Positions 1 through 64,000 of a stretch of DNA of 64,000 nucleotides are shown here, one piece after another. The notes beneath the pieces are model-generated. The model did no database searches and was not told where the DNA came from. It saw nothing but the letters and a program-made list of their open reading frames with translations. Position numbers and translations under genes: made by a program. The DNA lies in IMG/VR virus record IMGVR_UViG_3300018059_000012, positions 1 to 64,000 of that record. One strand, 5' to 3'. How positions within the stretch are numbered: position 1 is the stretch's first letter; each line of letters opens with the position of its first letter. The stretch is from a virus.

Positions 1-2
1 AC

Positions 3-821
3 CATGCCCGGGATCTCAACCTGATATTCCTCGCCGGGAATCATGACCGTGAAAATGATCGCTATGATAGCGTGACGATCTGGCCGTTAAGGGCGTTTGC
101 GAACGTTGTTGTCGAGCCTGAGATCGATACGGTGAACGACATCGTCTACGTTCCATGGCTGTACGATCAAGAGAAAGCGCTGAAGTTCCTGAAGGATCAG
201 AAAAAGGAACGTGAGATGTTGATGTTCCATGGTGAGCTCGATGGCGCTGAGGTCGGGCCCACGGACTACATGCTCAAGTCGCGCTACACCGAGACATCAC
301 TGGGTGTCGGGCGCTATGCACAGGCATTCGCAGGACATCTCCACAAGCGGCAACTCGTACACGGTGTGTTCTATCCAGGCAGTCATATCGCAAAAGATTT
401 TGGTGAACTCGAGCAGGACAAGGGCGTACTCTACGTCGATCCAGATGGGAAGGTAACACCGATCATGTTGCACTCACCGAAGTTCGTGGTGATCCATAAC
501 GCCGAGAGCCCTGATGATCCAGGGATCAACTGGGATAAGATTCACTGGAAGCATCTTGAGCAGGAGTTGAAGGGGAACCTGGTTCGCATCTTTGTTCCAC
601 ATGTCCTGGATCCGTCGATCGTTAAGCGGCTCGAGTCATGCAATCCTCGCTATCTCGACATACGACCAGAGCGTGTAGATAAGGAACAGATGGTCAGACT
701 CCAAGCTGCTGGGTCACGATCATTCAAGGATCTGGTTGAGGGCTACGTGATGCATCGTAAAATCCCTGATGATCTGCGAGAGGAATATGTGAGCTATGGG
801 ATTCAGAAGCTGGAATCTTAG
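3..821 (+). CDS. Mre11/SbcD-like metallophosphoesterase nuclease (T4 gp47-like), 5'-truncated by window edge
   Basis: The frame is open from base 3 (HARDLNLIFLAGNHDRE...), giving the GNHD motif; MFHG and AGHLH follow; lies next to a Rad50-like ATPase. Confidence 0.9.
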   Translation, partial: HARDLNLIFLAGNHDRENDRYDSVTIWPLRAFANVVVEPEIDTVNDIVYVPWLYDQEKALKFLKDQKKEREMLMFHGELDGAEVGPTDYMLKSRYTETSLGVGRYAQAFAGHLHKRQLVHGVFYPGSHIAKDFGELEQDKGVLYVDPDGKVTPIMLHSPKFVVIHNAESPDDPGINWDKIHWKHLEQELKGNLVRIFVPHVLDPSIVKRLESCNPRYLDIRPERVDKEQMVRLQAAGSRSFKDLVEGYVMHRKIPDDLREEYVSYGIQKLES

Positions 822-822
822 A

Positions 823-924
823 GTGTGGATCCAGTGCCCATACTGCTACAGTGATGATGTTGAGGATCGTGGGCAGACCCGGTTCTGCAAGAACTGTCGG
901 AGTGAGTGGAACAAAGGAAAATGA
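823..924 (+). CDS. 33-aa zinc-ribbon microprotein (not in ORF track)
   Basis: GTG823..TGA924 reads MWIQCPYCYSDDVEDRGQTRFCKNCRSEWNKGK; two CxxC pairs; fills the gap and overlaps the next start (ATGA). Confidence 0.65.
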   Translation: MWIQCPYCYSDDVEDRGQTRFCKNCRSEWNKGK

Positions 925-2699
925 TCGAGCTTGAGTTGCTCTGTATCAAGAATTTTATGCCGTTTGTGGGTGAGTACGAGATCCCACTGAGTGGGCAGGG
1001 CGTTGTCTTTGTCGTCGGAGAGAATCGTGTCTCGAAGATGGCGGGATCCAATGGCACCGGTAAGACCGCCTTGTTCGATGGGATCACGATAGCCTGCTAC
1101 GACAAACTGCTCAAGGGAACATCAGGCTCGCGTCTGATCAACAACGACTGTGATGAGATGCTGATCCAACTCTATTTCAAGGTGAACAAGAAACCCTACG
1201 TCGTCGAGCGTGAACAGAGCGGGAGCAAGCGACGCTGGGAGGTCTTCAGTCTGAATGGGGGCAAGGAACTACTCGGCGGTGGTGAGAAAATCGCCACTCT
1301 GTTCGGACTCTCATACAGGGCATTCACGCAGACCATTTTGTTTGGAGTCAGCGAGGAGAAAAATTTCGCTGGACTCTCTGATGTCCCACGCAAGCAGATC
1401 TTCGATGACCTCTTGGATCTTGCGTTCTTTGCAGTCTGCCGAAAGCATGTCGAAGATGAGGCCAACAAGATTGGTGGAGAGTTGCAAGAGGTTAAGGCTG
1501 ATCTGGATGTAATCAACGCGCAACTTGAGACGCTCCAGGGTGAGCGGAACAATCTCGAGAATTCACGTGAGCGAGCCGAGATCGATGCGCTACATCAGTG
1601 GCTTGATCGGCATGGTGAGCGTGTACACCTCTATGAGGAAATCAACGCGCTCTTCGTCAGGCTGATGGTTGCTAAGGAATCTCAAGTGCGTCGGCAGGAG
1701 ATCCTTGATGATTCGATGACGATCGCGGCACTGCGAAATAGACTTGATCGCATCAGTGAATCCATACATCGGAGTGTTGCCAAGATTCGGAGTGAACAAG
1801 ATTTGGTAGTCAATGCTGCACAGTGTTCAATGTGCCGCCGTTCGATTGGACCGTCAGAGCGCGGTGCCGTTGATCAACACTTTGCATTGGAACTCAGACC
1901 ACTCTACGATGAAATTGGACGGCTTCAACTCTACAACAGTGAGTTGGTTCACATCATCGCAGTCTGGCCTGCCTCACAAGCTGACGACGATTATGTCTTG
2001 CTCCAGAATAAACTTCAGCGAACTCTCAGGGAGACTCAAGACCTAGAGCGATACGCAAGCCAGCTTGATGAGGCGCGATTCATGCGCCAGGCTGCTGATG
2101 AAATGTTGGAGCGCATCGAGAAGTTGGCCAAGGATCGCGTCAGACTTGAGGGGCGGGTGAGTGAGTTGACCAAGGCGTTGGATCTCCGGGACTTCTGGGT
2201 GGAGGGCTTTGGGCATAAGGGCATGAAAGCGATGATGCTCAGAGACTACGAGGGATTCATCCAGAGTCGGCTCGAGAGCTACAGCCAGAGTCTGACTGCC
2301 GGTGAGTTGATTCCGCGATTCTCGGCGCATCGCATCCTGAAAAGTGGTGATGTTCGAGAGGAGATCACATTCGAGGTTGAGAACAAGTACGGGGCGAAGG
2401 TCTACGATGATCTCTCCTCAGGGGAGAAGCAGCGCGTGGATCTCTGCCTGGTGTTGGCCCTTCAGGATCTGACACGTGAACTCCATCATGGTCGATTCTC
2501 ACTGGCCTTGTACGATGAAATCTTTGAACACCTCGATGAGGCGGGGTGCGAGCGCGTGATGGATCTCCTGACTACGCAGCGGCGTGATTTCGGGAGCATC
2601 TTCTGTATCTCCCAGAATCCGAAGCTCCTCTCCTACCCATCGGATCATGTGATCCGGGTCGTCAAGACCGAGAAAGGTAGTGCGATCTATGTCGAGTGA
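921..2699 (+). CDS. Rad50/SbcC-like SMC ATPase (T4 gp46-like)
   Basis: Walker A GSNGTGKT, central CSMC zinc hook between coiled coils, signature LSSGEKQ, Walker B/D-loop LYDEIFEHLD. Confidence 0.93.
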   Translation: MIELELLCIKNFMPFVGEYEIPLSGQGVVFVVGENRVSKMAGSNGTGKTALFDGITIACYDKLLKGTSGSRLINNDCDEMLIQLYFKVNKKPYVVEREQSGSKRRWEVFSLNGGKELLGGGEKIATLFGLSYRAFTQTILFGVSEEKNFAGLSDVPRKQIFDDLLDLAFFAVCRKHVEDEANKIGGELQEVKADLDVINAQLETLQGERNNLENSRERAEIDALHQWLDRHGERVHLYEEINALFVRLMVAKESQVRRQEILDDSMTIAALRNRLDRISESIHRSVAKIRSEQDLVVNAAQCSMCRRSIGPSERGAVDQHFALELRPLYDEIGRLQLYNSELVHIIAVWPASQADDDYVLLQNKLQRTLRETQDLERYASQLDEARFMRQAADEMLERIEKLAKDRVRLEGRVSELTKALDLRDFWVEGFGHKGMKAMMLRDYEGFIQSRLESYSQSLTAGELIPRFSAHRILKSGDVREEITFEVENKYGAKVYDDLSSGEKQRVDLCLVLALQDLTRELHHGRFSLALYDEIFEHLDEAGCERVMDLLTTQRRDFGSIFCISQNPKLLSYPSDHVIRVVKTEKGSAIYVE

Positions 2700-3630
2700 T
2701 CATCTCACCGGTGGGACGGCGAATGTCCTCTACGCGGCGACAATTCAGGATGTGATGAGCTATGGGGAGTGGGTCGCCCCACTCTTGAACAAGACATCGC
2801 CGAGTGCGTCGCACAAGACGATCGAGCTCATTGGGCTCAGGATGGATCTGGACTATCCGCGGTCACGAGTGATTGCTAGTCAGGCTCGTCCGATCAATCT
2901 CGGTTTCGCGATCGGCAATTTCCTCTATCAGTTCATGGGGAGTGATGCAGTCCAGCCACTGCACTACTACAATCCAATCACGGGCAAGTTCTCTGACGAT
3001 GGCATCTCACTCCATGGTGCCTACGGGCCGCGTATTCTCCCGCAACTCACGCGGGTGATCGAGATGCTCAAGGCCGATCCAACTTCGCGTCGGGCAGTGG
3101 TAACGATTTTTAATGGGGCGATGGATCACATCGACTCGAAGGATATTCCTTGCCCGATTTCGATGCAGTTCTTCATTCGGCATCAGCAGCTTCACTGCCT
3201 CACCATGTTCAGGAGTCAGAACATCGTGATGGTCTATCCCTACGACATTTTCCTCTTCACGATGCTACACGAGTGGGTGGCGGCCCATCTCAACATGGGC
3301 ATGGGCATGCACATTCAGCAGAACGGATCGATGCATTTTTACGAGAACGAGATGGGACTGGCGCAGGAGATCCTCGACAAGCCGATGCATGGGTATACGA
3401 TGCCAGCCATGACACAGCCCACAGCAGGTGAATGGACGGCGATCATGCGCTACGAGCGTGATGTCAGGATGTGGGGTGAGAAGATCTTGCCACAGCCTGA
3501 CTTCCCCGCTGTCGATCCGTACTGGCAGGGGATTCTCTCGTTGCTCACACACTTTGCGACTGGGAAGCGTCGAGGCGAGCACTACATGCGGGACATCAGT
3601 GTCCTGGATGACTGCTTTACCGAAGCATGA
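2689..3630 (+). CDS. Thymidylate synthase-family enzyme, probably a dCMP-modifying enzyme (hydroxymethylase-like)
   Basis: GAYGPRI, SRRAV, catalytic DIPC, FRSQN...YPYD (Asp at the substrate-specificity position), SMHFYE. Confidence 0.85.
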   Translation: MSSDHLTGGTANVLYAATIQDVMSYGEWVAPLLNKTSPSASHKTIELIGLRMDLDYPRSRVIASQARPINLGFAIGNFLYQFMGSDAVQPLHYYNPITGKFSDDGISLHGAYGPRILPQLTRVIEMLKADPTSRRAVVTIFNGAMDHIDSKDIPCPISMQFFIRHQQLHCLTMFRSQNIVMVYPYDIFLFTMLHEWVAAHLNMGMGMHIQQNGSMHFYENEMGLAQEILDKPMHGYTMPAMTQPTAGEWTAIMRYERDVRMWGEKILPQPDFPAVDPYWQGILSLLTHFATGKRRGEHYMRDISVLDDCFTEA

Positions 3631-4136
3631 TCATCCTCGGGATCGATGTTCCAGGCAAGTACTTCGGTGGCTACGCAGTCTGTGAACACCGGATTGCGAA
3701 GGATGATCGCTTCAGAGAATCGATGCCGATTACATTCAGCGAGACCAAGAGTGAGATGATGCACTATCGCCAGCTTGGTGATCTCATCATTGCGATGGAC
3801 CGGAAGTACAAGCTTGATGGGATCGTGATGGAGCATCCGTTCCTCTATCGGATCGCGCAATGGATTGGTGGGATCAAGATGTTCATCGCCTGGAATCGCC
3901 CAGAGATTCCCTGGGTGATGGTGACAACGAGTTCGGCACAGAAGCTGCTGTACGGGCATGCGCTCCGAGAGAAGCGGGTCAACAAGAACGGACGTGAAGT
4001 GAGTGCGAACAAGGAGTATGTACTGGCCGATATGCAGGCTCGGTATGGTCTTGGTAAGATGTTCACGCAACATCAAGCCGATGCCCTGCTCTACGCAATG
4101 GCCGGGGCTCGATACCTGGAGAAGAAGAATGGATGA
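3627..4136 (+). CDS. RuvC-like Holliday junction resolvase
   Basis: N-terminal IILGIDVPG, central IVMEHPF, C-terminal HQADALL acidic triad. Confidence 0.8.
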   Translation: MIILGIDVPGKYFGGYAVCEHRIAKDDRFRESMPITFSETKSEMMHYRQLGDLIIAMDRKYKLDGIVMEHPFLYRIAQWIGGIKMFIAWNRPEIPWVMVTTSSAQKLLYGHALREKRVNKNGREVSANKEYVLADMQARYGLGKMFTQHQADALLYAMAGARYLEKKNG

Positions 4137-4458
4137 GACGCCGCCAGAACGGAATATGATCGATGAATGCACTGCAGCGTGTAGTGCGTTATTGCAGGCG
4201 TTGATCGAAGCATTGGCCGAGCAGCCAGACATGGTACTTTTCAAGCTAGCAGTTACCGGTTCTGAGATCACGATCACGGTAACGTTCGAAAATCAGGATG
4301 ACTGTGCTCGATTCATTGGACGCAAGGGACACAACCTCGCGAACATCAGGCGTGTATTTCACAAGGTTGCGCATCGCTATGGCTACTCCCGAATGATGTT
4401 CAACGTCGTAGATCCCACTGGAGCTTCTACAGTTGAACACAATTCGAAAGAAAAATGA
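4129..4458 (+). CDS. KhpA/YlqC-like single KH-domain RNA-binding protein
   Basis: ALAEQPD.V and D.ARFIGRKGHNL.NIR (GxxG loop) pattern of KhpA; ATG4129 overlaps the upstream gene end. Confidence 0.8.
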   Translation: MDETPPERNMIDECTAACSALLQALIEALAEQPDMVLFKLAVTGSEITITVTFENQDDCARFIGRKGHNLANIRRVFHKVAHRYGYSRMMFNVVDPTGASTVEHNSKEK

Positions 4459-4488
4459 TTCACCAATAATTCAGGGAGAGTCTATAGT
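4459..4488 (+). promoter_or_regulatory. Candidate sigma70-type promoter
   Basis: TTCACC-18 nt-TATAGT in an AT-rich intergenic gap upstream of the secreted-protein cassette. Confidence 0.35.
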
Positions 4489-4530
4489 GAAGGGCAGTAG
4501 ACAACGACACAGATGAGGGAGGTAGCAACA

Positions 4531-5130
4531 GTGAAGAGAATCTGGACACTCATAGGCGCGACGATTTTGCTGAGTGCATGTGCGACAGTTGAAGAGCTGC
4601 CCAAGCCTCGGAAGTGGGGTACATCTCCGCCGCCTGTGAACACGACATCGAAGGATGATCCAGCACTGAAAAGCATTCCAGTCCGTGATCTGAATCCGCC
4701 CAAGGCATTGACACCAGGGCAGAGCGAAGTGCGTAAGGCACTGGAGCCCATCAAGTCGAAGACAGCGGAACAGGTGATCACCGAGGTCACCAAGTCGAAA
4801 GAGCCAACACTTGTCGAGATCCTCAAGGATAAGGTCCTGGTCTCGCCTTATACGTTGGTCTCCCCGATCTCCGGAAGGTGGGCATGGGTACCGGATCCGA
4901 CATTCATCATGACGCTCACGTCGGAAGGGCAGATGCAGTACGGGCCGACGCAGGGTGGGTTCTATCAGATGGTCAGTCCGACACAGATCCGATTTCAGAT
5001 CACGCAGGTGAACGGTGTCTCCATTGGTGGGACGGCCCCGCAGGACTGGCAAGTGTCATTCTTTGAGAGTAATACGGTGCTCTTACTTTCCAAGGGCGCC
5101 CAAGCGATGCCGTTCAAGCGGCTCGAGTAG
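4531..5130 (+). CDS. Lipoprotein of unknown function
   Basis: GGAGG then GTG4531; MKRIWTLIGATILLSA-C lipobox. Confidence 0.75.
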   Translation: MKRIWTLIGATILLSACATVEELPKPRKWGTSPPPVNTTSKDDPALKSIPVRDLNPPKALTPGQSEVRKALEPIKSKTAEQVITEVTKSKEPTLVEILKDKVLVSPYTLVSPISGRWAWVPDPTFIMTLTSEGQMQYGPTQGGFYQMVSPTQIRFQITQVNGVSIGGTAPQDWQVSFFESNTVLLLSKGAQAMPFKRLE

Positions 5131-5250
5131 TCATGGGATCTGAGACAGATTTCCACACTGGGCCAATAGACATGGTGATCACTGCTATTGTAGCGGTGAT
5201 CTTGATCGGCGGTATCATCATGGCGTTTCTCGTACAGGGGAGGTGAGAGC

Positions 5251-5556
5251 ATGCGAATCATCGGAGTAGGCGTCGGCATTCTGATCGTGATGGATTTCTT
5301 CGCAACCCTGGCATTCGGACAGGTGGCGGATCCAGCGAAGAGTGGCACGACGCCATGGACGGTCGATCCCCGGTGTGCGGTGATGGGGGCGCACATGTAC
5401 AACCAGGGGTCATTGACATCGTCCTGCCTAGCCGCACGGTCTGGTGTTCCCTACATCAATCAGACTCCCGGCTATCATCAGTCGCAAACGCAGTCGCAGC
5501 ACAGCGTTCTGCCGCAGCGTCAGCGGGTAACACCGCCGACGGATTCACGAGAGTAA
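5251..5556 (+). CDS. Small secreted protein
   Basis: GGAGGTGA RBS; hydrophobic N-terminus ending AFG-Q. Confidence 0.55.
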   Translation: MRIIGVGVGILIVMDFFATLAFGQVADPAKSGTTPWTVDPRCAVMGAHMYNQGSLTSSCLAARSGVPYINQTPGYHQSQTQSQHSVLPQRQRVTPPTDSRE

Positions 5557-5697
5557 TCGCGCTAGAGTGTGAGGGATTGGCTCTCATGCTCGCTAGCGCC
5601 AGTGGGCAACCACTGCTAGTGATCGGGTATACGATCACCGGGTGTATCCAGCCGATCTGGATGCGGAACATCCAACAAGAAAGGGAGTTGTAGAATC

Positions 5698-6126
5698 ATG
5701 AAGAAGATCTTCGCAGTTTTGGCGCTGGCGCTCATCGCCTTCGCCCCTGTCATCGCGTCGGCCGATTCGGTCGGCTATCTGCAGGGCCAGCAGAATCAGG
5801 TAGTGGTCGGTGCGTCACAGACCCAGGTGTACCTCGGCTTCGCCGGGCAGACCCAGGCCGGCGGGCAGTCCTCGCTACAGGCTCAGACCTCTCTCAACGC
5901 CGCGGGACATGCTTCCGCGACGACCGTGTTCGGTCCCTTCGGGATCGTGCTCGGTGGTGTGGCGAATGCCGGTACGGTCGTCGCCAACGGCAACAACACG
6001 CAGGGTCAGGGCTCCAACTACATTCAGGGCCAGGGCGGCGCCGGTCTCGCGGTCGGCGTGCAGCATCAGGGCATCGTTCAGAGCCAGGGTCAGTTCCAGC
6101 TCTCGACCGGCTCGGGCTCGAACTAG
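5698..6126 (+). CDS. Secreted Gln/Gly-rich, almost uncharged protein (curlin/amyloid-like composition)
   Basis: Sec signal ending ASA-D; repeated QxQ; no K/R/E in the mature part; AAAGGGAG RBS. Confidence 0.75.
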   Translation: MKKIFAVLALALIAFAPVIASADSVGYLQGQQNQVVVGASQTQVYLGFAGQTQAGGQSSLQAQTSLNAAGHASATTVFGPFGIVLGGVANAGTVVANGNNTQGQGSNYIQGQGGAGLAVGVQHQGIVQSQGQFQLSTGSGSN

Positions 6127-6140
6127 GTCAGATGGACAGC

Positions 6141-6177
6141 GGTGGCTCCCCGGGCTAGCGTGAGTCGGGGAGCCATC
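6141..6177 (+). promoter_or_regulatory. GC-rich intergenic hairpin (no U-tract)
   Basis: GGTGGCTCCCCG...CGGGGAGCCATC inverted repeat just after the stop codon. Confidence 0.55.
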
Positions 6178-6219
6178 ATACACAGATCATCCAAGAGAGA
6201 CGAGAGGAGAACAACAACG

Positions 6220-7050
6220 ATGTTCAGGGTAGTTCACACGTACAAGCGGGTCGTCATCGGTATCGGTATCGCGTTTGCCCTCACCATCCCGGTCGTGAGC
6301 GCGGACGCGCAGGTGATCGGCAACCAGCCGATCCTGTCTCCCGGCATCAATCAGGGACAGGGCCAGCAGCAGCAGAAGGCGATCAACGATCAGAACATGA
6401 CGCTCAACAGCACGGCGGTGCCGAACCTCATTCAGCTCCCGGGGTTCACGCCGGCGTATCCCAACTTCTCGCAGCCCTACCTCCCCAGCACGTTCATCAA
6501 CGGCGCTGGTCCGGTACGGCCGATCGAGATGACCTACGCGCAGGCTCGCGACTGCAACGGCACGAGCAAGAGCGATGACAAGCGGGCGATCAAGCTGTAC
6601 TACCCCGCATGGGACAAGGTCGCGCCAGCGGCCAACTTCTCCGGCTACGTCGGCGCCGTTCGCGTCGAGGAGAAGGACGGGCAGTGGATCGAGTCAGTGT
6701 GCAAGGCGGCCGTCAAGGCCATGGAGAAAGGCGCCGACGAGGGCGTCGTCGAGTTCGTCATTCGTCCCGTCAATCGGACCTGGGGCGTCGGTGGTTCCGC
6801 GTCATTCGGTGGTTCCGGGATGCCCGCCGCTGGGGCCAATCCCTACGCCCTCGCTGGGGCGGTCGGCCTGGGACTGGGTGTTTCCGGGTCGTACGTCAAG
6901 GGCGAACTGATGCTGAGCATCACGGGCTTCAAGTCCGGTTCGGTCAAGTCCGCTAGGATCGAGGAGAAGGAGTCCACGTTGAAGCCGGTCAGCTTCACGC
7001 CAGCGCTCGAGCTGGGTACGTCGCCCATGCTCACCGTACAAGGCAACTAG
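6220..7050 (+). CDS. Secreted protein with Gln-rich N-terminus and Gly-rich amphipathic beta-hairpin
   Basis: GAGGAG RBS; signal peptide ending ADA-Q; QGQGQQQQ; WGVGGSASFGG...GAVGLGLGVSGSY. Confidence 0.75.
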   Translation: MFRVVHTYKRVVIGIGIAFALTIPVVSADAQVIGNQPILSPGINQGQGQQQQKAINDQNMTLNSTAVPNLIQLPGFTPAYPNFSQPYLPSTFINGAGPVRPIEMTYAQARDCNGTSKSDDKRAIKLYYPAWDKVAPAANFSGYVGAVRVEEKDGQWIESVCKAAVKAMEKGADEGVVEFVIRPVNRTWGVGGSASFGGSGMPAAGANPYALAGAVGLGLGVSGSYVKGELMLSITGFKSGSVKSARIEEKESTLKPVSFTPALELGTSPMLTVQGN

Positions 7051-7057
7051 GATCTTG

Positions 7058-7110
7058 ACGGTGCCCCAGCGTTCTTCCATTGGGAGAGCGTTGGGGCACT
7101 GTTGTTTTGT
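7058..7110 (+). terminator. Intrinsic terminator
   Basis: GTGCCCCAGCGTTCTTCCA/TGGGAGAGCGTTGGGGCAC long stem followed by TGTTGTTTTGT. Confidence 0.75.
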
Positions 7111-7182
7111 GTTGGTGATTCCAGCATACATCATTATCGGATTCTACATCGGCTGGGCACTTGAACGGAGTGAGAGGGAACG

Positions 7183-7545
7183 GTGATGCCAAGCGGTAAG
7201 CCAGTCGACGTCACGGCGATTGCTCCACCATCGGTCTGGGAGAATATAGAGATGGCGGGGAATGCTAGGATGTTTGCCTGGGGTCAGCTCAGGATCCTCA
7301 TCACTGACAATGACGTGTACGATGAGACGATGGAGACCTGGCGGCACGTTTCATTCTCCTGCAAGAAGCGCTACCCGACGTGGGATGAGCTACTCGCGGT
7401 TCGCTACGAATTCTTCCCACCCGAGGCTGAAGTAATCCAGGTTTTTCCACCGCAAGTGGAATACGTGAATTTGCATCCGTTCACGTTGCACATGTGGTGG
7501 AATAAGATGCGACGTCTGACACCACCGCTAGGAGCGAAGTCATGA
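7183..7545 (+). CDS. Conserved phage hypothetical protein
   Basis: WRHVSFS...YPTWDEL...YVNLHP.TLHMW pattern that I recognise as a widespread phage family. Confidence 0.7.
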   Translation: MMPSGKPVDVTAIAPPSVWENIEMAGNARMFAWGQLRILITDNDVYDETMETWRHVSFSCKKRYPTWDELLAVRYEFFPPEAEVIQVFPPQVEYVNLHPFTLHMWWNKMRRLTPPLGAKS

Positions 7546-7826
7546 TTCTCCGTCCGGTCATGTCGATGCCCAAGATTCCTGGGCAATGGACACCGGTCAG
7601 AATGGAGAGCAATTCTGAGCCGACAGGCGTGATGCTCTGTTGCCCAGGCTGTGGATCATCACTCCATCTTGGTCCGGCGCCACATCCGAGCGGACATGAG
7701 ATTCTCTGGGAGGACAGCTTCAAGCGGTTCAGTATCAGGACGCCGATCATCTGCGGGATCTCTCGGAGTGGTAAGCGGTGTGAGTGGATCGGGATGGTGG
7801 AACATGGCGTCGTCATCCCCTCATAG
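7542..7826 (+). CDS. Small Cys-rich protein (possibly DUF6527-like)
   Basis: CCPGCG...H...W...IIC...C.W.G.V.HG; overlapping start/stop. Confidence 0.5.
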   Translation: MILRPVMSMPKIPGQWTPVRMESNSEPTGVMLCCPGCGSSLHLGPAPHPSGHEILWEDSFKRFSIRTPIICGISRSGKRCEWIGMVEHGVVIPS

Positions 7827-7943
7827 TGGGAAGGTGCCCGCAGAGGTCCGTCGTGACTTTTCCTGCGGCTGTATCCTGATTCGTGGAGAAATCCTCATCC
7901 TGTGTCTCAGCCATCAGCAGAGGCTGCCGGAGATCATCAAGCG

Positions 7944-8372
7944 ATGAATCAGCAGCAAGACGAAATAGCGGCAGCACAGCAGCTCAAGGCGGTGCTTGGT
8001 GGACTCAACTTCAGCGAGTTCGGGTGGGTCCGTGTGGTTCAGGTCTTGTTCAGGCATATTCAATGGGTTGAGATCAACGAAGCGTTGAAGGTTCCTGATC
8101 ACGAGAGCGTTCTCGGGGCGATCAATAATCTCCGGCAGATCGAATCACTCGGCGCCGGAATGATTACTCGACTGCGCAAGGATTTTGGCAGGCTATTCGA
8201 GATGCACTTCACATTCGTCAACGGATGTGATTGTGGGAACTGGTCACCGGAGCGTGAGAAAACATTTCGAGAGATGATCGAGTTGATTCAACGCTATGAG
8301 ATTCCAGTATGTGAACAGGTGAGCAAGCAGCTGAAGGCTGACTATCCATCACTCTGGAGGGAGAGAACATGA
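7944..8372 (+). CDS. Hypothetical protein
   Basis: ORF coupled to its neighbours (ATGA overlaps). Confidence 0.6.
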   Translation: MNQQQDEIAAAQQLKAVLGGLNFSEFGWVRVVQVLFRHIQWVEINEALKVPDHESVLGAINNLRQIESLGAGMITRLRKDFGRLFEMHFTFVNGCDCGNWSPEREKTFREMIELIQRYEIPVCEQVSKQLKADYPSLWRERT

Positions 8373-8638
8373 AGCGATTGGTATTGCGTCTGCGGTGGAA
8401 CAAGAAGCTCGGGGAGTGGCAGTTGCTCAACAGTCGTGGCGAGCAGATTGATCTCTCGCATGATGGGCTCTACAGCAAGGCAGCTGTCGAGTCACTATCC
8501 AGGGCACACTGCCGCGAGCTGTACAAGGAGCGGCAGGTGTTCTGTCAGCTGGTGATTCACAACAAGAACGGGCAGATTCAGAAGGGCAACACTGGCGAGG
8601 CGACGTACGGGCGTGATCCCAAGCGGTCGAAAGGTTAG
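8369..8638 (+). CDS. DUF2188-like protein
   Basis: QLVIHNKNGQIQ...TYGRDP C-terminal motif. Confidence 0.7.
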   Translation: MKRLVLRLRWNKKLGEWQLLNSRGEQIDLSHDGLYSKAAVESLSRAHCRELYKERQVFCQLVIHNKNGQIQKGNTGEATYGRDPKRSKG

Positions 8639-8642
8639 AGCA

Positions 8643-9017
8643 ATGGACATGCAGTTCAATAAAGTGCACGTCATCAACGTCGAGCGCGGGAAGCTGTGGC
8701 ACGATGGGGATCTGAAAAACTGGAGTGTCGCGGACTGGTCCAATGCGATGGCCGGTGAAGCTGGGGAGACCTGTAACGCGGTGAAGAAGCTGCGACGCAT
8801 TCAGGACGAGATCAAGAACATCAGCGAGCCTGCCAGGCAGCTCTCGACAGTCGAGCAGGCGAAGGACAAAATCGCTGAAGAAGCCGCTGACACGTTCCTG
8901 TACTTGGACCTTCTACTCGAAGTGATCGATCGGAGCTTCCCGGATGCGATCATCAAGAAGTTCAACAAGACGTCCGAGGAGTACGGCTTCCCGCAGCGGC
9001 TTCCAGCAGGCGGCTGA
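8643..9017 (+). CDS. MazG-like all-alpha NTP pyrophosphohydrolase
   Basis: AMAGEAGETCNAVKK...IAEEAADTFLYL...KKFN. Confidence 0.85.
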   Translation: MDMQFNKVHVINVERGKLWHDGDLKNWSVADWSNAMAGEAGETCNAVKKLRRIQDEIKNISEPARQLSTVEQAKDKIAEEAADTFLYLDLLLEVIDRSFPDAIIKKFNKTSEEYGFPQRLPAGG

Positions 9018-9099
9018 CTGGACACGTTCAGAGCCGTGTATCTCTCAACGGGTGAAGTGGTACTCAGGCGACTGGAAGTTGTAGCCTACATCTAGGAGA

Positions 9100-9609
9100 A
9101 TGGTGAGCATGATACTCAGTGATGGATCGCTATTGGCGTTGCTTCCGACGCTCATTCCGAATGAACATGAGCGTGATGTAACGCTGGTGAATCCGGCGTC
9201 AGTCGATGTTCGTATTGGGCGTAACATGCTTGTGGAGCATGAAGAAGGTGGATTCGAGAAGATTCGACTCAGCAATTTGTCATATCACTGGGTAATGCAG
9301 CCTGGACAGTTCGTACTCGTCGATTTGTTTGAGAGCATCTACGTGCCGAATGGATACGCCGCGGAGTTGAAGCTCAAGAGCAGCCGGGCTCGTGAGGGCT
9401 ACAATCATTCACTGGCATTCTGGGTTGACCCAGGCTGGAATGGATACCTCACGATGGAAATCAAGAACCTCAGGCAGTACAGCACGCTGCCACTCTGGAC
9501 TGGATTCCGGTTCGCGCAGATCATTGTACACCAACTCGATTATCTCGCACTCAAGCCGTATGCCGGGCACTACCAGAATGCAGAGACTGTGGAGCCAAGC
9601 AAGCTGTGA
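9100..9609 (+). CDS. dcd: dCTP deaminase (dUTPase superfamily)
   Basis: NPASVDVRIG, KSSRAREG, VDPGWNGYLTMEI, FAQI, YAGHYQ. Confidence 0.85.
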   Translation: MVSMILSDGSLLALLPTLIPNEHERDVTLVNPASVDVRIGRNMLVEHEEGGFEKIRLSNLSYHWVMQPGQFVLVDLFESIYVPNGYAAELKLKSSRAREGYNHSLAFWVDPGWNGYLTMEIKNLRQYSTLPLWTGFRFAQIIVHQLDYLALKPYAGHYQNAETVEPSKL

Positions 9610-10079
9610 TTCGACGATATAAGATCGATGAGCAGACTGGTGAGCTCGTTGAGGTTCCTCTCAACCCTGAGCAGTATCTGCAACTTGGTGAAGAGCACCT
9701 CCAGCGTGCATCGCAGGCTCTGCGTCAGGTTGGGCAGAGTCTTGAGATGCTGGCGGCAGCATGGCAGTTTGTCGCTAGTGCACGGATCATTCATCCATCG
9801 GAGCATCGATTCATCACGCCGATGGTGAATCCGGAGCGTATCAGACTTGAGAGTGTTATGGCGGCATGGGAGAGTGTGTGGCGTCCTGGTGAAACAGATC
9901 TATATTCACCTGGTGGAGATGGGCAGATGCGAGAGATTCACCAGGTGCTCCTGGATCTCATCAAGTCCGGACGACGCGAGGACTACGAGTACATGGCGCG
10001 CTACGAGGCCCATGTCGATCCAGAGAAAATCGACGAACTGTGGAATCGGACTCGGCGGATGCACAGGCTCGAACCATGA
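9606..10079 (+). CDS. Hypothetical protein
   Basis: ORF with overlapping start/stop in the operon. Confidence 0.55.
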   Translation: MIRRYKIDEQTGELVEVPLNPEQYLQLGEEHLQRASQALRQVGQSLEMLAAAWQFVASARIIHPSEHRFITPMVNPERIRLESVMAAWESVWRPGETDLYSPGGDGQMREIHQVLLDLIKSGRREDYEYMARYEAHVDPEKIDELWNRTRRMHRLEP

Positions 10080-10480
10080 ACACTATTGAAATGATCGTTA
10101 AGCTGATCAGCTTGGTCGTTGCATTTTGGAATTGGGCTGGTACTGATCACGATTATATTTCTTGGTGCGTCTGTGGGCACAAGAAAGACGATCACTACTG
10201 GGGGATGGATATGAAAGGCTGTGATCCAGAACCACGCACTGCCGCACCACATTGCTTCTGCAATGGATTTGTCGATCGCTATGCTGAGGTGCGGGTGCGG
10301 CTTGATGAAGCTGCTGAGCGGGTACGGAACATGCAGGTTGGACCACCGCCTCAGCCTGGTGGTGTATGGATTGACAATACGTTTGTGCTTGAGGTCCCGA
10401 ATGATGGATGGTTGCCAGAGAAGATCATTCATATCTCCAGTGTTGGGCGAGCCGTGAAGCTCCCCAAGAAGGACGAGTGA
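10076..10480 (+). CDS. Hypothetical Cys/His-rich protein
   Basis: CVCGH..DDH...C...C.C..F metal-binding pattern. Confidence 0.55.
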   Translation: MNTIEMIVKLISLVVAFWNWAGTDHDYISWCVCGHKKDDHYWGMDMKGCDPEPRTAAPHCFCNGFVDRYAEVRVRLDEAAERVRNMQVGPPPQPGGVWIDNTFVLEVPNDGWLPEKIIHISSVGRAVKLPKKDE

Positions 10481-10980
10481 TGCCACTGATCTTCGTTGAC
10501 TGTGAGGCTGTTGGACCGTGTCCATCGATGGGTGAGCTCACCGAGTTCGGAGCGGTGAATTACGACTGCTACAAAGAGTTCAAGAATTACGAGACGTTCC
10601 ATGGGATTCTCGCGCAGTGCGTTCCGGATCAGACCAACCCAGCTAAGTCATTCATCGTCGGGGCACGGTACGATCCTAAGACGGTGTTCATTCAATTCGC
10701 ACAGTGGTTGAGTAGATTCAACGGACGTGCGATCTTCGTGAGTGACAACCCGGCATACGATTTTCAATGGATCAACGATGGGTTCTGGCGTCACACCGGG
10801 AGCAACCCGTTTGGACATTCAGGGCGTCGGATCTCCGACTACTATGCCGGACTTGTTGGGAACTTCGCGAAGAGTCAGGAGTGGAAACGGCTCCGTGTCA
10901 CATCGCACGATCACAACCCCGTGCACGATGCGATGGGGAACGTCGAAGCCTTCTATCGCATGCAACATGGCGAACGGTGA
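10480..10980 (+). CDS. DEDD-family 3'-5' exonuclease
   Basis: IFVDCEA, SDNPAYDFQWI, HNPVHDA. Confidence 0.85.
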   Translation: MPLIFVDCEAVGPCPSMGELTEFGAVNYDCYKEFKNYETFHGILAQCVPDQTNPAKSFIVGARYDPKTVFIQFAQWLSRFNGRAIFVSDNPAYDFQWINDGFWRHTGSNPFGHSGRRISDYYAGLVGNFAKSQEWKRLRVTSHDHNPVHDAMGNVEAFYRMQHGER

Positions 10981-10992
10981 TAGACTCCAGTC

Positions 10993-11676
10993 ATGCTAAC
11001 ACGTAAGCAACGGGAACGGCGAAAGAAAGAGACCGTGGCAGCTGGGCGTCGTTCGACGCCAAAGAACATGGAGATCATGCTAGAGAAGATGAAGCAGGCC
11101 GAAGAACTTGCCAAGACACGTGTGCCTCGGCCGACGATTCAGTTCGAAGTACCTCCGTATATCACCTTCCCAGCATTGGGTAAGAAACAGGTGCACACCG
11201 ATTTCAGCGATGAAATCGCAAACAAGGTTCTGGCCGGTGTCCGGATGGGGGCGAGCGATGGGATGGCGGCAGCGATGGCTGGGATCGCACCTGAAGTCCT
11301 GGTGGACTGGAAGAAAAAGGATGGAGAGCCATGGCGGACGTTCAAGCGGGAGTTTGACAAGGCCAAAGTCTACCCGAAGTTTTTCTTCCTTGATGCTACT
11401 GTTGTTCATGCCTATCATGACGGTGAGCTGGCTCTCAAGATGCTCAAGCGGCTCGAGCCCGAGACATACGCGGATGTCGTGCTCGTTAAGCAAGAACACT
11501 CTGGCTTGGTAACACACAATCACAATGTTGGCAGCATCATGGAACGGGTGGTGCAGAAAGTCCAGGCGCTTCGTGTTGGTGCGGCCAAGCAAATCGGAGC
11601 ATCATCAACATTAGCCTTGCCAACAGTCAAGAAGAATGGCAAGCCGCACGACCCACGTCCGCCTCGAGGAGGCTAA
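10993..11676 (+). CDS. Putative terminase small subunit (HTH type)
   Basis: FSDEIANKVL..VRMG....AAAMAGI....L.DW HTH, then F...F.KAK, ALKMLKRLEPETY and KQEHSG, a layout typical of TerS. Confidence 0.6.
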   Translation: MLTRKQRERRKKETVAAGRRSTPKNMEIMLEKMKQAEELAKTRVPRPTIQFEVPPYITFPALGKKQVHTDFSDEIANKVLAGVRMGASDGMAAAMAGIAPEVLVDWKKKDGEPWRTFKREFDKAKVYPKFFFLDATVVHAYHDGELALKMLKRLEPETYADVVLVKQEHSGLVTHNHNVGSIMERVVQKVQALRVGAAKQIGASSTLALPTVKKNGKPHDPRPPRGG

Positions 11677-11858
11677 CACATGCCAGTCAATCCGCAATCT
11701 CCGCAGTGCTCGTCGATTCATCTGTTCGTCTGGGGCAATGACAACAACGGACGAGCGCCTAGCGATGGTCCACAGCCGAACGAGCCACCACCCGGTACGC
11801 TGTGCGTCTGTAAGGCGACGAGCTGGATCGCTGAGAAGCAAAAGGCTGGCCTCGCGTA

Positions 11859-12107
11859 GTGGATCCATCGCGTATTGCGATCTTGACCCATGAACGACTC
11901 CACTGGCAGGAGGAAGCGGAGCGATTCAACAAGATCGTGCATGCGCAGCGCGAGCGCATAAGAAAGTTGGAGGGGAGTCCGAACACGCTGGTACTCCGGC
12001 GGGTGGTCACGTTTCTCCAAGTGATCGAGCCGGTGCTGTTGCGAGCTGATCATCGAGAGGATCGAATGGATCTCGAGAAAAAGGTGAGGGGGATGTTGGA
12101 TGTCTAA
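11859..12107 (+). CDS. Hypothetical protein
   Basis: Coupled ORF. Confidence 0.5.
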   Translation: MDPSRIAILTHERLHWQEEAERFNKIVHAQRERIRKLEGSPNTLVLRRVVTFLQVIEPVLLRADHREDRMDLEKKVRGMLDV

Positions 12108-12531
12108 GTTTCCACATGTCGCACAACTTGGGGCTGAAGGCCCACCCTGTACATGCCCAGCGATCGATCCGATTTTGTTTGAGGATCCATCAGCGCATCA
12201 GGCTGCTTGTCCACATGGGGAGTGGCTGCTTCAGCGTCGTGAGATCGAACAATCAGGTGACTTGGATCGGACGACATCGTTCGATCCACCTGAGCAGGAT
12301 GGGCCGATACATGTTCGTCTGCCACAGCCGGGCGGGCGGTTCATATCTGTGACTGTATGTCCATGCCAGGCGATTCTTGCTGATGAAGCCAAGAGCTTCG
12401 AAGAGGAGGCGCAAGGCTATCCGGCTGGGAGTCCTGAGAACACCGCCCTGTTGATGCACGGTGAATTCCTCAAGCAGCTCGCGTCACGCATCATGGTCAG
12501 GAAAAAGTTCACGGCGATGGTGCAGTCATGA
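12100..12531 (+). CDS. Hypothetical protein (Cys motifs)
   Basis: Coupled ORF; CTC, CPH, CPC. Confidence 0.55.
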   Translation: MSKFPHVAQLGAEGPPCTCPAIDPILFEDPSAHQAACPHGEWLLQRREIEQSGDLDRTTSFDPPEQDGPIHVRLPQPGGRFISVTVCPCQAILADEAKSFEEEAQGYPAGSPENTALLMHGEFLKQLASRIMVRKKFTAMVQS

Positions 12532-12878
12532 TGGAACACTACATGTGCCCACGCTGCAGGCGGTCGATGACAACCAGTGAACCACTACCTCCTCCCGTAC
12601 CACCTGGATGTATCTGGTGCGTAATGCTGGATCACCAAGGTGTCCCGCTGACGCATCTTGGTGTCTCGATCGAACCCACTGAAATGGCCAAGCAGTTCCC
12701 ACCTGGAACAAAGGTCAAGCACATTCTCACGGAGCAGGATATGGTAGTGCTTGAACTTGAAGGTGATGGCTCGACAGGGTGGTTCACAGCGCGTGACAAG
12801 AGTATGGGAACGCACAGGGTCCGCTACGTTGAAGTGACACTCCCGACACCGATGCGTGAGCATGGGCAGTATCTCTAG
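12528..12878 (+). CDS. Hypothetical protein, zinc finger plus small beta domain
   Basis: CPRC...CIWC; FPPGTKVKHILT. Confidence 0.55.
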   Translation: MMEHYMCPRCRRSMTTSEPLPPPVPPGCIWCVMLDHQGVPLTHLGVSIEPTEMAKQFPPGTKVKHILTEQDMVVLELEGDGSTGWFTARDKSMGTHRVRYVEVTLPTPMREHGQYL

Positions 12879-14621
12879 ATGAACAGAAAAGTCTTGGTGC
12901 TCGGGGCGAGTGGAATCATCGGGCAGCATCTTCGTCGATGGCAGCCCGAGAATTTACAAGTGACGTATGCGAGTCGCCAGGAGTTGCCATGGCAGACCAG
13001 TGTGCAGGTGGATTTCAAGACTGACGCTGATGTCGAGCGATTCTGTGATCTCTGGGACGCCGATGTCGTAATCAACCTGATTGGGGAGAACAGCCCTGAT
13101 CGAGTAGAGCAGAATCCTGAGGAGTACTGGTTCCAGAACGGTGAGATTCCACTCGCGCTTAAGCGCTGGTCGGAGCGACGCAAACGCTGGTTGATCCACG
13201 TCAGCACGCAGGCGGTGTTCGGGGGACGAATCCCACCGTATCGGGCAGTGTTGCCCCCGGCTGACGTTGATCGTCCTGTGAATGAATACGGGAAACAGAA
13301 GCTCAAGGCCGAACAGCTCATGATGATGCGGCATCAGGAGACACTGGTGTATCTGGTCAGGCTGACATTCGTCCTTGGCATTAGACCATTTCCAGGTGTC
13401 GGGCGGGCGAATCCACTTGAACAGATGTATCAGTACACGATGCTGGCAATGACTGACAGGGTACATCGGCAGCGTCAGGTCGCCGATCGCTGGTTCTCAC
13501 CCTGTTTCGCGAACGATGCGGCGGCGTTTCTCTGGCAGCTGGTTAACACATTCACTCCGATGGATCCACTCCTGGAGCGATTTATGCTTAGGCGTCGGAT
13601 CTTTAACGTTGGACTTCCGATGAAAGTGAGTCGGGCTGACATCAACTACATAGCCGCGGCGAACCTGCTTTATCAACAGGGACGACTCCCAGAAAATTTG
13701 CACCGCAACGATGTTATGCTGGAGGTAGGACACGACAGAGCATTTCCAGGACTCGCGCAGCGCCCGATCGATACGACGTTTGCCAGTGATGCCGTGCACG
13801 ATGAAACATGGGATGAGGCCATCAACGTCTGTACAGCGGAGTGGAGGATACGGATGGATCGACAGAGTGAACACGACAGAGCATTGGAGATTTCCCTGTT
13901 CCTGGGCGTGCGCGAGGGTGAGGCGCGAGTCCAGCTGATGCGCGGATTCGGAGCGTTGCACGGTGAGGTCGCCAACGATTTCAGGGCGGCGCGGGTGCGG
14001 AAGCAGAAGTGGACGGACTTCGATCTGCTGATGTGGTACAAGCAGACCAACGCCTACATCTGGGAGCTGAGTGCCTACCACCTCAACGAAGGATTCAACT
14101 ACAGCGGGATGTGCTCAGGGATCTCCCAGCACCTGCTGAAGGAGTACGGGAACGCTGCTACAGTGGTGGCGCTCGGCGATGGCATCGGTGATCTCACGAT
14201 CAGCATGGAAGAGCACGGGCTCAATGCGGTGTATCACGACCTGCTTGGCAGTCAGACTGCCCGCTTCGCCTCGTTCCGGTTTCAGCGGCGTGGATACACG
14301 CCACTGCTGATGCTCACCGATGACTGGGCACCACCGAAGCTGCTCGATCCTACGGTTGGCGGACCAATCATGGCAGTTGTCGCGCTCGATTTCTTCGAGC
14401 ACCTAATCAACGTCGAGGACTGGGCAGAGAGCGTGTTCGAGATGCTGGCCCATGGTGGGCAGTTTCTCGCGCAGAATGCGTTCGGCATCGGTGATGAGGA
14501 ACACGAAGGCAGCATCCCGATGCATCTCACGCGCAACAACAAGTACGTTACCGAGTGGGAGCCACTTCTCAGCAAGATCGGATTTCAGAAGTTGCCGAGT
14601 GGCTGGTGGGTCAAGCCATGA
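12879..14621 (+). CDS. Fusion of RfbD-like NAD(P)-dependent sugar-nucleotide reductase/epimerase and class I SAM methyltransferase
   Basis: VLVLGASGIIG, IHVST..VF.G, PVNEYGKQK (YxxxK); C-terminal VVALGDGIGD and VALDFFEHL. Confidence 0.8.
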   Translation: MNRKVLVLGASGIIGQHLRRWQPENLQVTYASRQELPWQTSVQVDFKTDADVERFCDLWDADVVINLIGENSPDRVEQNPEEYWFQNGEIPLALKRWSERRKRWLIHVSTQAVFGGRIPPYRAVLPPADVDRPVNEYGKQKLKAEQLMMMRHQETLVYLVRLTFVLGIRPFPGVGRANPLEQMYQYTMLAMTDRVHRQRQVADRWFSPCFANDAAAFLWQLVNTFTPMDPLLERFMLRRRIFNVGLPMKVSRADINYIAAANLLYQQGRLPENLHRNDVMLEVGHDRAFPGLAQRPIDTTFASDAVHDETWDEAINVCTAEWRIRMDRQSEHDRALEISLFLGVREGEARVQLMRGFGALHGEVANDFRAARVRKQKWTDFDLLMWYKQTNAYIWELSAYHLNEGFNYSGMCSGISQHLLKEYGNAATVVALGDGIGDLTISMEEHGLNAVYHDLLGSQTARFASFRFQRRGYTPLLMLTDDWAPPKLLDPTVGGPIMAVVALDFFEHLINVEDWAESVFEMLAHGGQFLAQNAFGIGDEEHEGSIPMHLTRNNKYVTEWEPLLSKIGFQKLPSGWWVKP

Positions 14622-14992
14622 TCCTGAGCAGGGACGAAGCCAGAGACGTGATCAAGGAATTTCTCGAGGAAATCGCGACAGCGCCGAGCGAAGATGAGGC
14701 ACATTACGATGTCGAGACTCTCCTTGATAAGCTGTATCTGATGCCAGATCTTGATGTCGTGGTACTCCCGCTGAAAAAGGTGGAGCAGATCGCGGGATTA
14801 CTCCATCAAGGGACGATGAAGCTGCTGATGCACACGGATCTCGCCACAGTAGAGCAGGTCCACAACGAGCGGGATCGGCAGCTGAGTCCGTATCTGGGTG
14901 CGCGCGAGCTATACTTTCTCAAGAGCGCGTTAGTTCACAACGCTTGGACAGCTCGCTGGCTCGTGATGAACGCGAAGGAGAATCCGACATGA
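14618..14992 (+). CDS. Hypothetical protein
   Basis: Coupled ORF. Confidence 0.55.
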   Translation: MILSRDEARDVIKEFLEEIATAPSEDEAHYDVETLLDKLYLMPDLDVVVLPLKKVEQIAGLLHQGTMKLLMHTDLATVEQVHNERDRQLSPYLGARELYFLKSALVHNAWTARWLVMNAKENPT

Positions 14993-15882
14993 GCAGGCGT
15001 CTCGATATCGGCATCGCAAGCTACGGTAATCCAGCAGGGTTGCAGCGCCTGCTCGAGTCGTTGATGAAGACCTGTACAACGGATTGGCGGGCAGTCATCG
15101 TAGTGAATTCACATCCTGATCAGGAGCAAAATGACGCTGTGAACCGGATCCTCAAGGGCTGGGAAGATATCGACAGCAACGAGGATGGCGAGCGTCAACG
15201 GATCAAGCTGATTCGTCCGAAGGGAAACATCGGTTACGTCGGCGCGGTGAATCGGATCATGCAGGAGTGCGAGAGTGAGTACATCGCCTATTGCGATCAC
15301 GACGTCGTGCATCACAGCAATGGGTGGGATGAACTGATGGCACTGACACTGGATCGCTATCATGAGTTGGGGATTGTGTTTCCCAACGGTGGACCATATC
15401 CGATTCCTCGGGCGATGTACGTCGAGATCCTCTGGGGTGTCGGGTGTAACTGGATGATGTCCAGGCGTGTCGCGGCCGAAGTTGGCGGATTCGATCCTGA
15501 GATCGGGCATCATGAAGAGGTTGACTACCAGATCAGACTCCGCCTGGCTGGCTATAAGATCGCCGCGCTGCCGCAGATTCAGGTACAGCACATGGCGGTG
15601 GCATCCAGTGATCCAGCTTCGCAGGATCGGATCAGCAAGGGTGTAATCAACTGGGTCAACAAGTGGGTGCGCTACTTCGGTGGGCAGAATATGTCCTACT
15701 TCGCGAGCAATGTCTTGCGCCACGAAGACTGGCCGACTAGTGCGCTCTACCTCGAGGAATACTTCAAGCAGGCACTCCCGAATCTGAATCTCAATCCGGA
15801 AGTGGTAGTGGTCAACGGACAGGAGTTCGATCTCATCAAGGTGCCCAGGCTCAAGGGCTTCTACCGGTCACGCATCATCTAG
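14989..15882 (+). CDS. Glycosyltransferase, GT2/GT-A fold
   Basis: DIGIASY, NIGYVGAVN, YCDHD (DxD), VGGFDPE, EEVDYQIRLRLAGY. Confidence 0.88.
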   Translation: MSRRLDIGIASYGNPAGLQRLLESLMKTCTTDWRAVIVVNSHPDQEQNDAVNRILKGWEDIDSNEDGERQRIKLIRPKGNIGYVGAVNRIMQECESEYIAYCDHDVVHHSNGWDELMALTLDRYHELGIVFPNGGPYPIPRAMYVEILWGVGCNWMMSRRVAAEVGGFDPEIGHHEEVDYQIRLRLAGYKIAALPQIQVQHMAVASSDPASQDRISKGVINWVNKWVRYFGGQNMSYFASNVLRHEDWPTSALYLEEYFKQALPNLNLNPEVVVVNGQEFDLIKVPRLKGFYRSRII

Positions 15883-15899
15883 ACAGGGAGAGTTAAGAT

Positions 15900-16760
15900 A
15901 TGACCTACAAGCGCGAGGATGTAGCGTGCATGATGCGGATCAGGAACGAAGCCCGCTGGATTCGTGAGGTAATCAGCAAAGCGTTTCAGGTTGTTGGAAC
16001 TGTGGTGGTACTCGACGATGGGAGTGATGATCAGACTGTTGCAGAGTGTGTCGCAGCCTGGTCAGGGCATGTTGATGTAGTTCCGAATCATGATACATTT
16101 GTCCTGAGATCTGATGAAGCTACGTTGCACGTTATTCGTTCGCCATTCAGGCCGGCAACGCGTACCTCACAAGCAGTGAGTGAAATCCGGGACAAGAATT
16201 TTCTCTGGGAATACTGCAAGAGCAAGGTATTGTTCAGGCACATGCTCTGTCTCGATGGTGATGAGGTCCCGAGTCAGGTATTCATCAGGGATTTTCATCA
16301 GATCATCATCTGGCTCGAGAAGCAAGTAGATGTCGTGAACATCCCATTCATCTACCTCTGGGATGGGAACAATCAGCGGCGCGTGGATGGGATCTATGGG
16401 AACCTGCCTGATGGGCAACCGCGTCTTCGGTTTCCACGCCTATTCACCATCGATCGGATTACGCCTGATCAGCTCCACATCATGCGATTCGCCTGGGAGG
16501 GGAGCAAGGGTGGCTTTCACTGTGGCTCTATCCCGCAGGAGAACTTTAGACCGAATGGTGGGGAGAAAGTGATAGCGACATTTGGGCGAGCACTGATTCA
16601 CTACGGCTATCGTGATGATGCGGATCGGCGTCGGAAGTACGTCTTCTACAACCAGATCGATCCGGGTAACAAGTTCGAAGGGGAGTACAAGCACATCATT
16701 GGAGAGCCGAACGTGCATGCTCCAGGTGCTGTTGAGTTGATTTCATGGGACGATAAATGA
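15900..16760 (+). CDS. Glycosyltransferase, GT2/GT-A fold
   Basis: IRNEARWI, VVVLDDGSDDQT, LCLDGDE, FHCGSIP, LIHYGY. Confidence 0.85.
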   Translation: MTYKREDVACMMRIRNEARWIREVISKAFQVVGTVVVLDDGSDDQTVAECVAAWSGHVDVVPNHDTFVLRSDEATLHVIRSPFRPATRTSQAVSEIRDKNFLWEYCKSKVLFRHMLCLDGDEVPSQVFIRDFHQIIIWLEKQVDVVNIPFIYLWDGNNQRRVDGIYGNLPDGQPRLRFPRLFTIDRITPDQLHIMRFAWEGSKGGFHCGSIPQENFRPNGGEKVIATFGRALIHYGYRDDADRRRKYVFYNQIDPGNKFEGEYKHIIGEPNVHAPGAVELISWDDK

Positions 16761-17579
16761 TCTGGATCAGGCTCGCGATCACAGCGTTTCTGGTGTTCAT
16801 GATCTACCGAGAGACCGGGATCTGGACCGCGACCGCCTTCGCATTGTTGACGCTGACCATCGAGTTGATTGTGAAGGTGCTCAAAGAGATCGAACGCTCA
16901 CTCGATTTGCTCATGCGGCGTGCGATCAAGGGAGATGTCTGATGCCAGGCAGTGTGCATTCGTGCTCAGCGCGTCCTCGTGGTGAGCCATCAGCAGTCTT
17001 TGCAGATGGGCACTGGATTCTCGGTGATGATATGAGTGGTGAAGTTTTTGTGCGTCATCTCCGCTACTGCCCGTGGTGCGGAGTGGTACTTGCATTACCA
17101 GAGACGACACGTCCATACGCGGGGCCTGTTGAATTCTGCCAGGTCTGCCGTGGTCCGTGTCAAGGTCACTAAGCGATGAGGTGCTGGTTCAGGCGTCAGC
17201 GCTCGCGGCTCGAGTTGAAATACTGTACGTATGCGGAGGCTGATCAGCTCATCAGGAGTACACAGGGGGCGTGGACGATCGCGCCAGAGGAAGATCAGAA
17301 TCACGTGTTCGGCATGGTCTATCTTGAACGGTTGGAGGCACGATGATGAGAGTGATGATGCTGGTGTTCAGTCTGCTATGTCTTGGTGGATGCGCGGATC
17401 TCCTGATCCTCACCGCGATCACGATCAAGTGCGGACCAATGCCGATGTCTGCGAGCGATTGTGAAGGCGGACGAGGCTGGGGATTCACGCCATCACTGCC
17501 GCCACCCAAGCCTATGGAGATTTGTGAAGCCTGGGTCGATTCCCTCATCGCTGATGCGCTCGGGTGTGTGATGCCATGA
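16757..17579 (+). other. Run of four small coupled ORFs (16757-16942 membrane; 16942-17172 Zn finger; 17176-17346; 17343-17579 possible lipoprotein LGG-C)
   Basis: Abutting or overlapping start/stop codons; YCPWCG; lipobox-like LGGC. Confidence 0.5.
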
Positions 17580-17959
17580 CCCTACGCGCGGACCTGGAGG
17601 CCATCGAGGCCAGAGTGGCGGCGGCGACGAAGGGGGAGTGGCTACCCGGCGATGCGCACAAGCAGTACAAGCTCCCCTTGGAAGGTCACGTTTTTTGCGA
17701 TGGACGCCTCGTGGCAAACTGTCATGGTCACCAAGACGGCCACGAGCAGACGCGCCAAGAGAATAACGACAACGCACGATTCATCGCCCACGCCCACCAG
17801 GACCTCCCACGCCTAGTGCAGGGGCTGCGGCTGGCCATCACGGCGCTAGATCAGACGGCCAAGATCGTAGACCGCCGTTATCGCCACGCCGCCACGATTG
17901 CTGAGCAGGCCCTGGCCGCTATCGACGCCATCAGTGAGGACAAGGGAGGTGAGAAGTGA
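17576..17959 (+). CDS. Conserved phage protein (Ead/Ea22-like)
   Basis: LEAIEARVAAAT.GEW...NARFIAHAHQDLPRL. Confidence 0.65.
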   Translation: MTLRADLEAIEARVAAATKGEWLPGDAHKQYKLPLEGHVFCDGRLVANCHGHQDGHEQTRQENNDNARFIAHAHQDLPRLVQGLRLAITALDQTAKIVDRRYRHAATIAEQALAAIDAISEDKGGEK

Positions 17960-20465
17960 TGGACGAACTACGAATGGACAAAGGGGATGTGACAGTCGAA
18001 GAGATCGACGAGGAATGCGACGCGTGCACGGTCGGGCCGCCCACGCATATCGTGAGGCTCAACATTCGATCCGCTGGTGAGGCCCACGAGCTTGGGCGCT
18101 ATTGCAAGGCGTGCGCGAAGAGCGTCGCTGAAAGAATCCGGGACGGCCTCCCCCACGCGCTGGGCCAGGAGGGGGAGTGATGGTCTTCATGACGCTCAAC
18201 TCGGAGTACACGATGGAAGAGAAGTCTCCGGGTGTGTTCATCATCACCAAGACCAAGGAGTTGAAACCCAGCCGATTCAACGATGTAGGCCAGCAGCGTA
18301 TGAGCAGTGAGGCGCGCGTCGTCGTGGGTGAGTGCGCGCAGTTTGACTCGTGGCATACCAGCAGGGTTGTGAGCATCGACACCCCCGGAGGCCCGCTCAA
18401 TGGATAAGCGCACGGCGCGGCGGGCGGCTGAGTGGGCGCACGAGTGGCTCAATGGTAAAGAGTCGCTGGCGGAGCTGCTGGGGCGGTTCTCCATTCACGA
18501 GATCGCGGTCTGGCGACGGAAATATGAGGCCGACGCCATCGCGCGGGCCGTGTGGGCGGAGAACGAGCGGTGCATTCGTGCGATCTGTCTTGCGTGTCGT
18601 GAGGCTGACGACAGCGAAGGCCCGGAAGCGGAGTATCAAGCTGACCCATCGCCAATGTGGTGGCATGGAACGAAAGAGTGTAAGGCAGCAGCCCTCCGCG
18701 CGTCGTCGCCCCCGGAGATTCCCGCTGCTATAAGTTGGCTAGCGCACGATAGTCACGGGTGCGCGAAGTGTTCCCCTTTGCCCCCGGAGGTGACGCGGTG
18801 AGCAACCCCTCCGGCGGTCATATGGAATGCCTCTTGGCCGGTAAGTGCATGTGTGAACCCTGGAAGAAGCCGCGCAAGAAGAAGAGGACCCCGCGATGAG
18901 CGAGGCGACAAGGACACCAATGGGTATCTCAGGTTATCTCATCACGACAAGTGGGAAGGAGCCGAAAGCGATGACGGACCAGCCCCGCGACGCCACAAGA
19001 CAACCGACCTTCACCGAGCGCAAAGTGTTGGAGCTGATCGCCCTGAAGCAGGATTACGTAGCCGACACGATCCACCCGCGCGCGTTCACCGCGTGTTGGG
19101 CGGCGGGGTGGATCGCCGCGAACCCGCAGAATGAAGAGTACCCCGACGCGGTGATCTTGACAGATACAGGTCGGAGGGCTCTTGATGCCTGACCCCCGCG
19201 ACGCGGGCGTGGAGGCGGCGCGCAAGATTGTCGATAGGTTCATTGTGCTCAGCACGGAGGGTGAAACGAACGTTGAAGCACCTGAGACGCTGGTCCAGGC
19301 CATCGCCGCCTACACCGACGCCGCCGTGAAGGGGAAGGATGAGCATATTGCTCAACTGGAACGCGAGCGCAGGAAGGCCGATCAACTCAGTGACGATCAC
19401 GTGCGTAGGCTGATCGACGATGTTTATGGCTTGACAGTTCGCCTCGCCGCTGCGGAGGGGGAAGTGAGCCGCCTGTTTAGCGTCCTTGCCAGTAAGGAAG
19501 AAGATCGCCTGCATACAGACCAGGAGACGACCAAGGCCATTGAGGAGTTGATTGCTGAGCGCGACACGCTCAAGGCCGTGCGGGATCAGTTGCGGGTCAA
19601 CGTCGCGGCGATCACTGAAAAGGTATCGCGTTACGACCGGGAGGTTGGCGAGCTTAAGGCCGCCGTCGAGCAGGCGCTAGCGCGGATCGACACGACGCTA
19701 CGCGCCGCATCCGAGGAGCGGTATCAAGAGATGGCGAGGTGGGAGGCGGAGGCGCTAAAATGGAAGGCTGAAGGAGATATGTACGGCTGGAACTTCTTCC
19801 AGGGCATGAAGTCCGGAGCCAACTGGTGCGACATCATCTATCGGCGCATCGGGCGCGAGGTCGCAGCGATCCGCGAAGAGCGGGCCGCCCTCATCGCGGT
19901 GTCAAGTATCGACATACGTCCAGCGACGTTATCTATGGAGACGTACGAAGGATTCAAGGGGAGTGACTGATGTGCGTCATCGAATTCGATCCCGTTGAAG
20001 TCTGGGAGGAGCATACACGCAAGGCGCGGAAACACCACCGCTGTTCCTGCTGCCGTGCCCCAATTAGATCAGGTGAACAGTACAGGACCATCTTCGCGGT
20101 GGGTGAGGATGGCATGCTGTTCGAGAAGTCCTGTGAGGCCTGCGGGATCGCACGGGATGAGTTCGCCGAGGCTCACGATGGGAGTAGTCCAAATCCAACA
20201 TCATTCATCCAGGTCCTCAATGCATGTATCGCCGAGGGTGACCGGGCGAGCGAAGAGCAGTGGCGACCGATGCTCAAAGTACTCGAACTGCGAAAGGGGC
20301 AGTATGCACAAGGATGAAGCCGAGTGGGCGCATCAGTGCAGACAGTGTGGCAAGCGGTGGGCGTGGATCAACATGGAACGTGGGTACGGCGTCCCAGGGC
20401 TCATCAGGCTTCTCATGCGCGTCCCACTGCTCGGGATGCACTATTACATTACCTGCCCACGATGA
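17956..20465 (+). other. Cluster of small phage accessory ORFs (17956-18180, 18177-18407, 18400-18801, 18896-19192, 19182-19970 coiled coil, 19970-20317 Zn finger, and others)
   Basis: Coupled ORFs with RBSs; TRKARK.HRC..C...I..GEQY motif in 19970-20317. Confidence 0.6.
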
Positions 20466-20543
20466 GTGATGATGAACAATGATCAGCGTGATGATGAACA
20501 CCACGGGAGCATGGTGATGAAACTCACTTCAGCATCAAGACTC

Positions 20544-20572
20544 TGGACAGGCTCTCAACACTCTGCTAGTCT
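20544..20572 (+). promoter_or_regulatory. Candidate sigma70 promoter
   Basis: TGGACA-17 nt-TAGTCT with extended -10 TG, upstream of the AGAGGAG RBS of 20596. Confidence 0.5.
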
Positions 20573-20595
20573 CCACCTCAAGAGGAGCGAATGAC

Positions 20596-21270
20596 ATGGA
20601 ACTGAAGCTGATGGCCTTGAGTGCTGAGGATCTGAAGTACATCATGGGCAGCATGCAGACACTGCCGCTGGATCACCTGAACAGAGCGATCGGTCCGTCA
20701 CTCACTCGACCCACTCGCGATCCGATGCAGGTGGTGAAGGTGCTCAGGCGTGCCGCTGAGCTCGTTGAGCTACCTGAAGGGTGGTGTCAGGGCACGCACT
20801 GTCAAGTGGATGGGCGAGAGATCCTCGGGTATGACACACTCGTCAAGATCGCACAAGCCCTCGCCCATGGTGCGCACGCGGTGAGTCGGCAGGAAGGCAA
20901 ACGGCTCTTCGATGCAGCCAGTAAGGTCTGTCTCGAAGGGGCGCTGTACAAGGCAGACCTCGAGCTCTTCCCTCCACAGCCTGGTGAGCGTGAGTACATT
21001 GATGTCAATCGTGCACTGACTGCGATCGGCGTGTACATCAAGCTGCATCAGTACCGGATCGAGCTGGACCAGCGCGACCTCGACTTCTACGCGCAGCAGA
21101 AGAACAAGAATCCGCAGCAGCCGGAGATGATCGAGACACCTGAGGGGATGACGTACATTGTCCCATCCCCGTACGTCTTCAACGACTGGCGGACGACGAC
21201 AGCGGAGATGGTGGCAGGACTTCTGCGCGAGGTCGCTGATTACCAGGAGCGCGTCATCACCAACGACTGA
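20596..21270 (+). CDS. Phage protein (DUF6197-like)
   Basis: LRRAAELV...GWCQG...CLEGAL...FND...T.EMV..LL. Confidence 0.6.
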   Translation: MELKLMALSAEDLKYIMGSMQTLPLDHLNRAIGPSLTRPTRDPMQVVKVLRRAAELVELPEGWCQGTHCQVDGREILGYDTLVKIAQALAHGAHAVSRQEGKRLFDAASKVCLEGALYKADLELFPPQPGEREYIDVNRALTAIGVYIKLHQYRIELDQRDLDFYAQQKNKNPQQPEMIETPEGMTYIVPSPYVFNDWRTTTAEMVAGLLREVADYQERVITND

Positions 21271-21972
21271 GGATGGATCCCTTGTCACGGGAACAGCGTG
21301 AAACACTCGAGGAGTTGAATCGCCGGGCGAAACGTTTGGCACGAGAAGCCCGTCCAGCGTATCGCCTCAAGCAGGAGCGTCGCTTCATTGCCTATCGCAT
21401 CATCGCGCTCAGCCTGTTCATGATTCTGCTGATGGTAGGGCTGGCGGCGTACTTTCTATGATGCCACGGATGCATTACGAACGGATCATGCTCCATGGGA
21501 ACAAGAAAGCAATATGCGCAACCAACGCGACGACCGCACAACTGACCGAGCACGTGAACGTCGTGACTTGCCTCGATTGTATCAAACGTTTGAAACGAGC
21601 CGGGAAGATGGCGGGGCTCGTCGTTGCATCATCGTGCCCCCATGGTTGCGGCCCAGCGAGCGCGTGCAGACAGAACGGCCGTACGCCTGCCGGTTCTGCC
21701 GAACAGGCCTGACATACATGACGAGCCCCCATCTCTGCGAGCAGATGGTGATGGCGAGCGAGCATGACGGAGGTCTCGCAGAGCGTGTTGACTGGTGTCG
21801 ACGGACACTCAGGCAGGCGTTCAAGAAGATCTTTGATCGCTACGAGATCGAAGATGTGGTGCTGGGGATATGACGCCCTGGCATTTGCTGAACAAGCGTG
21901 ATTGGTTGGCGTCGTGCCGGGAGGCGCTCACACGAGGTCGTATCACTGCTGTCCAACGACACAGGGAGACCG

Positions 21973-23451
21973 ATGATGAGCGATCCAACGACGGACAGTC
22001 CAGCAGTGCTTCTGAACAGACCAGAGGGCGGATCCGAACTCCAGGGTCGTTCACCTGGCGTGGCAGAGGGCCAGCCTGAGTCTACCCTTGATCTAGAGGG
22101 GAAAGATTCAACCCAGGCCCAGGACGGAGCACAGGCTAGGGGCTGGGAGCGGGGTATCCGGACCCCACCTGGGACCAGGCTGCTCAAGGTCCTGGTCCCG
22201 TCCTGCACTGATCAATTCCTGAATGTCTGTCTCGCGTCGATGGAGCGGAGTCAGCCAGGCTCCACCGGCAGCGTAATCATCGGGGACAACGGCATCAGTG
22301 AGGAGCTGAAGCGGAAGTATCCACAGGCGGTGTACATCCCGATTCCCAAGCCGTTCGTCTTCGCCAAGGCGGTAAACCTCATGGCGCAGGCGGCGGGGCA
22401 GTACCTCACGCAGATCCGCGACGACAACCAGAAAGACTTCATCGGGCCGGATCTCCTGGTGCTCAACGATGACTGTGAGGTGGAGAGCATCCACTGGCTG
22501 CACATGATTCAGCAGGCGCTAAGTCTGCCTACCCATCAGGACTACGGGATGCTGAGCCTGGAGATCAATGGCGGGGTGGGCAACGACGAGCAGAAGGTCA
22601 CACATCAGAATCCCGACGGGCTCACCGAAGTGGAGAAGCCGCTGATGTTCGTAGCGGTGGTGATCCGGAACGAGTGCTGGCAGACCGTGGGCCCACTCGA
22701 TGAGCGCTTCGTCGGCTACGGCTTCGATGACAACGACTACAACGTCAGGGTGAAAGCGGCAGGATTCAAGTGCGGGGTGATGGGCGCGGCCCGTGTCAAG
22801 CACGGGATGGGCGGCTATCCCCATTCCTCCTCATACGCCAGGATCTACGGGCAGGCGGAATGGAACAGACTCTACGAGATGAATGGCCGGCTGCTCAAGC
22901 ACAAGTATGGAGTGAAGGAAGTCACCAACCGGCTCTGCCTGAACATCGGATGTGGAGATCAGCCCAAGGCGAGCGAAGGCCTGGACCGCTGGTTGAACAT
23001 GGACATTCAGAACTTTCCTGGTGTGGAGATCGTCAGGGATCTCCGCCGTGGCATCCCGGTGCCTGATGAGACGTTCGATCACGTCCTGCTTGACAACGTG
23101 CTCGAGCACTTCGAGTCCGAGGATGTGGTCTTCATCATCAATGAGATCGATCGGATCCTCAAGGTCGGTGGGACGGCGGAGATCATCGTCCCGCACTGCA
23201 TGGTCGGGCAGGGTGCCTATCAGGACCCGACACACAAGAGCTTCTTCGTGCCCAGGTCAGTGCTGTACTGGAATCAGGAGATGAGTGCACGCGGTGGGAA
23301 GTTCGTGGGGATCTCCGCGAACCTCATCCCCTACCCCGATGCCGCGAAGGGCATCCAGGTCTACGGGGATTCGACGCACACCGAGGAGTTCATCCGCTTT
23401 ATCCTCAAGAAGAAGGCATGGGACAATCCTCGCCCGGTGATCACGTTCTGA
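21973..23451 (+). CDS. Fusion of GT2 glycosyltransferase and class I SAM methyltransferase
   Basis: FVFAKAVN, LVLNDDC, VGPLDERFVGYGFDDNDY; C-terminal LNIGCG, DI, DLRRGIP..DETFD, VLEH, DPTH. Confidence 0.88.
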   Translation: MMSDPTTDSPAVLLNRPEGGSELQGRSPGVAEGQPESTLDLEGKDSTQAQDGAQARGWERGIRTPPGTRLLKVLVPSCTDQFLNVCLASMERSQPGSTGSVIIGDNGISEELKRKYPQAVYIPIPKPFVFAKAVNLMAQAAGQYLTQIRDDNQKDFIGPDLLVLNDDCEVESIHWLHMIQQALSLPTHQDYGMLSLEINGGVGNDEQKVTHQNPDGLTEVEKPLMFVAVVIRNECWQTVGPLDERFVGYGFDDNDYNVRVKAAGFKCGVMGAARVKHGMGGYPHSSSYARIYGQAEWNRLYEMNGRLLKHKYGVKEVTNRLCLNIGCGDQPKASEGLDRWLNMDIQNFPGVEIVRDLRRGIPVPDETFDHVLLDNVLEHFESEDVVFIINEIDRILKVGGTAEIIVPHCMVGQGAYQDPTHKSFFVPRSVLYWNQEMSARGGKFVGISANLIPYPDAAKGIQVYGDSTHTEEFIRFILKKKAWDNPRPVITF

Positions 23452-23879
23452 TGGCTCAGCGCGTGGATGCGGAAGGGAAGTATCGAGGGATGTACGACCA
23501 GAAGCCGGTGATCGAGCGCTACCGTGACTGGCAATATCGGTGGGGACTCTACACCAGTGGGACACTCACCGGCCTGGGATTGACGTTCTATCTCTTTGTC
23601 TGGGCGATCGGCCTATCACTCGCGCTTCCAGTGGTGATCGGTCCGTTCTCCTGGTTCGTGAGAGCGTGGTGGTGGTTCTGGGCAGGCGGGACGGTGTGCT
23701 GATGGCTGAGTACAGCGTGATGCGGGCGATGTACCTCTGCTACCTGTTCACGTGGGATCGCCCGGCGTACGAGCGTGAGATGATGAAGCCATGAAATCGA
23801 TCATGGTGAGCATTGGGCTCATCATCGTCATGTTGATCGTGGTGCCATTCATCATGAGACTCTTGGGGCGGTGGTGGTG

Positions 23880-24206
23880 ATGACCAGGCGTGAGTTGTTC
23901 AGGCAGGTGTTAGGGACCACCGCGACGGCGATGATTCCAGTCGGGCTGCGCATGCCGCAATGGTACGGGACGCTCGGGCAGTGGATGCATCACAGCGAGT
24001 ATGGTGTCCGTCGTCTCGAGAAGCTGAAGCAGCTCGTGGAAGTCCCAGGCAGCGCATTCAGCACGATCCCATCAACGTTCATCACGTACAACACGCCAGG
24101 CTTCACGCGATTCACCGGATGGGTGGGACACTACGAGACTGCACCCGCGCGCATTCTCGGGTGGATGGATCAGTCAGGGCGTGTGTGGTGGGCCAAACAA
24201 CCCTAA
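23880..24206 (+). CDS. Small protein with twin-arginine-like N-terminus
   Basis: MTRRELFRQVLG... Confidence 0.5.
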   Translation: MTRRELFRQVLGTTATAMIPVGLRMPQWYGTLGQWMHHSEYGVRRLEKLKQLVEVPGSAFSTIPSTFITYNTPGFTRFTGWVGHYETAPARILGWMDQSGRVWWAKQP

Positions 24207-24220
24207 CAGGAGGACCGATC

Positions 24221-24427
24221 ATGGCCAAGAAGAAAGACGACGAAGAGGGTGCTGAGGGTGGAGCGCCCCAGCGCGGGTCGTTCGAGTCGGTGAAGGCGGA
24301 GCTGGTCCAGCTCGAGCAGGAAGTCAACGCGGCGATCCGGGTCAACGAGATCGGGGAACGGAGTGAGGTCGATCAGATCCTGACCACCATGCAGCGTCGC
24401 CTCCGCGACGTCAACAAGACTGTGTGA
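24221..24427 (+). CDS. Hypothetical protein
   Basis: AGGAGG RBS, MAKKK start. Confidence 0.65.
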   Translation: MAKKKDDEEGAEGGAPQRGSFESVKAELVQLEQEVNAAIRVNEIGERSEVDQILTTMQRRLRDVNKTV

Positions 24428-24450
24428 TCTTATACGATGAGTGAGCCGGC

Positions 24451-24780
24451 ATGTCTAGGCAGCGCCATATGATCAAGGGTTCGAACGGCGGTGTGACGTG
24501 GAAGTATGTTGGTGGTGCCGCGATCGGCCTGGTCATTCTTGGTGGCAGCGGCTGGCTGACATTTCAGCAGAGTCAACTCGGCGGTGTTTCCGTGGCTGTG
24601 GAGAGGACGAAAGAAAAGCTGGCTGAGCAGACGACGGATCAGGCGGTCACCAAGACAAAGGTGCAGGACATCGACCGCAAAGTCGATGAGGTGCGGAAGG
24701 ATGTCGCTGACATCAAGAGCACGCTTCAGCAGATCCTGATCAATCAGCAGATCCAACAACTCCGCGATCCGAAGCGTTGA
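24451..24780 (+). CDS. Membrane-anchored coiled-coil protein
   Basis: One hydrophobic helix followed by heptad repeats. Confidence 0.6.
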   Translation: MSRQRHMIKGSNGGVTWKYVGGAAIGLVILGGSGWLTFQQSQLGGVSVAVERTKEKLAEQTTDQAVTKTKVQDIDRKVDEVRKDVADIKSTLQQILINQQIQQLRDPKR

Positions 24781-24808
24781 TCATGAACGACACAGGAGGG
24801 TAAGCGGG

Positions 24809-25075
24809 ATGGACAGGCGAGGATTCCTCAGGTACTTGCCGATGCTGCCAACATTGCCGGCAGTGGCGATGCAGCACATCACTCCGATACAGAAGATCAT
24901 GACGAGCGAGACCACGAGGCCGACACTCATGAAGGGTGGGCTCTTCAAGACGCGGCAGTCGTGGGAGGTGCTCGCCAATGGTGGTAAGCGGATCATCGAG
25001 CATGTGACCTGGGTGACCGTGAACAACGAAACCATACCCGGTAGTACGCGGTGGATCCAGTATGCAAGGCGTTGA
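24809..25075 (+). CDS. Small protein with twin-arginine-like N-terminus
   Basis: MDRRGFLRYL; AGGAGG RBS. Confidence 0.55.
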   Translation: MDRRGFLRYLPMLPTLPAVAMQHITPIQKIMTSETTRPTLMKGGLFKTRQSWEVLANGGKRIIEHVTWVTVNNETIPGSTRWIQYARR

Positions 25076-25799
25076 AAGCGAGAGCGGTGGGGTCATGGTC
25101 GCTGTCCCATCCAGCGGTCTGACTCGCTACATCACCTTCGAGATGTCAGTCGAAGGGGTTTTCGTTCCACGGCATTCCACGTATGCGCGGCCATCGAGCA
25201 GCAGCCCGGCGTGGAACCGGAATGAAATGATCAGGCGGGCCAAGCCGGAGATCTCCCACTTCTTCTTCGTCGATGATGATCACATGTTCGACCAAGAGCT
25301 GATCATGAAGTTGTTGGCGCACAAGCTGGAGATCGTCTGCTGCTTGACCCTGCTGAGCAAGCCTCACTTCTGGCCGGTGCTCTTCGCGGATGAGGTAAAG
25401 GTGAACGGCAAGACCAAGTGGCAGTCCGTGCCGTGGACGGAGTTGGATCACAAGACAGGGCTCTACGGCCCGGTGTGGGCAGCGGCAGGCGCTGGCATTC
25501 TCGTGGCGAAGACACTCACCGATCGCATTCCGGATCCATGGTTCGCGCTCGGGCAGTACTCCAAGGATGAGTGTCATGAGGATATGTACTTCTACGATCG
25601 GGTCCGTGAGGCTGGGGTGCCGATCTACGTCGATGTCGAGGCCGTGCTTGGGCACACGGCGCCATGTACGGCGATGCCGGTTCGTGGTGATGATGGGCTC
25701 TGGCGCGTCCAGCTCGTCTGGGAGAATGGGGAGACGGTCACCCTCGATCGCAAGGACTCGATGCTGAAAGCACAGATCCTTGCCGGAGCCAGGCCATGA
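25062..25799 (+). CDS. Glycosyltransferase, GT-A fold
   Basis: RNEMI, FFFVDDDHMF (DxD), GAGILV, PWF, HEDMYF..RV..AG..IYVD....GH. Confidence 0.8.
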   Translation: MQGVESESGGVMVAVPSSGLTRYITFEMSVEGVFVPRHSTYARPSSSSPAWNRNEMIRRAKPEISHFFFVDDDHMFDQELIMKLLAHKLEIVCCLTLLSKPHFWPVLFADEVKVNGKTKWQSVPWTELDHKTGLYGPVWAAAGAGILVAKTLTDRIPDPWFALGQYSKDECHEDMYFYDRVREAGVPIYVDVEAVLGHTAPCTAMPVRGDDGLWRVQLVWENGETVTLDRKDSMLKAQILAGARP

Positions 25800-27203
25800 A
25801 TCGCTTCATCGAGTTGCGTCTGGATGGACTGCTGCCGGAGCACATGCAGGGTCGGCAGGTCAACCCTGGTGAGTACCTCGGGCAGATCATGGTGATCAAT
25901 CGTGCCTCGCACCCACTGGAGCGCGTCGAAGTGATCGATGAGACGCAGCGGATGGATGTCCTCTTCTCCAGTGTGCGTAATGGCGATGGTGTCCGTGAGC
26001 GCTTGCGGCTGGGAACGATCCTGCCTGGTGGGCGGGCTGTTTGCCATGCCAGGCTCTGCAAACAAGCGATCGAGGGTCGCTTACAGATTCGCGTTGATGC
26101 GCTTGCACCAGTGGAGACGGTGACGGCATGAACATCATCTTCAGTCTCTCGCGGTACTTCTTCAAGCGGACTAGTGTGTACGAGTGGGATCGTTGGACGA
26201 TTCAGCTCCTCTGGATCCTGAAGATCAAGATCGATCGGCAGTGGGTGGATGATAAGCAGTACAATCCACTCTACTGGACGAGTGTGAGGATGTGGCGGTA
26301 TCGACATCCGATCTGGTTCAGACGACAGATCGGGCTGCGCATTGATCGTTTGATGATCGATCGAAAGGTGGGCATGTTCTGGTTGAGTCGTGATCGTGGA
26401 TCACGTGGGCGGTTGCTCATTCCATTCCGTCGTCTCAGGGTGAAGTGATGAGCGTCAAGCTTGGGAACGGCTTGGTGGTGCCGGATGAGGCGATCATCCT
26501 CGACATGGGGTCACGTGGGGAGCAGACCGGGAAGGTGGACTTTGCAGTCTGGTGCGTCCCGATGATTGCCTACAAGGGTGACGCGGCGGTAGTGCTCCAG
26601 GTCACGCAGAAGCCGATGACCCCACCGCAGCTCGCGACAGGCGTGATTCTCACCCGATCGATGCTGCAGCAGATGCTCGTCGACATTCAGATGCGGCCGC
26701 GATGCTGAACGCCGAATCACGATTCAAGTGGGCAATCAAGGATGCCTGGACGAAGGGGATCTATCCCGGGCCGACGTTCTTGAATGCGCTCATCCACAAC
26801 AGGAAGAGTGATAACCTCAATAGTCGTGAGACCACCTGGCGGCGTGAGGTGATGACAGAGCTGGGCATCCCACTCAAGCGCCCAAAGGGGAGCAAGGCGG
26901 CGAAGCGGCAGATGACAGGCAGACGTCCACGGGCGATCATCCCCAAGATTCTCTGCTGCATGAACACACCAGGGTGCCGCTGCTGTGCCTGAACCCAAAA
27001 AGCCTCGGCGTCGGCGGATCACCAAGCCACGCTGTGGCTGCTGTGGGGCGACGATCTACGTGAGTCGGCAGCAGTGCCTGGTGATCATCGGTCACTTCGA
27101 GAAGGAGAACGGACAGGCCGAACAGTACGTCATGCCTGTGCATCTCGAGTGTGCGAAAACATCCAGACAACTTGCCTTCGATGCGGGGATGCGGTGTAAC
27201 TGA
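25796..27203 (+). other. Five small coupled hypothetical ORFs (25796-26131, 26128-26448, 26445-26708, 26702-26992, 26985-27203)
   Basis: Overlapping start/stop chain leading into terL. Confidence 0.55.
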
Positions 27204-28993
27204 TGTTCTACCGAACCGGGATGCGCTATCTGGAAGTCCCGCCCGATCTAGAGGAGATCGAGCAGAGCGCTGAGGTCGAGCAACACCTGGTGAACGTCGC
27301 GTCTCGCTGGTTCATGAATCCTGTCGCCTTTGTCTGCGAGGTGCTCCAAGCCCAGCCCGATCCCTGGCAGTGTGATTTTCTCGATGCCGTTGCGGATCCA
27401 GACCCTGAGAGTGAGAACATCGCCCTCAGAGCGTGTCATGGTCCAGGCAAGACCACCACCTTAGCGTGGGCGATCGACTGGTTTGCGGCGACACACCCGT
27501 ATGCGAAGATCCCCACCACTGCCCCAACATTCAACAAGCAGGTGCGAGATATTCTCTGGGCTGAGATCCACAAGTGGTGGCGCATCGGCCTTGACAACCA
27601 GGAGATGCCCGAGGCGCAGTGGTTGCTCAATCAGTTCGAGCTCACCACCACCCGGCTCTACGCCAAGCACGCCCCAAACGAGTGGTTCGCGGTCGGCATC
27701 GCCTCGTCAGAGCCGCTCAACATCGAGGGTTATCACAGCCCGTATCTCCTTGCGGTCTTCGATGAAGCCAAGGGCGTGAAGAAACAGATCTGGGAGTCTG
27801 TCCAGGGCATGCGCACCACCCAGGCTGCGAAGCTGATTGTGGCTTCTACCCCAGGCGGCCCACTCGGTGAATTCTACAAGGTGTTCACGCAGTATCGGAG
27901 TACGTGGAAGCGGACGTTCGTCATTCATCCACGGGCGCTACAGGCGACGCTGAAGCGGAAGGAAGCCGCGCCGTACTCCAAGGGTGGGACGTACTACAGT
28001 GACCGCGTCAGGCCGGAGTGGATTCATGAGCGGGCTGAGGAGTGGGGCACTGACTCCCCGGCGTACATCGCCCGTGTCATCGGGGACTTCCCCACTGTTG
28101 AAGGCGATGTGCTCATCCCCTACTCGTGGCTCAGTGAGGCCGAGGATCGTGATGAGGGGGTGGGCGGGGATCTCGCCGTGGTCTCCTGCGACGTGGCGCG
28201 GTACGGGCGGGACCGGACAATCCTCTTTGCCGGCAGCGGAGGGACGGTGAACTATGGTGAGAGTATCGCACGGACGCCGGCGGAAAGCCTGTCCCCCGAT
28301 GCCACAGAGGCAAACATTGGGGCAAATCCTCGCCAACCTCGGTATCGATCCGTCGACGCGACGGCTGACTCCTGTCGGCGAGTCCGGCAGATCACTGGTG
28401 GCGATGTCATCGTCGTCGACGACACGGGTGTTGGCGGTGGCGTCACTGACATCCTCCGACGCAAGGGTGAAAAAGTCATTGGTATCAATTTTGGTAGTGC
28501 CCCGACCGACCGTCCGAAGGATGCTGAAGAACGCGAGGCTCGCAAGCGCAAACACCTCCTCGACTCCAAGTTCGTCAACCTCAAAGCGGAGATGGCTTGG
28601 GCGCTCAGGGGGGCGTTCGAGTCAGGTCTGATCGGACTCGGGCAACTCCCACCCTCCATCAGAGATGCCCTCGTCGCGCAGTGCAGCATGGTCAAGTACG
28701 AACTGGATCAGTCAGGACGCATTCGCATTGTCGACCCTGATGAACAGGATCAACTCGCGGCGGCTGCTGGCACGCTCGAAGGCAGGAAGTCGCCTGATCA
28801 CTTTCACAGCCTGATCCTCTACTGGTGGATCGCCGGGAACCTTGGCCGTGGCGTCAAGCCGAAGTCAGGCAGTCCGATTCCATCGGGCATCAAACGCTTG
28901 GGCTCGTCAGGGCAGGCGCAGCGCAGTATGACCCCGAACGCGCCACAGACACGCGGACCCGGGCAGGCAGGTTGGGTGAAACGGCGCTACTGA
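27203..28993 (+). CDS. terL: Terminase large subunit
   Basis: PDPWQ, Walker A ACHGPGKTT, TAPT, Walker B VFDEA, ASTP, nuclease SCDVARYGRD, VDDTGVGGGV.D, KSPD. Confidence 0.95.
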   Translation: MFYRTGMRYLEVPPDLEEIEQSAEVEQHLVNVASRWFMNPVAFVCEVLQAQPDPWQCDFLDAVADPDPESENIALRACHGPGKTTTLAWAIDWFAATHPYAKIPTTAPTFNKQVRDILWAEIHKWWRIGLDNQEMPEAQWLLNQFELTTTRLYAKHAPNEWFAVGIASSEPLNIEGYHSPYLLAVFDEAKGVKKQIWESVQGMRTTQAAKLIVASTPGGPLGEFYKVFTQYRSTWKRTFVIHPRALQATLKRKEAAPYSKGGTYYSDRVRPEWIHERAEEWGTDSPAYIARVIGDFPTVEGDVLIPYSWLSEAEDRDEGVGGDLAVVSCDVARYGRDRTILFAGSGGTVNYGESIARTPAESLSPDATEANIGANPRQPRYRSVDATADSCRRVRQITGGDVIVVDDTGVGGGVTDILRRKGEKVIGINFGSAPTDRPKDAEEREARKRKHLLDSKFVNLKAEMAWALRGAFESGLIGLGQLPPSIRDALVAQCSMVKYELDQSGRIRIVDPDEQDQLAAAAGTLEGRKSPDHFHSLILYWWIAGNLGRGVKPKSGSPIPSGIKRLGSSGQAQRSMTPNAPQTRGPGQAGWVKRRY

Positions 28994-29550
28994 TGCGAAG
29001 CAGTGAGGATCTCTTGCTCACGCGGCGGCACCTGAGCATTGCCTGTGTTGGGAACGGGACGCCACGCGTGGCCAATGGCTCAATGATCGACCGCTTTGAT
29101 GTTGTGATTCGCTTCAACAACTATCGCCTCGCCCCATACGAACATCTTGTCGGAGTCAAGACAACATGGCGGTGTACATCGGGATGGGGTGACATCGAGC
29201 GTCGGGTGTCGCACCCGGAGTTCAGTCCGTTTCGTGCTGATGCGCCACAATCACTCCATATCCCCTGGTACACCGCGCGGCAACCTGAGCACCCACTCCG
29301 GACAGCGGAGTATGATATCAGACTGGACTGTCTCAAGCTTGGGATTCAGGCGCCGTCAACAGGCTTCGCCTGCCTGCTGCTTTGTGCAGCCCTGGCGATG
29401 TCGGTGACCATCTTCAATTTCGATGGTTTTCTCACACCACCCTACTGGACGCCTGATGCGCCGGTGATCAGCGGGCATAGTCGTGATGAAAGGGTGGCAC
29501 TCAAAACCTTAATTGGGATGCAGCAACCAGGAGCAATGCGGCAAGTATGA
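28993..29550 (+). CDS. GT29 (sialyltransferase-like) glycosyltransferase
   Basis: Sialylmotif L: IACVGNG...GSMIDRFDVVIRFNN...VGVKTT; motif S: PSTG...FDGF; motif VS: H....E (GHSRDER-like). Confidence 0.75.
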   Translation: MRSSEDLLLTRRHLSIACVGNGTPRVANGSMIDRFDVVIRFNNYRLAPYEHLVGVKTTWRCTSGWGDIERRVSHPEFSPFRADAPQSLHIPWYTARQPEHPLRTAEYDIRLDCLKLGIQAPSTGFACLLLCAALAMSVTIFNFDGFLTPPYWTPDAPVISGHSRDERVALKTLIGMQQPGAMRQV

Positions 29551-29563
29551 AAGGTGGTGCGTG

Positions 29564-31216
29564 ATGGATTCAGTCGGTAATGGACCGGAATCGAAAGACG
29601 TCTTGGCCGTGCTCGATGGGGAGCGGCAGCCAGGATCGGTGCTTGAAGGCAATGGGGTCAGACCCAAGGCGGGTGCGAAATGGGGGAAGTGGCTGAGCCT
29701 CCCGCAGTACGATCCGGATACGAAGTCCGGACCGAACAAGTTCATCACAAGCACCTACGAGTATGCCAAGCGGTTTGCGATCGTGGATCCGTCAATCGCG
29801 ATCGGTGAATCCTGGAAGGGGGATGAGGCCAAACACGGTGTTGAGATTCCAGGATTGCCGAGCAAGATCATTCCACGTGATGTCGCCGGTGTCATGCTCG
29901 TGCCGTCGCGTGAGGGGCGGCGCTGGCGGCCAGTGGAAGTCAGGAACTACGCCGAGCTCAGACAGCTCGAAGAAAGTCGCTGGGGCCGAGATAAGCGGCA
30001 GATGGAATCCTGGGGCCGATTCATGGAAGCGCCAGGGGAGCCGTATACACCATCAGGATTCTCCAACTCACCCGGTGGCGATGCGACACGCCTGTGGGAT
30101 ACGGAATTCGTCCCGACGATGGGCGGGCCGTTCTACAAGCAGCTCTATATTCATGATTATCTCAAGATGCATTCGACTGCGTTCGCGATGGTGAATCACA
30201 ACGCGCTTGCCGCCGCGGCGATTCGGATCATGGAGCGGTTCACGATCGGGCGTGGGATCTCCTATGCGATCAAGGATGATGAGGTCAGGAAGGTCTGGGA
30301 CAAGTTCTGGCGGCGGAACAACATGAAGCAGAAGTTCAAGCAGATGGCGCGGGATCTCCCCTGGCAGGGTGAGCTCATGCTTCGATTCTACGAGAAGTCC
30401 AGGGGCGTGACGAACTTCAGGGTGCTCGATCCATCCACCTGCTGGGAGGTGGTGACCGACCCTGAGGACATCGAGGAGGTGTACTACTACCACTTTCAGT
30501 GGCCGACGCCCTATCAGACCTGGGTAAGCGGGAATATTCCATCGTCACGGTACATCGTCCAACAGGTTCCGCCCACGAATATCATGCATATCAAGGTGAA
30601 CATCAGCAGTCAGGAGAAACGGGGCCGCAGCATTCTCCTGGCAGCGATGCCCTGGCTCCAGCGCTTCAACGACTTCTACAATGGGCAGACAATCAAGGCG
30701 GTGCTCGAAGCGAACCTGGTCTTCAAGATCAAGGTCAAGGGTGATCAGACCGACGTTGATAGCTTCCTCGAGAATCCGGCACTCACGGAGCTGCCACCCC
30801 CAGGTGGTGTCTGGATCGAGAACGAAGCGGTGGATCTGACCGCCACGAGCGCAGTGCTCACCGCCGGGAGAGGTAGTCAAGGGATCGGGCAGCAGATCGC
30901 GAGTATCGTTGCGGCGTCGATGTTGCTCCCGAACGAGTATTTCAACATCGAGTCTGGGGCGGCAGCCCGAGCGACAGCGCTGGTCAGGACGGATCCGGCG
31001 GTCAAGACCATCGAGGATCAGCAGCAGATTCTCAAGGAGACCGGGCAGCAGATCTTCGAGCGTGTCATCGCCGAGGCGATCAACGCTGGGGTGATTGATC
31101 CAAGCAAGGCCAAGCATGCCAACCCGGATACGACCATGGACAATGGGCAGGATGATGAGGATCGTGAGATCAAGCCTATGCGAGCCCAGGCGCGGCTAGT
31201 CAGGACGGTGGCGTAA
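29564..31216 (+). CDS. Portal protein (N-terminal major part)
   Basis: Follows terL; N.LA..AI.....FTIG.G, W.KFW..N.M, GEL.LRF, I.HIKVN....KRGRS.L. Confidence 0.85.
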   Translation: MDSVGNGPESKDVLAVLDGERQPGSVLEGNGVRPKAGAKWGKWLSLPQYDPDTKSGPNKFITSTYEYAKRFAIVDPSIAIGESWKGDEAKHGVEIPGLPSKIIPRDVAGVMLVPSREGRRWRPVEVRNYAELRQLEESRWGRDKRQMESWGRFMEAPGEPYTPSGFSNSPGGDATRLWDTEFVPTMGGPFYKQLYIHDYLKMHSTAFAMVNHNALAAAAIRIMERFTIGRGISYAIKDDEVRKVWDKFWRRNNMKQKFKQMARDLPWQGELMLRFYEKSRGVTNFRVLDPSTCWEVVTDPEDIEEVYYYHFQWPTPYQTWVSGNIPSSRYIVQQVPPTNIMHIKVNISSQEKRGRSILLAAMPWLQRFNDFYNGQTIKAVLEANLVFKIKVKGDQTDVDSFLENPALTELPPPGGVWIENEAVDLTATSAVLTAGRGSQGIGQQIASIVAASMLLPNEYFNIESGAAARATALVRTDPAVKTIEDQQQILKETGQQIFERVIAEAINAGVIDPSKAKHANPDTTMDNGQDDEDREIKPMRAQARLVRTVA

Positions 31217-32208
31217 TGCCCAAGACACCTGAAGTCATCGACCTGCAGGACATTCGCGACGCGCTCCGCGATGAGCGGCCGTCGAGCATCCAGACGTTAC
31301 TCGCGGAGGACACGAAAGAGCAACCCTTTCAGCTTGATCTCTTCAGGCTTGCGCTTGGCGCACAGCTCGAGCGGTTCGAAGAGGGCAACAGTTACGGTGG
31401 GAACATCAGCGGACGCGATGCCTTCGAAGCCCCATGGACGCCGGTCCCACTCTTTCAGGCCGAGGAGTTCATCGCGAGTCACAAGCGGTACGCGCTCGAG
31501 ATCATCTTCCCCACGGTGTTCGAGGAAGATCGTTCCATCAAGATCAAGGACATTGCGACGGCACAGGGCTTGGACTACGCGAGCCATCAGTGGGCGGCGG
31601 AGCAGGTCGCGAAGGAGTTGGGACGCGAGGATTTCAACTACAAGCAGGAGATCGCGCAGATCAAGGTTGAGCGGAACACACTCCCGCCACCGCCTGGGAT
31701 GGAGGAACCGCTGCTGGATCCGAACGCCCCGCCTGCTGCGCCGCCATCAGCGAACATGCCCAAGCCTGGATTCACCCAGGGTGGGATTCCACAGGTGCCC
31801 AGCCGGTTGCCTGAGATCGCGCCGAGTGATGAGGAAGCCCCAGGCAAGCGTGATCAACTCTCAGGCCCAGTGGTGGCGGAGTTCAAGCGACAGCAGAAGC
31901 AGAGTGAAGCCAGTACGCGCTTGCTTACCTACACGCTGACAGTTCTCGGTGAGACCATGAAGATGATCAGTGAGAAAATGGGCACGCCACCGCAGCACAT
32001 TACGATCGAAGGAGCCAGGGTGATTGTCCCGAAATCTGATGCCCCTGATGTCATCGTCAGGAATGATCTCACTGTCCCACCGGCACCTGCCCCAGCACCA
32101 GTAATCGTCCCGGAAGTTCGTGAGCGGACGTTCGAAGTGGTGGAGCGTGACCCACTCGGGTTTGCCAAGAGCTTCCGTGAGCGGTACCTGCCGAAAGAAG
32201 CGGTCTAA
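31216..32208 (+). CDS. Probable portal C-terminal part encoded as a separate gene
   Basis: EIIFPTVFEED...S...AA...D...E..QI..E followed by a Pro-rich tail and VVERDPLG; TAATG overlap with the portal gene. Confidence 0.6.
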   Translation: MPKTPEVIDLQDIRDALRDERPSSIQTLLAEDTKEQPFQLDLFRLALGAQLERFEEGNSYGGNISGRDAFEAPWTPVPLFQAEEFIASHKRYALEIIFPTVFEEDRSIKIKDIATAQGLDYASHQWAAEQVAKELGREDFNYKQEIAQIKVERNTLPPPPGMEEPLLDPNAPPAAPPSANMPKPGFTQGGIPQVPSRLPEIAPSDEEAPGKRDQLSGPVVAEFKRQQKQSEASTRLLTYTLTVLGETMKMISEKMGTPPQHITIEGARVIVPKSDAPDVIVRNDLTVPPAPAPAPVIVPEVRERTFEVVERDPLGFAKSFRERYLPKEAV

Positions 32209-32210
32209 GC

Positions 32211-32651
32211 ATGGCGCGGGTCATTCTGAGCGAGCAAGGCGCCACGCAATTCCTCAAGCAACAGGTGGGTCTCGAGGAGGCGGAGCCGCTGTGGCTCAGA
32301 CTCTACGGGAACCCACATCAACCGAATCGCAAAGATGATCTGGCCAACTACACCGAGTGTGGCGGGCATGACTACGCGCCGAAGCTGATCAAGGCGTCGG
32401 AATGGACGGTGATCAATCTCGAACATGGGCTTGTGGGTGTGATCGCCCCAGCGCAGATCTGGACGTTCGGGGATGGTCCACCGATGCGGGTGTACGGGAG
32501 CTATGCGACAGGTTCACGGCGGTCACGTCTGCTCTACTGGGGTGATGCGCTCGAGGGGAACTACGTCCTGGTCGAACGACGTGGACAACAGCTCGAAATT
32601 CAACCGTGTCTCATCAGGGCATTGGCACCCGATTCAATTGTCGGAGGATAG
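32211..32651 (+). CDS. Hypothetical protein
   Basis: ORF in the head operon. Confidence 0.6.
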   Translation: MARVILSEQGATQFLKQQVGLEEAEPLWLRLYGNPHQPNRKDDLANYTECGGHDYAPKLIKASEWTVINLEHGLVGVIAPAQIWTFGDGPPMRVYGSYATGSRRSRLLYWGDALEGNYVLVERRGQQLEIQPCLIRALAPDSIVGG

Positions 32652-32663
32652 AAAGGAAAATCT

Positions 32664-33995
32664 ATGTCAACGTTCCCACCGATCCTGTTCAAGTCGACCG
32701 ATGCCGGCGCCCCCGTCCTCACGGGAGAGGTCGGCAAGCTCATCGGCGTTCTCTCATCCTGCTTGATCTGCAACTCGATGTTTACCGGGATCAGTGGCGC
32801 GTCGTTCGTGGACAACACGGCCGAGGCACGTTTGCAGGGCGGTACCGGCTTCGTCCTGTTCCAGGGCCCGACCGTCACCGTCGATGAAGCCTACGTCGGC
32901 ATGTCGTCGCGCTTCGGCCGCGTCAAGATCGTCTTCGACACACCCGGCGTCCAGAACGCGGCGATCACCCTTGCATGGGAGTACTGGGACGGGTCAGCGT
33001 GGACAGCCCTGTCCGGCGTGGCCGATGGCACGTCGGAATTGACGGCCGACGGGACGGTGACCTGGACGATCCCGGGCGACTGGGCGGCGGTCGCGGTCAA
33101 TGCGGTCACACAGTTCTGGATCCGCGTGCGCTTCACGGCGGGCTCCTGGACGACGAACCCGCTCGTGGCGACGCTGAGTGTGACGGGGTGGACCCTCGCC
33201 TTCGGGCCGACGGTCAACGTCGCGGACTACCAGCAGGGCGGGGGTAACCAGTTCTACCTCGACGTGAACGACAACGGGTCCGGGGCGGCGACCAGCGCCC
33301 GCCTGCGCGGGTATGAGGTCATGACGGCCCTCGCGACGGGGACCGGGCCGTTCCCGACCGCGGTGCAGTTCGCGAACGGGCTCTTCGCCCGCAAGGCGAC
33401 CGCCGCCAACGCCACCGCGCGGCCGTGGTTCGTGGTCGCCGACGATCGCACGATCTACGTCATTACGTTCCCAGGTGATTCGTCGCGGTACTTCGGGTTT
33501 ATGTTCGGGGACATCTATAGCGCCGTTGTGGGTGACGGCTTCCGGACCGAGTTGATCGCCATGACCGTGGAGGACGGCGCTGGTTCGAGCGAGCATCTCG
33601 CCCGGGTGGTCGCCAGTCTCGCGGTTGTGGCCGGGCACTACATCGCTCGACCATACACGGGCATCGGCTCCGCGCTGAACGTCGGTAAGTCTGCAGATGC
33701 CTCGAAGCAGGCGGGTGCGACCACCGAGTTAGCCGGGGCCATCACATATCCCAACGCGCCGGACGGCGGGCTGTACCTCGCGCCGCTATGGGTCAATGAG
33801 GGCGGCATCTACGTGCGCGGGCGCCTCCGAGGCTTCTGGTGTTTCCTGCACGCGATCACGTCACTCACTGACGGCGACACGTTCTCCGGCGCCGGGGCGC
33901 TCTCCGGCCGGACGTTCCTCTTCCTCAAGCCGACTGCGCCGGCCGGGGCCGGGGCCTTCGTACTTGAGACGTCCGATACGTGGGAGACGAACTAG
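32664..33995 (+). CDS. Virion structural (fibre/decoration-like) protein
   Basis: STDAGAPVL.G..GKLI.VL..CL N-terminus of a type seen in phage virion proteins; Gly/Thr/Ala-rich beta content; higher GC than flanks. Confidence 0.6.
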   Translation: MSTFPPILFKSTDAGAPVLTGEVGKLIGVLSSCLICNSMFTGISGASFVDNTAEARLQGGTGFVLFQGPTVTVDEAYVGMSSRFGRVKIVFDTPGVQNAAITLAWEYWDGSAWTALSGVADGTSELTADGTVTWTIPGDWAAVAVNAVTQFWIRVRFTAGSWTTNPLVATLSVTGWTLAFGPTVNVADYQQGGGNQFYLDVNDNGSGAATSARLRGYEVMTALATGTGPFPTAVQFANGLFARKATAANATARPWFVVADDRTIYVITFPGDSSRYFGFMFGDIYSAVVGDGFRTELIAMTVEDGAGSSEHLARVVASLAVVAGHYIARPYTGIGSALNVGKSADASKQAGATTELAGAITYPNAPDGGLYLAPLWVNEGGIYVRGRLRGFWCFLHAITSLTDGDTFSGAGALSGRTFLFLKPTAPAGAGAFVLETSDTWETN

Positions 33996-34574
33996 ATGGC
34001 CGACCTCGGCGCTATCGCGGTGATCGGGAACCTCACGAGCCAGCTTGACGATCAATCGCCTGACGTCTTCCCCTCGCGGATCGAGTCGGGCAACCTGGCG
34101 AAGGGGCTCTTGGGGCAGGTGCCGGTAGGCTACGCGAGGACGTTACAACTTACAAGCGAACTGGAGCCGTTGTTCTTCAACTTCACGCCAGCAGCGGGTG
34201 GGTTCGTCACGTTCAAGTCGGGACGTGACGACACTGTAGGAAATTCTACACCGCCAAGCCAGAAGCAGAGTCGCCCCGGGACTCTCAAGCGACTCTTGGT
34301 GCCGGTATCAGTGGGGGCGCGGACGATCTCGATCGACGTGCTCGTCGATCATGAAGACGTCGCGGTGCCTCCGTTCCCGTTGCTGATCGTGAAAGCGACC
34401 CCGGAGATTGGGCTCTTTGACGACGTTATTGCTATTGCTGCTGGTGTAGCAGGATGGCAAACGCTGACATGCGGATTCACAGCACTCTACTCCGGTGTGG
34501 TCGAAGTCTGGCGGGAACAGCCGAGTTTCAGCTTTCAGCGCGACGTCTGGTGGGACAACTTGACTGCTTCCTAG
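33996..34574 (+). CDS. Putative virion structural protein
   Basis: Beta-rich; WQTLT..FT....GVVEV...WWD; coupled to neighbours. Confidence 0.55.
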   Translation: MADLGAIAVIGNLTSQLDDQSPDVFPSRIESGNLAKGLLGQVPVGYARTLQLTSELEPLFFNFTPAAGGFVTFKSGRDDTVGNSTPPSQKQSRPGTLKRLLVPVSVGARTISIDVLVDHEDVAVPPFPLLIVKATPEIGLFDDVIAIAAGVAGWQTLTCGFTALYSGVVEVWREQPSFSFQRDVWWDNLTAS

Positions 34575-34578
34575 CGCG

Positions 34579-35493
34579 ATGGCTTCGAAAGACTTTGATC
34601 TGTGGTTCATCGGAGCGCCAGTCCTCCAGACAGGCTCGACGGGCGACTTTGCGTATTGGTTCATCGGGGCACCAGTCTTGCAGTTCGGGGTGGTCACACC
34701 CCGCGACCTGGTCCGCGATGAAAGCATTCCTGTTGAGTCTGGCATTGCCCTCCAGAGTCTTGTTCTCGATGCCGCCATTCCAATTGATTCACTGGGGGCG
34801 GTGGTTGGTCTCATCCGTGATGAAGCAATCCCAGTCGAAGCCGGGCAGGGGATTCAGCGTGATGTCACGATTCCAGTGGAGAGTCATGGCAGTCTGCGCA
34901 TCACTGCGGAGATCCCTGTTGAGTCGCTTGGGAGCCTGGTTCGCGACGATGACATCCCGATTGATAGTGAACAGACACGCATCGCTCTGACACGTGATGA
35001 AGCGATCCCTGTCGAAGCGGTTACAGGAGTTACCCGTGACGATGAAATTCCGATTGACTCGACTGCTGTTGCGGTGCTTACTCTGGATCGGGATGAAGCA
35101 ATCCCGATTGATGCGTCGACTGTTCCAATCACTCCGTCGGATCTCGTCGTCTTCTACGGTGCAGGCGCCCCGTGGCCACCGTCGTGGCTCGTCAGAGCCC
35201 CGCTGCTCAACCGGACCCAGCACTGCGCAGTGCTCTACCTCGGCGGAACAAGCTGGAGTACATTCACCGGGAGCGAGCTACCCCCACGCCCGTCTCACAT
35301 GGTCAAGCCCGTTAAAGCGCCCAGGCGGATTCGGAAGCCACATCCGACTCCGGCCCATCCAGGGTATGTCCGTGCGGGGCATTCGTCGATCATCTGGCTC
35401 GGCGGGCGCTCGACGGAAGCGACGCGGATCGACAGAGCAGCCGTGATGAAACAGGATGAGGAGGACTTCATGACGCTCCTGGCACTGCTATGA
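34579..35493 (+). CDS. Repeat-containing putative structural protein
   Basis: DF..WFIGAPVLQ twice, then about 9 copies of (RD)xxIP[VI][ED][SA]. Confidence 0.65.
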   Translation: MASKDFDLWFIGAPVLQTGSTGDFAYWFIGAPVLQFGVVTPRDLVRDESIPVESGIALQSLVLDAAIPIDSLGAVVGLIRDEAIPVEAGQGIQRDVTIPVESHGSLRITAEIPVESLGSLVRDDDIPIDSEQTRIALTRDEAIPVEAVTGVTRDDEIPIDSTAVAVLTLDRDEAIPIDASTVPITPSDLVVFYGAGAPWPPSWLVRAPLLNRTQHCAVLYLGGTSWSTFTGSELPPRPSHMVKPVKAPRRIRKPHPTPAHPGYVRAGHSSIIWLGGRSTEATRIDRAAVMKQDEEDFMTLLALL

Positions 35494-38276
35494 GCGTGAT
35501 GATCGAAGCTCGGACGCATGCGGAGTTGTTACGTGATGCAAACACGCATGTGCGAACCTATCTCAATCGCAAGTTGGATGCTGATGCTGTCGACATCGCG
35601 AAGGTGTATCAGGGTTCACGCGACCGCCTGCTCACCAACCTGCGGGGGATTTACGACACGTACCTCGCCGAAGATCCGACGTATGTCCGGGCCAGGAGCA
35701 CTGGGGCGTTCAGGCAGATGCAGGCTCGTATCGATCGTGAACTGCAGATGCTGACTGATGAAGTGGGACAGCGTGCTACGGCGAAGATGGCGGAGCTGCT
35801 GAACACACAGCCTGACATCCTGGAACGTCGTCTCGGAAAGATCTTGAATAAGTCTTTCTTCAAGTTACCGGTTACGGCGCAGAACGTCTTGGGTGAGCTC
35901 ACCACGAGTGTGATTGGTGGGGCGACGTTCGAGGATCGCATTCTCTCGATGAGCGATGACATGAAGCGAGTGGTGACCAATGATCTCCGCCGCGGGCTCA
36001 TCAACGGCGATGACTTCAATACGATCCGAGCCAGGATCTCCAAGACGTTTGGCGTCGACAAGCTGAAGAAGCCAGCGTACAGTGCCTATGGGTCGGTGAA
36101 AGTCTACAAGAATGAAGCCCGTCGGCAGTGGAATTTGTTGATGAAACAACAGGCTGATCGCATGGAATCGTATATGGTGTGGTTTGCCATGATTGATGAT
36201 CCTGATGTGACGCCAGGTTGTGTGGCCAGGCACGGACTTCGGATCGATGAGGATCTCGGTGGCGATGCCCCACCCAGACACTACAACTGTCGGTGTACGA
36301 TCGCCGTGATTGATGATCGTGATGAGATCACAGAGATGCGACTTGAAGGCTCCGCGCAGCTGAAGGTGATGGGGTACTCCAGGGCCGAAGCGAGAATGGA
36401 AGAAGCGAATTGGGATCCAGCCGAACATCCACGTGGGCATGGTGGGAAGTTCGGATCCAAGGGTGGGGATGAGAAAGGTGGAGAGAAGAGTGGTGGGGCA
36501 AGGTTTGAAACACGGATGCGCGATGCCAGTGGTGAGACGTTTGTTGGACCAGATGGCAAGGTGTATTGCGATGTCGCCGACAAGGATGGGATGTACGCCG
36601 ATAATTCGTCGTTTCAGTCTGGTCACGAGACACTAGCCAAGCAAATAAAAGATGGATCGAGCGCTGCTGATCTTGTCAAGGATGGATTTGTTCGAGCGCG
36701 GATTGACAGCGGTGAGCTTGGTCTCGAGCTTGATCTCTCGAATGAGACAGCGCAGAACAATGCGATTTCAGTCGTCACATCGCATGCTAAGGGTGGTGAT
36801 GTCTTTGTAGATTTTCCTACCAAGCAAGGTGGTCTCTCAACGTCAAAGATCGCCGCATTTACTGGACGTAGTGCTCCTGGGAAAGCGATTCGTTACATCA
36901 AGTCAGGCGGCAAAGATCGTTCTGAAACGACTGAATCATGGCGGCCAGCTCGAGAGCGTGAAGCCTGGGATCCAAGTCAGCATCCTCGGGACAGCGATGG
37001 TAAGTTCGGTGGAACCGGTGGGAGTGTGTCGCCAGAAGATGTTGAGCAGTGGGCAGACGATGCTGGGGCGAAGTTCGATGGGATTCAATCCTTCCCGAGC
37101 ATCAAGGCTGATCCACTCGTTCTGATTACGGACAAGGTGTCGCAGTCGACCGGCGTGATTCCACTCAACAAGATTTCCAAGAAGGCGGTGCAGGACAAGG
37201 TCGACGAGATCAGAGCGAAATTCAAGACAGCGGGGTGGGGGTGGGGACATGAGACACTTCAGCCGGTGTCGACGATTCATGAAGTCATGCATGACGAGAG
37301 GACGCAGTACAAGAGCGTGCCCTGGCGGAGTCTCCCACGCGAGACTGCTGGGTACGAGCGTGGGACCTGGACGGATCTCCAGGTTGCTGTTGCGACGGAT
37401 CACCCGGATTCGGTCTTGCTTAGGAAGCGGGAAGGAGAGGACGTTGAAGTCAAGGGCTGGAGCAGCTGGCGACCAGTGAAGCCGTCGGCCTATCCGATCC
37501 AGACGCTCCAGGGACTTGCTGATGATAGTGCGACGATTCAGCCCCCGTGGGATATACGATCGGAACGGCTCCCGCGCGAGATCATCGCACGCTGGTCAGC
37601 ACTCCGAAACATCACGTTCCCAGTGGTGCCGGTATTTGCGATCGCACTTGTTGATCAACAGACCGCTGAGAATCTGACGACCGGAGCTGTGCCGCCGAGT
37701 GAGGTACTCTGGCAGAGTGGACTCCCGGCACTGTTCCCGCAGGCACTGATGCAGCTGTTTTGGCGGCAGGGGCATCCACCGAATCCACACTTCGTCTTCG
37801 GTGAAGTGATCGAGAAAGAAGTTCGACCCAGAACGATCGTGAACGTGACGACAGGCGAGGTAATCTATGCGGCCGACGACTTCGCGTCAGAGATTCTTTC
37901 GCCCTATACGCGAGTGGCCGCGGCAGTCCATGAGACTGACGGACGTATTTGGGCAATCATGCCTCGAGGCCTTGCACGATGGGTCCTGCCTGGTGGGCAC
38001 ATCGACGCTGGCGAGTCTCCACGCGCTGCCGTTGTCCGAGAGATGCTTGAAGAGACCGGGCAGCACATCCGCGTCCAGCGTCTGATCGGGACGTTGTATC
38101 GGCCATGGAGTCGAACGATGGTGTTCCTCTGCGCGAACATCACGAAGCACAAGAACTGGAGTTCAAGCGACGAGACGGACGCCGTGCTCGCGATTGACTT
38201 CAGAGATCTTGCGACGGACGAGCGACTCTTCCTCCAACGACATGGCATCTCGGCACGCTGGACGGAGGCGTCATGA
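35490..38276 (+). CDS. MuF/SPP1 gp7-like minor head protein with long extension and C-terminal NUDIX hydrolase
   Basis: PPRHYNCRCT MuF motif; two WDP..HPR...GKFG..GG motifs; NUDIX box GGHIDAGESPRAAVVREMLEETG. Confidence 0.88.
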   Translation: MSVMIEARTHAELLRDANTHVRTYLNRKLDADAVDIAKVYQGSRDRLLTNLRGIYDTYLAEDPTYVRARSTGAFRQMQARIDRELQMLTDEVGQRATAKMAELLNTQPDILERRLGKILNKSFFKLPVTAQNVLGELTTSVIGGATFEDRILSMSDDMKRVVTNDLRRGLINGDDFNTIRARISKTFGVDKLKKPAYSAYGSVKVYKNEARRQWNLLMKQQADRMESYMVWFAMIDDPDVTPGCVARHGLRIDEDLGGDAPPRHYNCRCTIAVIDDRDEITEMRLEGSAQLKVMGYSRAEARMEEANWDPAEHPRGHGGKFGSKGGDEKGGEKSGGARFETRMRDASGETFVGPDGKVYCDVADKDGMYADNSSFQSGHETLAKQIKDGSSAADLVKDGFVRARIDSGELGLELDLSNETAQNNAISVVTSHAKGGDVFVDFPTKQGGLSTSKIAAFTGRSAPGKAIRYIKSGGKDRSETTESWRPAREREAWDPSQHPRDSDGKFGGTGGSVSPEDVEQWADDAGAKFDGIQSFPSIKADPLVLITDKVSQSTGVIPLNKISKKAVQDKVDEIRAKFKTAGWGWGHETLQPVSTIHEVMHDERTQYKSVPWRSLPRETAGYERGTWTDLQVAVATDHPDSVLLRKREGEDVEVKGWSSWRPVKPSAYPIQTLQGLADDSATIQPPWDIRSERLPREIIARWSALRNITFPVVPVFAIALVDQQTAENLTTGAVPPSEVLWQSGLPALFPQALMQLFWRQGHPPNPHFVFGEVIEKEVRPRTIVNVTTGEVIYAADDFASEILSPYTRVAAAVHETDGRIWAIMPRGLARWVLPGGHIDAGESPRAAVVREMLEETGQHIRVQRLIGTLYRPWSRTMVFLCANITKHKNWSSSDETDAVLAIDFRDLATDERLFLQRHGISARWTEAS

Positions 38277-38482
38277 CCAAGCTGAAGTTGCCTTGCCTTG
38301 TTGTTCATCGTGGGAAGGTCTACCAGTTGAACGAGACTAGGAGAAAGGGGCTCATCCTCCAGGCTGCCGACCAGGACAAAATAAGGGTGGACAACACCAG
38401 AGGTGAGTGTTGTATACTCACCATCAACAAGCGGGTGGCGCTGAGGAGTCTGAAAGGCTCCGTCGCACAGCCCGGGAGATGA
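38273..38482 (+). CDS. Small protein resembling HemP (hemin uptake) family
   Basis: VVHRGKVYQLNETRRKGLIL versus the HemP pattern I.H.G..Y.LR.T..GKLIL. Confidence 0.45.
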   Translation: MTKLKLPCLVVHRGKVYQLNETRRKGLILQAADQDKIRVDNTRGECCILTINKRVALRSLKGSVAQPGR

Positions 38483-38554
38483 GAAGGCGATCTCATCTCC
38501 CGGGCTTGTTGCTTGTAGAGTCAGGAGGCCCAGCGCATCAAACGACACAGGAGG
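38402..38554 (+). promoter_or_regulatory. Structured leader with perfect 16-bp hairpin and start-associated motif
   Basis: GGTGAGT/ACTCACC around TATACT; AGCCCGGGAGATGAGA/TCTCATCTCCCGGGCT (38469-38506); AACGACACAGGAGG at 38541. Confidence 0.6.
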
Positions 38555-38559
38555 GCCGG

Positions 38560-38808
38560 ATGACAACGAAGAAAGGCGACGCAATGCAGGTAGTCAAACC
38601 GCTTCGCGAACCAGTACGCATCCCGACGCAGTGCTGTGAACGTCCGATGCAGAAGCTCTCGCATCCGTCCAGCACCACGGGGCAGCTCAAGATTGTCATG
38701 AAGTGCACGGGCTCATGCTCCCGTCAAGTCGACATCACCCCACCGGATCCAGACCTCGAGAAGAAAGCTACCGCCGCGAAGCAGCGGTCGAAGGCGGGGA
38801 GGCGCTAG
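38560..38808 (+). CDS. Small zinc-binding protein
   Basis: CC..PM...C...C; strong RBS. Confidence 0.6.
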   Translation: MTTKKGDAMQVVKPLREPVRIPTQCCERPMQKLSHPSSTTGQLKIVMKCTGSCSRQVDITPPDPDLEKKATAAKQRSKAGRR

Positions 38809-38809
38809 C

Positions 38810-39358
38810 ATGGGACTCGTCACCAACGTCGAAGGGATCGCACGGGAGATGGGCATCCCGATCGGAATCAATCCGATGAAGCCCGGCGACATCATGTTGA
38901 ACAAGAGCTTCCAGTCATTGCCGCCAATGTGTCCGGTCTGCTGGCCGAGCAAGATCCTCATCTATCCCACCGATCAGAACTCGCAGACCGGCAATCAGCT
39001 TTTCGAGTGCTTGAACGGTGACGGCCACTACCTCGCGGTCTGGCGTGTCAGGGATCAGACCTGGGGTCAGCGCCCCGGGGCCGAGCGTCCGAACTGGGTC
39101 GCACCGATTCAGGGTGGCCGCGCAGCGGTGAAGCCGACCAAGAAGAAGCCGGGGAAGAAGTCGAAGGCAGCGATCAAGGGTCGGCCTCGCCCGGTGCCCG
39201 ATGACGGTGAGGAAGATGAGGAAGATGTCAAGGGTGCGCATGAGCTCAGACGTCGCGATGGTAAGCCTATCGATCCCAAGGCTCGTTTGCGATTCGATGT
39301 CACGGGTCCGGCACTAGCTGCGGCGCACAAGAAGCGGAAGGTCAAGACCCGGAAATGA
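38810..39358 (+). CDS. Zinc-ribbon protein with basic tail
   Basis: CPVC...C....GH; Lys/Arg-rich C-terminus. Confidence 0.6.
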   Translation: MGLVTNVEGIAREMGIPIGINPMKPGDIMLNKSFQSLPPMCPVCWPSKILIYPTDQNSQTGNQLFECLNGDGHYLAVWRVRDQTWGQRPGAERPNWVAPIQGGRAAVKPTKKKPGKKSKAAIKGRPRPVPDDGEEDEEDVKGAHELRRRDGKPIDPKARLRFDVTGPALAAAHKKRKVKTRK

Positions 39359-39894
39359 GCGAGCTGCAAGTCCTCCACGGAGAACCCAGGCACAAGATCA
39401 GCAGCTTCGTTGCTGATCTTCTGGGCCGCCGGAGCGAGACCATCAGGGCGATGCGTCCGGCCCTGGTCAGCCTCGTCGTTGGCGTCGTCGGACAATTCGA
39501 AGCGATGAAAGCCCAGTTCTCCGTGATCGATCTGAAGAAGGTGAAGTTCGCAGAGACGACCTGGACCAAAGACGGCCAGCTCGTCATTCAGATCGGGTAC
39601 GGTGAGCTGCCCGCATTCATGGAAGAGCGATATCACATCGACGAGATCGTGCAGGACATCATCGACAAGAACGCGAAGATCATCGAGTTGCGCGATGAGT
39701 TGGCGCAGTTCATCGCGGCGATGGTCGATCAGTGGGGGATCGTCAAGCAGCGGGAGCCGTTGCTGATTCTGGCTGGTGTCAGCTACGACAACTTCCGCTG
39801 GCTCGACAAGATGTTGATCATCGACACACGCGTTGCTGGAGAGCTGTACGGCTGGAACCGCGGGGCCAACGCTGGAGCGCGTGTGATGCTGTAG
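39355..39894 (+). CDS. Hypothetical protein
   Basis: Coupled ORF with genome-typical codon usage. Confidence 0.65.
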   Translation: MSELQVLHGEPRHKISSFVADLLGRRSETIRAMRPALVSLVVGVVGQFEAMKAQFSVIDLKKVKFAETTWTKDGQLVIQIGYGELPAFMEERYHIDEIVQDIIDKNAKIIELRDELAQFIAAMVDQWGIVKQREPLLILAGVSYDNFRWLDKMLIIDTRVAGELYGWNRGANAGARVML

Positions 39895-39898
39895 CAGA

Positions 39899-40033
39899 CT
39901 TCGACTGTCTCGTCTCCACTCCCATCGGGACGCCAATGAGAGTGTAGGCGGGATTGCTAGATAACAGAGGCGGAGGACCGGGCCCCGGCAGCTTGGTTTT
40001 CCGCCTTTGTTGTTGCAGGCGAGACAGTCGAAG
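39899..40033 (+). ncRNA. Candidate structured RNA (multi-stem junction)
   Basis: Perfect 14-bp terminal stem CTTCGACTGTCTCG/CGAGACAGTCGAAG enclosing two internal hairpins; occupies nearly the whole intergenic gap. Confidence 0.5.
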
Positions 40034-40063
40034 GTAGTACACAACGACAGAGGAGGAGCGGCG

Positions 40064-40330
40064 ATGAAAGCAGAGCAGAGTAGTGGAGCGGTGGTCGAAG
40101 AGAAAGCAGCCCCGTCACTCGGGGAGCAGATCAGCAGGCTGGAACAGACAATGGTTCTGGAGGCGTTCAACGAGATGAAACGGCGTGGGGATGCGGAGCT
40201 ACGAATCGCCTCCCGCCGTGATCGTGTCTCCGGACTCATCGAGGTGACCTACATCGGGGTTCACGAGAAGGCGGACCTGGAAGGACTCAGGGATCTCTAC
40301 AAGCGCGTCAAGCGGGGGATGAAGTTCTAG
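40064..40330 (+). CDS. Hypothetical protein
   Basis: AGGAGG RBS, ATG40064. Confidence 0.65.
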   Translation: MKAEQSSGAVVEEKAAPSLGEQISRLEQTMVLEAFNEMKRRGDAELRIASRRDRVSGLIEVTYIGVHEKADLEGLRDLYKRVKRGMKF

Positions 40331-41983
40331 ATGCTACAAGCGACGCTCATTGTTCAGAGCTTCCTGCTAGAGGGTGGGCCGGGCTCTGGTCGACGTGGAC
40401 ATAAGTCGGATCGCGGGACCGTACCATATGCAGACAGGCAAGGCGCTGGACTGGATTCATTCAGTGGAGAGCCGGTTGATGGACCACTTGATTTCAGTGG
40501 TAAACCAGCTGGTAAGTTGGATGATGACTTCGACAGGGCATGGGCAGCACGTGATCTTGGTGCACTTGCCAAACTGACGCCGGCCAAGATCGAACCATCG
40601 ACCAAGACTAAGGCACCAGGCACTCGCAAAGTCGGCAAGCGATCTGATGAGAGCTGGGTGGATCAGGGCAAGAAGAAGCCCGCAGGGATGAAGAGCACAC
40701 TGCTGTACACTGCGCAGGCGATGCTCTCCCATGCTCCACTGCTCCGCAAGAAGAAAGTCCTCGCCAAGCCGGTCGATGATCAAGTCCCTGTGGCGAGCTT
40801 CGTCGATGATGTCAAGCGGAAGATGAAGCTCAAACACGTGATGCAGCATACGAACGAAGCGCTCCCTGGCCGCCTCGAGACCAAGGAAGATGTCAACTAC
40901 CGCTACGCGGAGAACCCGGAACGGTCGTGCGGGAAGTGTACGCACTTTCTCTTTCCAGGCGCGTGCGACATGGTCGCTGGGTTGATTCGCTACGTCGATG
41001 TCTGCAATGAGTTCGAGGCGAAAGACAATGTCGCCAAGAATCAAGCTGCTCCGACAGTGCAGGCGACATTCGTCGACAGTGCCAAGAAAGAATCAGCTGT
41101 TCCCGGGACTGATGAGCATGCCGCGTTGCTGAGTGGGCAAGGCTGGCAGTTTCATGCGAACGATCACGACACCATTGTCTACACGAATCCCGAAACGGAT
41201 GAAGAGATCCGCGTCTGGGATTCCGGGAACTGGATCCGCTATACCGCGGATCAGCACGTCGTCGCACAGGGACAGGGTGTTGAATCACTTAGGCAAGATC
41301 TCAGTGCGCATGAAACCGAAGGTGGACCTGGGAGTGGTCCGCAGAAAGGTGGGAAGAAATATCCACTTGGTCCTGGTACTGGATCGAGAGCGGCGAACAA
41401 AGATACGGCACGACAAAGTGAAGAGGGTGGCCCAGGATCAGGGCGTCGCTCAGGTGATGGGAAAGGTGAGAAGCAAGGCTTTGAGATTCATCTCAAAGAT
41501 GATACGGGTCGCGATGAAAGTTACACTGTTGTCGCGATTAACAAGAAGGATGCAATCGACAAAGCCAAGGCTGAACATCGGACCAAGCGACCTGATGCCA
41601 TGGACGTCAAGCCGACGTTCATTGGAAAATCTTACCGTTACAATCCCGAAGCAGAAGGCGGGCCCGGCTCCGGACGACGGCCTGGTGGCAAGACGATCTA
41701 CGCCAAGGCTGAGCCTGCGAGCGATGAGGATCGCCAGATTGGAACGTTCACCCGCCGCGAGAAGCCGGGCGAGCGTCGCCAGCGGATCAAGGACAGGCCA
41801 GTGGATCCGGCAACGGCCAAGGCGATTCAGAAAGCATTGCTTGTCGTCAGAGCGTCACTGGTGACGAAGAACGAGGCCATGTCAACGATGGGCTCTCATG
41901 TCGCGATCAGCGATGTCCCGGGTAGTGATTCGCAGGACTACACCGCCCCAGGCCTGAAGCATGGACGGAGAGGAGCAGCATGA
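40331..41983 (+). CDS. Modular head-associated protein with four EGGPGSG motifs and a HiPIP-like four-Cys domain
   Basis: EGGPGSG x4; DVNY......SCGKCTHF...ACDMVAGLI....VCNEF. Confidence 0.7.
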   Translation: MLQATLIVQSFLLEGGPGSGRRGHKSDRGTVPYADRQGAGLDSFSGEPVDGPLDFSGKPAGKLDDDFDRAWAARDLGALAKLTPAKIEPSTKTKAPGTRKVGKRSDESWVDQGKKKPAGMKSTLLYTAQAMLSHAPLLRKKKVLAKPVDDQVPVASFVDDVKRKMKLKHVMQHTNEALPGRLETKEDVNYRYAENPERSCGKCTHFLFPGACDMVAGLIRYVDVCNEFEAKDNVAKNQAAPTVQATFVDSAKKESAVPGTDEHAALLSGQGWQFHANDHDTIVYTNPETDEEIRVWDSGNWIRYTADQHVVAQGQGVESLRQDLSAHETEGGPGSGPQKGGKKYPLGPGTGSRAANKDTARQSEEGGPGSGRRSGDGKGEKQGFEIHLKDDTGRDESYTVVAINKKDAIDKAKAEHRTKRPDAMDVKPTFIGKSYRYNPEAEGGPGSGRRPGGKTIYAKAEPASDEDRQIGTFTRREKPGERRQRIKDRPVDPATAKAIQKALLVVRASLVTKNEAMSTMGSHVAISDVPGSDSQDYTAPGLKHGRRGAA

Positions 41984-42477
41984 ACGACGTCGACAGGATT
42001 GCTCGGCTGATCGAGCGTCGTCTGCCACTCCGTATTCTACAGCTCGTCGAAGATGATGAGCCCGAGCGCTCGCCCTTGCAGAAGCTCTGGGATACGGCGA
42101 CCAGGCATGAGACCTGGAAAGCGTGCATGGCCAAGGCCGTCGGTGAAGTCTCCCCACCTGGCTGGGAGGGCACGGTCAAGGCGATGAAGGGACATCCTGA
42201 CATCACCAACCCCTGGGCACTTGCCTGGTGGATGGATGGACAAGGGATGTCCTCGCACAAGCAGAGCGAGAAGGAAGGTGGTCCAGGCTCCGGACGCCAC
42301 AAAGGTGGTGGGAGTCAGATCATTGCACGTGGTGAGACACCAAAAGGTGGATGGGCAGGTGACAAACGTTTAACGCGACCAAGCAATCGTCCGACGTCTC
42401 CTCGTCGTGATCGGTTCGATCGACCGAGTGATACACCAAAAGGTGGTTGGGCTGGAGCGAGGAGATTGACACGGTGA
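41980..42477 (+). CDS. Head-associated hypothetical protein with EGGPGSG motif
   Basis: PPGWEGTVKAMK...ITNPWALAWWM; EGGPGSG; TPKGGWAG twice. Confidence 0.65.
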   Translation: MNDVDRIARLIERRLPLRILQLVEDDEPERSPLQKLWDTATRHETWKACMAKAVGEVSPPGWEGTVKAMKGHPDITNPWALAWWMDGQGMSSHKQSEKEGGPGSGRHKGGGSQIIARGETPKGGWAGDKRLTRPSNRPTSPRRDRFDRPSDTPKGGWAGARRLTR

Positions 42478-44375
42478 CAATAGCAGTCGCCGACAAGAAG
42501 TCAGGCGTGACGACGCGCGAGATGCGATTCGTCACGCTCACCCCGTTTCGTGAAGCCGATGGCGTCGGGCTTGACAAGGTCGCGCGGAAAGCCAAGTGCA
42601 TCATCATTACCGAGGGCTTGGGCAACCTCCGCGACAAAAACTACTACACGGCGGAAGCGATCGAGTCCGCGGCGGTGGTGTTTCAGGGCAAACAGTTCTA
42701 CATCGACCACCCGTCAGAGAGTGAAGAAAGCGATCGCCCCGAGCGATCTATCTACGATCTCGCCGGATGGTTCGGGGAGTGCAAGCTCGGATTCGTTCCG
42801 GATCCAACGACAGGACAGCGGCTCCGAGCTTGCTTCGCGGATCTGCAGTTCGATACAACCGAAGCAGGCAGCACGGCGATGGGGAAGGTCGAAGCAGCGC
42901 TCGCGTACCAGAAGCAATTCCCGAATAGCAAGGATGTGTACGCCGGGATCAGCATCAATGGTGGTGGGATCTCTCACCCTGGAACAATACGGGGCATGTC
43001 GGTGAATCTGGTGACGGAGATTCAAGAAGCATTCAGCGCCGATATCGTCACGAAGCCCGCCCGGGGTGGGCGCTTCTTGGCGCTGATCAAAGAGGCTGCG
43101 AAGGCGGCGGCCTGGACGCGCTCCCAGACGCGGCAGCGTCGGGAAGCATCGCCCCGGACGGGGGCAGAAGGAGGGCAGTTCATGGCAACGGCGGTACTCA
43201 AGGGCCGTAGCAAGGAGGCAGGGAAGGATCCGAAGAAGGAGAAGCAGAAGGATCCCAAGGCGCTGGAAGCCCAGGCCGTGCTGCAGCAGGAGACCATCAG
43301 CCTGCTCCGCGAGGTCAAGGCACTCAAGCGTTCTGTTCGCGAGGCGGAGGCCCAGGACAATCTGGACGCCGTCAAGGAAGTCGCCACCGAGAAGCTGAAG
43401 GCGGCCGGTGCGAAGTATGCGAAGGCGCAGAAGACCGCCGATGTCGCCGGGGGCGATGTCGCGGACATCCTGATGGACATCCAGCAGGACATCGGTGAGC
43501 TGTCCAAGATGATGGGCATGGGCGGCGGAGCCGACGAGGAGTTGCCCGAGGGTGACGAAGTTCCGGAGGAAGTCCCCGAAGAAGTACCTGAGGGTGACAT
43601 GCCTCCCGAGGGCGGTGGTGAGCCGGAGCTGGTCGCCGCTGAAGGCGAAGAGGAAGCGGAAGGGGAGCAGAAGAAGAAGGAAGGCGAAGAGGAAGCGGAA
43701 GGGGAGCAAGAGAAGGAAGGGGAGGACGCCGAGAAGGAAGCCTTCGGTGACGATGACGACGAGGACGATGACGAGGGTGATGGAGATCTCGGCATGTCAG
43801 ACGAGGCGAGTGAGGCCGACCCACAGCGCATGCAGTTCAAGTGCGCCAAGTGCGCGACGGTCAACGAGGTCGCGCCACCCGAGGGCTATCAGCTCTCGAG
43901 GGCCGGCGAAACGATGGGCGAATCCGAGCGGCAGCTGCGCGGTCGAATGATCTTGATCGAGCGGCAGCTCGAGGCGAAGGAGGGGAGGTTCGTGAAGACC
44001 AACCGGAATCTGGCGACGGCACTGAAGGAGAACCAGAAGCTCGCGATCGAGCTGCGCAAGGCGAAGTCGAAGATCATCGCCTTCGATCGACTGGAGGAGG
44101 CGAGCAAGCAGCTGAAGGAGGCCAACATCCCGGCCGACATCCTCTCCGCGAAGGATCTGGTCACGCTGTACGAGCCCGAGCAGTGGGAGTCGGCCATCAA
44201 GCAGGCGAAGAACATGCTCGCCCGCGAGGCCAAGCTCACCAACCGGCAGCTCTCACCGACCCGGGAAGCGGGCGGGTTCCAGGGCACCGGCAAGGATGGC
44301 GAGGTCACCGCGAAGGATCTGTCAACGAAGTTCCACGAAGCCTACAGCGGCAAGAGCGAGGACAAGAACAAGTAG
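42474..44375 (+). CDS. Prohead protease fused to scaffolding protein
   Basis: IITEG.GN...YY..EAI, YIDHP, GISING.G (catalytic His/Ser), SADIVTKPARGG; acidic and coiled-coil C-terminal half; sits before capsid genes. Confidence 0.85.
   Translation: MTIAVADKKSGVTTREMRFVTLTPFREADGVGLDKVARKAKCIIITEGLGNLRDKNYYTAEAIESAAVVFQGKQFYIDHPSESEESDRPERSIYDLAGWFGECKLGFVPDPTTGQRLRACFADLQFDTTEAGSTAMGKVEAALAYQKQFPNSKDVYAGISINGGGISHPGTIRGMSVNLVTEIQEAFSADIVTKPARGGRFLALIKEAAKAAAWTRSQTRQRREASPRTGAEGGQFMATAVLKGRSKEAGKDPKKEKQKDPKALEAQAVLQQETISLLREVKALKRSVREAEAQDNLDAVKEVATEKLKAAGAKYAKAQKTADVAGGDVADILMDIQQDIGELSKMMGMGGGADEELPEGDEVPEEVPEEVPEGDMPPEGGGEPELVAAEGEEEAEGEQKKKEGEEEAEGEQEKEGEDAEKEAFGDDDDEDDDEGDGDLGMSDEASEADPQRMQFKCAKCATVNEVAPPEGYQLSRAGETMGESERQLRGRMILIERQLEAKEGRFVKTNRNLATALKENQKLAIELRKAKSKIIAFDRLEEASKQLKEANIPADILSAKDLVTLYEPEQWESAIKQAKNMLAREAKLTNRQLSPTREAGGFQGTGKDGEVTAKDLSTKFHEAYSGKSEDKNK
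43641..43708 (+). repeat. 29-bp direct repeat in the scaffold acidic region
   Basis: GAAGGCGAAGAGGAAGCGGAAGGGGAGCA at 43641 and 43680 (EGEEEAEGEQ twice). Confidence 0.7.
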
Positions 44376-44431
44376 TCTCTTCCAGTCGCGTCATGCAACG
44401 CACAGACGCTGAGAGGAGGTAACGAGCAACT

Positions 44432-44935
44432 ATGGGCAGGTTCCCCAACTTCTACACGTACATCAAGGACATCAATCGCGGAACGGGTGGTGCCGGATCT
44501 CCGGTTGCCTACCGCTACGACGCCTCAGCTTTCACCACCGATCCACTCGGACAGCCGGGTGCCGGTGAGATGGTCGCGTGGGATGTCACGAACCAGCGGA
44601 TCCTCCGGTTCAACCGGACGGGTGCCAACGGCAAGTACATCGGCGTGCTACGCGAGCCCGGTGACGGGATGAACGTCCTGGGCAGCAACCCCGCACTCAC
44701 TCCGCGGGAGCTGTCGGTCATGACCAGCGGCATCCATGCACTGGTCGGGACCGGTGGTGAGACGTACTCGCACGGCAACCCGGTCTACATGTCCGGGACC
44801 GATACGACGAAGGTGACCAAGACGGCGGCGGGCGGTGTGCAGGTCGGCATCGTCGAGAACCCACTCAACCAAGCGATCGTCGGGGCGGTCCGCGTCCCGG
44901 TTCTGATCGACACGTTCACGGTGACCCAGATCTAG
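44432..44935 (+). CDS. Head decoration/cement protein
   Basis: About 165 aa between scaffold and capsid; G.PVY...VGIV beta-tulip-like pattern; GGAGGT RBS. Confidence 0.7.
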   Translation: MGRFPNFYTYIKDINRGTGGAGSPVAYRYDASAFTTDPLGQPGAGEMVAWDVTNQRILRFNRTGANGKYIGVLREPGDGMNVLGSNPALTPRELSVMTSGIHALVGTGGETYSHGNPVYMSGTDTTKVTKTAAGGVQVGIVENPLNQAIVGAVRVPVLIDTFTVTQI

Positions 44936-44945
44936 TGAAAGGGAG

Positions 44946-46253
44946 GTGATGAACGCAATGAAGGGTCAGATGGTCGACATCAACAACATCTCCCGCGCGC
45001 TGCAGCTACTCGCCAACGCGGATCCGTCGAAGCTGCAGTCCAGCTTGGGCGGGCTCGCCGAGGTCGATCGCACGGGGCAGAAGGGTTACACCTTCATCAC
45101 GGCGAAGGAGCGGAAGTGGTACGGCAAGAAGCTGACCGAGCTGGCAGAGTCGGTCTGCCCGATCTGGAGCCGGGATGATTTCAAGCCCTCACGCTGGATG
45201 GACGCCTGCATGGAGACGGTCCGCGGATTCCGCGAGGCCATCCCCGAGACAGCGCTGGCGTTCCTGCTGCGCAAGGGGATCCAGACGCTCGCGAACGACT
45301 GGTACATCTCGGTCGCGCGCGAGTGGCAGGACTACGCCCTCGCCGCTTCAAGCGACGCGGTGGCGGAGTGGTACGGTCCGCTCTACGGCAGCACGGTGGC
45401 AGGGCGGGTGGCTCGCGGGGATCGCTTCCCCGAGGGTCGCATCATCGGTGAGGACAGCGTGCTCGTCAACCAGAAGTTCGGGTTGATCGAGTCGTTCGAT
45501 CGCGAGCTGTTCGACGACGACATGACGGGGCAGATCCGTCAGCGGGCCCAGCGGCTCGGTCAGTCGATGGCGATCACGGAGAATGCCTACGCGGCGCTCA
45601 GGTTCATCGGGCTCGCGGCGACCTACTCCAACCTCATCGTTCCGGCGTCGAACTACACCACGATCGACATCAATGGTGCCGCGGTCAACGGCCCCTTCAG
45701 CGCGACTCTGCATGGAACCTTCGGGAACCGGCCGGGCACGTACGTCGCACTCGCGCTGAACCCACTGAAACAGGCGTGGAGCGATCTGCTCAACGCGATG
45801 GATCCGCAGCAGAACAAGATCATCGTCAATCCCAACACGCTGCTCCACAGCTCGATGGACGCGCTGCACGCCCCACTGCTGGTCAGCCCACCCGCGGGAG
45901 TGCCGTACTACCCCGCGATCACGGGTCCGACCGGTAGCACGGCGGCCACCGCAGCCTCGGGCTTCCCGGGCGGCGTCTTCGGTGCGAACCCGTTCATGGG
46001 GCTCGGCATCAAGCCGGTCCTCGCGCGATTCCTCCCCAACTGGGCGTGGGGTCTCGGTGAGCGGGCGAAGGGCTTCGTCTTCCAGGAGCGTGATCCGCTG
46101 GAGGTCATCCAGGAGGGTGTCACCAGCGGTGCAGCGTTCGAAGTGGATGCCTACCGATTCCGCAGCCGGCGCCGGTTCGAGGCCGACTGGCTGGGTGGTG
46201 GCAGTCGCTTCTGGTGGCTCGGCAACGACGGTTCCATCACCGGGCTGTTCTAG
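44946..46253 (+). CDS. Major capsid protein (HK97 fold, Mu gpT-like)
   Basis: Position; KFGLIESFDRELFDDD.TGQI, P.TLL, GFVFQERDPLE; strongly C/G-biased third codon positions; true start may be ATG44949 or ATG44958. Confidence 0.9.
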   Translation: MMNAMKGQMVDINNISRALQLLANADPSKLQSSLGGLAEVDRTGQKGYTFITAKERKWYGKKLTELAESVCPIWSRDDFKPSRWMDACMETVRGFREAIPETALAFLLRKGIQTLANDWYISVAREWQDYALAASSDAVAEWYGPLYGSTVAGRVARGDRFPEGRIIGEDSVLVNQKFGLIESFDRELFDDDMTGQIRQRAQRLGQSMAITENAYAALRFIGLAATYSNLIVPASNYTTIDINGAAVNGPFSATLHGTFGNRPGTYVALALNPLKQAWSDLLNAMDPQQNKIIVNPNTLLHSSMDALHAPLLVSPPAGVPYYPAITGPTGSTAATAASGFPGGVFGANPFMGLGIKPVLARFLPNWAWGLGERAKGFVFQERDPLEVIQEGVTSGAAFEVDAYRFRSRRRFEADWLGGGSRFWWLGNDGSITGLF

Positions 46254-46276
46254 TCGGTGCAGGGATCGTAGGGGCT

Positions 46277-46314
46277 GCCCGGTGCTGGGTGATTCAGTTC
46301 ATCCAGTGCCGGGC
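46277..46314 (+). promoter_or_regulatory. Hairpin after the capsid gene
   Basis: GCCCGGTGCTGGGTGA/TCATCCAGTGCCGGGC; no U-tract. Confidence 0.5.
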
Positions 46315-46322
46315 GAACCAAC

Positions 46323-46751
46323 ATGAGTGAGTTTAGCGGGCTGAGCGTCCTTCCGGCTCCCAAAGCGGGATGGGCTCGAGGTCCGCTTCGTGAGCGTGAT
46401 GATGAACCACTCGATCGCTGGACGGTCCGGCAGATCGAGCGACATCGGATCATGCGCGAGATGCAGACGCTGCTCGGGACCGTGATGCGCGATACGACCG
46501 TGCTCACCCGTCCTGGGCTCCCGCACGTCATCGCTTACGATCGGAGCGGGAAGCCGTTGCGGTGGTCGCTCTGGGCACCGCACAAACTGTTGCTGATCGA
46601 TGTCTATCGTGTTCAGCTCCCGCCGGTCGCTGAACTTGAAGACCGCGACAAGTTTGCGCAGGCAGAGAACTTCCGTTACGGACTCGTCGAACCTGGGAAG
46701 CGTTTGACACTCGAGGCACTCCGAGCGTGGTTGACCGGAGAGGAGGACTAA
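46323..46751 (+). CDS. Hypothetical protein
   Basis: ORF after the capsid gene. Confidence 0.6.
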   Translation: MSEFSGLSVLPAPKAGWARGPLRERDDEPLDRWTVRQIERHRIMREMQTLLGTVMRDTTVLTRPGLPHVIAYDRSGKPLRWSLWAPHKLLLIDVYRVQLPPVAELEDRDKFAQAENFRYGLVEPGKRLTLEALRAWLTGEED

Positions 46752-46755
46752 CGAC

Positions 46756-47148
46756 ATGTCGCAGGTTGTACAGGTCGATCCAGCGGGACGGCTTCACGTC
46801 TTCAAGTATCTGCTCAGGGTCAATGGTGTGACATCTGACAAGGGGCAGAACCTTGCCGGCTTTGCACCCAAGGCATTGCTGATCATTGGAACGTTGACAG
46901 CAACGGCGATCACGTTCCAGGGTGCGATCGCGAACAAGGAAGGGAACGATATCAATCAGCCGTACTTCCCCGTTCAGGACGGCGCGGGATCGGCTGCCAC
47001 AGTGACCGTCGCAAGCAATCAGTTCGTTGCTTTTCCGGCGGCACTGCAGGCGCTCCTGCTCGGTGTTCCGTTCCTGAAGCTCGTTCCAGGAACAGTACAG
47101 GCCGCGCAGGAAATCGAAGTGTACTTGCTGGCGTCGGCACTACCGTAA
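46756..47148 (+). CDS. Putative structural beta-sandwich protein
   Basis: GGAGG RBS; ITFQG...YFPV.D..G pattern. Confidence 0.6.
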   Translation: MSQVVQVDPAGRLHVFKYLLRVNGVTSDKGQNLAGFAPKALLIIGTLTATAITFQGAIANKEGNDINQPYFPVQDGAGSAATVTVASNQFVAFPAALQALLLGVPFLKLVPGTVQAAQEIEVYLLASALP

Positions 47149-47173
47149 CCGATAACGACAGGAGGAATTGAAC

Positions 47174-47530
47174 ATGGCGCTTCGTACGCGACTCACACTG
47201 CAGTCGGTCAGCGCGGTCGGGGGGAATCCTCTCGCCTTCGCGCCGGTCGACACGATCAACGGGATGCAGGTCCAGAACAGTGGGCGCGTCGCGCTCATGA
47301 TCAAGACCGGCACAGGGGCAGGCGTGACGATTTCAGTCCCGTCCGTCGCCTGCATCCACGGCCGCCTGGGCAACATCAGTGCGGTCATTCCGGCCGATAC
47401 CCTCGAGACCTTCGGGCCCTTCCAGGATCCGACGATCTGGGGTGACGGTCGCGATCAGCTGTTCGCGGATTTCTCAGCAGCGATCGGTGGGACGTCGGTC
47501 AACACCGTCGCAGCGGTCCAGATGGTGTAG
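47174..47530 (+). CDS. Putative structural beta-sandwich protein
   Basis: N.GRV.L.IK.G...VTI...FGPF...W pattern. Confidence 0.6.
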   Translation: MALRTRLTLQSVSAVGGNPLAFAPVDTINGMQVQNSGRVALMIKTGTGAGVTISVPSVACIHGRLGNISAVIPADTLETFGPFQDPTIWGDGRDQLFADFSAAIGGTSVNTVAAVQMV

Positions 47531-47533
47531 TCG

Positions 47534-48184
47534 ATGGGAGCCTGGCCGGATCTCGCTACCGCGATCTCCGATCTTCGGACGTTTCTGAGTGATGGGCCAA
47601 CAGATCGGCCTGTCAAGCAGAAGAAGCTGGTCGGGGAATGCGATGGTACGAACACGGAGTTCTTCGCATGGGAAGAGCGCGTGGTGCCAGGCTCGCTCGT
47701 TGTCAATGTCGATTTCACTCCGGTGGCGGCGACACTGACGGATCCAGTGATGGGTCTGATTACGCTGGCGTCGCCACCGGCTGGTGGGTCAACAGTGCGC
47801 GCCCGCTACTACTACCAGTATTTTCTGGATGCGGAGTTGCAGCTCGCACTGATGGACGCGGCAACACAGATTCAGGGCAGTGACGATGTGACCACCATCG
47901 AGTCGGCGATGAAAATCGTCGTCCTGAATTTCGGTGGGTACTTCGGTTACAAGAAACAGGCGATCCGCTGGGCGCAGCGGATGTCGGACAAGTGGATTCT
48001 CAAGGAGTCACCTGAAGAGGGTGACAACCTCTCGAAATCCAATCTGTTCGACAAGCTCGCCCGGACGTTCATGGACGAGGCCAGGATTCTTCGCGATGAC
48101 TTCTACAAGCGGCAGAGTCGTCAGCTTGCGCCGGCAGCGGCGATGATGAAGCCTCGCATTCCACGAGTGGGGCCACGGTTCTAG
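47534..48184 (+). CDS. Head-tail adaptor
   Basis: ISDLR.FL.D...YFLDAEL...L helical adaptor pattern with an inserted beta domain; position. Confidence 0.65.
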   Translation: MGAWPDLATAISDLRTFLSDGPTDRPVKQKKLVGECDGTNTEFFAWEERVVPGSLVVNVDFTPVAATLTDPVMGLITLASPPAGGSTVRARYYYQYFLDAELQLALMDAATQIQGSDDVTTIESAMKIVVLNFGGYFGYKKQAIRWAQRMSDKWILKESPEEGDNLSKSNLFDKLARTFMDEARILRDDFYKRQSRQLAPAAAMMKPRIPRVGPRF

Positions 48185-48186
48185 CG

Positions 48187-48672
48187 ATGCACGTGCCCAC
48201 CCTTGAAGTCGACGACACCGGGTTGCAGAACATGATCCGGGGTGCGACGGCTGCCTTTCAGGATCTTTCCCCGGTCTGGATCGAGATCCGGCAGATTTAC
48301 ATGGACTTCATCAAGGAACATTTCAACAGTCAAGGCAGTTACACCGGGGAGCCATGGCAGCCACTCTCTCCGAACTACGCGGCGTGGAAAGCGGCGCACA
48401 TGCCAGGGGTGGGGATTCTCCGGGGGTTGAGCGACAATCTCTACGGAAGTCTCACAAGCATCGGACATGCTCAGTCGATCTTCCGCTCGACACCACTCTG
48501 GATGGAGTACGGGACGTCAGTGTTCTACGCCCGTATTCATCAGACCGGATCCATCAGAGTGCAGGGCAGACCACCAAAGCGTATCGTTATTCCAAAGATG
48601 ACGCAAGCCGAGGGTGAGCGCGTCGTTGACGCGATGGCCGCGTACCTGCTCAAGCGGATGAGAACGGGATAG
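48187..48672 (+). CDS. Virion morphogenesis (Mu gpG-like neck) protein
   Basis: HFNSQG...W.PLS..Y...K, IL...L..SL, YGTSV.YARIHQ.G...P.R. Confidence 0.8.
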   Translation: MHVPTLEVDDTGLQNMIRGATAAFQDLSPVWIEIRQIYMDFIKEHFNSQGSYTGEPWQPLSPNYAAWKAAHMPGVGILRGLSDNLYGSLTSIGHAQSIFRSTPLWMEYGTSVFYARIHQTGSIRVQGRPPKRIVIPKMTQAEGERVVDAMAAYLLKRMRTG

Positions 48673-48673
48673 C

Positions 48674-49234
48674 ATGAGTACGCCAGGACATGCGTTTCCA
48701 CTCATCAACATCGTCCCAACATCACTTGGGGAATCCGCGCTGCAGGCAGTCGCGTACAACCTCCGCGCCGGGTTCAATGGTGAGATCGATCGGTTGCTCT
48801 TGGCGTACAACGACACAGTCCCGATCGCTCCCAATCAGCGCGTGTCAACGGTCAATCTGCCGAAGATGTCCGAGAGTGAGTGGTACATGTCCGAGGTGAT
48901 CGAGCCGAAGACGTTTCCGGCGGCGTTCATTCTCTTGGATACCTCTCGGCAGATGCTCGAGGCCCAGAACTTCGAGATGAGTGAGCACACGATCTACACG
49001 GTTCTTGTCACCGAGGACGTGGAGATCGGGCGCATGCTCAAGACGGTCTGGCGCTATGGGATTGCAGCGTGGCGGTGTCTGCACGACAAGAACTTCCACA
49101 ACACGTATGTCTGGGTGGATGGCTTCGAGTACAGCCCGACGTATACCCGTGGTGGTACGGGTGGGCGCGATCGCCAGTTCCGCAAGGACATCACAATGCG
49201 CGTCAGGGCCCGGTCGTACGAGCCGTGGTCCTAG
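48674..49234 (+). CDS. Tail terminator/completion protein
   Basis: Position directly before the tail tube gene; FPA.FI. Confidence 0.6.
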   Translation: MSTPGHAFPLINIVPTSLGESALQAVAYNLRAGFNGEIDRLLLAYNDTVPIAPNQRVSTVNLPKMSESEWYMSEVIEPKTFPAAFILLDTSRQMLEAQNFEMSEHTIYTVLVTEDVEIGRMLKTVWRYGIAAWRCLHDKNFHNTYVWVDGFEYSPTYTRGGTGGRDRQFRKDITMRVRARSYEPWS

Positions 49235-49254
49235 CGAGGGAAGGAGTCTAAGGC

Positions 49255-49866
49255 ATGGCGCAGAATCCGATTCTCATCCACGTCGGGCGAGGGGACATCT
49301 ACATCAACGTCCCGATTCCGACAGTTCCGCCGGTCCCGCTGAACGTGGACGGGAGTCCGCAGCCGGGCGGGCGGTTCATCGGGAGTACACTGGACGCTGC
49401 GGCGCTGATCGTCAGCCCGACGACGTTCGACATCGAGACCCAGCAGGACACCGGGAACGTCGGTTACGTCACGATCAAAGAGGATGCTCGGATCGAGTTC
49501 ACCCCTGGTGAGCTCTCTTACGAGAATCTCCGCGACATGACCCTGAGCCGATTGGACCAGGTGACCGGCATCAGCTTCGGTGGTGTCATCAATCCTCAGC
49601 TCTTCTCGGTTCTGATCGTCGCCCCACGGCGTGCGGGTGGCTTCATCTCCGCAATGCTCTATCAGGCGATCTTCGGCGAGGCGAGGAACTGGGCCTTCGC
49701 GCGGCAGACGAACATGGCGCCCAAGATCGCAGCCAGGGCACAGTCACTCACGACTCGCAACCAGGGCGATCGTCTCGGGTACTTCTTCCCGAACACGCCC
49801 TTCGGTACGCCGCCAGCGTACGCGTTCGTCACGCCGGCACAGATCCCGACAGGTCAGGGTACGTAG
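49255..49866 (+). CDS. Major tail (tube) protein
   Basis: IHVG.G.IY, FIGST..., L.E.S.ENL; about 200 aa; strong RBS; followed by chaperone and tape measure. Confidence 0.8.
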   Translation: MAQNPILIHVGRGDIYINVPIPTVPPVPLNVDGSPQPGGRFIGSTLDAAALIVSPTTFDIETQQDTGNVGYVTIKEDARIEFTPGELSYENLRDMTLSRLDQVTGISFGGVINPQLFSVLIVAPRRAGGFISAMLYQAIFGEARNWAFARQTNMAPKIAARAQSLTTRNQGDRLGYFFPNTPFGTPPAYAFVTPAQIPTGQGT

Positions 49867-49881
49867 CACTGCAGTGCCTTA

Positions 49882-49913
49882 GCCCGGTGCCCCTTCATGC
49901 AGGGGCACCGGGC
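49882..49913 (+). promoter_or_regulatory. GC-rich hairpin after the tail tube gene
   Basis: GCCCGGTGCCCC-TTCATGCA-GGGGCACCGGGC perfect 12-bp stem. Confidence 0.6.
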
Positions 49914-49942
49914 GCAACAACGACATAGATGGAGGCTTGACC

Positions 49943-50473
49943 ATGGCGGGATATGGCAACATCGAAATGCTCCCACTACCGTCCGGCAACAAGGTCCGCG
50001 TCAAACGTGTTTCGCTCCTGACGCAAGTCCGGCTCAAGCAGATCCCACCGAACCTGATCAGTGCAGTCTGGTCCGTGTTCGGGCGTGATGGCGACGGACC
50101 AGCGCCCCCGATCAACATGAACGAGCGGGCGGAGACCATGATCGGCCTGATGGACGCGGCGATCAAGGCTGTGGTCGTGGATCTCAAGATCGTCGATGAA
50201 GGGCTGAGCGAGACCACAGTCGATGCCGAGGGATTCACGATCGGGCAGGTCAACATCCGCGACATTCCGGATACGGACAAGGCGCTCATCTTCGGATTCT
50301 GTCAGGGGAGTGTGAACGCGAGTCCGATTACCATGGAGGTGGAGCGCGACCTGAAGTCCTTTCCTCCTGAGCCCGCACGCGAGACTCCTGGACCTAGCGG
50401 CGACGCGGTACGGGATACGACCGAGCAGCATGATTCGCCTGAGTCCGAAGTCGGCGTTGGCCCTCGCCTTTGA
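49943..50473 (+). CDS. Tail assembly chaperone (G)
   Basis: LPLPSG..VRVKR; lies between tube and tape measure genes. Confidence 0.8.
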   Translation: MAGYGNIEMLPLPSGNKVRVKRVSLLTQVRLKQIPPNLISAVWSVFGRDGDGPAPPINMNERAETMIGLMDAAIKAVVVDLKIVDEGLSETTVDAEGFTIGQVNIRDIPDTDKALIFGFCQGSVNASPITMEVERDLKSFPPEPARETPGPSGDAVRDTTEQHDSPESEVGVGPRL

Positions 50474-50621
50474 TATGGCGCTGGCGCTCAGAGGCACGCT
50501 CGAGGAAGTCGCAGCCATGGAAGAGTCGATGCAACGGGCCAATGATCCTGAGGGCAGTGGGAAATACTCGGTGTTCACGCCTGAGGAGATCGAGAAGCAG
50601 GGCGGCTTGCTGAAGTTCTAA
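50355..50621 (+). CDS. Tail assembly chaperone extension (T), probably reached by frameshift
   Basis: The +1 frame opens after TGA50352-54 at TCC TTT CCT and reads FLLSPHARLLDLAATRYGIRPSS...LAFDMAL. Confidence 0.65.
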   Translation, partial: SPFLLSPHARLLDLAATRYGIRPSSMIRLSPKSALALAFDMALALRGTLEEVAAMEESMQRANDPEGSGKYSVFTPEEIEKQGGLLKF

Positions 50622-50634
50622 GAGGAGCGCAAGC

Positions 50635-52998
50635 ATGGGTGGCGGGAATCCTGAACTGATTGTTCGCACGGGCGTTGAAGGGCAGGCGGAAACGCTTGGC
50701 TTCTTCAAGCAGCTCCAGGACGCCGCGGGCAAATTGAAGGATGGATTCAAGAACATCGCCGGCGCTGACATCAGTGCGCCGATGATGCAACTTGGGGAGA
50801 GCTTCCGTGCTGGGGCGTCTGCCGCCCAAGGCATGGGCGGGATGGTCCAGCTCCTCTCAGGATCAATGTCGGCGATGACGTCACCGCTTGGCATTGTCGC
50901 CGCCGGTGTTGGGGCACTCATCGGGATCATGAACAAGGCGGCGAGTGCGACGGAAAGCGTCTACCGTGAGATGCGCTCACTCACGGCGGTCACAGGGATG
51001 ACTGTCGAAGAGACCAACGTTCTCGCCGATGCGTTCAAGCTGATGGGCTTCGAAGGCGACATGATGACACGAACGATGTTCCGGCTCTCGATGGAGATCG
51101 AGAACGGAGGCAAGAAGCTAGGAGCCTATGGCGTTGCGATTCGCGATGTCGATGGGAACATGCGCAGTACTGGTGAAATCTTCGAAGATACGCTGAAGCG
51201 ACTTGGTGAAATCAGTAACGCTAGTCAGCGCAATGCGGCGTTGATGCAGTTGTTCGGCCGCGCAGGACGCGAACTGGCTCCGATGTTGGAACAGGGCGCG
51301 GCAGGGTTGGAGAAGTTCAAAGAGAAAGCACGTGACGTCGGGATCATGACCAAGGAGGACATGGAACGAACGAAGGAGTTGATTCAGGCTAAGGCTGCCC
51401 TGAGTGATGCCTTCGAAGATATGTGGATTGTGCTTGGTCGCTCATTGATCCCGGCACTCAGCGAAGGTGTGAAGGTTCTGAACTTCTTCATCGAGGGTGT
51501 GACTGCGATCATCGGCTTGACTATCGAATGGATCAAGTGGATGATTACATCGAATGAGGCACTTGATCCACTTTCGGTCTCGTTGAAGGCGGTCGCGGCA
51601 GCAATCTGGGCAATTGGGAAGGGGATCGAATTCATCAAGTCGTTTGGAAAGGTTGTCGCTGATTTTATCGTTGCTCCAACTGGAGCGCCTGGAGCCAAGT
51701 CGACATCGAAAGCGTCGGCACCTGGGGCGATCGTTACACCTGATGATATCAACGAACAGGCGAAATCACGGGATGCTCAGCTGAAAATCGATCAGAAGTA
51801 CTTCAGTGATCTGCGATTCATGGAGACCGGATCCAAGGTTGAGCAGCTCAAGATGCAGATGGGGTATAACGAACTCATCATTCAGGCCGAGCGTGAAAAG
51901 ACCGCGGCACTCCTGAAGATCACCAACGATCCGATTAAGATCGAGAAGCTCAATCGTGAGCTGAATGAGAAGGAGATCGCCGCCGCTGGGGAGCGTCGTC
52001 TTGCACTTCTACAGATTCGTCAGGCTGAGGCTGATGATGCCAAGAAGTCAATGGATGATCAGGTCAAGGCACGGCGTGATGCGAGTGAGCGAGAGATCAG
52101 GGTTGTCGAGATGCAGCGTGACTCCGAGTCTCGCCTGATTGAGCGCGTCGACACGGATGCCAAGACCAAGATCGAGGATCGGAAGAATCTCGAGATCGAT
52201 TCGACGCGGCAGATCACCGAAGCCAAGAAGGGGGCGATCGATTCTGAGATCGCCGCGAATAAGGCGTTAGCGCTCCAGTACCAGGACAATGCGGTACTTC
52301 AGCAGGATGTCCAGCGTAAGCTGATGGATCTCGCCAATCAACGGGCGAACGTTGAGCTGGATCAGATCTCACGCGTAGCCAAGGCTCGCGATGACGCGGC
52401 CAAGGCTGAGCAGGATCGCCGGGACAAAGAAGCCGGTATGCTCGGCCAGCTCATCAAGATGGCTGAAGACTACGCCAAGAGTCAAGGTCGGAAGACCATT
52501 ACGAGTGGTGATATTGGACAAGCTATGCAACAACAGGAGAAGCAAACAGGCAATCAGTTTGCGCAGTTCTTTGGTGGTGGGGCGGTGGATCCCGCGAAGA
52601 TGCGGCAGGCGATGGAGTTTCAGCAGTTCCAGCGTCAGATGCAACAGCAGGGCAGTACGCCAGAGAGTGTACTCTCATCGTCATTTGGGCAGGCGCAGAA
52701 GACAATGGGTCCGGGACTTGGTTATGATGCCGCGACAGCCGCATACAATCGTGGTGACATTGGAATGGGTAACATCATGTATCAGCAGGCGCAAGGACAG
52801 GCTGAGATCGAACGCGCCGGTGGTGGCATTCCAAAAGACAGATCCGGTGTCGGGAACATCGTACAGGATCTGAAGAAGTCTGGTGACCAAGCGATTCAGG
52901 ACATGCTCGGGAGAATTCCACCGATCATGGGCGATTGGTTCACCAATTTCTCGGATGGTCTCATCCGCAAGCTTGAGGAGGAGGCCGCCAGAATATGA
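50635..52998 (+). CDS. Tape measure protein
   Basis: 787 aa, helical; LFGRAGRELAPML..G..G motif; follows the chaperones. Confidence 0.9.
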   Translation: MGGGNPELIVRTGVEGQAETLGFFKQLQDAAGKLKDGFKNIAGADISAPMMQLGESFRAGASAAQGMGGMVQLLSGSMSAMTSPLGIVAAGVGALIGIMNKAASATESVYREMRSLTAVTGMTVEETNVLADAFKLMGFEGDMMTRTMFRLSMEIENGGKKLGAYGVAIRDVDGNMRSTGEIFEDTLKRLGEISNASQRNAALMQLFGRAGRELAPMLEQGAAGLEKFKEKARDVGIMTKEDMERTKELIQAKAALSDAFEDMWIVLGRSLIPALSEGVKVLNFFIEGVTAIIGLTIEWIKWMITSNEALDPLSVSLKAVAAAIWAIGKGIEFIKSFGKVVADFIVAPTGAPGAKSTSKASAPGAIVTPDDINEQAKSRDAQLKIDQKYFSDLRFMETGSKVEQLKMQMGYNELIIQAEREKTAALLKITNDPIKIEKLNRELNEKEIAAAGERRLALLQIRQAEADDAKKSMDDQVKARRDASEREIRVVEMQRDSESRLIERVDTDAKTKIEDRKNLEIDSTRQITEAKKGAIDSEIAANKALALQYQDNAVLQQDVQRKLMDLANQRANVELDQISRVAKARDDAAKAEQDRRDKEAGMLGQLIKMAEDYAKSQGRKTITSGDIGQAMQQQEKQTGNQFAQFFGGGAVDPAKMRQAMEFQQFQRQMQQQGSTPESVLSSSFGQAQKTMGPGLGYDAATAAYNRGDIGMGNIMYQQAQGQAEIERAGGGIPKDRSGVGNIVQDLKKSGDQAIQDMLGRIPPIMGDWFTNFSDGLIRKLEEEAARI

Positions 52999-53121
52999 AC
53001 AGAGCTAGAAGGAATTGGAGGATGTCCAGCGTGGCAATATGGATCTCTCCCCGTCTAGAGGGAAAACTTTCAACTGGGGTCAACCTCTGCCTACTGGGTA
53101 GGGATCTGAGGGGGGTCTAGC

Positions 53122-53559
53122 ATGGCCCAATTGAACATCCCGACTCCCCCAATCGGGGCACCATTCCCGCTTGGGGGCGTGTACCTGGATAACGTCCGGT
53201 TCACGACGAACCCGAAGACGTACAAGCCAGTTCAATGGAAGAAGCGCTATTCAATCCAGGACGCGATCGGTGGGAAGGTGACCATCCAGGACTTCGGGAC
53301 GTTTGCGAAAGACTGTGAAGTCGTGTTGGCGAGTGAGGACAAGCAGTTCCTTGATGAGCCAACGACGATTACGATTCACGAGAAGTTCAGGATACGTGGC
53401 GCGACCTTCGAGCTTCGGGACTGGATGCTTAACAACTTCACGATCTTCATGATGGAGTTCGAGCCGATCAACTTCAGGCCGAACATCTATCTGTACAACG
53501 CGAAGTTCAAGGTTGTCGCAATCAATACCTTGTGGGGCGTCACCTACGTGGGGACATAG
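53122..53559 (+). CDS. Distal tail / minor tail protein
   Basis: First gene after tape measure; F..NP..Y...TIQDFG. Confidence 0.6.
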   Translation: MAQLNIPTPPIGAPFPLGGVYLDNVRFTTNPKTYKPVQWKKRYSIQDAIGGKVTIQDFGTFAKDCEVVLASEDKQFLDEPTTITIHEKFRIRGATFELRDWMLNNFTIFMMEFEPINFRPNIYLYNAKFKVVAINTLWGVTYVGT

Positions 53560-53562
53560 CCT

Positions 53563-54630
53563 ATGTCAGCGACCGTACAGTTCTACGATAGCGATGGCGC
53601 GACACAGATCACGAGCTTCGACTTTGGTGACATTGACGGGGGCGAGCATATTCGGCCAAAGAAGTTTGGGGTCCGATCAACATCTGATCGTGTCCTGAAC
53701 GGGGTCAATCAGCTCCTCGAAGCGATCGCTGGAAACGATGGTATCGACATGGTGTCCCATGCCGCTGATCCCGTGACCATCGGGACGCCCTACGGTCCAT
53801 CGGGACTCGCGGCACAGGCGACACTGTCTCCCACGGCATCAGGCGGTGTCTGGAGCGCGATAGGTCCGGTGGGCTACAAGGTCACCTGGACTAACGCGCT
53901 TGGTGAGACCATTGGCTCGGCTGAAGTTACGATCAACGTCGATGATGTCACCAAGCTTGTCACGCTGCTCTGGAACAGTGTCCCGGCAGGAGCAACAGGG
54001 GCGAAGGTCTACCGGACGTCACTGCCAGGGACGTACAGTGGGACCAACCTCCGTGCAACACTTGGGGCCACGAACACCTATGTCGACAATGGTGCTGCGA
54101 CGACAACAGGTGTCCCGCCATTGCTGAACACAACGGCGGGGTTCAATCTCGCTGCCGTGCTCTCGGCTCCTGCTGCTGGTGGGATCTGGCCAGTTATCGG
54201 GGCGCGATTCTGGCGCGTAGTCGGCTATGATGCTGATGACATCGAGCTGGGCAATAGTTTTGAGGCCACGGTCACTATCGATGATACAACGAAAACTGTG
54301 GCCCTCTCTTGGGCGGCGGTCACTGGCGCGAGTAAGATCCGAGTGTGGCGGAGCACAACGACTGGGGTATATGCCACACCGGCACTTGTCATCGAGCTGG
54401 CTGGTGGCGCTACTGCCTACGTCGACATCGGTACCGCGGTCACGGCCGGCACGTTGACCTCGACACCATCATACGGAATTCCTCCGACCGTGTTCGCCAG
54501 CGGTCCGATCAGCGAAGGACAGGTTGATATCGGAGAGTGGTACTTCATTTGGGTGCTCATCGATGTCCCAATCAATGCGCCAGAAGTCGGCAACCCCCGT
54601 CTCGTTTTTGAGACGGCACAGGAGAGTTAG
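53563..54630 (+). CDS. Minor tail protein with two tandem Ig/FN3-like repeats
   Basis: GG.W..IG...(Y/W).V...G.S.E.T.TIDD.TK.V.L.W..V.GA....V(Y/W)R...G.Y...YVD.G twice; Thr-rich. Confidence 0.7.
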   Translation: MSATVQFYDSDGATQITSFDFGDIDGGEHIRPKKFGVRSTSDRVLNGVNQLLEAIAGNDGIDMVSHAADPVTIGTPYGPSGLAAQATLSPTASGGVWSAIGPVGYKVTWTNALGETIGSAEVTINVDDVTKLVTLLWNSVPAGATGAKVYRTSLPGTYSGTNLRATLGATNTYVDNGAATTTGVPPLLNTTAGFNLAAVLSAPAAGGIWPVIGARFWRVVGYDADDIELGNSFEATVTIDDTTKTVALSWAAVTGASKIRVWRSTTTGVYATPALVIELAGGATAYVDIGTAVTAGTLTSTPSYGIPPTVFASGPISEGQVDIGEWYFIWVLIDVPINAPEVGNPRLVFETAQES

Positions 54631-54632
54631 CT

Positions 54633-55646
54633 ATGTCGGTCACACTCGCAGATCTCAAGCTTTACTACGCACAGGTCGATCCGGACGACGATCTTGTCTC
54701 CCCAATTGGGGGCCCGATCGATCGAACCAAGCGTCCGGCGTTCATCGATGCCGCTGGGCTCATGCAGATCGTCAGCTCAACGACGGTCGACACCACGCAG
54801 CAGGTGACTGTGTTCGGACGTGATGTCACCGGTCTGATTATCAGCGAAGCCAAGATTCTGATCGGGGTGACGCCGGTTGTCATGTCCAGCACGTTCGAGC
54901 GGTTACTGAAGTCGATCAAGAATGCGCTGACTGTCGGTGACATCGCACTCGAGGGGCAGACCGGGCAGCTCTCTGGGCAGCTCGCCGGCGCGACACTCTT
55001 CGACGTCACGCTCCCTGTGGGGTTCTCTGCGGTCGATGGGGCGTTCAATCAGTGGGTGCTCCGTGGGACTGGGACCAGCAAGTCGATCCGGCGCGTCATC
55101 AACTACCGCGGTTTGGATCGGCTGGCGACAGTAGATCATCCCTATACGACACTCTTTCCAACGCCGGCAGTCGCCGGGGATAACAGGAGCGGAAGCGGCG
55201 AAGCCTTCGTACTCTCGAAGGGCTACTTCTTCGAGCGCAATCCGTCACAGGTTATCGAGATTCGGCGTCCGTTCTACAATTCGGCGGCAGACACACCGGG
55301 TGGCGCGATCAGGACGTACTACGCGAAGATGTTCTGGGATAACACGAGTCCGCAGGGACTCGCACTCCTCGCCGCACAGATCGCCGAAGCGAGTGACCCT
55401 AACGCGGACATCGCCTTCGCGCTCGGGACGACATTCAACGATGCCTTCTTCAACGCGGGCAACAGACAGACCGCCCCGGTGACTGGCGTTACGGCATTCG
55501 ATTCAGCGACCAAGGCTGTTCCGGGTGGCAGCGGAGATCTCAAGGCAGGATCCAACATCGCAATGTGGGCAGAGCTGACCCTGCTTGCCGGCGCGGCAGC
55601 GCAGAATTCGATCTGGACCCCGAGGCTGACCGGGCAGACGGTGTAA
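54633..55646 (+). CDS. Minor tail protein
   Basis: DLKLYY...GG.I...; W..LTL.AG; tail operon. Confidence 0.6.
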   Translation: MSVTLADLKLYYAQVDPDDDLVSPIGGPIDRTKRPAFIDAAGLMQIVSSTTVDTTQQVTVFGRDVTGLIISEAKILIGVTPVVMSSTFERLLKSIKNALTVGDIALEGQTGQLSGQLAGATLFDVTLPVGFSAVDGAFNQWVLRGTGTSKSIRRVINYRGLDRLATVDHPYTTLFPTPAVAGDNRSGSGEAFVLSKGYFFERNPSQVIEIRRPFYNSAADTPGGAIRTYYAKMFWDNTSPQGLALLAAQIAEASDPNADIAFALGTTFNDAFFNAGNRQTAPVTGVTAFDSATKAVPGGSGDLKAGSNIAMWAELTLLAGAAAQNSIWTPRLTGQTV

Positions 55647-55647
55647 C

Positions 55648-56583
55648 ATGACGACAGAGAAATTTACCAACCTCGGCGAGAGCACACTCGCCGCGCCGTA
55701 TACGAGTGGTGGGTCGTCACTCACCGTCGTCTCGGCGGCGGGATTCCCGACGACAGGCGTGTTCCGCGTCTCACTCGGAAACGTGGCACGGACTGTCTGG
55801 CGCGTTGACAGCGTCGCCGGCGCTGTATTTACGGGTGCCGCTGAATTCAGTGATGGCAATGCCGCGAGCGCTGACACGGTCAAGATTGCCGCGAGTCGTG
55901 GCGTTGCGGAACGGTTTCTTCAGAGTCCTGAAGTCGACGAAGTCCGTGCTCCTACCGGTGTCTCAGCGGGTGACTTCTTCGGACCACTTTACAAACTCAT
56001 TGCTCTTGATCAGTCAGGATGGACATGGGATAATCAAGGCACCAAAACGGTTGTTCAAGCTAACGGAATTGTGTTTCTGTCAGGACCGGCAACCGGGGCA
56101 GGGACCAGCGTGGGGATGCGGCATACTAGTGCACCGGGTTCTCCCTATGTAATCACGGCCGCTATCCGACTATTGCAAGCTGGCGATGATGATGTCACCG
56201 CTTCCGCTGCATTGATGTTCGGAGGTATTGGGTGGCGATCCGGTGCGGGTGGTCTGAGACTGATTGTTGCGGCAGCGAATGGTGGGATCTACCTGTATCA
56301 GTACAACAACACTACGTCTTTTGATTTGATGCTGGTCGGTCGCCTTCCCGGATACAGTGGTGGACCGATTTGGCTGCAAATTGAAAATAACGGTGTCAAT
56401 CACTTTGCCCGCTATTCCCAGGACGGCGTGAACTTCACGCTGGTCCGTCAGTCTGTTATTGGTGAATTCACCGAGACTGATGTAGGAATTGTGGTTTCCA
56501 CAGAGGGAGCGCTAGCCTCGTTTCCTATTGACGGACCATTCGGTGTTGCCGGTATGAGTGTTCTGTCATGGCTTGAGACATAA
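55648..56583 (+). CDS. Tail fibre / lectin-like protein
   Basis: N-terminal STLA.....SLTV.S..GFP..G.F; C-terminal WLQI...G.....YS.DG.NFT (ConA-like). Confidence 0.6.
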   Translation: MTTEKFTNLGESTLAAPYTSGGSSLTVVSAAGFPTTGVFRVSLGNVARTVWRVDSVAGAVFTGAAEFSDGNAASADTVKIAASRGVAERFLQSPEVDEVRAPTGVSAGDFFGPLYKLIALDQSGWTWDNQGTKTVVQANGIVFLSGPATGAGTSVGMRHTSAPGSPYVITAAIRLLQAGDDDVTASAALMFGGIGWRSGAGGLRLIVAAANGGIYLYQYNNTTSFDLMLVGRLPGYSGGPIWLQIENNGVNHFARYSQDGVNFTLVRQSVIGEFTETDVGIVVSTEGALASFPIDGPFGVAGMSVLSWLET

Positions 56584-56589
56584 TCATCC

Positions 56590-57150
56590 ATGGCACCGAC
56601 CTCAGAATGGGGTCTGTTTGAATGGGGCGAGGCCGAGTGGGGGTCGGGCGAAGATGATGCCGTTGTTGTCATCGACCTTGCTCTCGATTGCCTCATCCCA
56701 GTCGAGAGCACTGGCTTCTTCGCAATCCAGCCACTTGATACTCCGATCCCTGTTGACAGCACTGGAGTCAAACCACTCTCGATCGATATGCTTATCCCGA
56801 TCGACAGCGTGGGTTTGGAGACACTCAACCGTCTTGACGCTATCCCAATTGATGCCCTCCTCGGAGGCATCCCGCTCACCCAGTATGCGGCGATCCCGAT
56901 CGATAGTACAGGACTTGATCCGAACAAGTTGCTCCTCATCTGGAGCGTCAGGCAACCGCTTGATACACCATTCTCGATTCGCTGGCGAGTCGTCCAGCGT
57001 GGGCTCATCGCCAAGCTCCAGTTGCGGTGGACAATCAGACAACATATCATGCCATTCACGCTTCGCTGGAATGTTGTCCCTGACATCCTCTCGCCGCTCA
57101 TCAGCATCGATGTCCAGAAGCCATTTGGGTCGATCACGAAAACGCCATGA
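56590..57150 (+). CDS. Repeat-containing structural protein
   Basis: WG..EWG..EWG, five IP[VI][ED][SA] repeats, four xRW.(V/I)-type repeats. Confidence 0.6.
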   Translation: MAPTSEWGLFEWGEAEWGSGEDDAVVVIDLALDCLIPVESTGFFAIQPLDTPIPVDSTGVKPLSIDMLIPIDSVGLETLNRLDAIPIDALLGGIPLTQYAAIPIDSTGLDPNKLLLIWSVRQPLDTPFSIRWRVVQRGLIAKLQLRWTIRQHIMPFTLRWNVVPDILSPLISIDVQKPFGSITKTP

Positions 57151-58922
57151 CCAGTGAATACGCGTCATTCAGTATCGACTCAACGTTGGAGCTGGTTGCC
57201 GATGGCTTCAACGCTGAGATCAACGATAGTGAGCTGTTCAGGCAGGCATCACCAGCCGATCGAGTTTCACTCGCGCTTGGATTGCTTGATGGGACCCAGC
57301 TGAAGACGATCTCACAGATTACACTCGGGATCATCGACGAATACGAAATCACGATTAGTCCGAATAATGTCAATGGGCGAATTCGTGGGCGGGATCCATC
57401 AGCACTCCTGCTGGACTCGTACTTCAAGAAGCGGTACATCAGGCTGCCAGCACCCCCGACAGTTTCGACATTCGTCCCGCCTATTGGGGCAATCCCTGAA
57501 GTGAAGGGGCGATTCACGGCCTCGCAGATCGCTGCTGAGGTCGTGGCGAGCGTGGGTCTGACGCTCTCCTATGAGACCATCGACTATGAACTACAGGCGA
57601 CGTTCGAAGCGGTTGGGCGTGTTATCGATATTCTCAGGAACCTCATTCGTCCCTGGACATTCGTTGAGCCGTTTCGCACAGACATCTTCATCATGGGACA
57701 AACTATAGTTCTGCGACAGCGCCCGTTTCCGGTGACAACGCCGACGTACTTCCTCACGCTCAACGAAGTTCGGCGGAAACAGGTCACGATCCGCAAGCGC
57801 AAGACCAAGAAGGTAGGGATTCTCACGCTTCGTGGCGCCAAGATTGCCGAGTCACTCACCATCGATCCGGACAATGTGACGACAGGTGGATTCAACAATC
57901 TGTTCATCTCTGGCGAGCAGACCGAAGATGATATCCAGGAGAACTTTGCCCCACCTGACGTCTTACAGAGCATTGTCCACACGACGTCAGTGTTCCAGAT
58001 GCCGGCACATATCTTGCTTCGCTCGACCAAAGAAGAATTCATCAAAGATCAAACTGGCCTGATTATGAAAACGCGAGAAAAGATTAACAACCGATGGTCG
58101 TCGGTTGCCTTCGATTCATCCGGGCAAGTTGGACAACCCAAGCAGGAAGAGTCACTGATCACACGTGAACGTATTGATAAATCGGATGAGTCAAAAGTTT
58201 TTCGCGTATGGGATATTGAATCAATTGGTTACTCATACAATAGCAGTGGATTTCTGACCGGTGAAACCGATGTTACCAAGACGCTTGATCTGCAGGAAAA
58301 TGTACCGGTTGGTTTCTCGGAGCAGCTTGGGACACTTTTTGGCACAGCAGGAACTGGGCAATTCATCAATGCGACACAGACAGTTAAAACGCTTCGACCA
58401 AAAGGCAATCAGCTCGTCGAACAGATTGCCACTGATTACATCTGGAACAGTGGCGACAATGATTGGGATTTTCTCATGCGTCGAACACAGACGCAAGGTG
58501 GGTTTCAACCTGGTGGACCAGGACGAGCCGCCCCCATCTCACGGACCAATACTGCTGATGGGCAGCCCGGCATCGGTGGCTCCCGCCAAATCGAGCTCAC
58601 GATCGTGCTCTCGACAGACAATGATGCGCAGGACATCGAGATCGGCGACGAGAACCTTGACATTGGGGCGCTCCAGCAATTGCAAGCGCAGTTCGTGGCG
58701 GTTCAGGGGATGTACGAGTATGAAATCATCTTCGATGGGATCGGGATGCCGTTCGTCCAGCGCGGCAAGACTGTTGCCTTCGTTGGGATCGAAGTCGAGG
58801 ATGGAAGTCTCTTGAATATTCCGCCCGTGATCATTACGAGCGTGCGGAGCAAGTACGTGGAGAAGGATGATAAGTCAGAGTATGTGCTCAACGCCACCGG
58901 CTTTGGGTGGCAGGCTGCCTAA
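57147..58922 (+). CDS. Tail tip hub (Tal/gp27-like) protein
   Basis: G.IDEY.I...IRGRDPS.LLLD; C-terminal ITSV...Y; position. Confidence 0.65.
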   Translation: MTSEYASFSIDSTLELVADGFNAEINDSELFRQASPADRVSLALGLLDGTQLKTISQITLGIIDEYEITISPNNVNGRIRGRDPSALLLDSYFKKRYIRLPAPPTVSTFVPPIGAIPEVKGRFTASQIAAEVVASVGLTLSYETIDYELQATFEAVGRVIDILRNLIRPWTFVEPFRTDIFIMGQTIVLRQRPFPVTTPTYFLTLNEVRRKQVTIRKRKTKKVGILTLRGAKIAESLTIDPDNVTTGGFNNLFISGEQTEDDIQENFAPPDVLQSIVHTTSVFQMPAHILLRSTKEEFIKDQTGLIMKTREKINNRWSSVAFDSSGQVGQPKQEESLITRERIDKSDESKVFRVWDIESIGYSYNSSGFLTGETDVTKTLDLQENVPVGFSEQLGTLFGTAGTGQFINATQTVKTLRPKGNQLVEQIATDYIWNSGDNDWDFLMRRTQTQGGFQPGGPGRAAPISRTNTADGQPGIGGSRQIELTIVLSTDNDAQDIEIGDENLDIGALQQLQAQFVAVQGMYEYEIIFDGIGMPFVQRGKTVAFVGIEVEDGSLLNIPPVIITSVRSKYVEKDDKSEYVLNATGFGWQAA

Positions 58923-58938
58923 AGAAGGAAAGAACGAC

Positions 58939-59241
58939 ATGGCATTCAGACGAATGGTGAATCAGTACACGACGCTCATGCAGAACGGTGACGTGCAGGG
59001 ACTCCGAAATCAGCGCATTACGATGGTCGGTAAGACGACGCCGAGCGATTCTGATGAGGCCTTCTTTGACACCGCGACCATGACGGCAGTCTCCACGACT
59101 GCCGGTGGGACAGCATTCTTTCGCGGACGCACTGTCCAGGCCAGACAATCGAATGACGAACCACTGACCGCCGGGCAGGTGGTTTTTATCACCAAGACTC
59201 GCGACGGTGAGTTCGTCATTGATGGATCCGTCAAGGGCTGA
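58939..59241 (+). CDS. Small OB-fold-like tail protein
   Basis: L.AGQVVF...DG; AAGGA RBS. Confidence 0.55.
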   Translation: MAFRRMVNQYTTLMQNGDVQGLRNQRITMVGKTTPSDSDEAFFDTATMTAVSTTAGGTAFFRGRTVQARQSNDEPLTAGQVVFITKTRDGEFVIDGSVKG

Positions 59242-61592
59242 TGCCGATCGAGTTCACCCCGTCTAGGCGTCTTATCGACGCATATCTCAAGCTCAGGAAA
59301 CGTCTGCGTGGCGAGAACCCTGAAGCCAATCAAATCAAGAGCGAAGCGATCGAAGCTGTGAATGAGGATGGGACGTACGTCGTTAAGGGTGCCAACATCC
59401 CGGCAAGTGGAAACGTGAAGCTTTCGTCAGGACAGCGTGTTGATGTTGTCTTCAAGAATGCCCGCCCACGTGTGATCGTCGGACACAATGCCCGCCGGGC
59501 ACACTTTGGTCCTGATGTTGTGCCGATTGGAAATGGTGTCGTCGAAGAATTGTTGATTTTACAGAATCAGATCTACTTTCGGAATGACAGGCAGTTCACA
59601 CAACTAAAGATCAACAATCTTGATATTGAATTCGAATCCCCACCACTTGGTGTCCGCTGGGGATTAGATCGGCAGCACTTCCATGTTGTCATGGAAAATC
59701 ACATCTACAACATCTATAAGATCACGCGTGATCCGGCGAAGGTACTGGCGGAGAAAACACCTGTCGTCAAGTTCATCAAACAGATTGCGCTCGAGACAAT
59801 GCTCACGACCCTGCTGTTCGAGTTCTTTACATTCTCGATCACAGAGAGTAAGACGTATACAGTTAAGTGGATGGTCTTTCCGATTGGCTTCACGACTGAT
59901 CACGACACGTTGATCTCAGGACCGCATACCTTGGGCACGGCGGTATCTGGAACGTTTACTGTGACACCACAGCACTTCATGCACCTCAGTGGTCCTGACA
60001 TCGGGCAGTTCAAGGAGCTGCTTGGGAACCAGATGATTGTGCGGATCGCCGTTACCGATGTGATCGTCAACGCTGATGGGCATCTGATTATCTGTCTCTC
60101 GCTTGTGTGCGATACGTGTCCAGGCGATACAGACATTGATCAAGAGCCGTTCGTCTGGGCTCGTCTTGGGACACCACCAGGGCCGGATGGGTTCTTGGCG
60201 CCAGTAAATCAAGGTCCAGTCGGTGAACCGTTTCTTCTTCCGACGCCACCGATTGATCTGTCTATTGCATCGGCCCCAGCATTCGAGCATCATGCATTTT
60301 TTATCAATGCGACACTCGAACAAGTCTTGTGGCGGAGTCTACCTCTGTCGTTCACAGCATCACGGTTGGAACTCAAAACTGTTTCGGGTCCTGGACACAA
60401 TGCCTTCAATGTGTTCAATCCGGCGATTGCACTGATTGATCCAGGGTTCGTTGATCCTCTTGCAATCCCGCCGGACTACTACAGGATTGGGGCGGCACAG
60501 TTGGCCATCGCCTCCTCAATCATGTTCAATGTAGGATCGATCAATGATGAGTGGCTCATTGCAGAAGCCTTTGCCGAGTTTGCAGATTCACCAGCCTTTG
60601 AGAGCGAAACGTTTGAAATCAGCACTCCATTGGGGTATACGTTTTTTAACCCAGTGTTGACGCCAGTGACTCCGCTTGCCTTGACAGTGCTTGCTTCGTC
60701 AGATACTGAGATGGTGTTGGAGCAAGGAATTTGGATACCAACACTACAAGCAGCCACCTATCGACGTATCAATGTTTCTTCATCGGAGGCGTACGCGGCC
60801 CGATATCAGTTGCGCATACTTCGTCTCCTCCGCTGGGACGCGGATCCACTCAAACAGCGTCTTGTGATTGTGGTGACAGCTGATGTAGCCGACGAACCAT
60901 TTGTCGGGCAGGTGACACGCCCGGAACGTGTTTGGATCTACATCATCGATGGACAAGGAAAAATTGTTCGTACCGTACTCAACAACAGGGCTGTGTTCCA
61001 GGACTTCCGGTTTACCGTCGAATCGATCACGCCACGACATGTCTTGCTTCAGATCATCTGCACAATCTCTGATGTCATCAATGATAATCAGTCGTTCCTG
61101 TATCTCATTGATCTTGAAACTGGGCTGAACTCAACGGTGACAGGGAACGCTACAGATACTGAGCCAGCAGTGCTGCTCCAACTCTACGCGTTATGGCCAC
61201 GCTTTGTCTATAGTGCGGCAGAACCAAAGCGACGATTTCTTGCAAGCGCGTTCAATAAACTTGGCGCGCCGATATTAAAGTTGACAGCGGCAACAGCAAG
61301 CATGACGAATAAACTGATGCCGCCTGCTGATGCCCGACTCAAGCAGGCTGGTGTGTTGATTGACGTTCCAAAGCAGTTTGTTGCTGAACGGCAGAGTCGA
61401 TGGGATGCCTGGTTTCAAATTGTTTCCCAGAATATCGAGCTGCCATCGTCCACTGATCTGACAACCTATCAGATCTTCGAGTGGCAGAGTATGCCACCAA
61501 TGGATGTCCAGTTGATTACAGATACGCGTTTCATCGGTGTCAGAGAAGCTGGCAAAGCCTTTGACTCTCAGGTGAAGGTACCGGCAGCATGA
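59241..61592 (+). CDS. Large tail tip / receptor-binding protein
   Basis: N-terminal I.AVN.DGTY.V OB-like start; last large tail gene; lower GC, consistent with a swapped module. Confidence 0.6.
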   Translation: MPIEFTPSRRLIDAYLKLRKRLRGENPEANQIKSEAIEAVNEDGTYVVKGANIPASGNVKLSSGQRVDVVFKNARPRVIVGHNARRAHFGPDVVPIGNGVVEELLILQNQIYFRNDRQFTQLKINNLDIEFESPPLGVRWGLDRQHFHVVMENHIYNIYKITRDPAKVLAEKTPVVKFIKQIALETMLTTLLFEFFTFSITESKTYTVKWMVFPIGFTTDHDTLISGPHTLGTAVSGTFTVTPQHFMHLSGPDIGQFKELLGNQMIVRIAVTDVIVNADGHLIICLSLVCDTCPGDTDIDQEPFVWARLGTPPGPDGFLAPVNQGPVGEPFLLPTPPIDLSIASAPAFEHHAFFINATLEQVLWRSLPLSFTASRLELKTVSGPGHNAFNVFNPAIALIDPGFVDPLAIPPDYYRIGAAQLAIASSIMFNVGSINDEWLIAEAFAEFADSPAFESETFEISTPLGYTFFNPVLTPVTPLALTVLASSDTEMVLEQGIWIPTLQAATYRRINVSSSEAYAARYQLRILRLLRWDADPLKQRLVIVVTADVADEPFVGQVTRPERVWIYIIDGQGKIVRTVLNNRAVFQDFRFTVESITPRHVLLQIICTISDVINDNQSFLYLIDLETGLNSTVTGNATDTEPAVLLQLYALWPRFVYSAAEPKRRFLASAFNKLGAPILKLTAATASMTNKLMPPADARLKQAGVLIDVPKQFVAERQSRWDAWFQIVSQNIELPSSTDLTTYQIFEWQSMPPMDVQLITDTRFIGVREAGKAFDSQVKVPAA

Positions 61593-62086
61593 TCAAGACA
61601 ATGACGAGCATTATTTCATTCGACGAACGGGATGAACTTGAAGCATGGATTACACGGGATTGGCAGTGGGCAATGGGTGGTGTTCGCCCACCACATGGAT
61701 GGCGACCATCTCAGAAATGGAAAACACCACCGCCATTGTTTGATGCGGTTGGTGAACGTGTTCGGATATGGTTGGGCATTGATGAATGGCAGCCCGAGCC
61801 ACGCTTTGGGTGGACTGCAAACTATCAACCAACGTTGACATGGGTGACTGAACATTGTGATCCAGAGATTGCAGGGTTCATACATCTTCGGGCAAATGTA
61901 CTGGTGACTCGTCCACCATCTGGCGGCATGCCTATTGTCGGTGGACGTAAACTGTCATTGATGCAACGCGACGCCTGGGCGTTGAATACAGCTGTGCTTC
62001 ATAGCTCGACGCGCAGTGTTGGTGGTCCACGGCTGCTCTGTTCGTATGGATTTTTAGTCCCGAGTAGCAGTCCTGCAGTTTTGTGA
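61589..62086 (+). CDS. 2OG-Fe(II) oxygenase-fold protein
   Basis: H-x-D (EHCDP), R.NVLV..P..GG, distal H (VLHSS), R...SYGF. Confidence 0.7.
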   Translation: MIKTMTSIISFDERDELEAWITRDWQWAMGGVRPPHGWRPSQKWKTPPPLFDAVGERVRIWLGIDEWQPEPRFGWTANYQPTLTWVTEHCDPEIAGFIHLRANVLVTRPPSGGMPIVGGRKLSLMQRDAWALNTAVLHSSTRSVGGPRLLCSYGFLVPSSSPAVL

Positions 62087-62096
62087 AGGAGACGAT

Positions 62097-62615
62097 ATGG
62101 CATCATTTGTTCTTGCATATCCGGCGGTCCTGAAGATCGAAGCTGGCTATGTCAACGACCCTAACGATCCGGGGGGCGAGACAAACTTTGGCATCACGAA
62201 GCGGGATCATCCGGATGAGGACATCAAGAACCTGACGAAGGAGCGGGCTATCGCCATCTACAAGGCGAAGTACTGGGATCCACTTCGCCTTGACTTCATC
62301 AACGATCAGGAGATCGCCGACAAGCTGCTCGACATGTCAGTCAATCTAGGAACGGAAACGACTGCTATGCGGTTGCAGCGTGCGTTGAATTACACGCTCG
62401 TCGGTCGTCCAGTCATCATCGATGGTGACATTGGTCCACAGACTCTTGCCGCGATCAACGCGCTGGCGAGAGTAGCTGCGATCGGCCCAGACCTGGAGAC
62501 CCTGGGCCTCGCACTCCGCGCCTATCATGCGGCGCGGTATATCGAACTCGTCGAAGGACCAGACCCTCGTTTCGATACGTTTGCAAAGGGCTGGCTCCGG
62601 CGTGCGATGAAGTAA
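62097..62615 (+). CDS. Endolysin, glycoside hydrolase 108 family with peptidoglycan-binding segment
   Basis: EAGYVNDPNDPGGETNFGIT, LQRAL, DGDIGPQTL, F.KGWLRR. Confidence 0.92.
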   Translation: MASFVLAYPAVLKIEAGYVNDPNDPGGETNFGITKRDHPDEDIKNLTKERAIAIYKAKYWDPLRLDFINDQEIADKLLDMSVNLGTETTAMRLQRALNYTLVGRPVIIDGDIGPQTLAAINALARVAAIGPDLETLGLALRAYHAARYIELVEGPDPRFDTFAKGWLRRAMK

Positions 62616-62638
62616 ACCCGAACAAGAGGGAGGGAATC

Positions 62639-63451
62639 ATGTTCAGCAATCTCAGTCCAACGACGACCCTGACCATCGCACTGGTGCTCGGGGCCGTGCT
62701 CGGGGCTTTCTTCAGGCTCTGGGTCAGTCCGGCATTCGTGACATTCTCCAAGCAGCTCGTCACCGAGATCGCCTTCAACGGTCTCGCAGCGGTGCTGATC
62801 CCACATGCCGGGGCCATCATTCCAGGTCTCGACGTGACCAGCTTACCACCGCTGGCGGCGTTCGCCGTGATGGCGTTCATCGCTTCAGGCAGTGGTGACT
62901 TCGTGGGGAACATCAGGAAGCTATTCAGTGGTACCAGTACCGGTCTTGCCGGCAAGATCGTGTCATGGATCCTGATTGGATTCCTGGCGATCGGGCTGAC
63001 CACCGCCTGTGCGAGCAGTGGTGTCGGCAAGGCTGTGCAGGCTGCCGATGCGCAGAAGCAACTCGTCGAACGAGCAGCGGTGGAGTTCGTCAAGCTGAAG
63101 CTTCGGGGTGATCCGCGTATCACACCTGCGGTGTACGAGCAGGGGCGGGCCGCCTACGAGAAGTATCAGGGTGCGCAGGCAGGTCTTGCGGAGGCCCTGT
63201 CATCCTGGAAGGTAGTGAGCAATCCGGAGAACGAGAACAAGCTACAGGCGGCGCTCGCCGAGGTTACGAAGAACATCGACTTCTACCTCGCTCTCGTCGG
63301 CAAGTTCGTCAACCTGGAGGATCTGAAAAAGAAGATCAGCGCTGGGGCGGTGGAGGAAATCAAGACCACCTCTGCTGCTCCGACCTGGTTCGAGATCTAC
63401 TACAGCGCGAGCACGGAGCATTTCACACTCGCCGCGCAGGGGAGGTACTAG
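62639..63451 (+). CDS. Lysis-cassette membrane protein: holin-like TM region fused to a lipobox-led helical domain
   Basis: Three hydrophobic helices, then a fourth ending LTTA-C, then amphipathic helices; follows endolysin. Confidence 0.6.
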   Translation: MFSNLSPTTTLTIALVLGAVLGAFFRLWVSPAFVTFSKQLVTEIAFNGLAAVLIPHAGAIIPGLDVTSLPPLAAFAVMAFIASGSGDFVGNIRKLFSGTSTGLAGKIVSWILIGFLAIGLTTACASSGVGKAVQAADAQKQLVERAAVEFVKLKLRGDPRITPAVYEQGRAAYEKYQGAQAGLAEALSSWKVVSNPENENKLQAALAEVTKNIDFYLALVGKFVNLEDLKKKISAGAVEEIKTTSAAPTWFEIYYSASTEHFTLAAQGRY

Positions 63452-63454
63452 ATC

Positions 63455-63742
63455 ATGGGAGCGGAAGCGGCAGCAGGACTCATTCTGCAACTGATCGGGC
63501 AGGCGTTCGGGGCAGCAAAGAACGCCGGTCTGGTCGGCAACCCCGACTGGGTGAAGTACGTGGAGGCTGGACTCTACATGGCCAGCAAGGCGAAGGACAT
63601 CCTCGGGGACATCTTCTCGAACCCGTCGAAGTACGACAACATGACGCCGGAGCAGATCAAAGCGTTGCTGATGCCGAAGACGTGGGACGAGATCGAGATG
63701 CAGGCGATGGCAGAGCTGGCCGCTGAAGGCAGTGGCGGGTAG
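63455..63742 (+). CDS. Hypothetical protein (lysis cassette)
   Basis: GGAGGT RBS; amphipathic helices. Confidence 0.65.
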   Translation: MGAEAAAGLILQLIGQAFGAAKNAGLVGNPDWVKYVEAGLYMASKAKDILGDIFSNPSKYDNMTPEQIKALLMPKTWDEIEMQAMAELAAEGSGG

Positions 63743-63759
63743 CAGGGCAATCCACGACG

Positions 63760-63791
63760 GCACCGCCCGGTGATGTCAGGCCGGGCGGTGC
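63760..63791 (+). promoter_or_regulatory. GC-rich hairpin
   Basis: GCACCGCCCGG-10 nt-CCGGGCGGTGC perfect stem. Confidence 0.55.
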
Positions 63792-63801
63792 ATGGGAGAG
63801 C

Positions 63802-64000
63802 ATGATGGGAAAGAAAGTGGTTGTAGCACCGGTCCCACCCAAGGCGTCGCTCTCTGATCTGTGGGAGCAGTTCGGATCCCTCGGGCAGGGCATTGTTAAG
63901 ATCGGCGTGGCGGTCGCGATGCTCTACTCGCTGTATCTGTGGGGATCTGGCAAGATCGTTTGGGCTGATGAGCTCACCCAGCTTGTCGCGGATTTTACCT
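63802..64000 (+). CDS. Membrane protein, 3'-truncated
   Basis: ATG63802 open to the window end; IGVAVAMLYSLYLW hydrophobic segment. Confidence 0.5.
   Translation, partial: MMGKKVVVAPVPPKASLSDLWEQFGSLGQGIVKIGVAVAMLYSLYLWGSGKIVWADELTQLVADFT

Follow-up and report, generated by a model that had tools for sequence, protein, structure and literature searches.

In folate-dependent enzymes of the thymidylate synthase (TS) family, the glutamate at position 58 of E. coli ThyA (Ec numbering below), which corresponds to Glu68 of MilA, is the general acid-base. In MilA, Glu68 is reported to be catalytically important, and Ala176 together with Lys133' was given as the criterion for recognition of ribose (PMC5175136). 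A TS in which Asp169 is replaced, the D221(169)N mutant, fails to promote the opening of the cofactor ring, according to the title of PDB entry 1bjg.

A further kind of TS-fold enzyme was defined by Lee et al. (NAR 2026, PMC13326640), who described D169N, N177D and L143D/E as the diagnostic signature of flavin/O2-dependent 5-hydroxy-dCMP (5hodCMP) synthases. The members are RB69 gp48, DLP3 gp80, HY126 AfhB (PDB 9iqc/9iqu/9ir2) and the RL38JI-type enzymes of Pootjesviridae (PMC13326640; He et al., Nat Chem Biol 2026, cited there). The PDB titles are 'monooxygenase dependent on riboflavin with dCMP and FAD' for 9iqc and 'HY126 dCMP hydroxylase AfhB' for 9iqu. Asp at Ec 177 confers cytosine specificity in these enzymes, and an acidic residue at Ec 143 goes with non-methyl products (PMC13326640). 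Each D169N homologue tested, including those of RB69, DLP3, Thanatos and RL38JI and nine diverse ones from IMG/VR, made 5hodC and not 5hmdC, and D169N was proposed as a predictor of 5hodC synthesis (Lee et al., PMC13326640). In E. coli, RB69 gp48 and a kinase were enough for 5hodC without the U32 protein (PMC13326640). 5-Hydroxycytosine has only recently been recognised as an entry point for the glycosylation of phage DNA. Such glycosylated DNA withstands restriction enzymes and influences sensitivity to defence systems.

Here we analyzed a stretch of 64,000 nucleotides (positions 1 to 64,000 of the IMG/VR record IMGVR_UViG_3300018059_000012; the window), whose source we take to be an uncultured phage lineage of ~90 kb. 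We compared a TS-fold gene near its start with the enzymes described above.

A TS-fold gene with the signature residues of 5-hydroxy-dCMP synthases

The gene is located at 2689..3630 on the plus strand and was assigned as a probable dCMP 5-hydroxylase (5hodCMP synthase) from its open reading frame, Pfam match, AF2 model and signature residues. The frame is open over 2680/2689-3630, and the ATG at 2689 gives a protein of 313 aa (P0001); a 76%-identical homologue begins alike (MSSDH) and is equally long. P0001 matched Pfam PF00303 with an E-value of 3.9e-19, and both Pfam and PHROG label it thymidylate synthase. The AF2 model (pLDDT 94) matched TS-fold structures with Z of 23-34, establishing the fold, and has a MilA-like helical extension of ~80 aa at the C-terminus. 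The best overall match in sequence and fold was MilA (E 1.1e-25; TM 0.8; VIA Z 33.9 over 282 residues). Superposition on 9iqc and 9iqu gave Z of 25.5 and 24.9 and rmsd of 1.9 and 1.6 Å; because these values are within about 2 Z of canonical TS matches, the superposition alone shows only a shared fold. The protein in 9iqc is ~99% identical to RB69 gp48, to which P0001 is 28% identical over 165 aa only.

The signature residues could be read directly from the gene. The motif FRSQNIVMVYPYD (3208..3246, plus strand) is an exact translation in which R175-S176-Q177-N178 correspond to Ec R166-S167-C168-D169 and Asp186 corresponds to Ec N177. After the catalytic Cys, E. coli ThyA reads 'RSCD VFLGLPF N' and P0001 reads 'RSQN IVMVYPY D'. 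Asp152-Ile-Pro-Cys155 is encoded at 3142..3153 (plus strand; motif reading 'KDI-PC'), with the nucleophile Cys155 at Ec C146 and Asp152 at Ec Leu143; D152, P154 and C155 are invariant. The Asn77 codon (2917..2919, plus strand) is at the position of Ec Glu58 and MilA Glu68, as found in the ungapped HMMER alignment to MilA and in the site tables. P0001 thus has the residues of the published 5hodCMP synthases, with Asn178 at Ec Asp169, Asp186 at Ec Asn177, Asp152 at Ec Leu143 and Ec Cys146 kept as Cys155. Its sugar site is Ser176/Arg134, the deoxyribose type, where MilA has Ala176/Lys133, and a MilA-like specificity for CMP (ribose) was rejected on this ground.

The initial annotation had reported an Asp at the ThyA Asn177 position and an Asn in place of the Asp of RSxD, and both were confirmed by the translation of 3208-3246 and by the alignment. 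The cytosine-type substrate that it proposed agrees with Asp at Ec 177 and, for dCMP, with the deoxyribose-type Ser176/Arg134, while its suggestion of non-standard chemistry is supported by the change of Asp169 to Asn, which belongs to the published 5hodCMP-synthase signature. The products that it named, 5-hydroxymethyl- and 5-methyl-dCMP, are unlikely because methylene-tetrahydrofolate chemistry needs Asp169 and Glu58, and both are absent from P0001.

To describe the conservation of these residues, we used an alignment (A1) of P0001 with 22 metagenomic homologues of 37-76% identity. C155, D152, R175-S176-Q177-N178, Y185-D186, H216 and Y218 were invariant. Because the signature sites do not vary across 23 sequences at this range of identity, the RSQN/Asp186 pattern is not the result of chance or sequencing error. 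The conservation also bears on whether P0001 is a catalytically dead nucleotide-binding protein, as the two missing canonical catalytic acids could suggest. This is scarcely credible, since His216, Tyr218, the catalytic Cys and the arginines that bind the phosphate are kept down to 37% identity and the same losses are found in enzymes shown to be active.

The Ec Glu58 site was found to vary, with Asn77 in P0001, N, Q or L in A1 and A in further clade representatives; elsewhere it is F in the verified Pootjesviridae enzymes (RL38JI family) and E in RB69 gp48. A Gln-Asn pair at Ec 168-169 was present in 23/23 sequences of the P0001 clade, RB69 gp48, one DLP3-like enzyme and two Pootjesviridae enzymes. 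It was found in 0/95 D169-type (hydroxymethylase-like) relatives, all 95 of which have Asp169.

These counts argue against a folate-dependent dCMP hydroxymethylase of the T4 gp42 or MilA type, which would make 5-hydroxymethyl-dCMP. Such an enzyme would fit the rank of MilA as the best overall match, the similar C-terminal helical extension and the Asp at both Ec 177 and Ec 143, which P0001 has in common with the hydroxymethylases. However, the Asp169 that is invariant in the hydroxymethylase-like relatives is Asn in P0001, as is Glu58, the D169N mutant TS fails to open the cofactor ring (title of PDB 1bjg), and the natural D169N homologues tested all gave 5hodC and not 5hmdC (PMC13326640). We therefore regard a hydroxymethylase as improbable.

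An enzyme that makes 5-methyl-dCMP (a dCMP methyltransferase) or dTMP (an ordinary thymidylate synthase) is more improbable still. The Pfam and PHROG labels would point to such an enzyme, and the N229D TS mutant is reported to be a dCMP methylase (Liu and Santi 1992). However, the Asn177 that selects dUMP, Asp169, Glu58 and His147 are all replaced in P0001, it has a C-terminal extension instead of the closing C-terminal end found in ThyA, and an Asp at Leu143 is associated with products other than methyl ones (PMC13326640).

P0001 and a wider branch lacking Asp169

Three changes, Ec W61 to Tyr, H147 to Pro and Q165 to Phe, and an SSPS insert were found to be specific to the P0001 clade and absent from the verified enzymes. 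The clade itself comprises only about ten 50%-identity clusters among 1.8 billion representatives. The family search revealed that D169N is one state of a wider branch lacking both Glu58 and Asp169, where Ser outnumbers Asn.

In the FastTree phylogeny, the P0001 clade was nested in a large D169S ('RSQS') radiation and the verified enzymes were located outside it, so the Asn169 of the P0001 clade may have arisen independently of theirs. A clade of all D169-less sequences (verified enzymes, P0001 clade, RSQS and RSNN groups) had a p-AU of 0.83 and +25.9 lnL over the free quick search, and monophyly of the RSQN rows was not rejected (p-AU 0.41), in a tree whose backbone is without resolution. The D169S radiation also lacks Glu58. 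Within the radiation, Ec 169 has switched between Asn and Ser repeatedly, and this pattern points to a common function.

P0001 could also be a D169-less TS-fold enzyme with another product, i.e., one that adds a different C5 substituent, uses a different oxidant or cofactor, or acts only with a U32-family partner. Consistent with this are the nesting of the clade in a large, uncharacterised Ser169, Glu58-less radiation, its own substitutions and SSPS insert, and six loci in which a U32 gene is tightly linked to D169-less TS genes. However, RB69 gp48 needed only a kinase, and no U32 protein, to give 5hodC in E. coli (PMC13326640), and P0001 matches the verified enzymes exactly at the Gln-Asn pair and over the remainder of the nucleotide site. 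The repeated Asn/Ser exchange also argues against a separate product, which we consider unlikely.

Gene neighbourhood and companion genes

The TS-fold gene follows an SbcD-like gene, truncated at its 5' end by the contig start, and an SbcC-like gene (together 3..2699, plus strand; PHROG 100; Pfam SMC_N/SbcC), which serve as a synteny anchor and do not belong to the pathway. The contig, with a completeness of 84%, begins at SbcD residue ~83. We compared the neighbourhood with those of two relatives in the P0001 clade. In both G001 (TS 76% identical) and G002 (TS 41%), an orthologue of RB69 gp50 (U32 family) was located directly upstream of SbcD-SbcC-TS, and these U32 proteins were 37-39% identical to RB69 gp50 (E 7e-63 and 1e-73). 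The order U32-SbcD-SbcC-TS was found in loci L015 and L016. In G001 only, a gene for a Tmk-like P-loop kinase, which matched Tmk/dNK at the P-loop only, adjoins a GT4-like gene. The GT4-like protein had no PDB sequence match and no similarity to RB69 gp46/47, and the GT-A gene of L016 had no similarity to the transferases of the window. None of the kinase, GT4 and U32 genes was found on the contig of the window, which is cut where the relatives carry U32.

Two genes that could act on the nucleotide pool were found 5-6 kb downstream of the TS-fold gene. The first (8643..9017, plus strand) encodes a candidate MazG-like all-alpha NTP pyrophosphatase, possibly a dCTPase (dCTP to dCMP), as indicated by protein-atlas features (0.97) and structure (TM 0.83-0.87 to MazG clusters). 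It had no match in the Pfam and PHROGs searches and a weak PDB match (4qgp, E 0.13) on the EExAD..YL motif, and is 93.5% identical in G001. The second (9100..9609, plus strand) encodes a dCTP deaminase family protein, a family that drains dCTP and supplies dUTP/dUMP (Pfam PF22769 (DCD) 5.1e-20; PHROG 1663 2e-36; PDB dCTP deaminases 4e-16), and has SSRAREG and LTMEIKN motifs with a catalytic-type Glu. Both had been named in the initial annotation; the dCTP deaminase is solid, while the MazG-like gene stays a candidate backed by the atlas features, the structure and the weak PDB match.

Genes for sugar transfer and modification are located further downstream. An RmlD/epimerase-like NDP-sugar reductase fusion (12879..14621, plus strand; Pfam RmlD_sub_bind 5.6e-24, Epimerase 3e-16; PHROG 540) is a candidate for sugar-donor synthesis, and at least its first ~290 aa are kept in G001 at 87%. 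It is followed by a candidate GT2-family glycosyltransferase (14944..15882, plus strand; Pfam Glycos_transf_2 8e-11; PHROG 2456; kept in G001 at 81%), whose target could be DNA, the virion or a host glycan. A candidate 517-aa protein (21898..23451, plus strand) combines a SAM-methyltransferase domain (Pfam Methyltransf_11 2.5e-7) with a weakly glycosyltransferase-like N-terminal part; its PHROG matches were to methyltransferase (1e-8) and galactosyl transferase (1e-4), and it is kept in G001 at 76%. Further transferase genes of the window are located at 15900-16760 and 25062-25799, and its GT2/GT-A-type glycosyltransferases are candidates for action on DNA. The predicted product of P0001 is a base of the sort that serves phage glycosyltransferases as an acceptor, in line with the acceptor role suggested in the initial annotation.

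A proposed route to 5-hydroxycytosine in phage DNA

Judging from its sequence, P0001 is quite likely a dCMP C5-hydroxylase (5-hydroxy-dCMP synthase) on the TS fold, and probably a divergent new member of the enzyme kind described in 2025-2026. By analogy with TS and with RB69 gp48 and HY126 AfhB, Cys155 would add to C6 of dCMP, with the base held and activated by Asp186. The deoxyribose phosphate would be held by Ser176, Arg175, Arg134'/Arg135', His216 and Tyr218. The C5 nucleophile would then attack oxygen derived from O2 and reduced flavin, the predicted cofactor, bound at the site that takes folate in ThyA. Methylene-tetrahydrofolate is probably not used, because the activating acids Ec Asp169 and Glu58 are Asn178 and Asn77. 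Elimination of the Cys would release 5-hydroxy-dCMP, the predicted product.

The MazG-like dCTPase and the dCTP deaminase would draw down the dCTP pool and provide dCMP. The diphosphate could be made by a Tmk-like kinase, which was found in the relative G001 alone, and host NDK could make 5ho-dCTP. The phage replisome would then insert 5-hydroxycytosine for C, and the 5-OH on the DNA would be glycosylated by glycosyltransferases. The phage thus probably replaces its DNA cytosine with (sugar-coated) 5-hydroxycytosine, and this replacement is predicted to be complete.

More tentatively, P0001 could stand for a large and almost entirely uncultured TS branch that lost both folate-activating acids (RSQ[N/S]) and travels with a gp50-like U32 partner. 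In this phage the product could then be other than 5-hydroxy-dCMP, or 5-hydroxycytosine could carry a new methylated/deoxy-sugar glycan made by the proteins encoded at 12.9-25.8 kb, which include the RmlD-like reductase, transferases of the GT2 type and methyltransferase domains. We consider such an undescribed DNA hypermodification possible but doubtful. If the whole branch hydroxylates dCMP, 5-hydroxycytosine-based DNA would be found in many more phages than the D169N rule predicts. With P0001, the enzyme family would no longer be confined to T4-like and Rhizobium phages but would include an uncultured lineage of ~90 kb whose sugar genes are different.

Comparison with known systems

P0001 shares the fold, the catalytic Cys, Arg166-Ser167, His207 and Tyr209 with E. 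coli ThyA, but ThyA Asn177, Asp169, Glu58, His147 and Leu143 are all replaced (the first four by Asp, Asn, Asn and Pro) and the C-terminus differs. With T4 gp42, the dCMP hydroxymethylase, it shares a phage origin and the Asp at Ec 177. The T4 system acts on dCMP and replaces C before replication, aided by a dCTPase, and DNA glycosylation follows. However, gp42, in which RSND and the Asp at 177 were read from the alignment, also has Glu60 and is folate-dependent, whereas P0001 has RSQN and Asn77; the two proteins branch far apart, on long branches. MilA (CMP 5-hydroxymethylase of mildiomycin biosynthesis; PDB 5b6d, 5jnh) is of the same length class with the same C-terminal extension, and Asp186, Cys155, His216 and Tyr218 have identical numbering in both. 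However, MilA keeps Asp178 (RAND) and Glu68 and uses CH2-THF, whereas P0001 has Asn178 and Asn77, and the ribose-type Ala176/Lys133 of MilA is replaced by the deoxyribose-type Ser176/Arg134.

The 5hodCMP synthases have 235-258 aa, whereas P0001 has 313 aa with its MilA-like extension. P0001 also differs from the verified enzymes by Tyr, Pro and Phe at Ec 61, 147 and 165 and by the SSPS insert, and the replacement of Glu58 is as in Pootjesviridae, unlike RB69. The gene is located after SbcD-SbcC and not in a cluster of the Straboviridae/Pootjesviridae kind, and no arabinose-5-P isomerase or NDP-arabinose genes were found; the window has the RmlD-like reductase, transferases of the GT2 type and methyltransferase domains in their place. 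Common to P0001 and the 5hodCMP synthases are the TS fold, the catalytic Cys, RSQN, Asp177, the acidic residue at 143, the Arg/Ser deoxyribose-phosphate site and a phage origin. In relatives of the window phage, as in the phages of those enzymes, the TS gene co-occurs with genes for a gp50-like U32 protein, glycosyltransferases, a MazG-type pyrophosphatase and, in one relative, a Tmk-like kinase.

Active-site residues of the thymidylate synthase homologue

The window covers the first 64 kb of a linear viral contig of 75,470 bp, estimated to be 84% complete (CheckV). Its thymidylate synthase (TS) homologue, P0001, is encoded on the plus strand by an intact ORF (2680/2689-3630) that yields 313 aa from the ATG at 2689, the same start and length as in its nearest homologue. 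The SbcC stop codon and the TS ATG overlap at 2689-2699 (ATGTCGAGTGA), which suggests translational coupling. P0001 was assigned to thymidylate synthase by Pfam (3.9e-19) and matched four PHROG thymidylate-synthase families, and a search of the whole contig identified it as the sole TS homologue. The conserved gene downstream (3627-4136) has a RuvC-type resolvase-like start (MIILGID...) and found no match in Pfam or PHROG; a longer homologue with an HNH domain is present in a relative's locus (L016:10933-11811). Further along (35490-38276), a Mu-F-like head protein of 928 aa has a NUDIX domain at its C-terminus. The contig begins within SbcD, at residue ~83 (1-821). At its far end, an ORF left open on the minus strand (G000:C1:74631-75470, L014:11631-12470) encodes a MacB-like periplasmic core domain (7e-9); this is odd for a phage and may reflect host flank, a moron, or an assembly join.

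We mapped active-site residues by alignment and direct motif reading against references from annotated records (E. coli ThyA, T4 gp42, RB69 gp48, and others), using E. coli ThyA (Ec) numbering. The motifs leading up to and following the catalytic Cys are ALA-PC and RSCD VFLGLPF N in E. coli ThyA, and KDI-PC and RSQN IVMVYPY D in P0001 (codons 3208-3246 translate to FRSQNIVMVYPYD). Cys155 of P0001 corresponds to the catalytic Cys (Ec C146), Asp152 to Ec L143, Gln177-Asn178 to Ec C168-D169, and Asp186 to Ec N177. Asn77 aligned without gaps (HMMER) to MilA Glu68, equivalent to Ec Glu58. The residues that set the ribose preference of MilA, Ala176 and Lys133' (PMC5175136), are replaced by Ser176 and Arg134, so P0001 is of the deoxyribose type. 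The initial annotation had reported Asn at Ec Asp169 and Asp at Ec Asn177, and translation, alignment, and direct reading all bear this out. Since the mapped residues are invariant in 22 metagenomic homologues sharing 37-76% identity (alignment A1), apart from the Glu58 position (N, Q, or L in A1; A in further representatives), the motif is not noise. That P0001 is a dead enzyme is scarcely credible.

Comparison with 5-hydroxy-dCMP synthases

The 5-hydroxy-dCMP (5hodCMP) synthase class and its diagnostic residue are already published. According to Lee et al. (NAR 2026, PMC13326640), RB69 gp48 and DLP3 gp80, TS homologues with N177D and L143E, convert dCMP to 5hodCMP with O2 as the oxygen source (18O2 labelling) and bind flavin loosely. 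Asn at Asp169 was the sole consistent difference of the hydroxylating enzymes, all nine further D169N homologues (IMG/VR, phage Thanatos, RL38JI) made 5-hydroxy-dC, and D169N was proposed to be predictive; sugars (arabinose or galactose/glucose) are then attached to the 5hoC in DNA. The flavin-bound structure of the HY126 enzyme was solved by He et al. (Nat Chem Biol 2026, as given in a citing paper). PDB entries 9iqc, 9iqu, and 9ir2 are ~99% identical to RB69 gp48, and titles in this set read 'Monooxygenase dependent on riboflavin with dCMP and FAD' and 'phage HY126 dCMP hydroxylase-AfhB'.

Across the references and the best 120 homologues, Gln-Asn at Ec 168-169 was confined to the window clade (23/23) and four verified-type enzymes, those of RB69, a DLP3-like Lazarusvirus, and two Pootjesviridae. 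The Pootjesviridae enzymes have likewise lost Glu58 (to Phe). All 95 D169-type, hydroxymethylase-like relatives carry RS[N/S]D and Glu58.

The AF2 model of P0001 was confident (pLDDT 94). It superposed on MilA with Z 33.9 (rmsd 2.1 Å, 282 aligned residues), including the ~80-aa C-terminal helical extension, on 9iqc with Z 25.5 (1.9 Å, 221/234 aligned residues), on 9iqu with Z 24.9 (1.6 Å, 211 aligned residues), and on canonical TS with Z 23.8 or less. Because the 9iqc and 9iqu scores lie within ~2 Z of canonical TS, they show a shared fold and do not tell functions apart. PDB 1bjg was among the matches, and its title ('D221(169)N mutant does not promote opening of the cofactor imidazolidine ring') gives direct evidence for the loss of methylene-folate chemistry when Ec 169 is Asn. 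This argues against a folate-dependent hydroxymethylase, which we regard as improbable; a methylase or ThyA is very improbable.

Phylogeny of TS proteins lacking Asp169

The window clade (support 99/97) and the verified-enzyme clade (100/100) were recovered on a backbone that is a polytomy, and constraining all RSQN rows to monophyly cost 0.29 lnL (p-AU 0.41). When 1.84 billion representatives were searched with a profile, the window clade proved small: ~ten clusters had E values of 3e-96 or lower, and the next match was at 3e-72. Its nearest neighbours form a large uncultured RSQS (D169S) radiation (P0025, P0127-P0263; loci L026-L028, L030, L032) with Asp at Ec 177 and without Glu58 (N/L/Q/S and others). 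RSQS occurred in ~85 of the best 150 representatives, several Asn/Ser swaps at Ec 169 were seen across the radiation, and a search for close relatives in cultured phages found none. D169S is not mentioned in the consulted portions of Lee et al. (PMC13326640). Placing every D169-less protein, verified enzymes included, in one clade gave a tree 25.9 lnL above the free quick search (p-AU 0.83), and therefore a single origin of the D169-less branch is favoured but not proven; FastTree placed the verified enzymes outside. That P0001, within the uncharacterised D169-less radiation, has another product or cofactor is unlikely, though the most plausible of the alternatives.

A separate supported clade, which takes in cluster R mycobacteriophages, has RSNN: D169N with Asn kept at Ec 177 (uracil type) and Glu58 replaced by Arg or Gln (L007:392-1393, Mycobacterium phage Papyrus gp76; P0079, P0105, P0264). 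These enzymes may be the hydroxylase's equivalent acting on dUMP.

Gene context

The window carries a MazG-like candidate (8643-9017; atlas 0.97, structure TM 0.83-0.87, a weak PDB match, no match in Pfam or PHROG) and a clear dCTP-deaminase family gene with the catalytic-type Glu (9100-9609). The small and large terminase genes flank an RmlD-like reductase fusion, a GT2, and a methyltransferase-domain protein.

Two IMG/VR relatives were compared. G001 (97 kb, 92% complete; TS 76% identical to P0001) is syntenic with the window throughout, sugar genes included. G002 (TS 41% identical) retains the order SbcD-SbcC-TS, followed 2.4 kb downstream by a GT-A gene. U32 enzymes include RlhA and TrhP, the C5-hydroxylation factors of rRNA and tRNA. 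RB69 gp50 (L001:8493-9662, minus strand), two genes from gp48, is a Peptidase_U32 (Pfam, 7e-11), and a U32 gene lies directly 5' of SbcD in both G001 and G002. The two proteins share 37% and 39% identity with gp50 (E 7e-63 and 1e-73) and 68% with each other, and U32 is more strongly conserved than the TS genes. In all, six loci have a gp50 orthologue (36-41% identity) adjoining or close to a D169-less TS gene, next to TS in the RSQS loci (L026/L027:~11084-12091; L028:~10978-11958; L030:~8328-9335) and 5' of SbcD-SbcC-TS in the window's relatives (L015:6011-7081; L016:5735-6811). The consulted portions of Lee et al. (PMC13326640) do not mention this linkage.

G001 also has, side by side, a Tmk-like P-loop kinase (EGPDGCGKTT; L019:3074-3610, minus strand) and a GT4-like glycosyltransferase (L019:3992-5155, minus strand), adjoining primase, DnaB helicase, and UvsW genes. 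The layout resembles RB69 gp45-gp47, but sequence similarity does not extend beyond the P-loop. Kinase, GT4-like, and U32 genes were not found on the window's contig (84% complete); since it starts at SbcD residue ~83, the slot 5' of SbcD lies beyond it.

Proposed function and relation to known systems

P0001 is probably a flavin/O2-dependent dCMP 5-hydroxylase. The MazG-like and dCTP-deaminase enzymes would deplete dCTP, P0001 would hydroxylate dCMP, 5ho-dCTP would enter phage DNA, and the 5-OH would be glycosylated afterwards. Cofactor, product, extent of C replacement, and sugar are what we infer here, alongside the observed fold, signature residues, conservation across the clade, and gene neighbourhood.

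What is new is a divergent subfamily of the class; the D169S proteins and the pairing of TS with U32 genes are side observations. P0001 resembles MilA in length and C-terminal extension. It differs from RB69 gp48, with which it shares 28% identity, in lacking Glu58 and in substitutions of its own, and its phage is of a different lineage, with a different sugar tool-kit, from the published 5hodCMP synthase phages.
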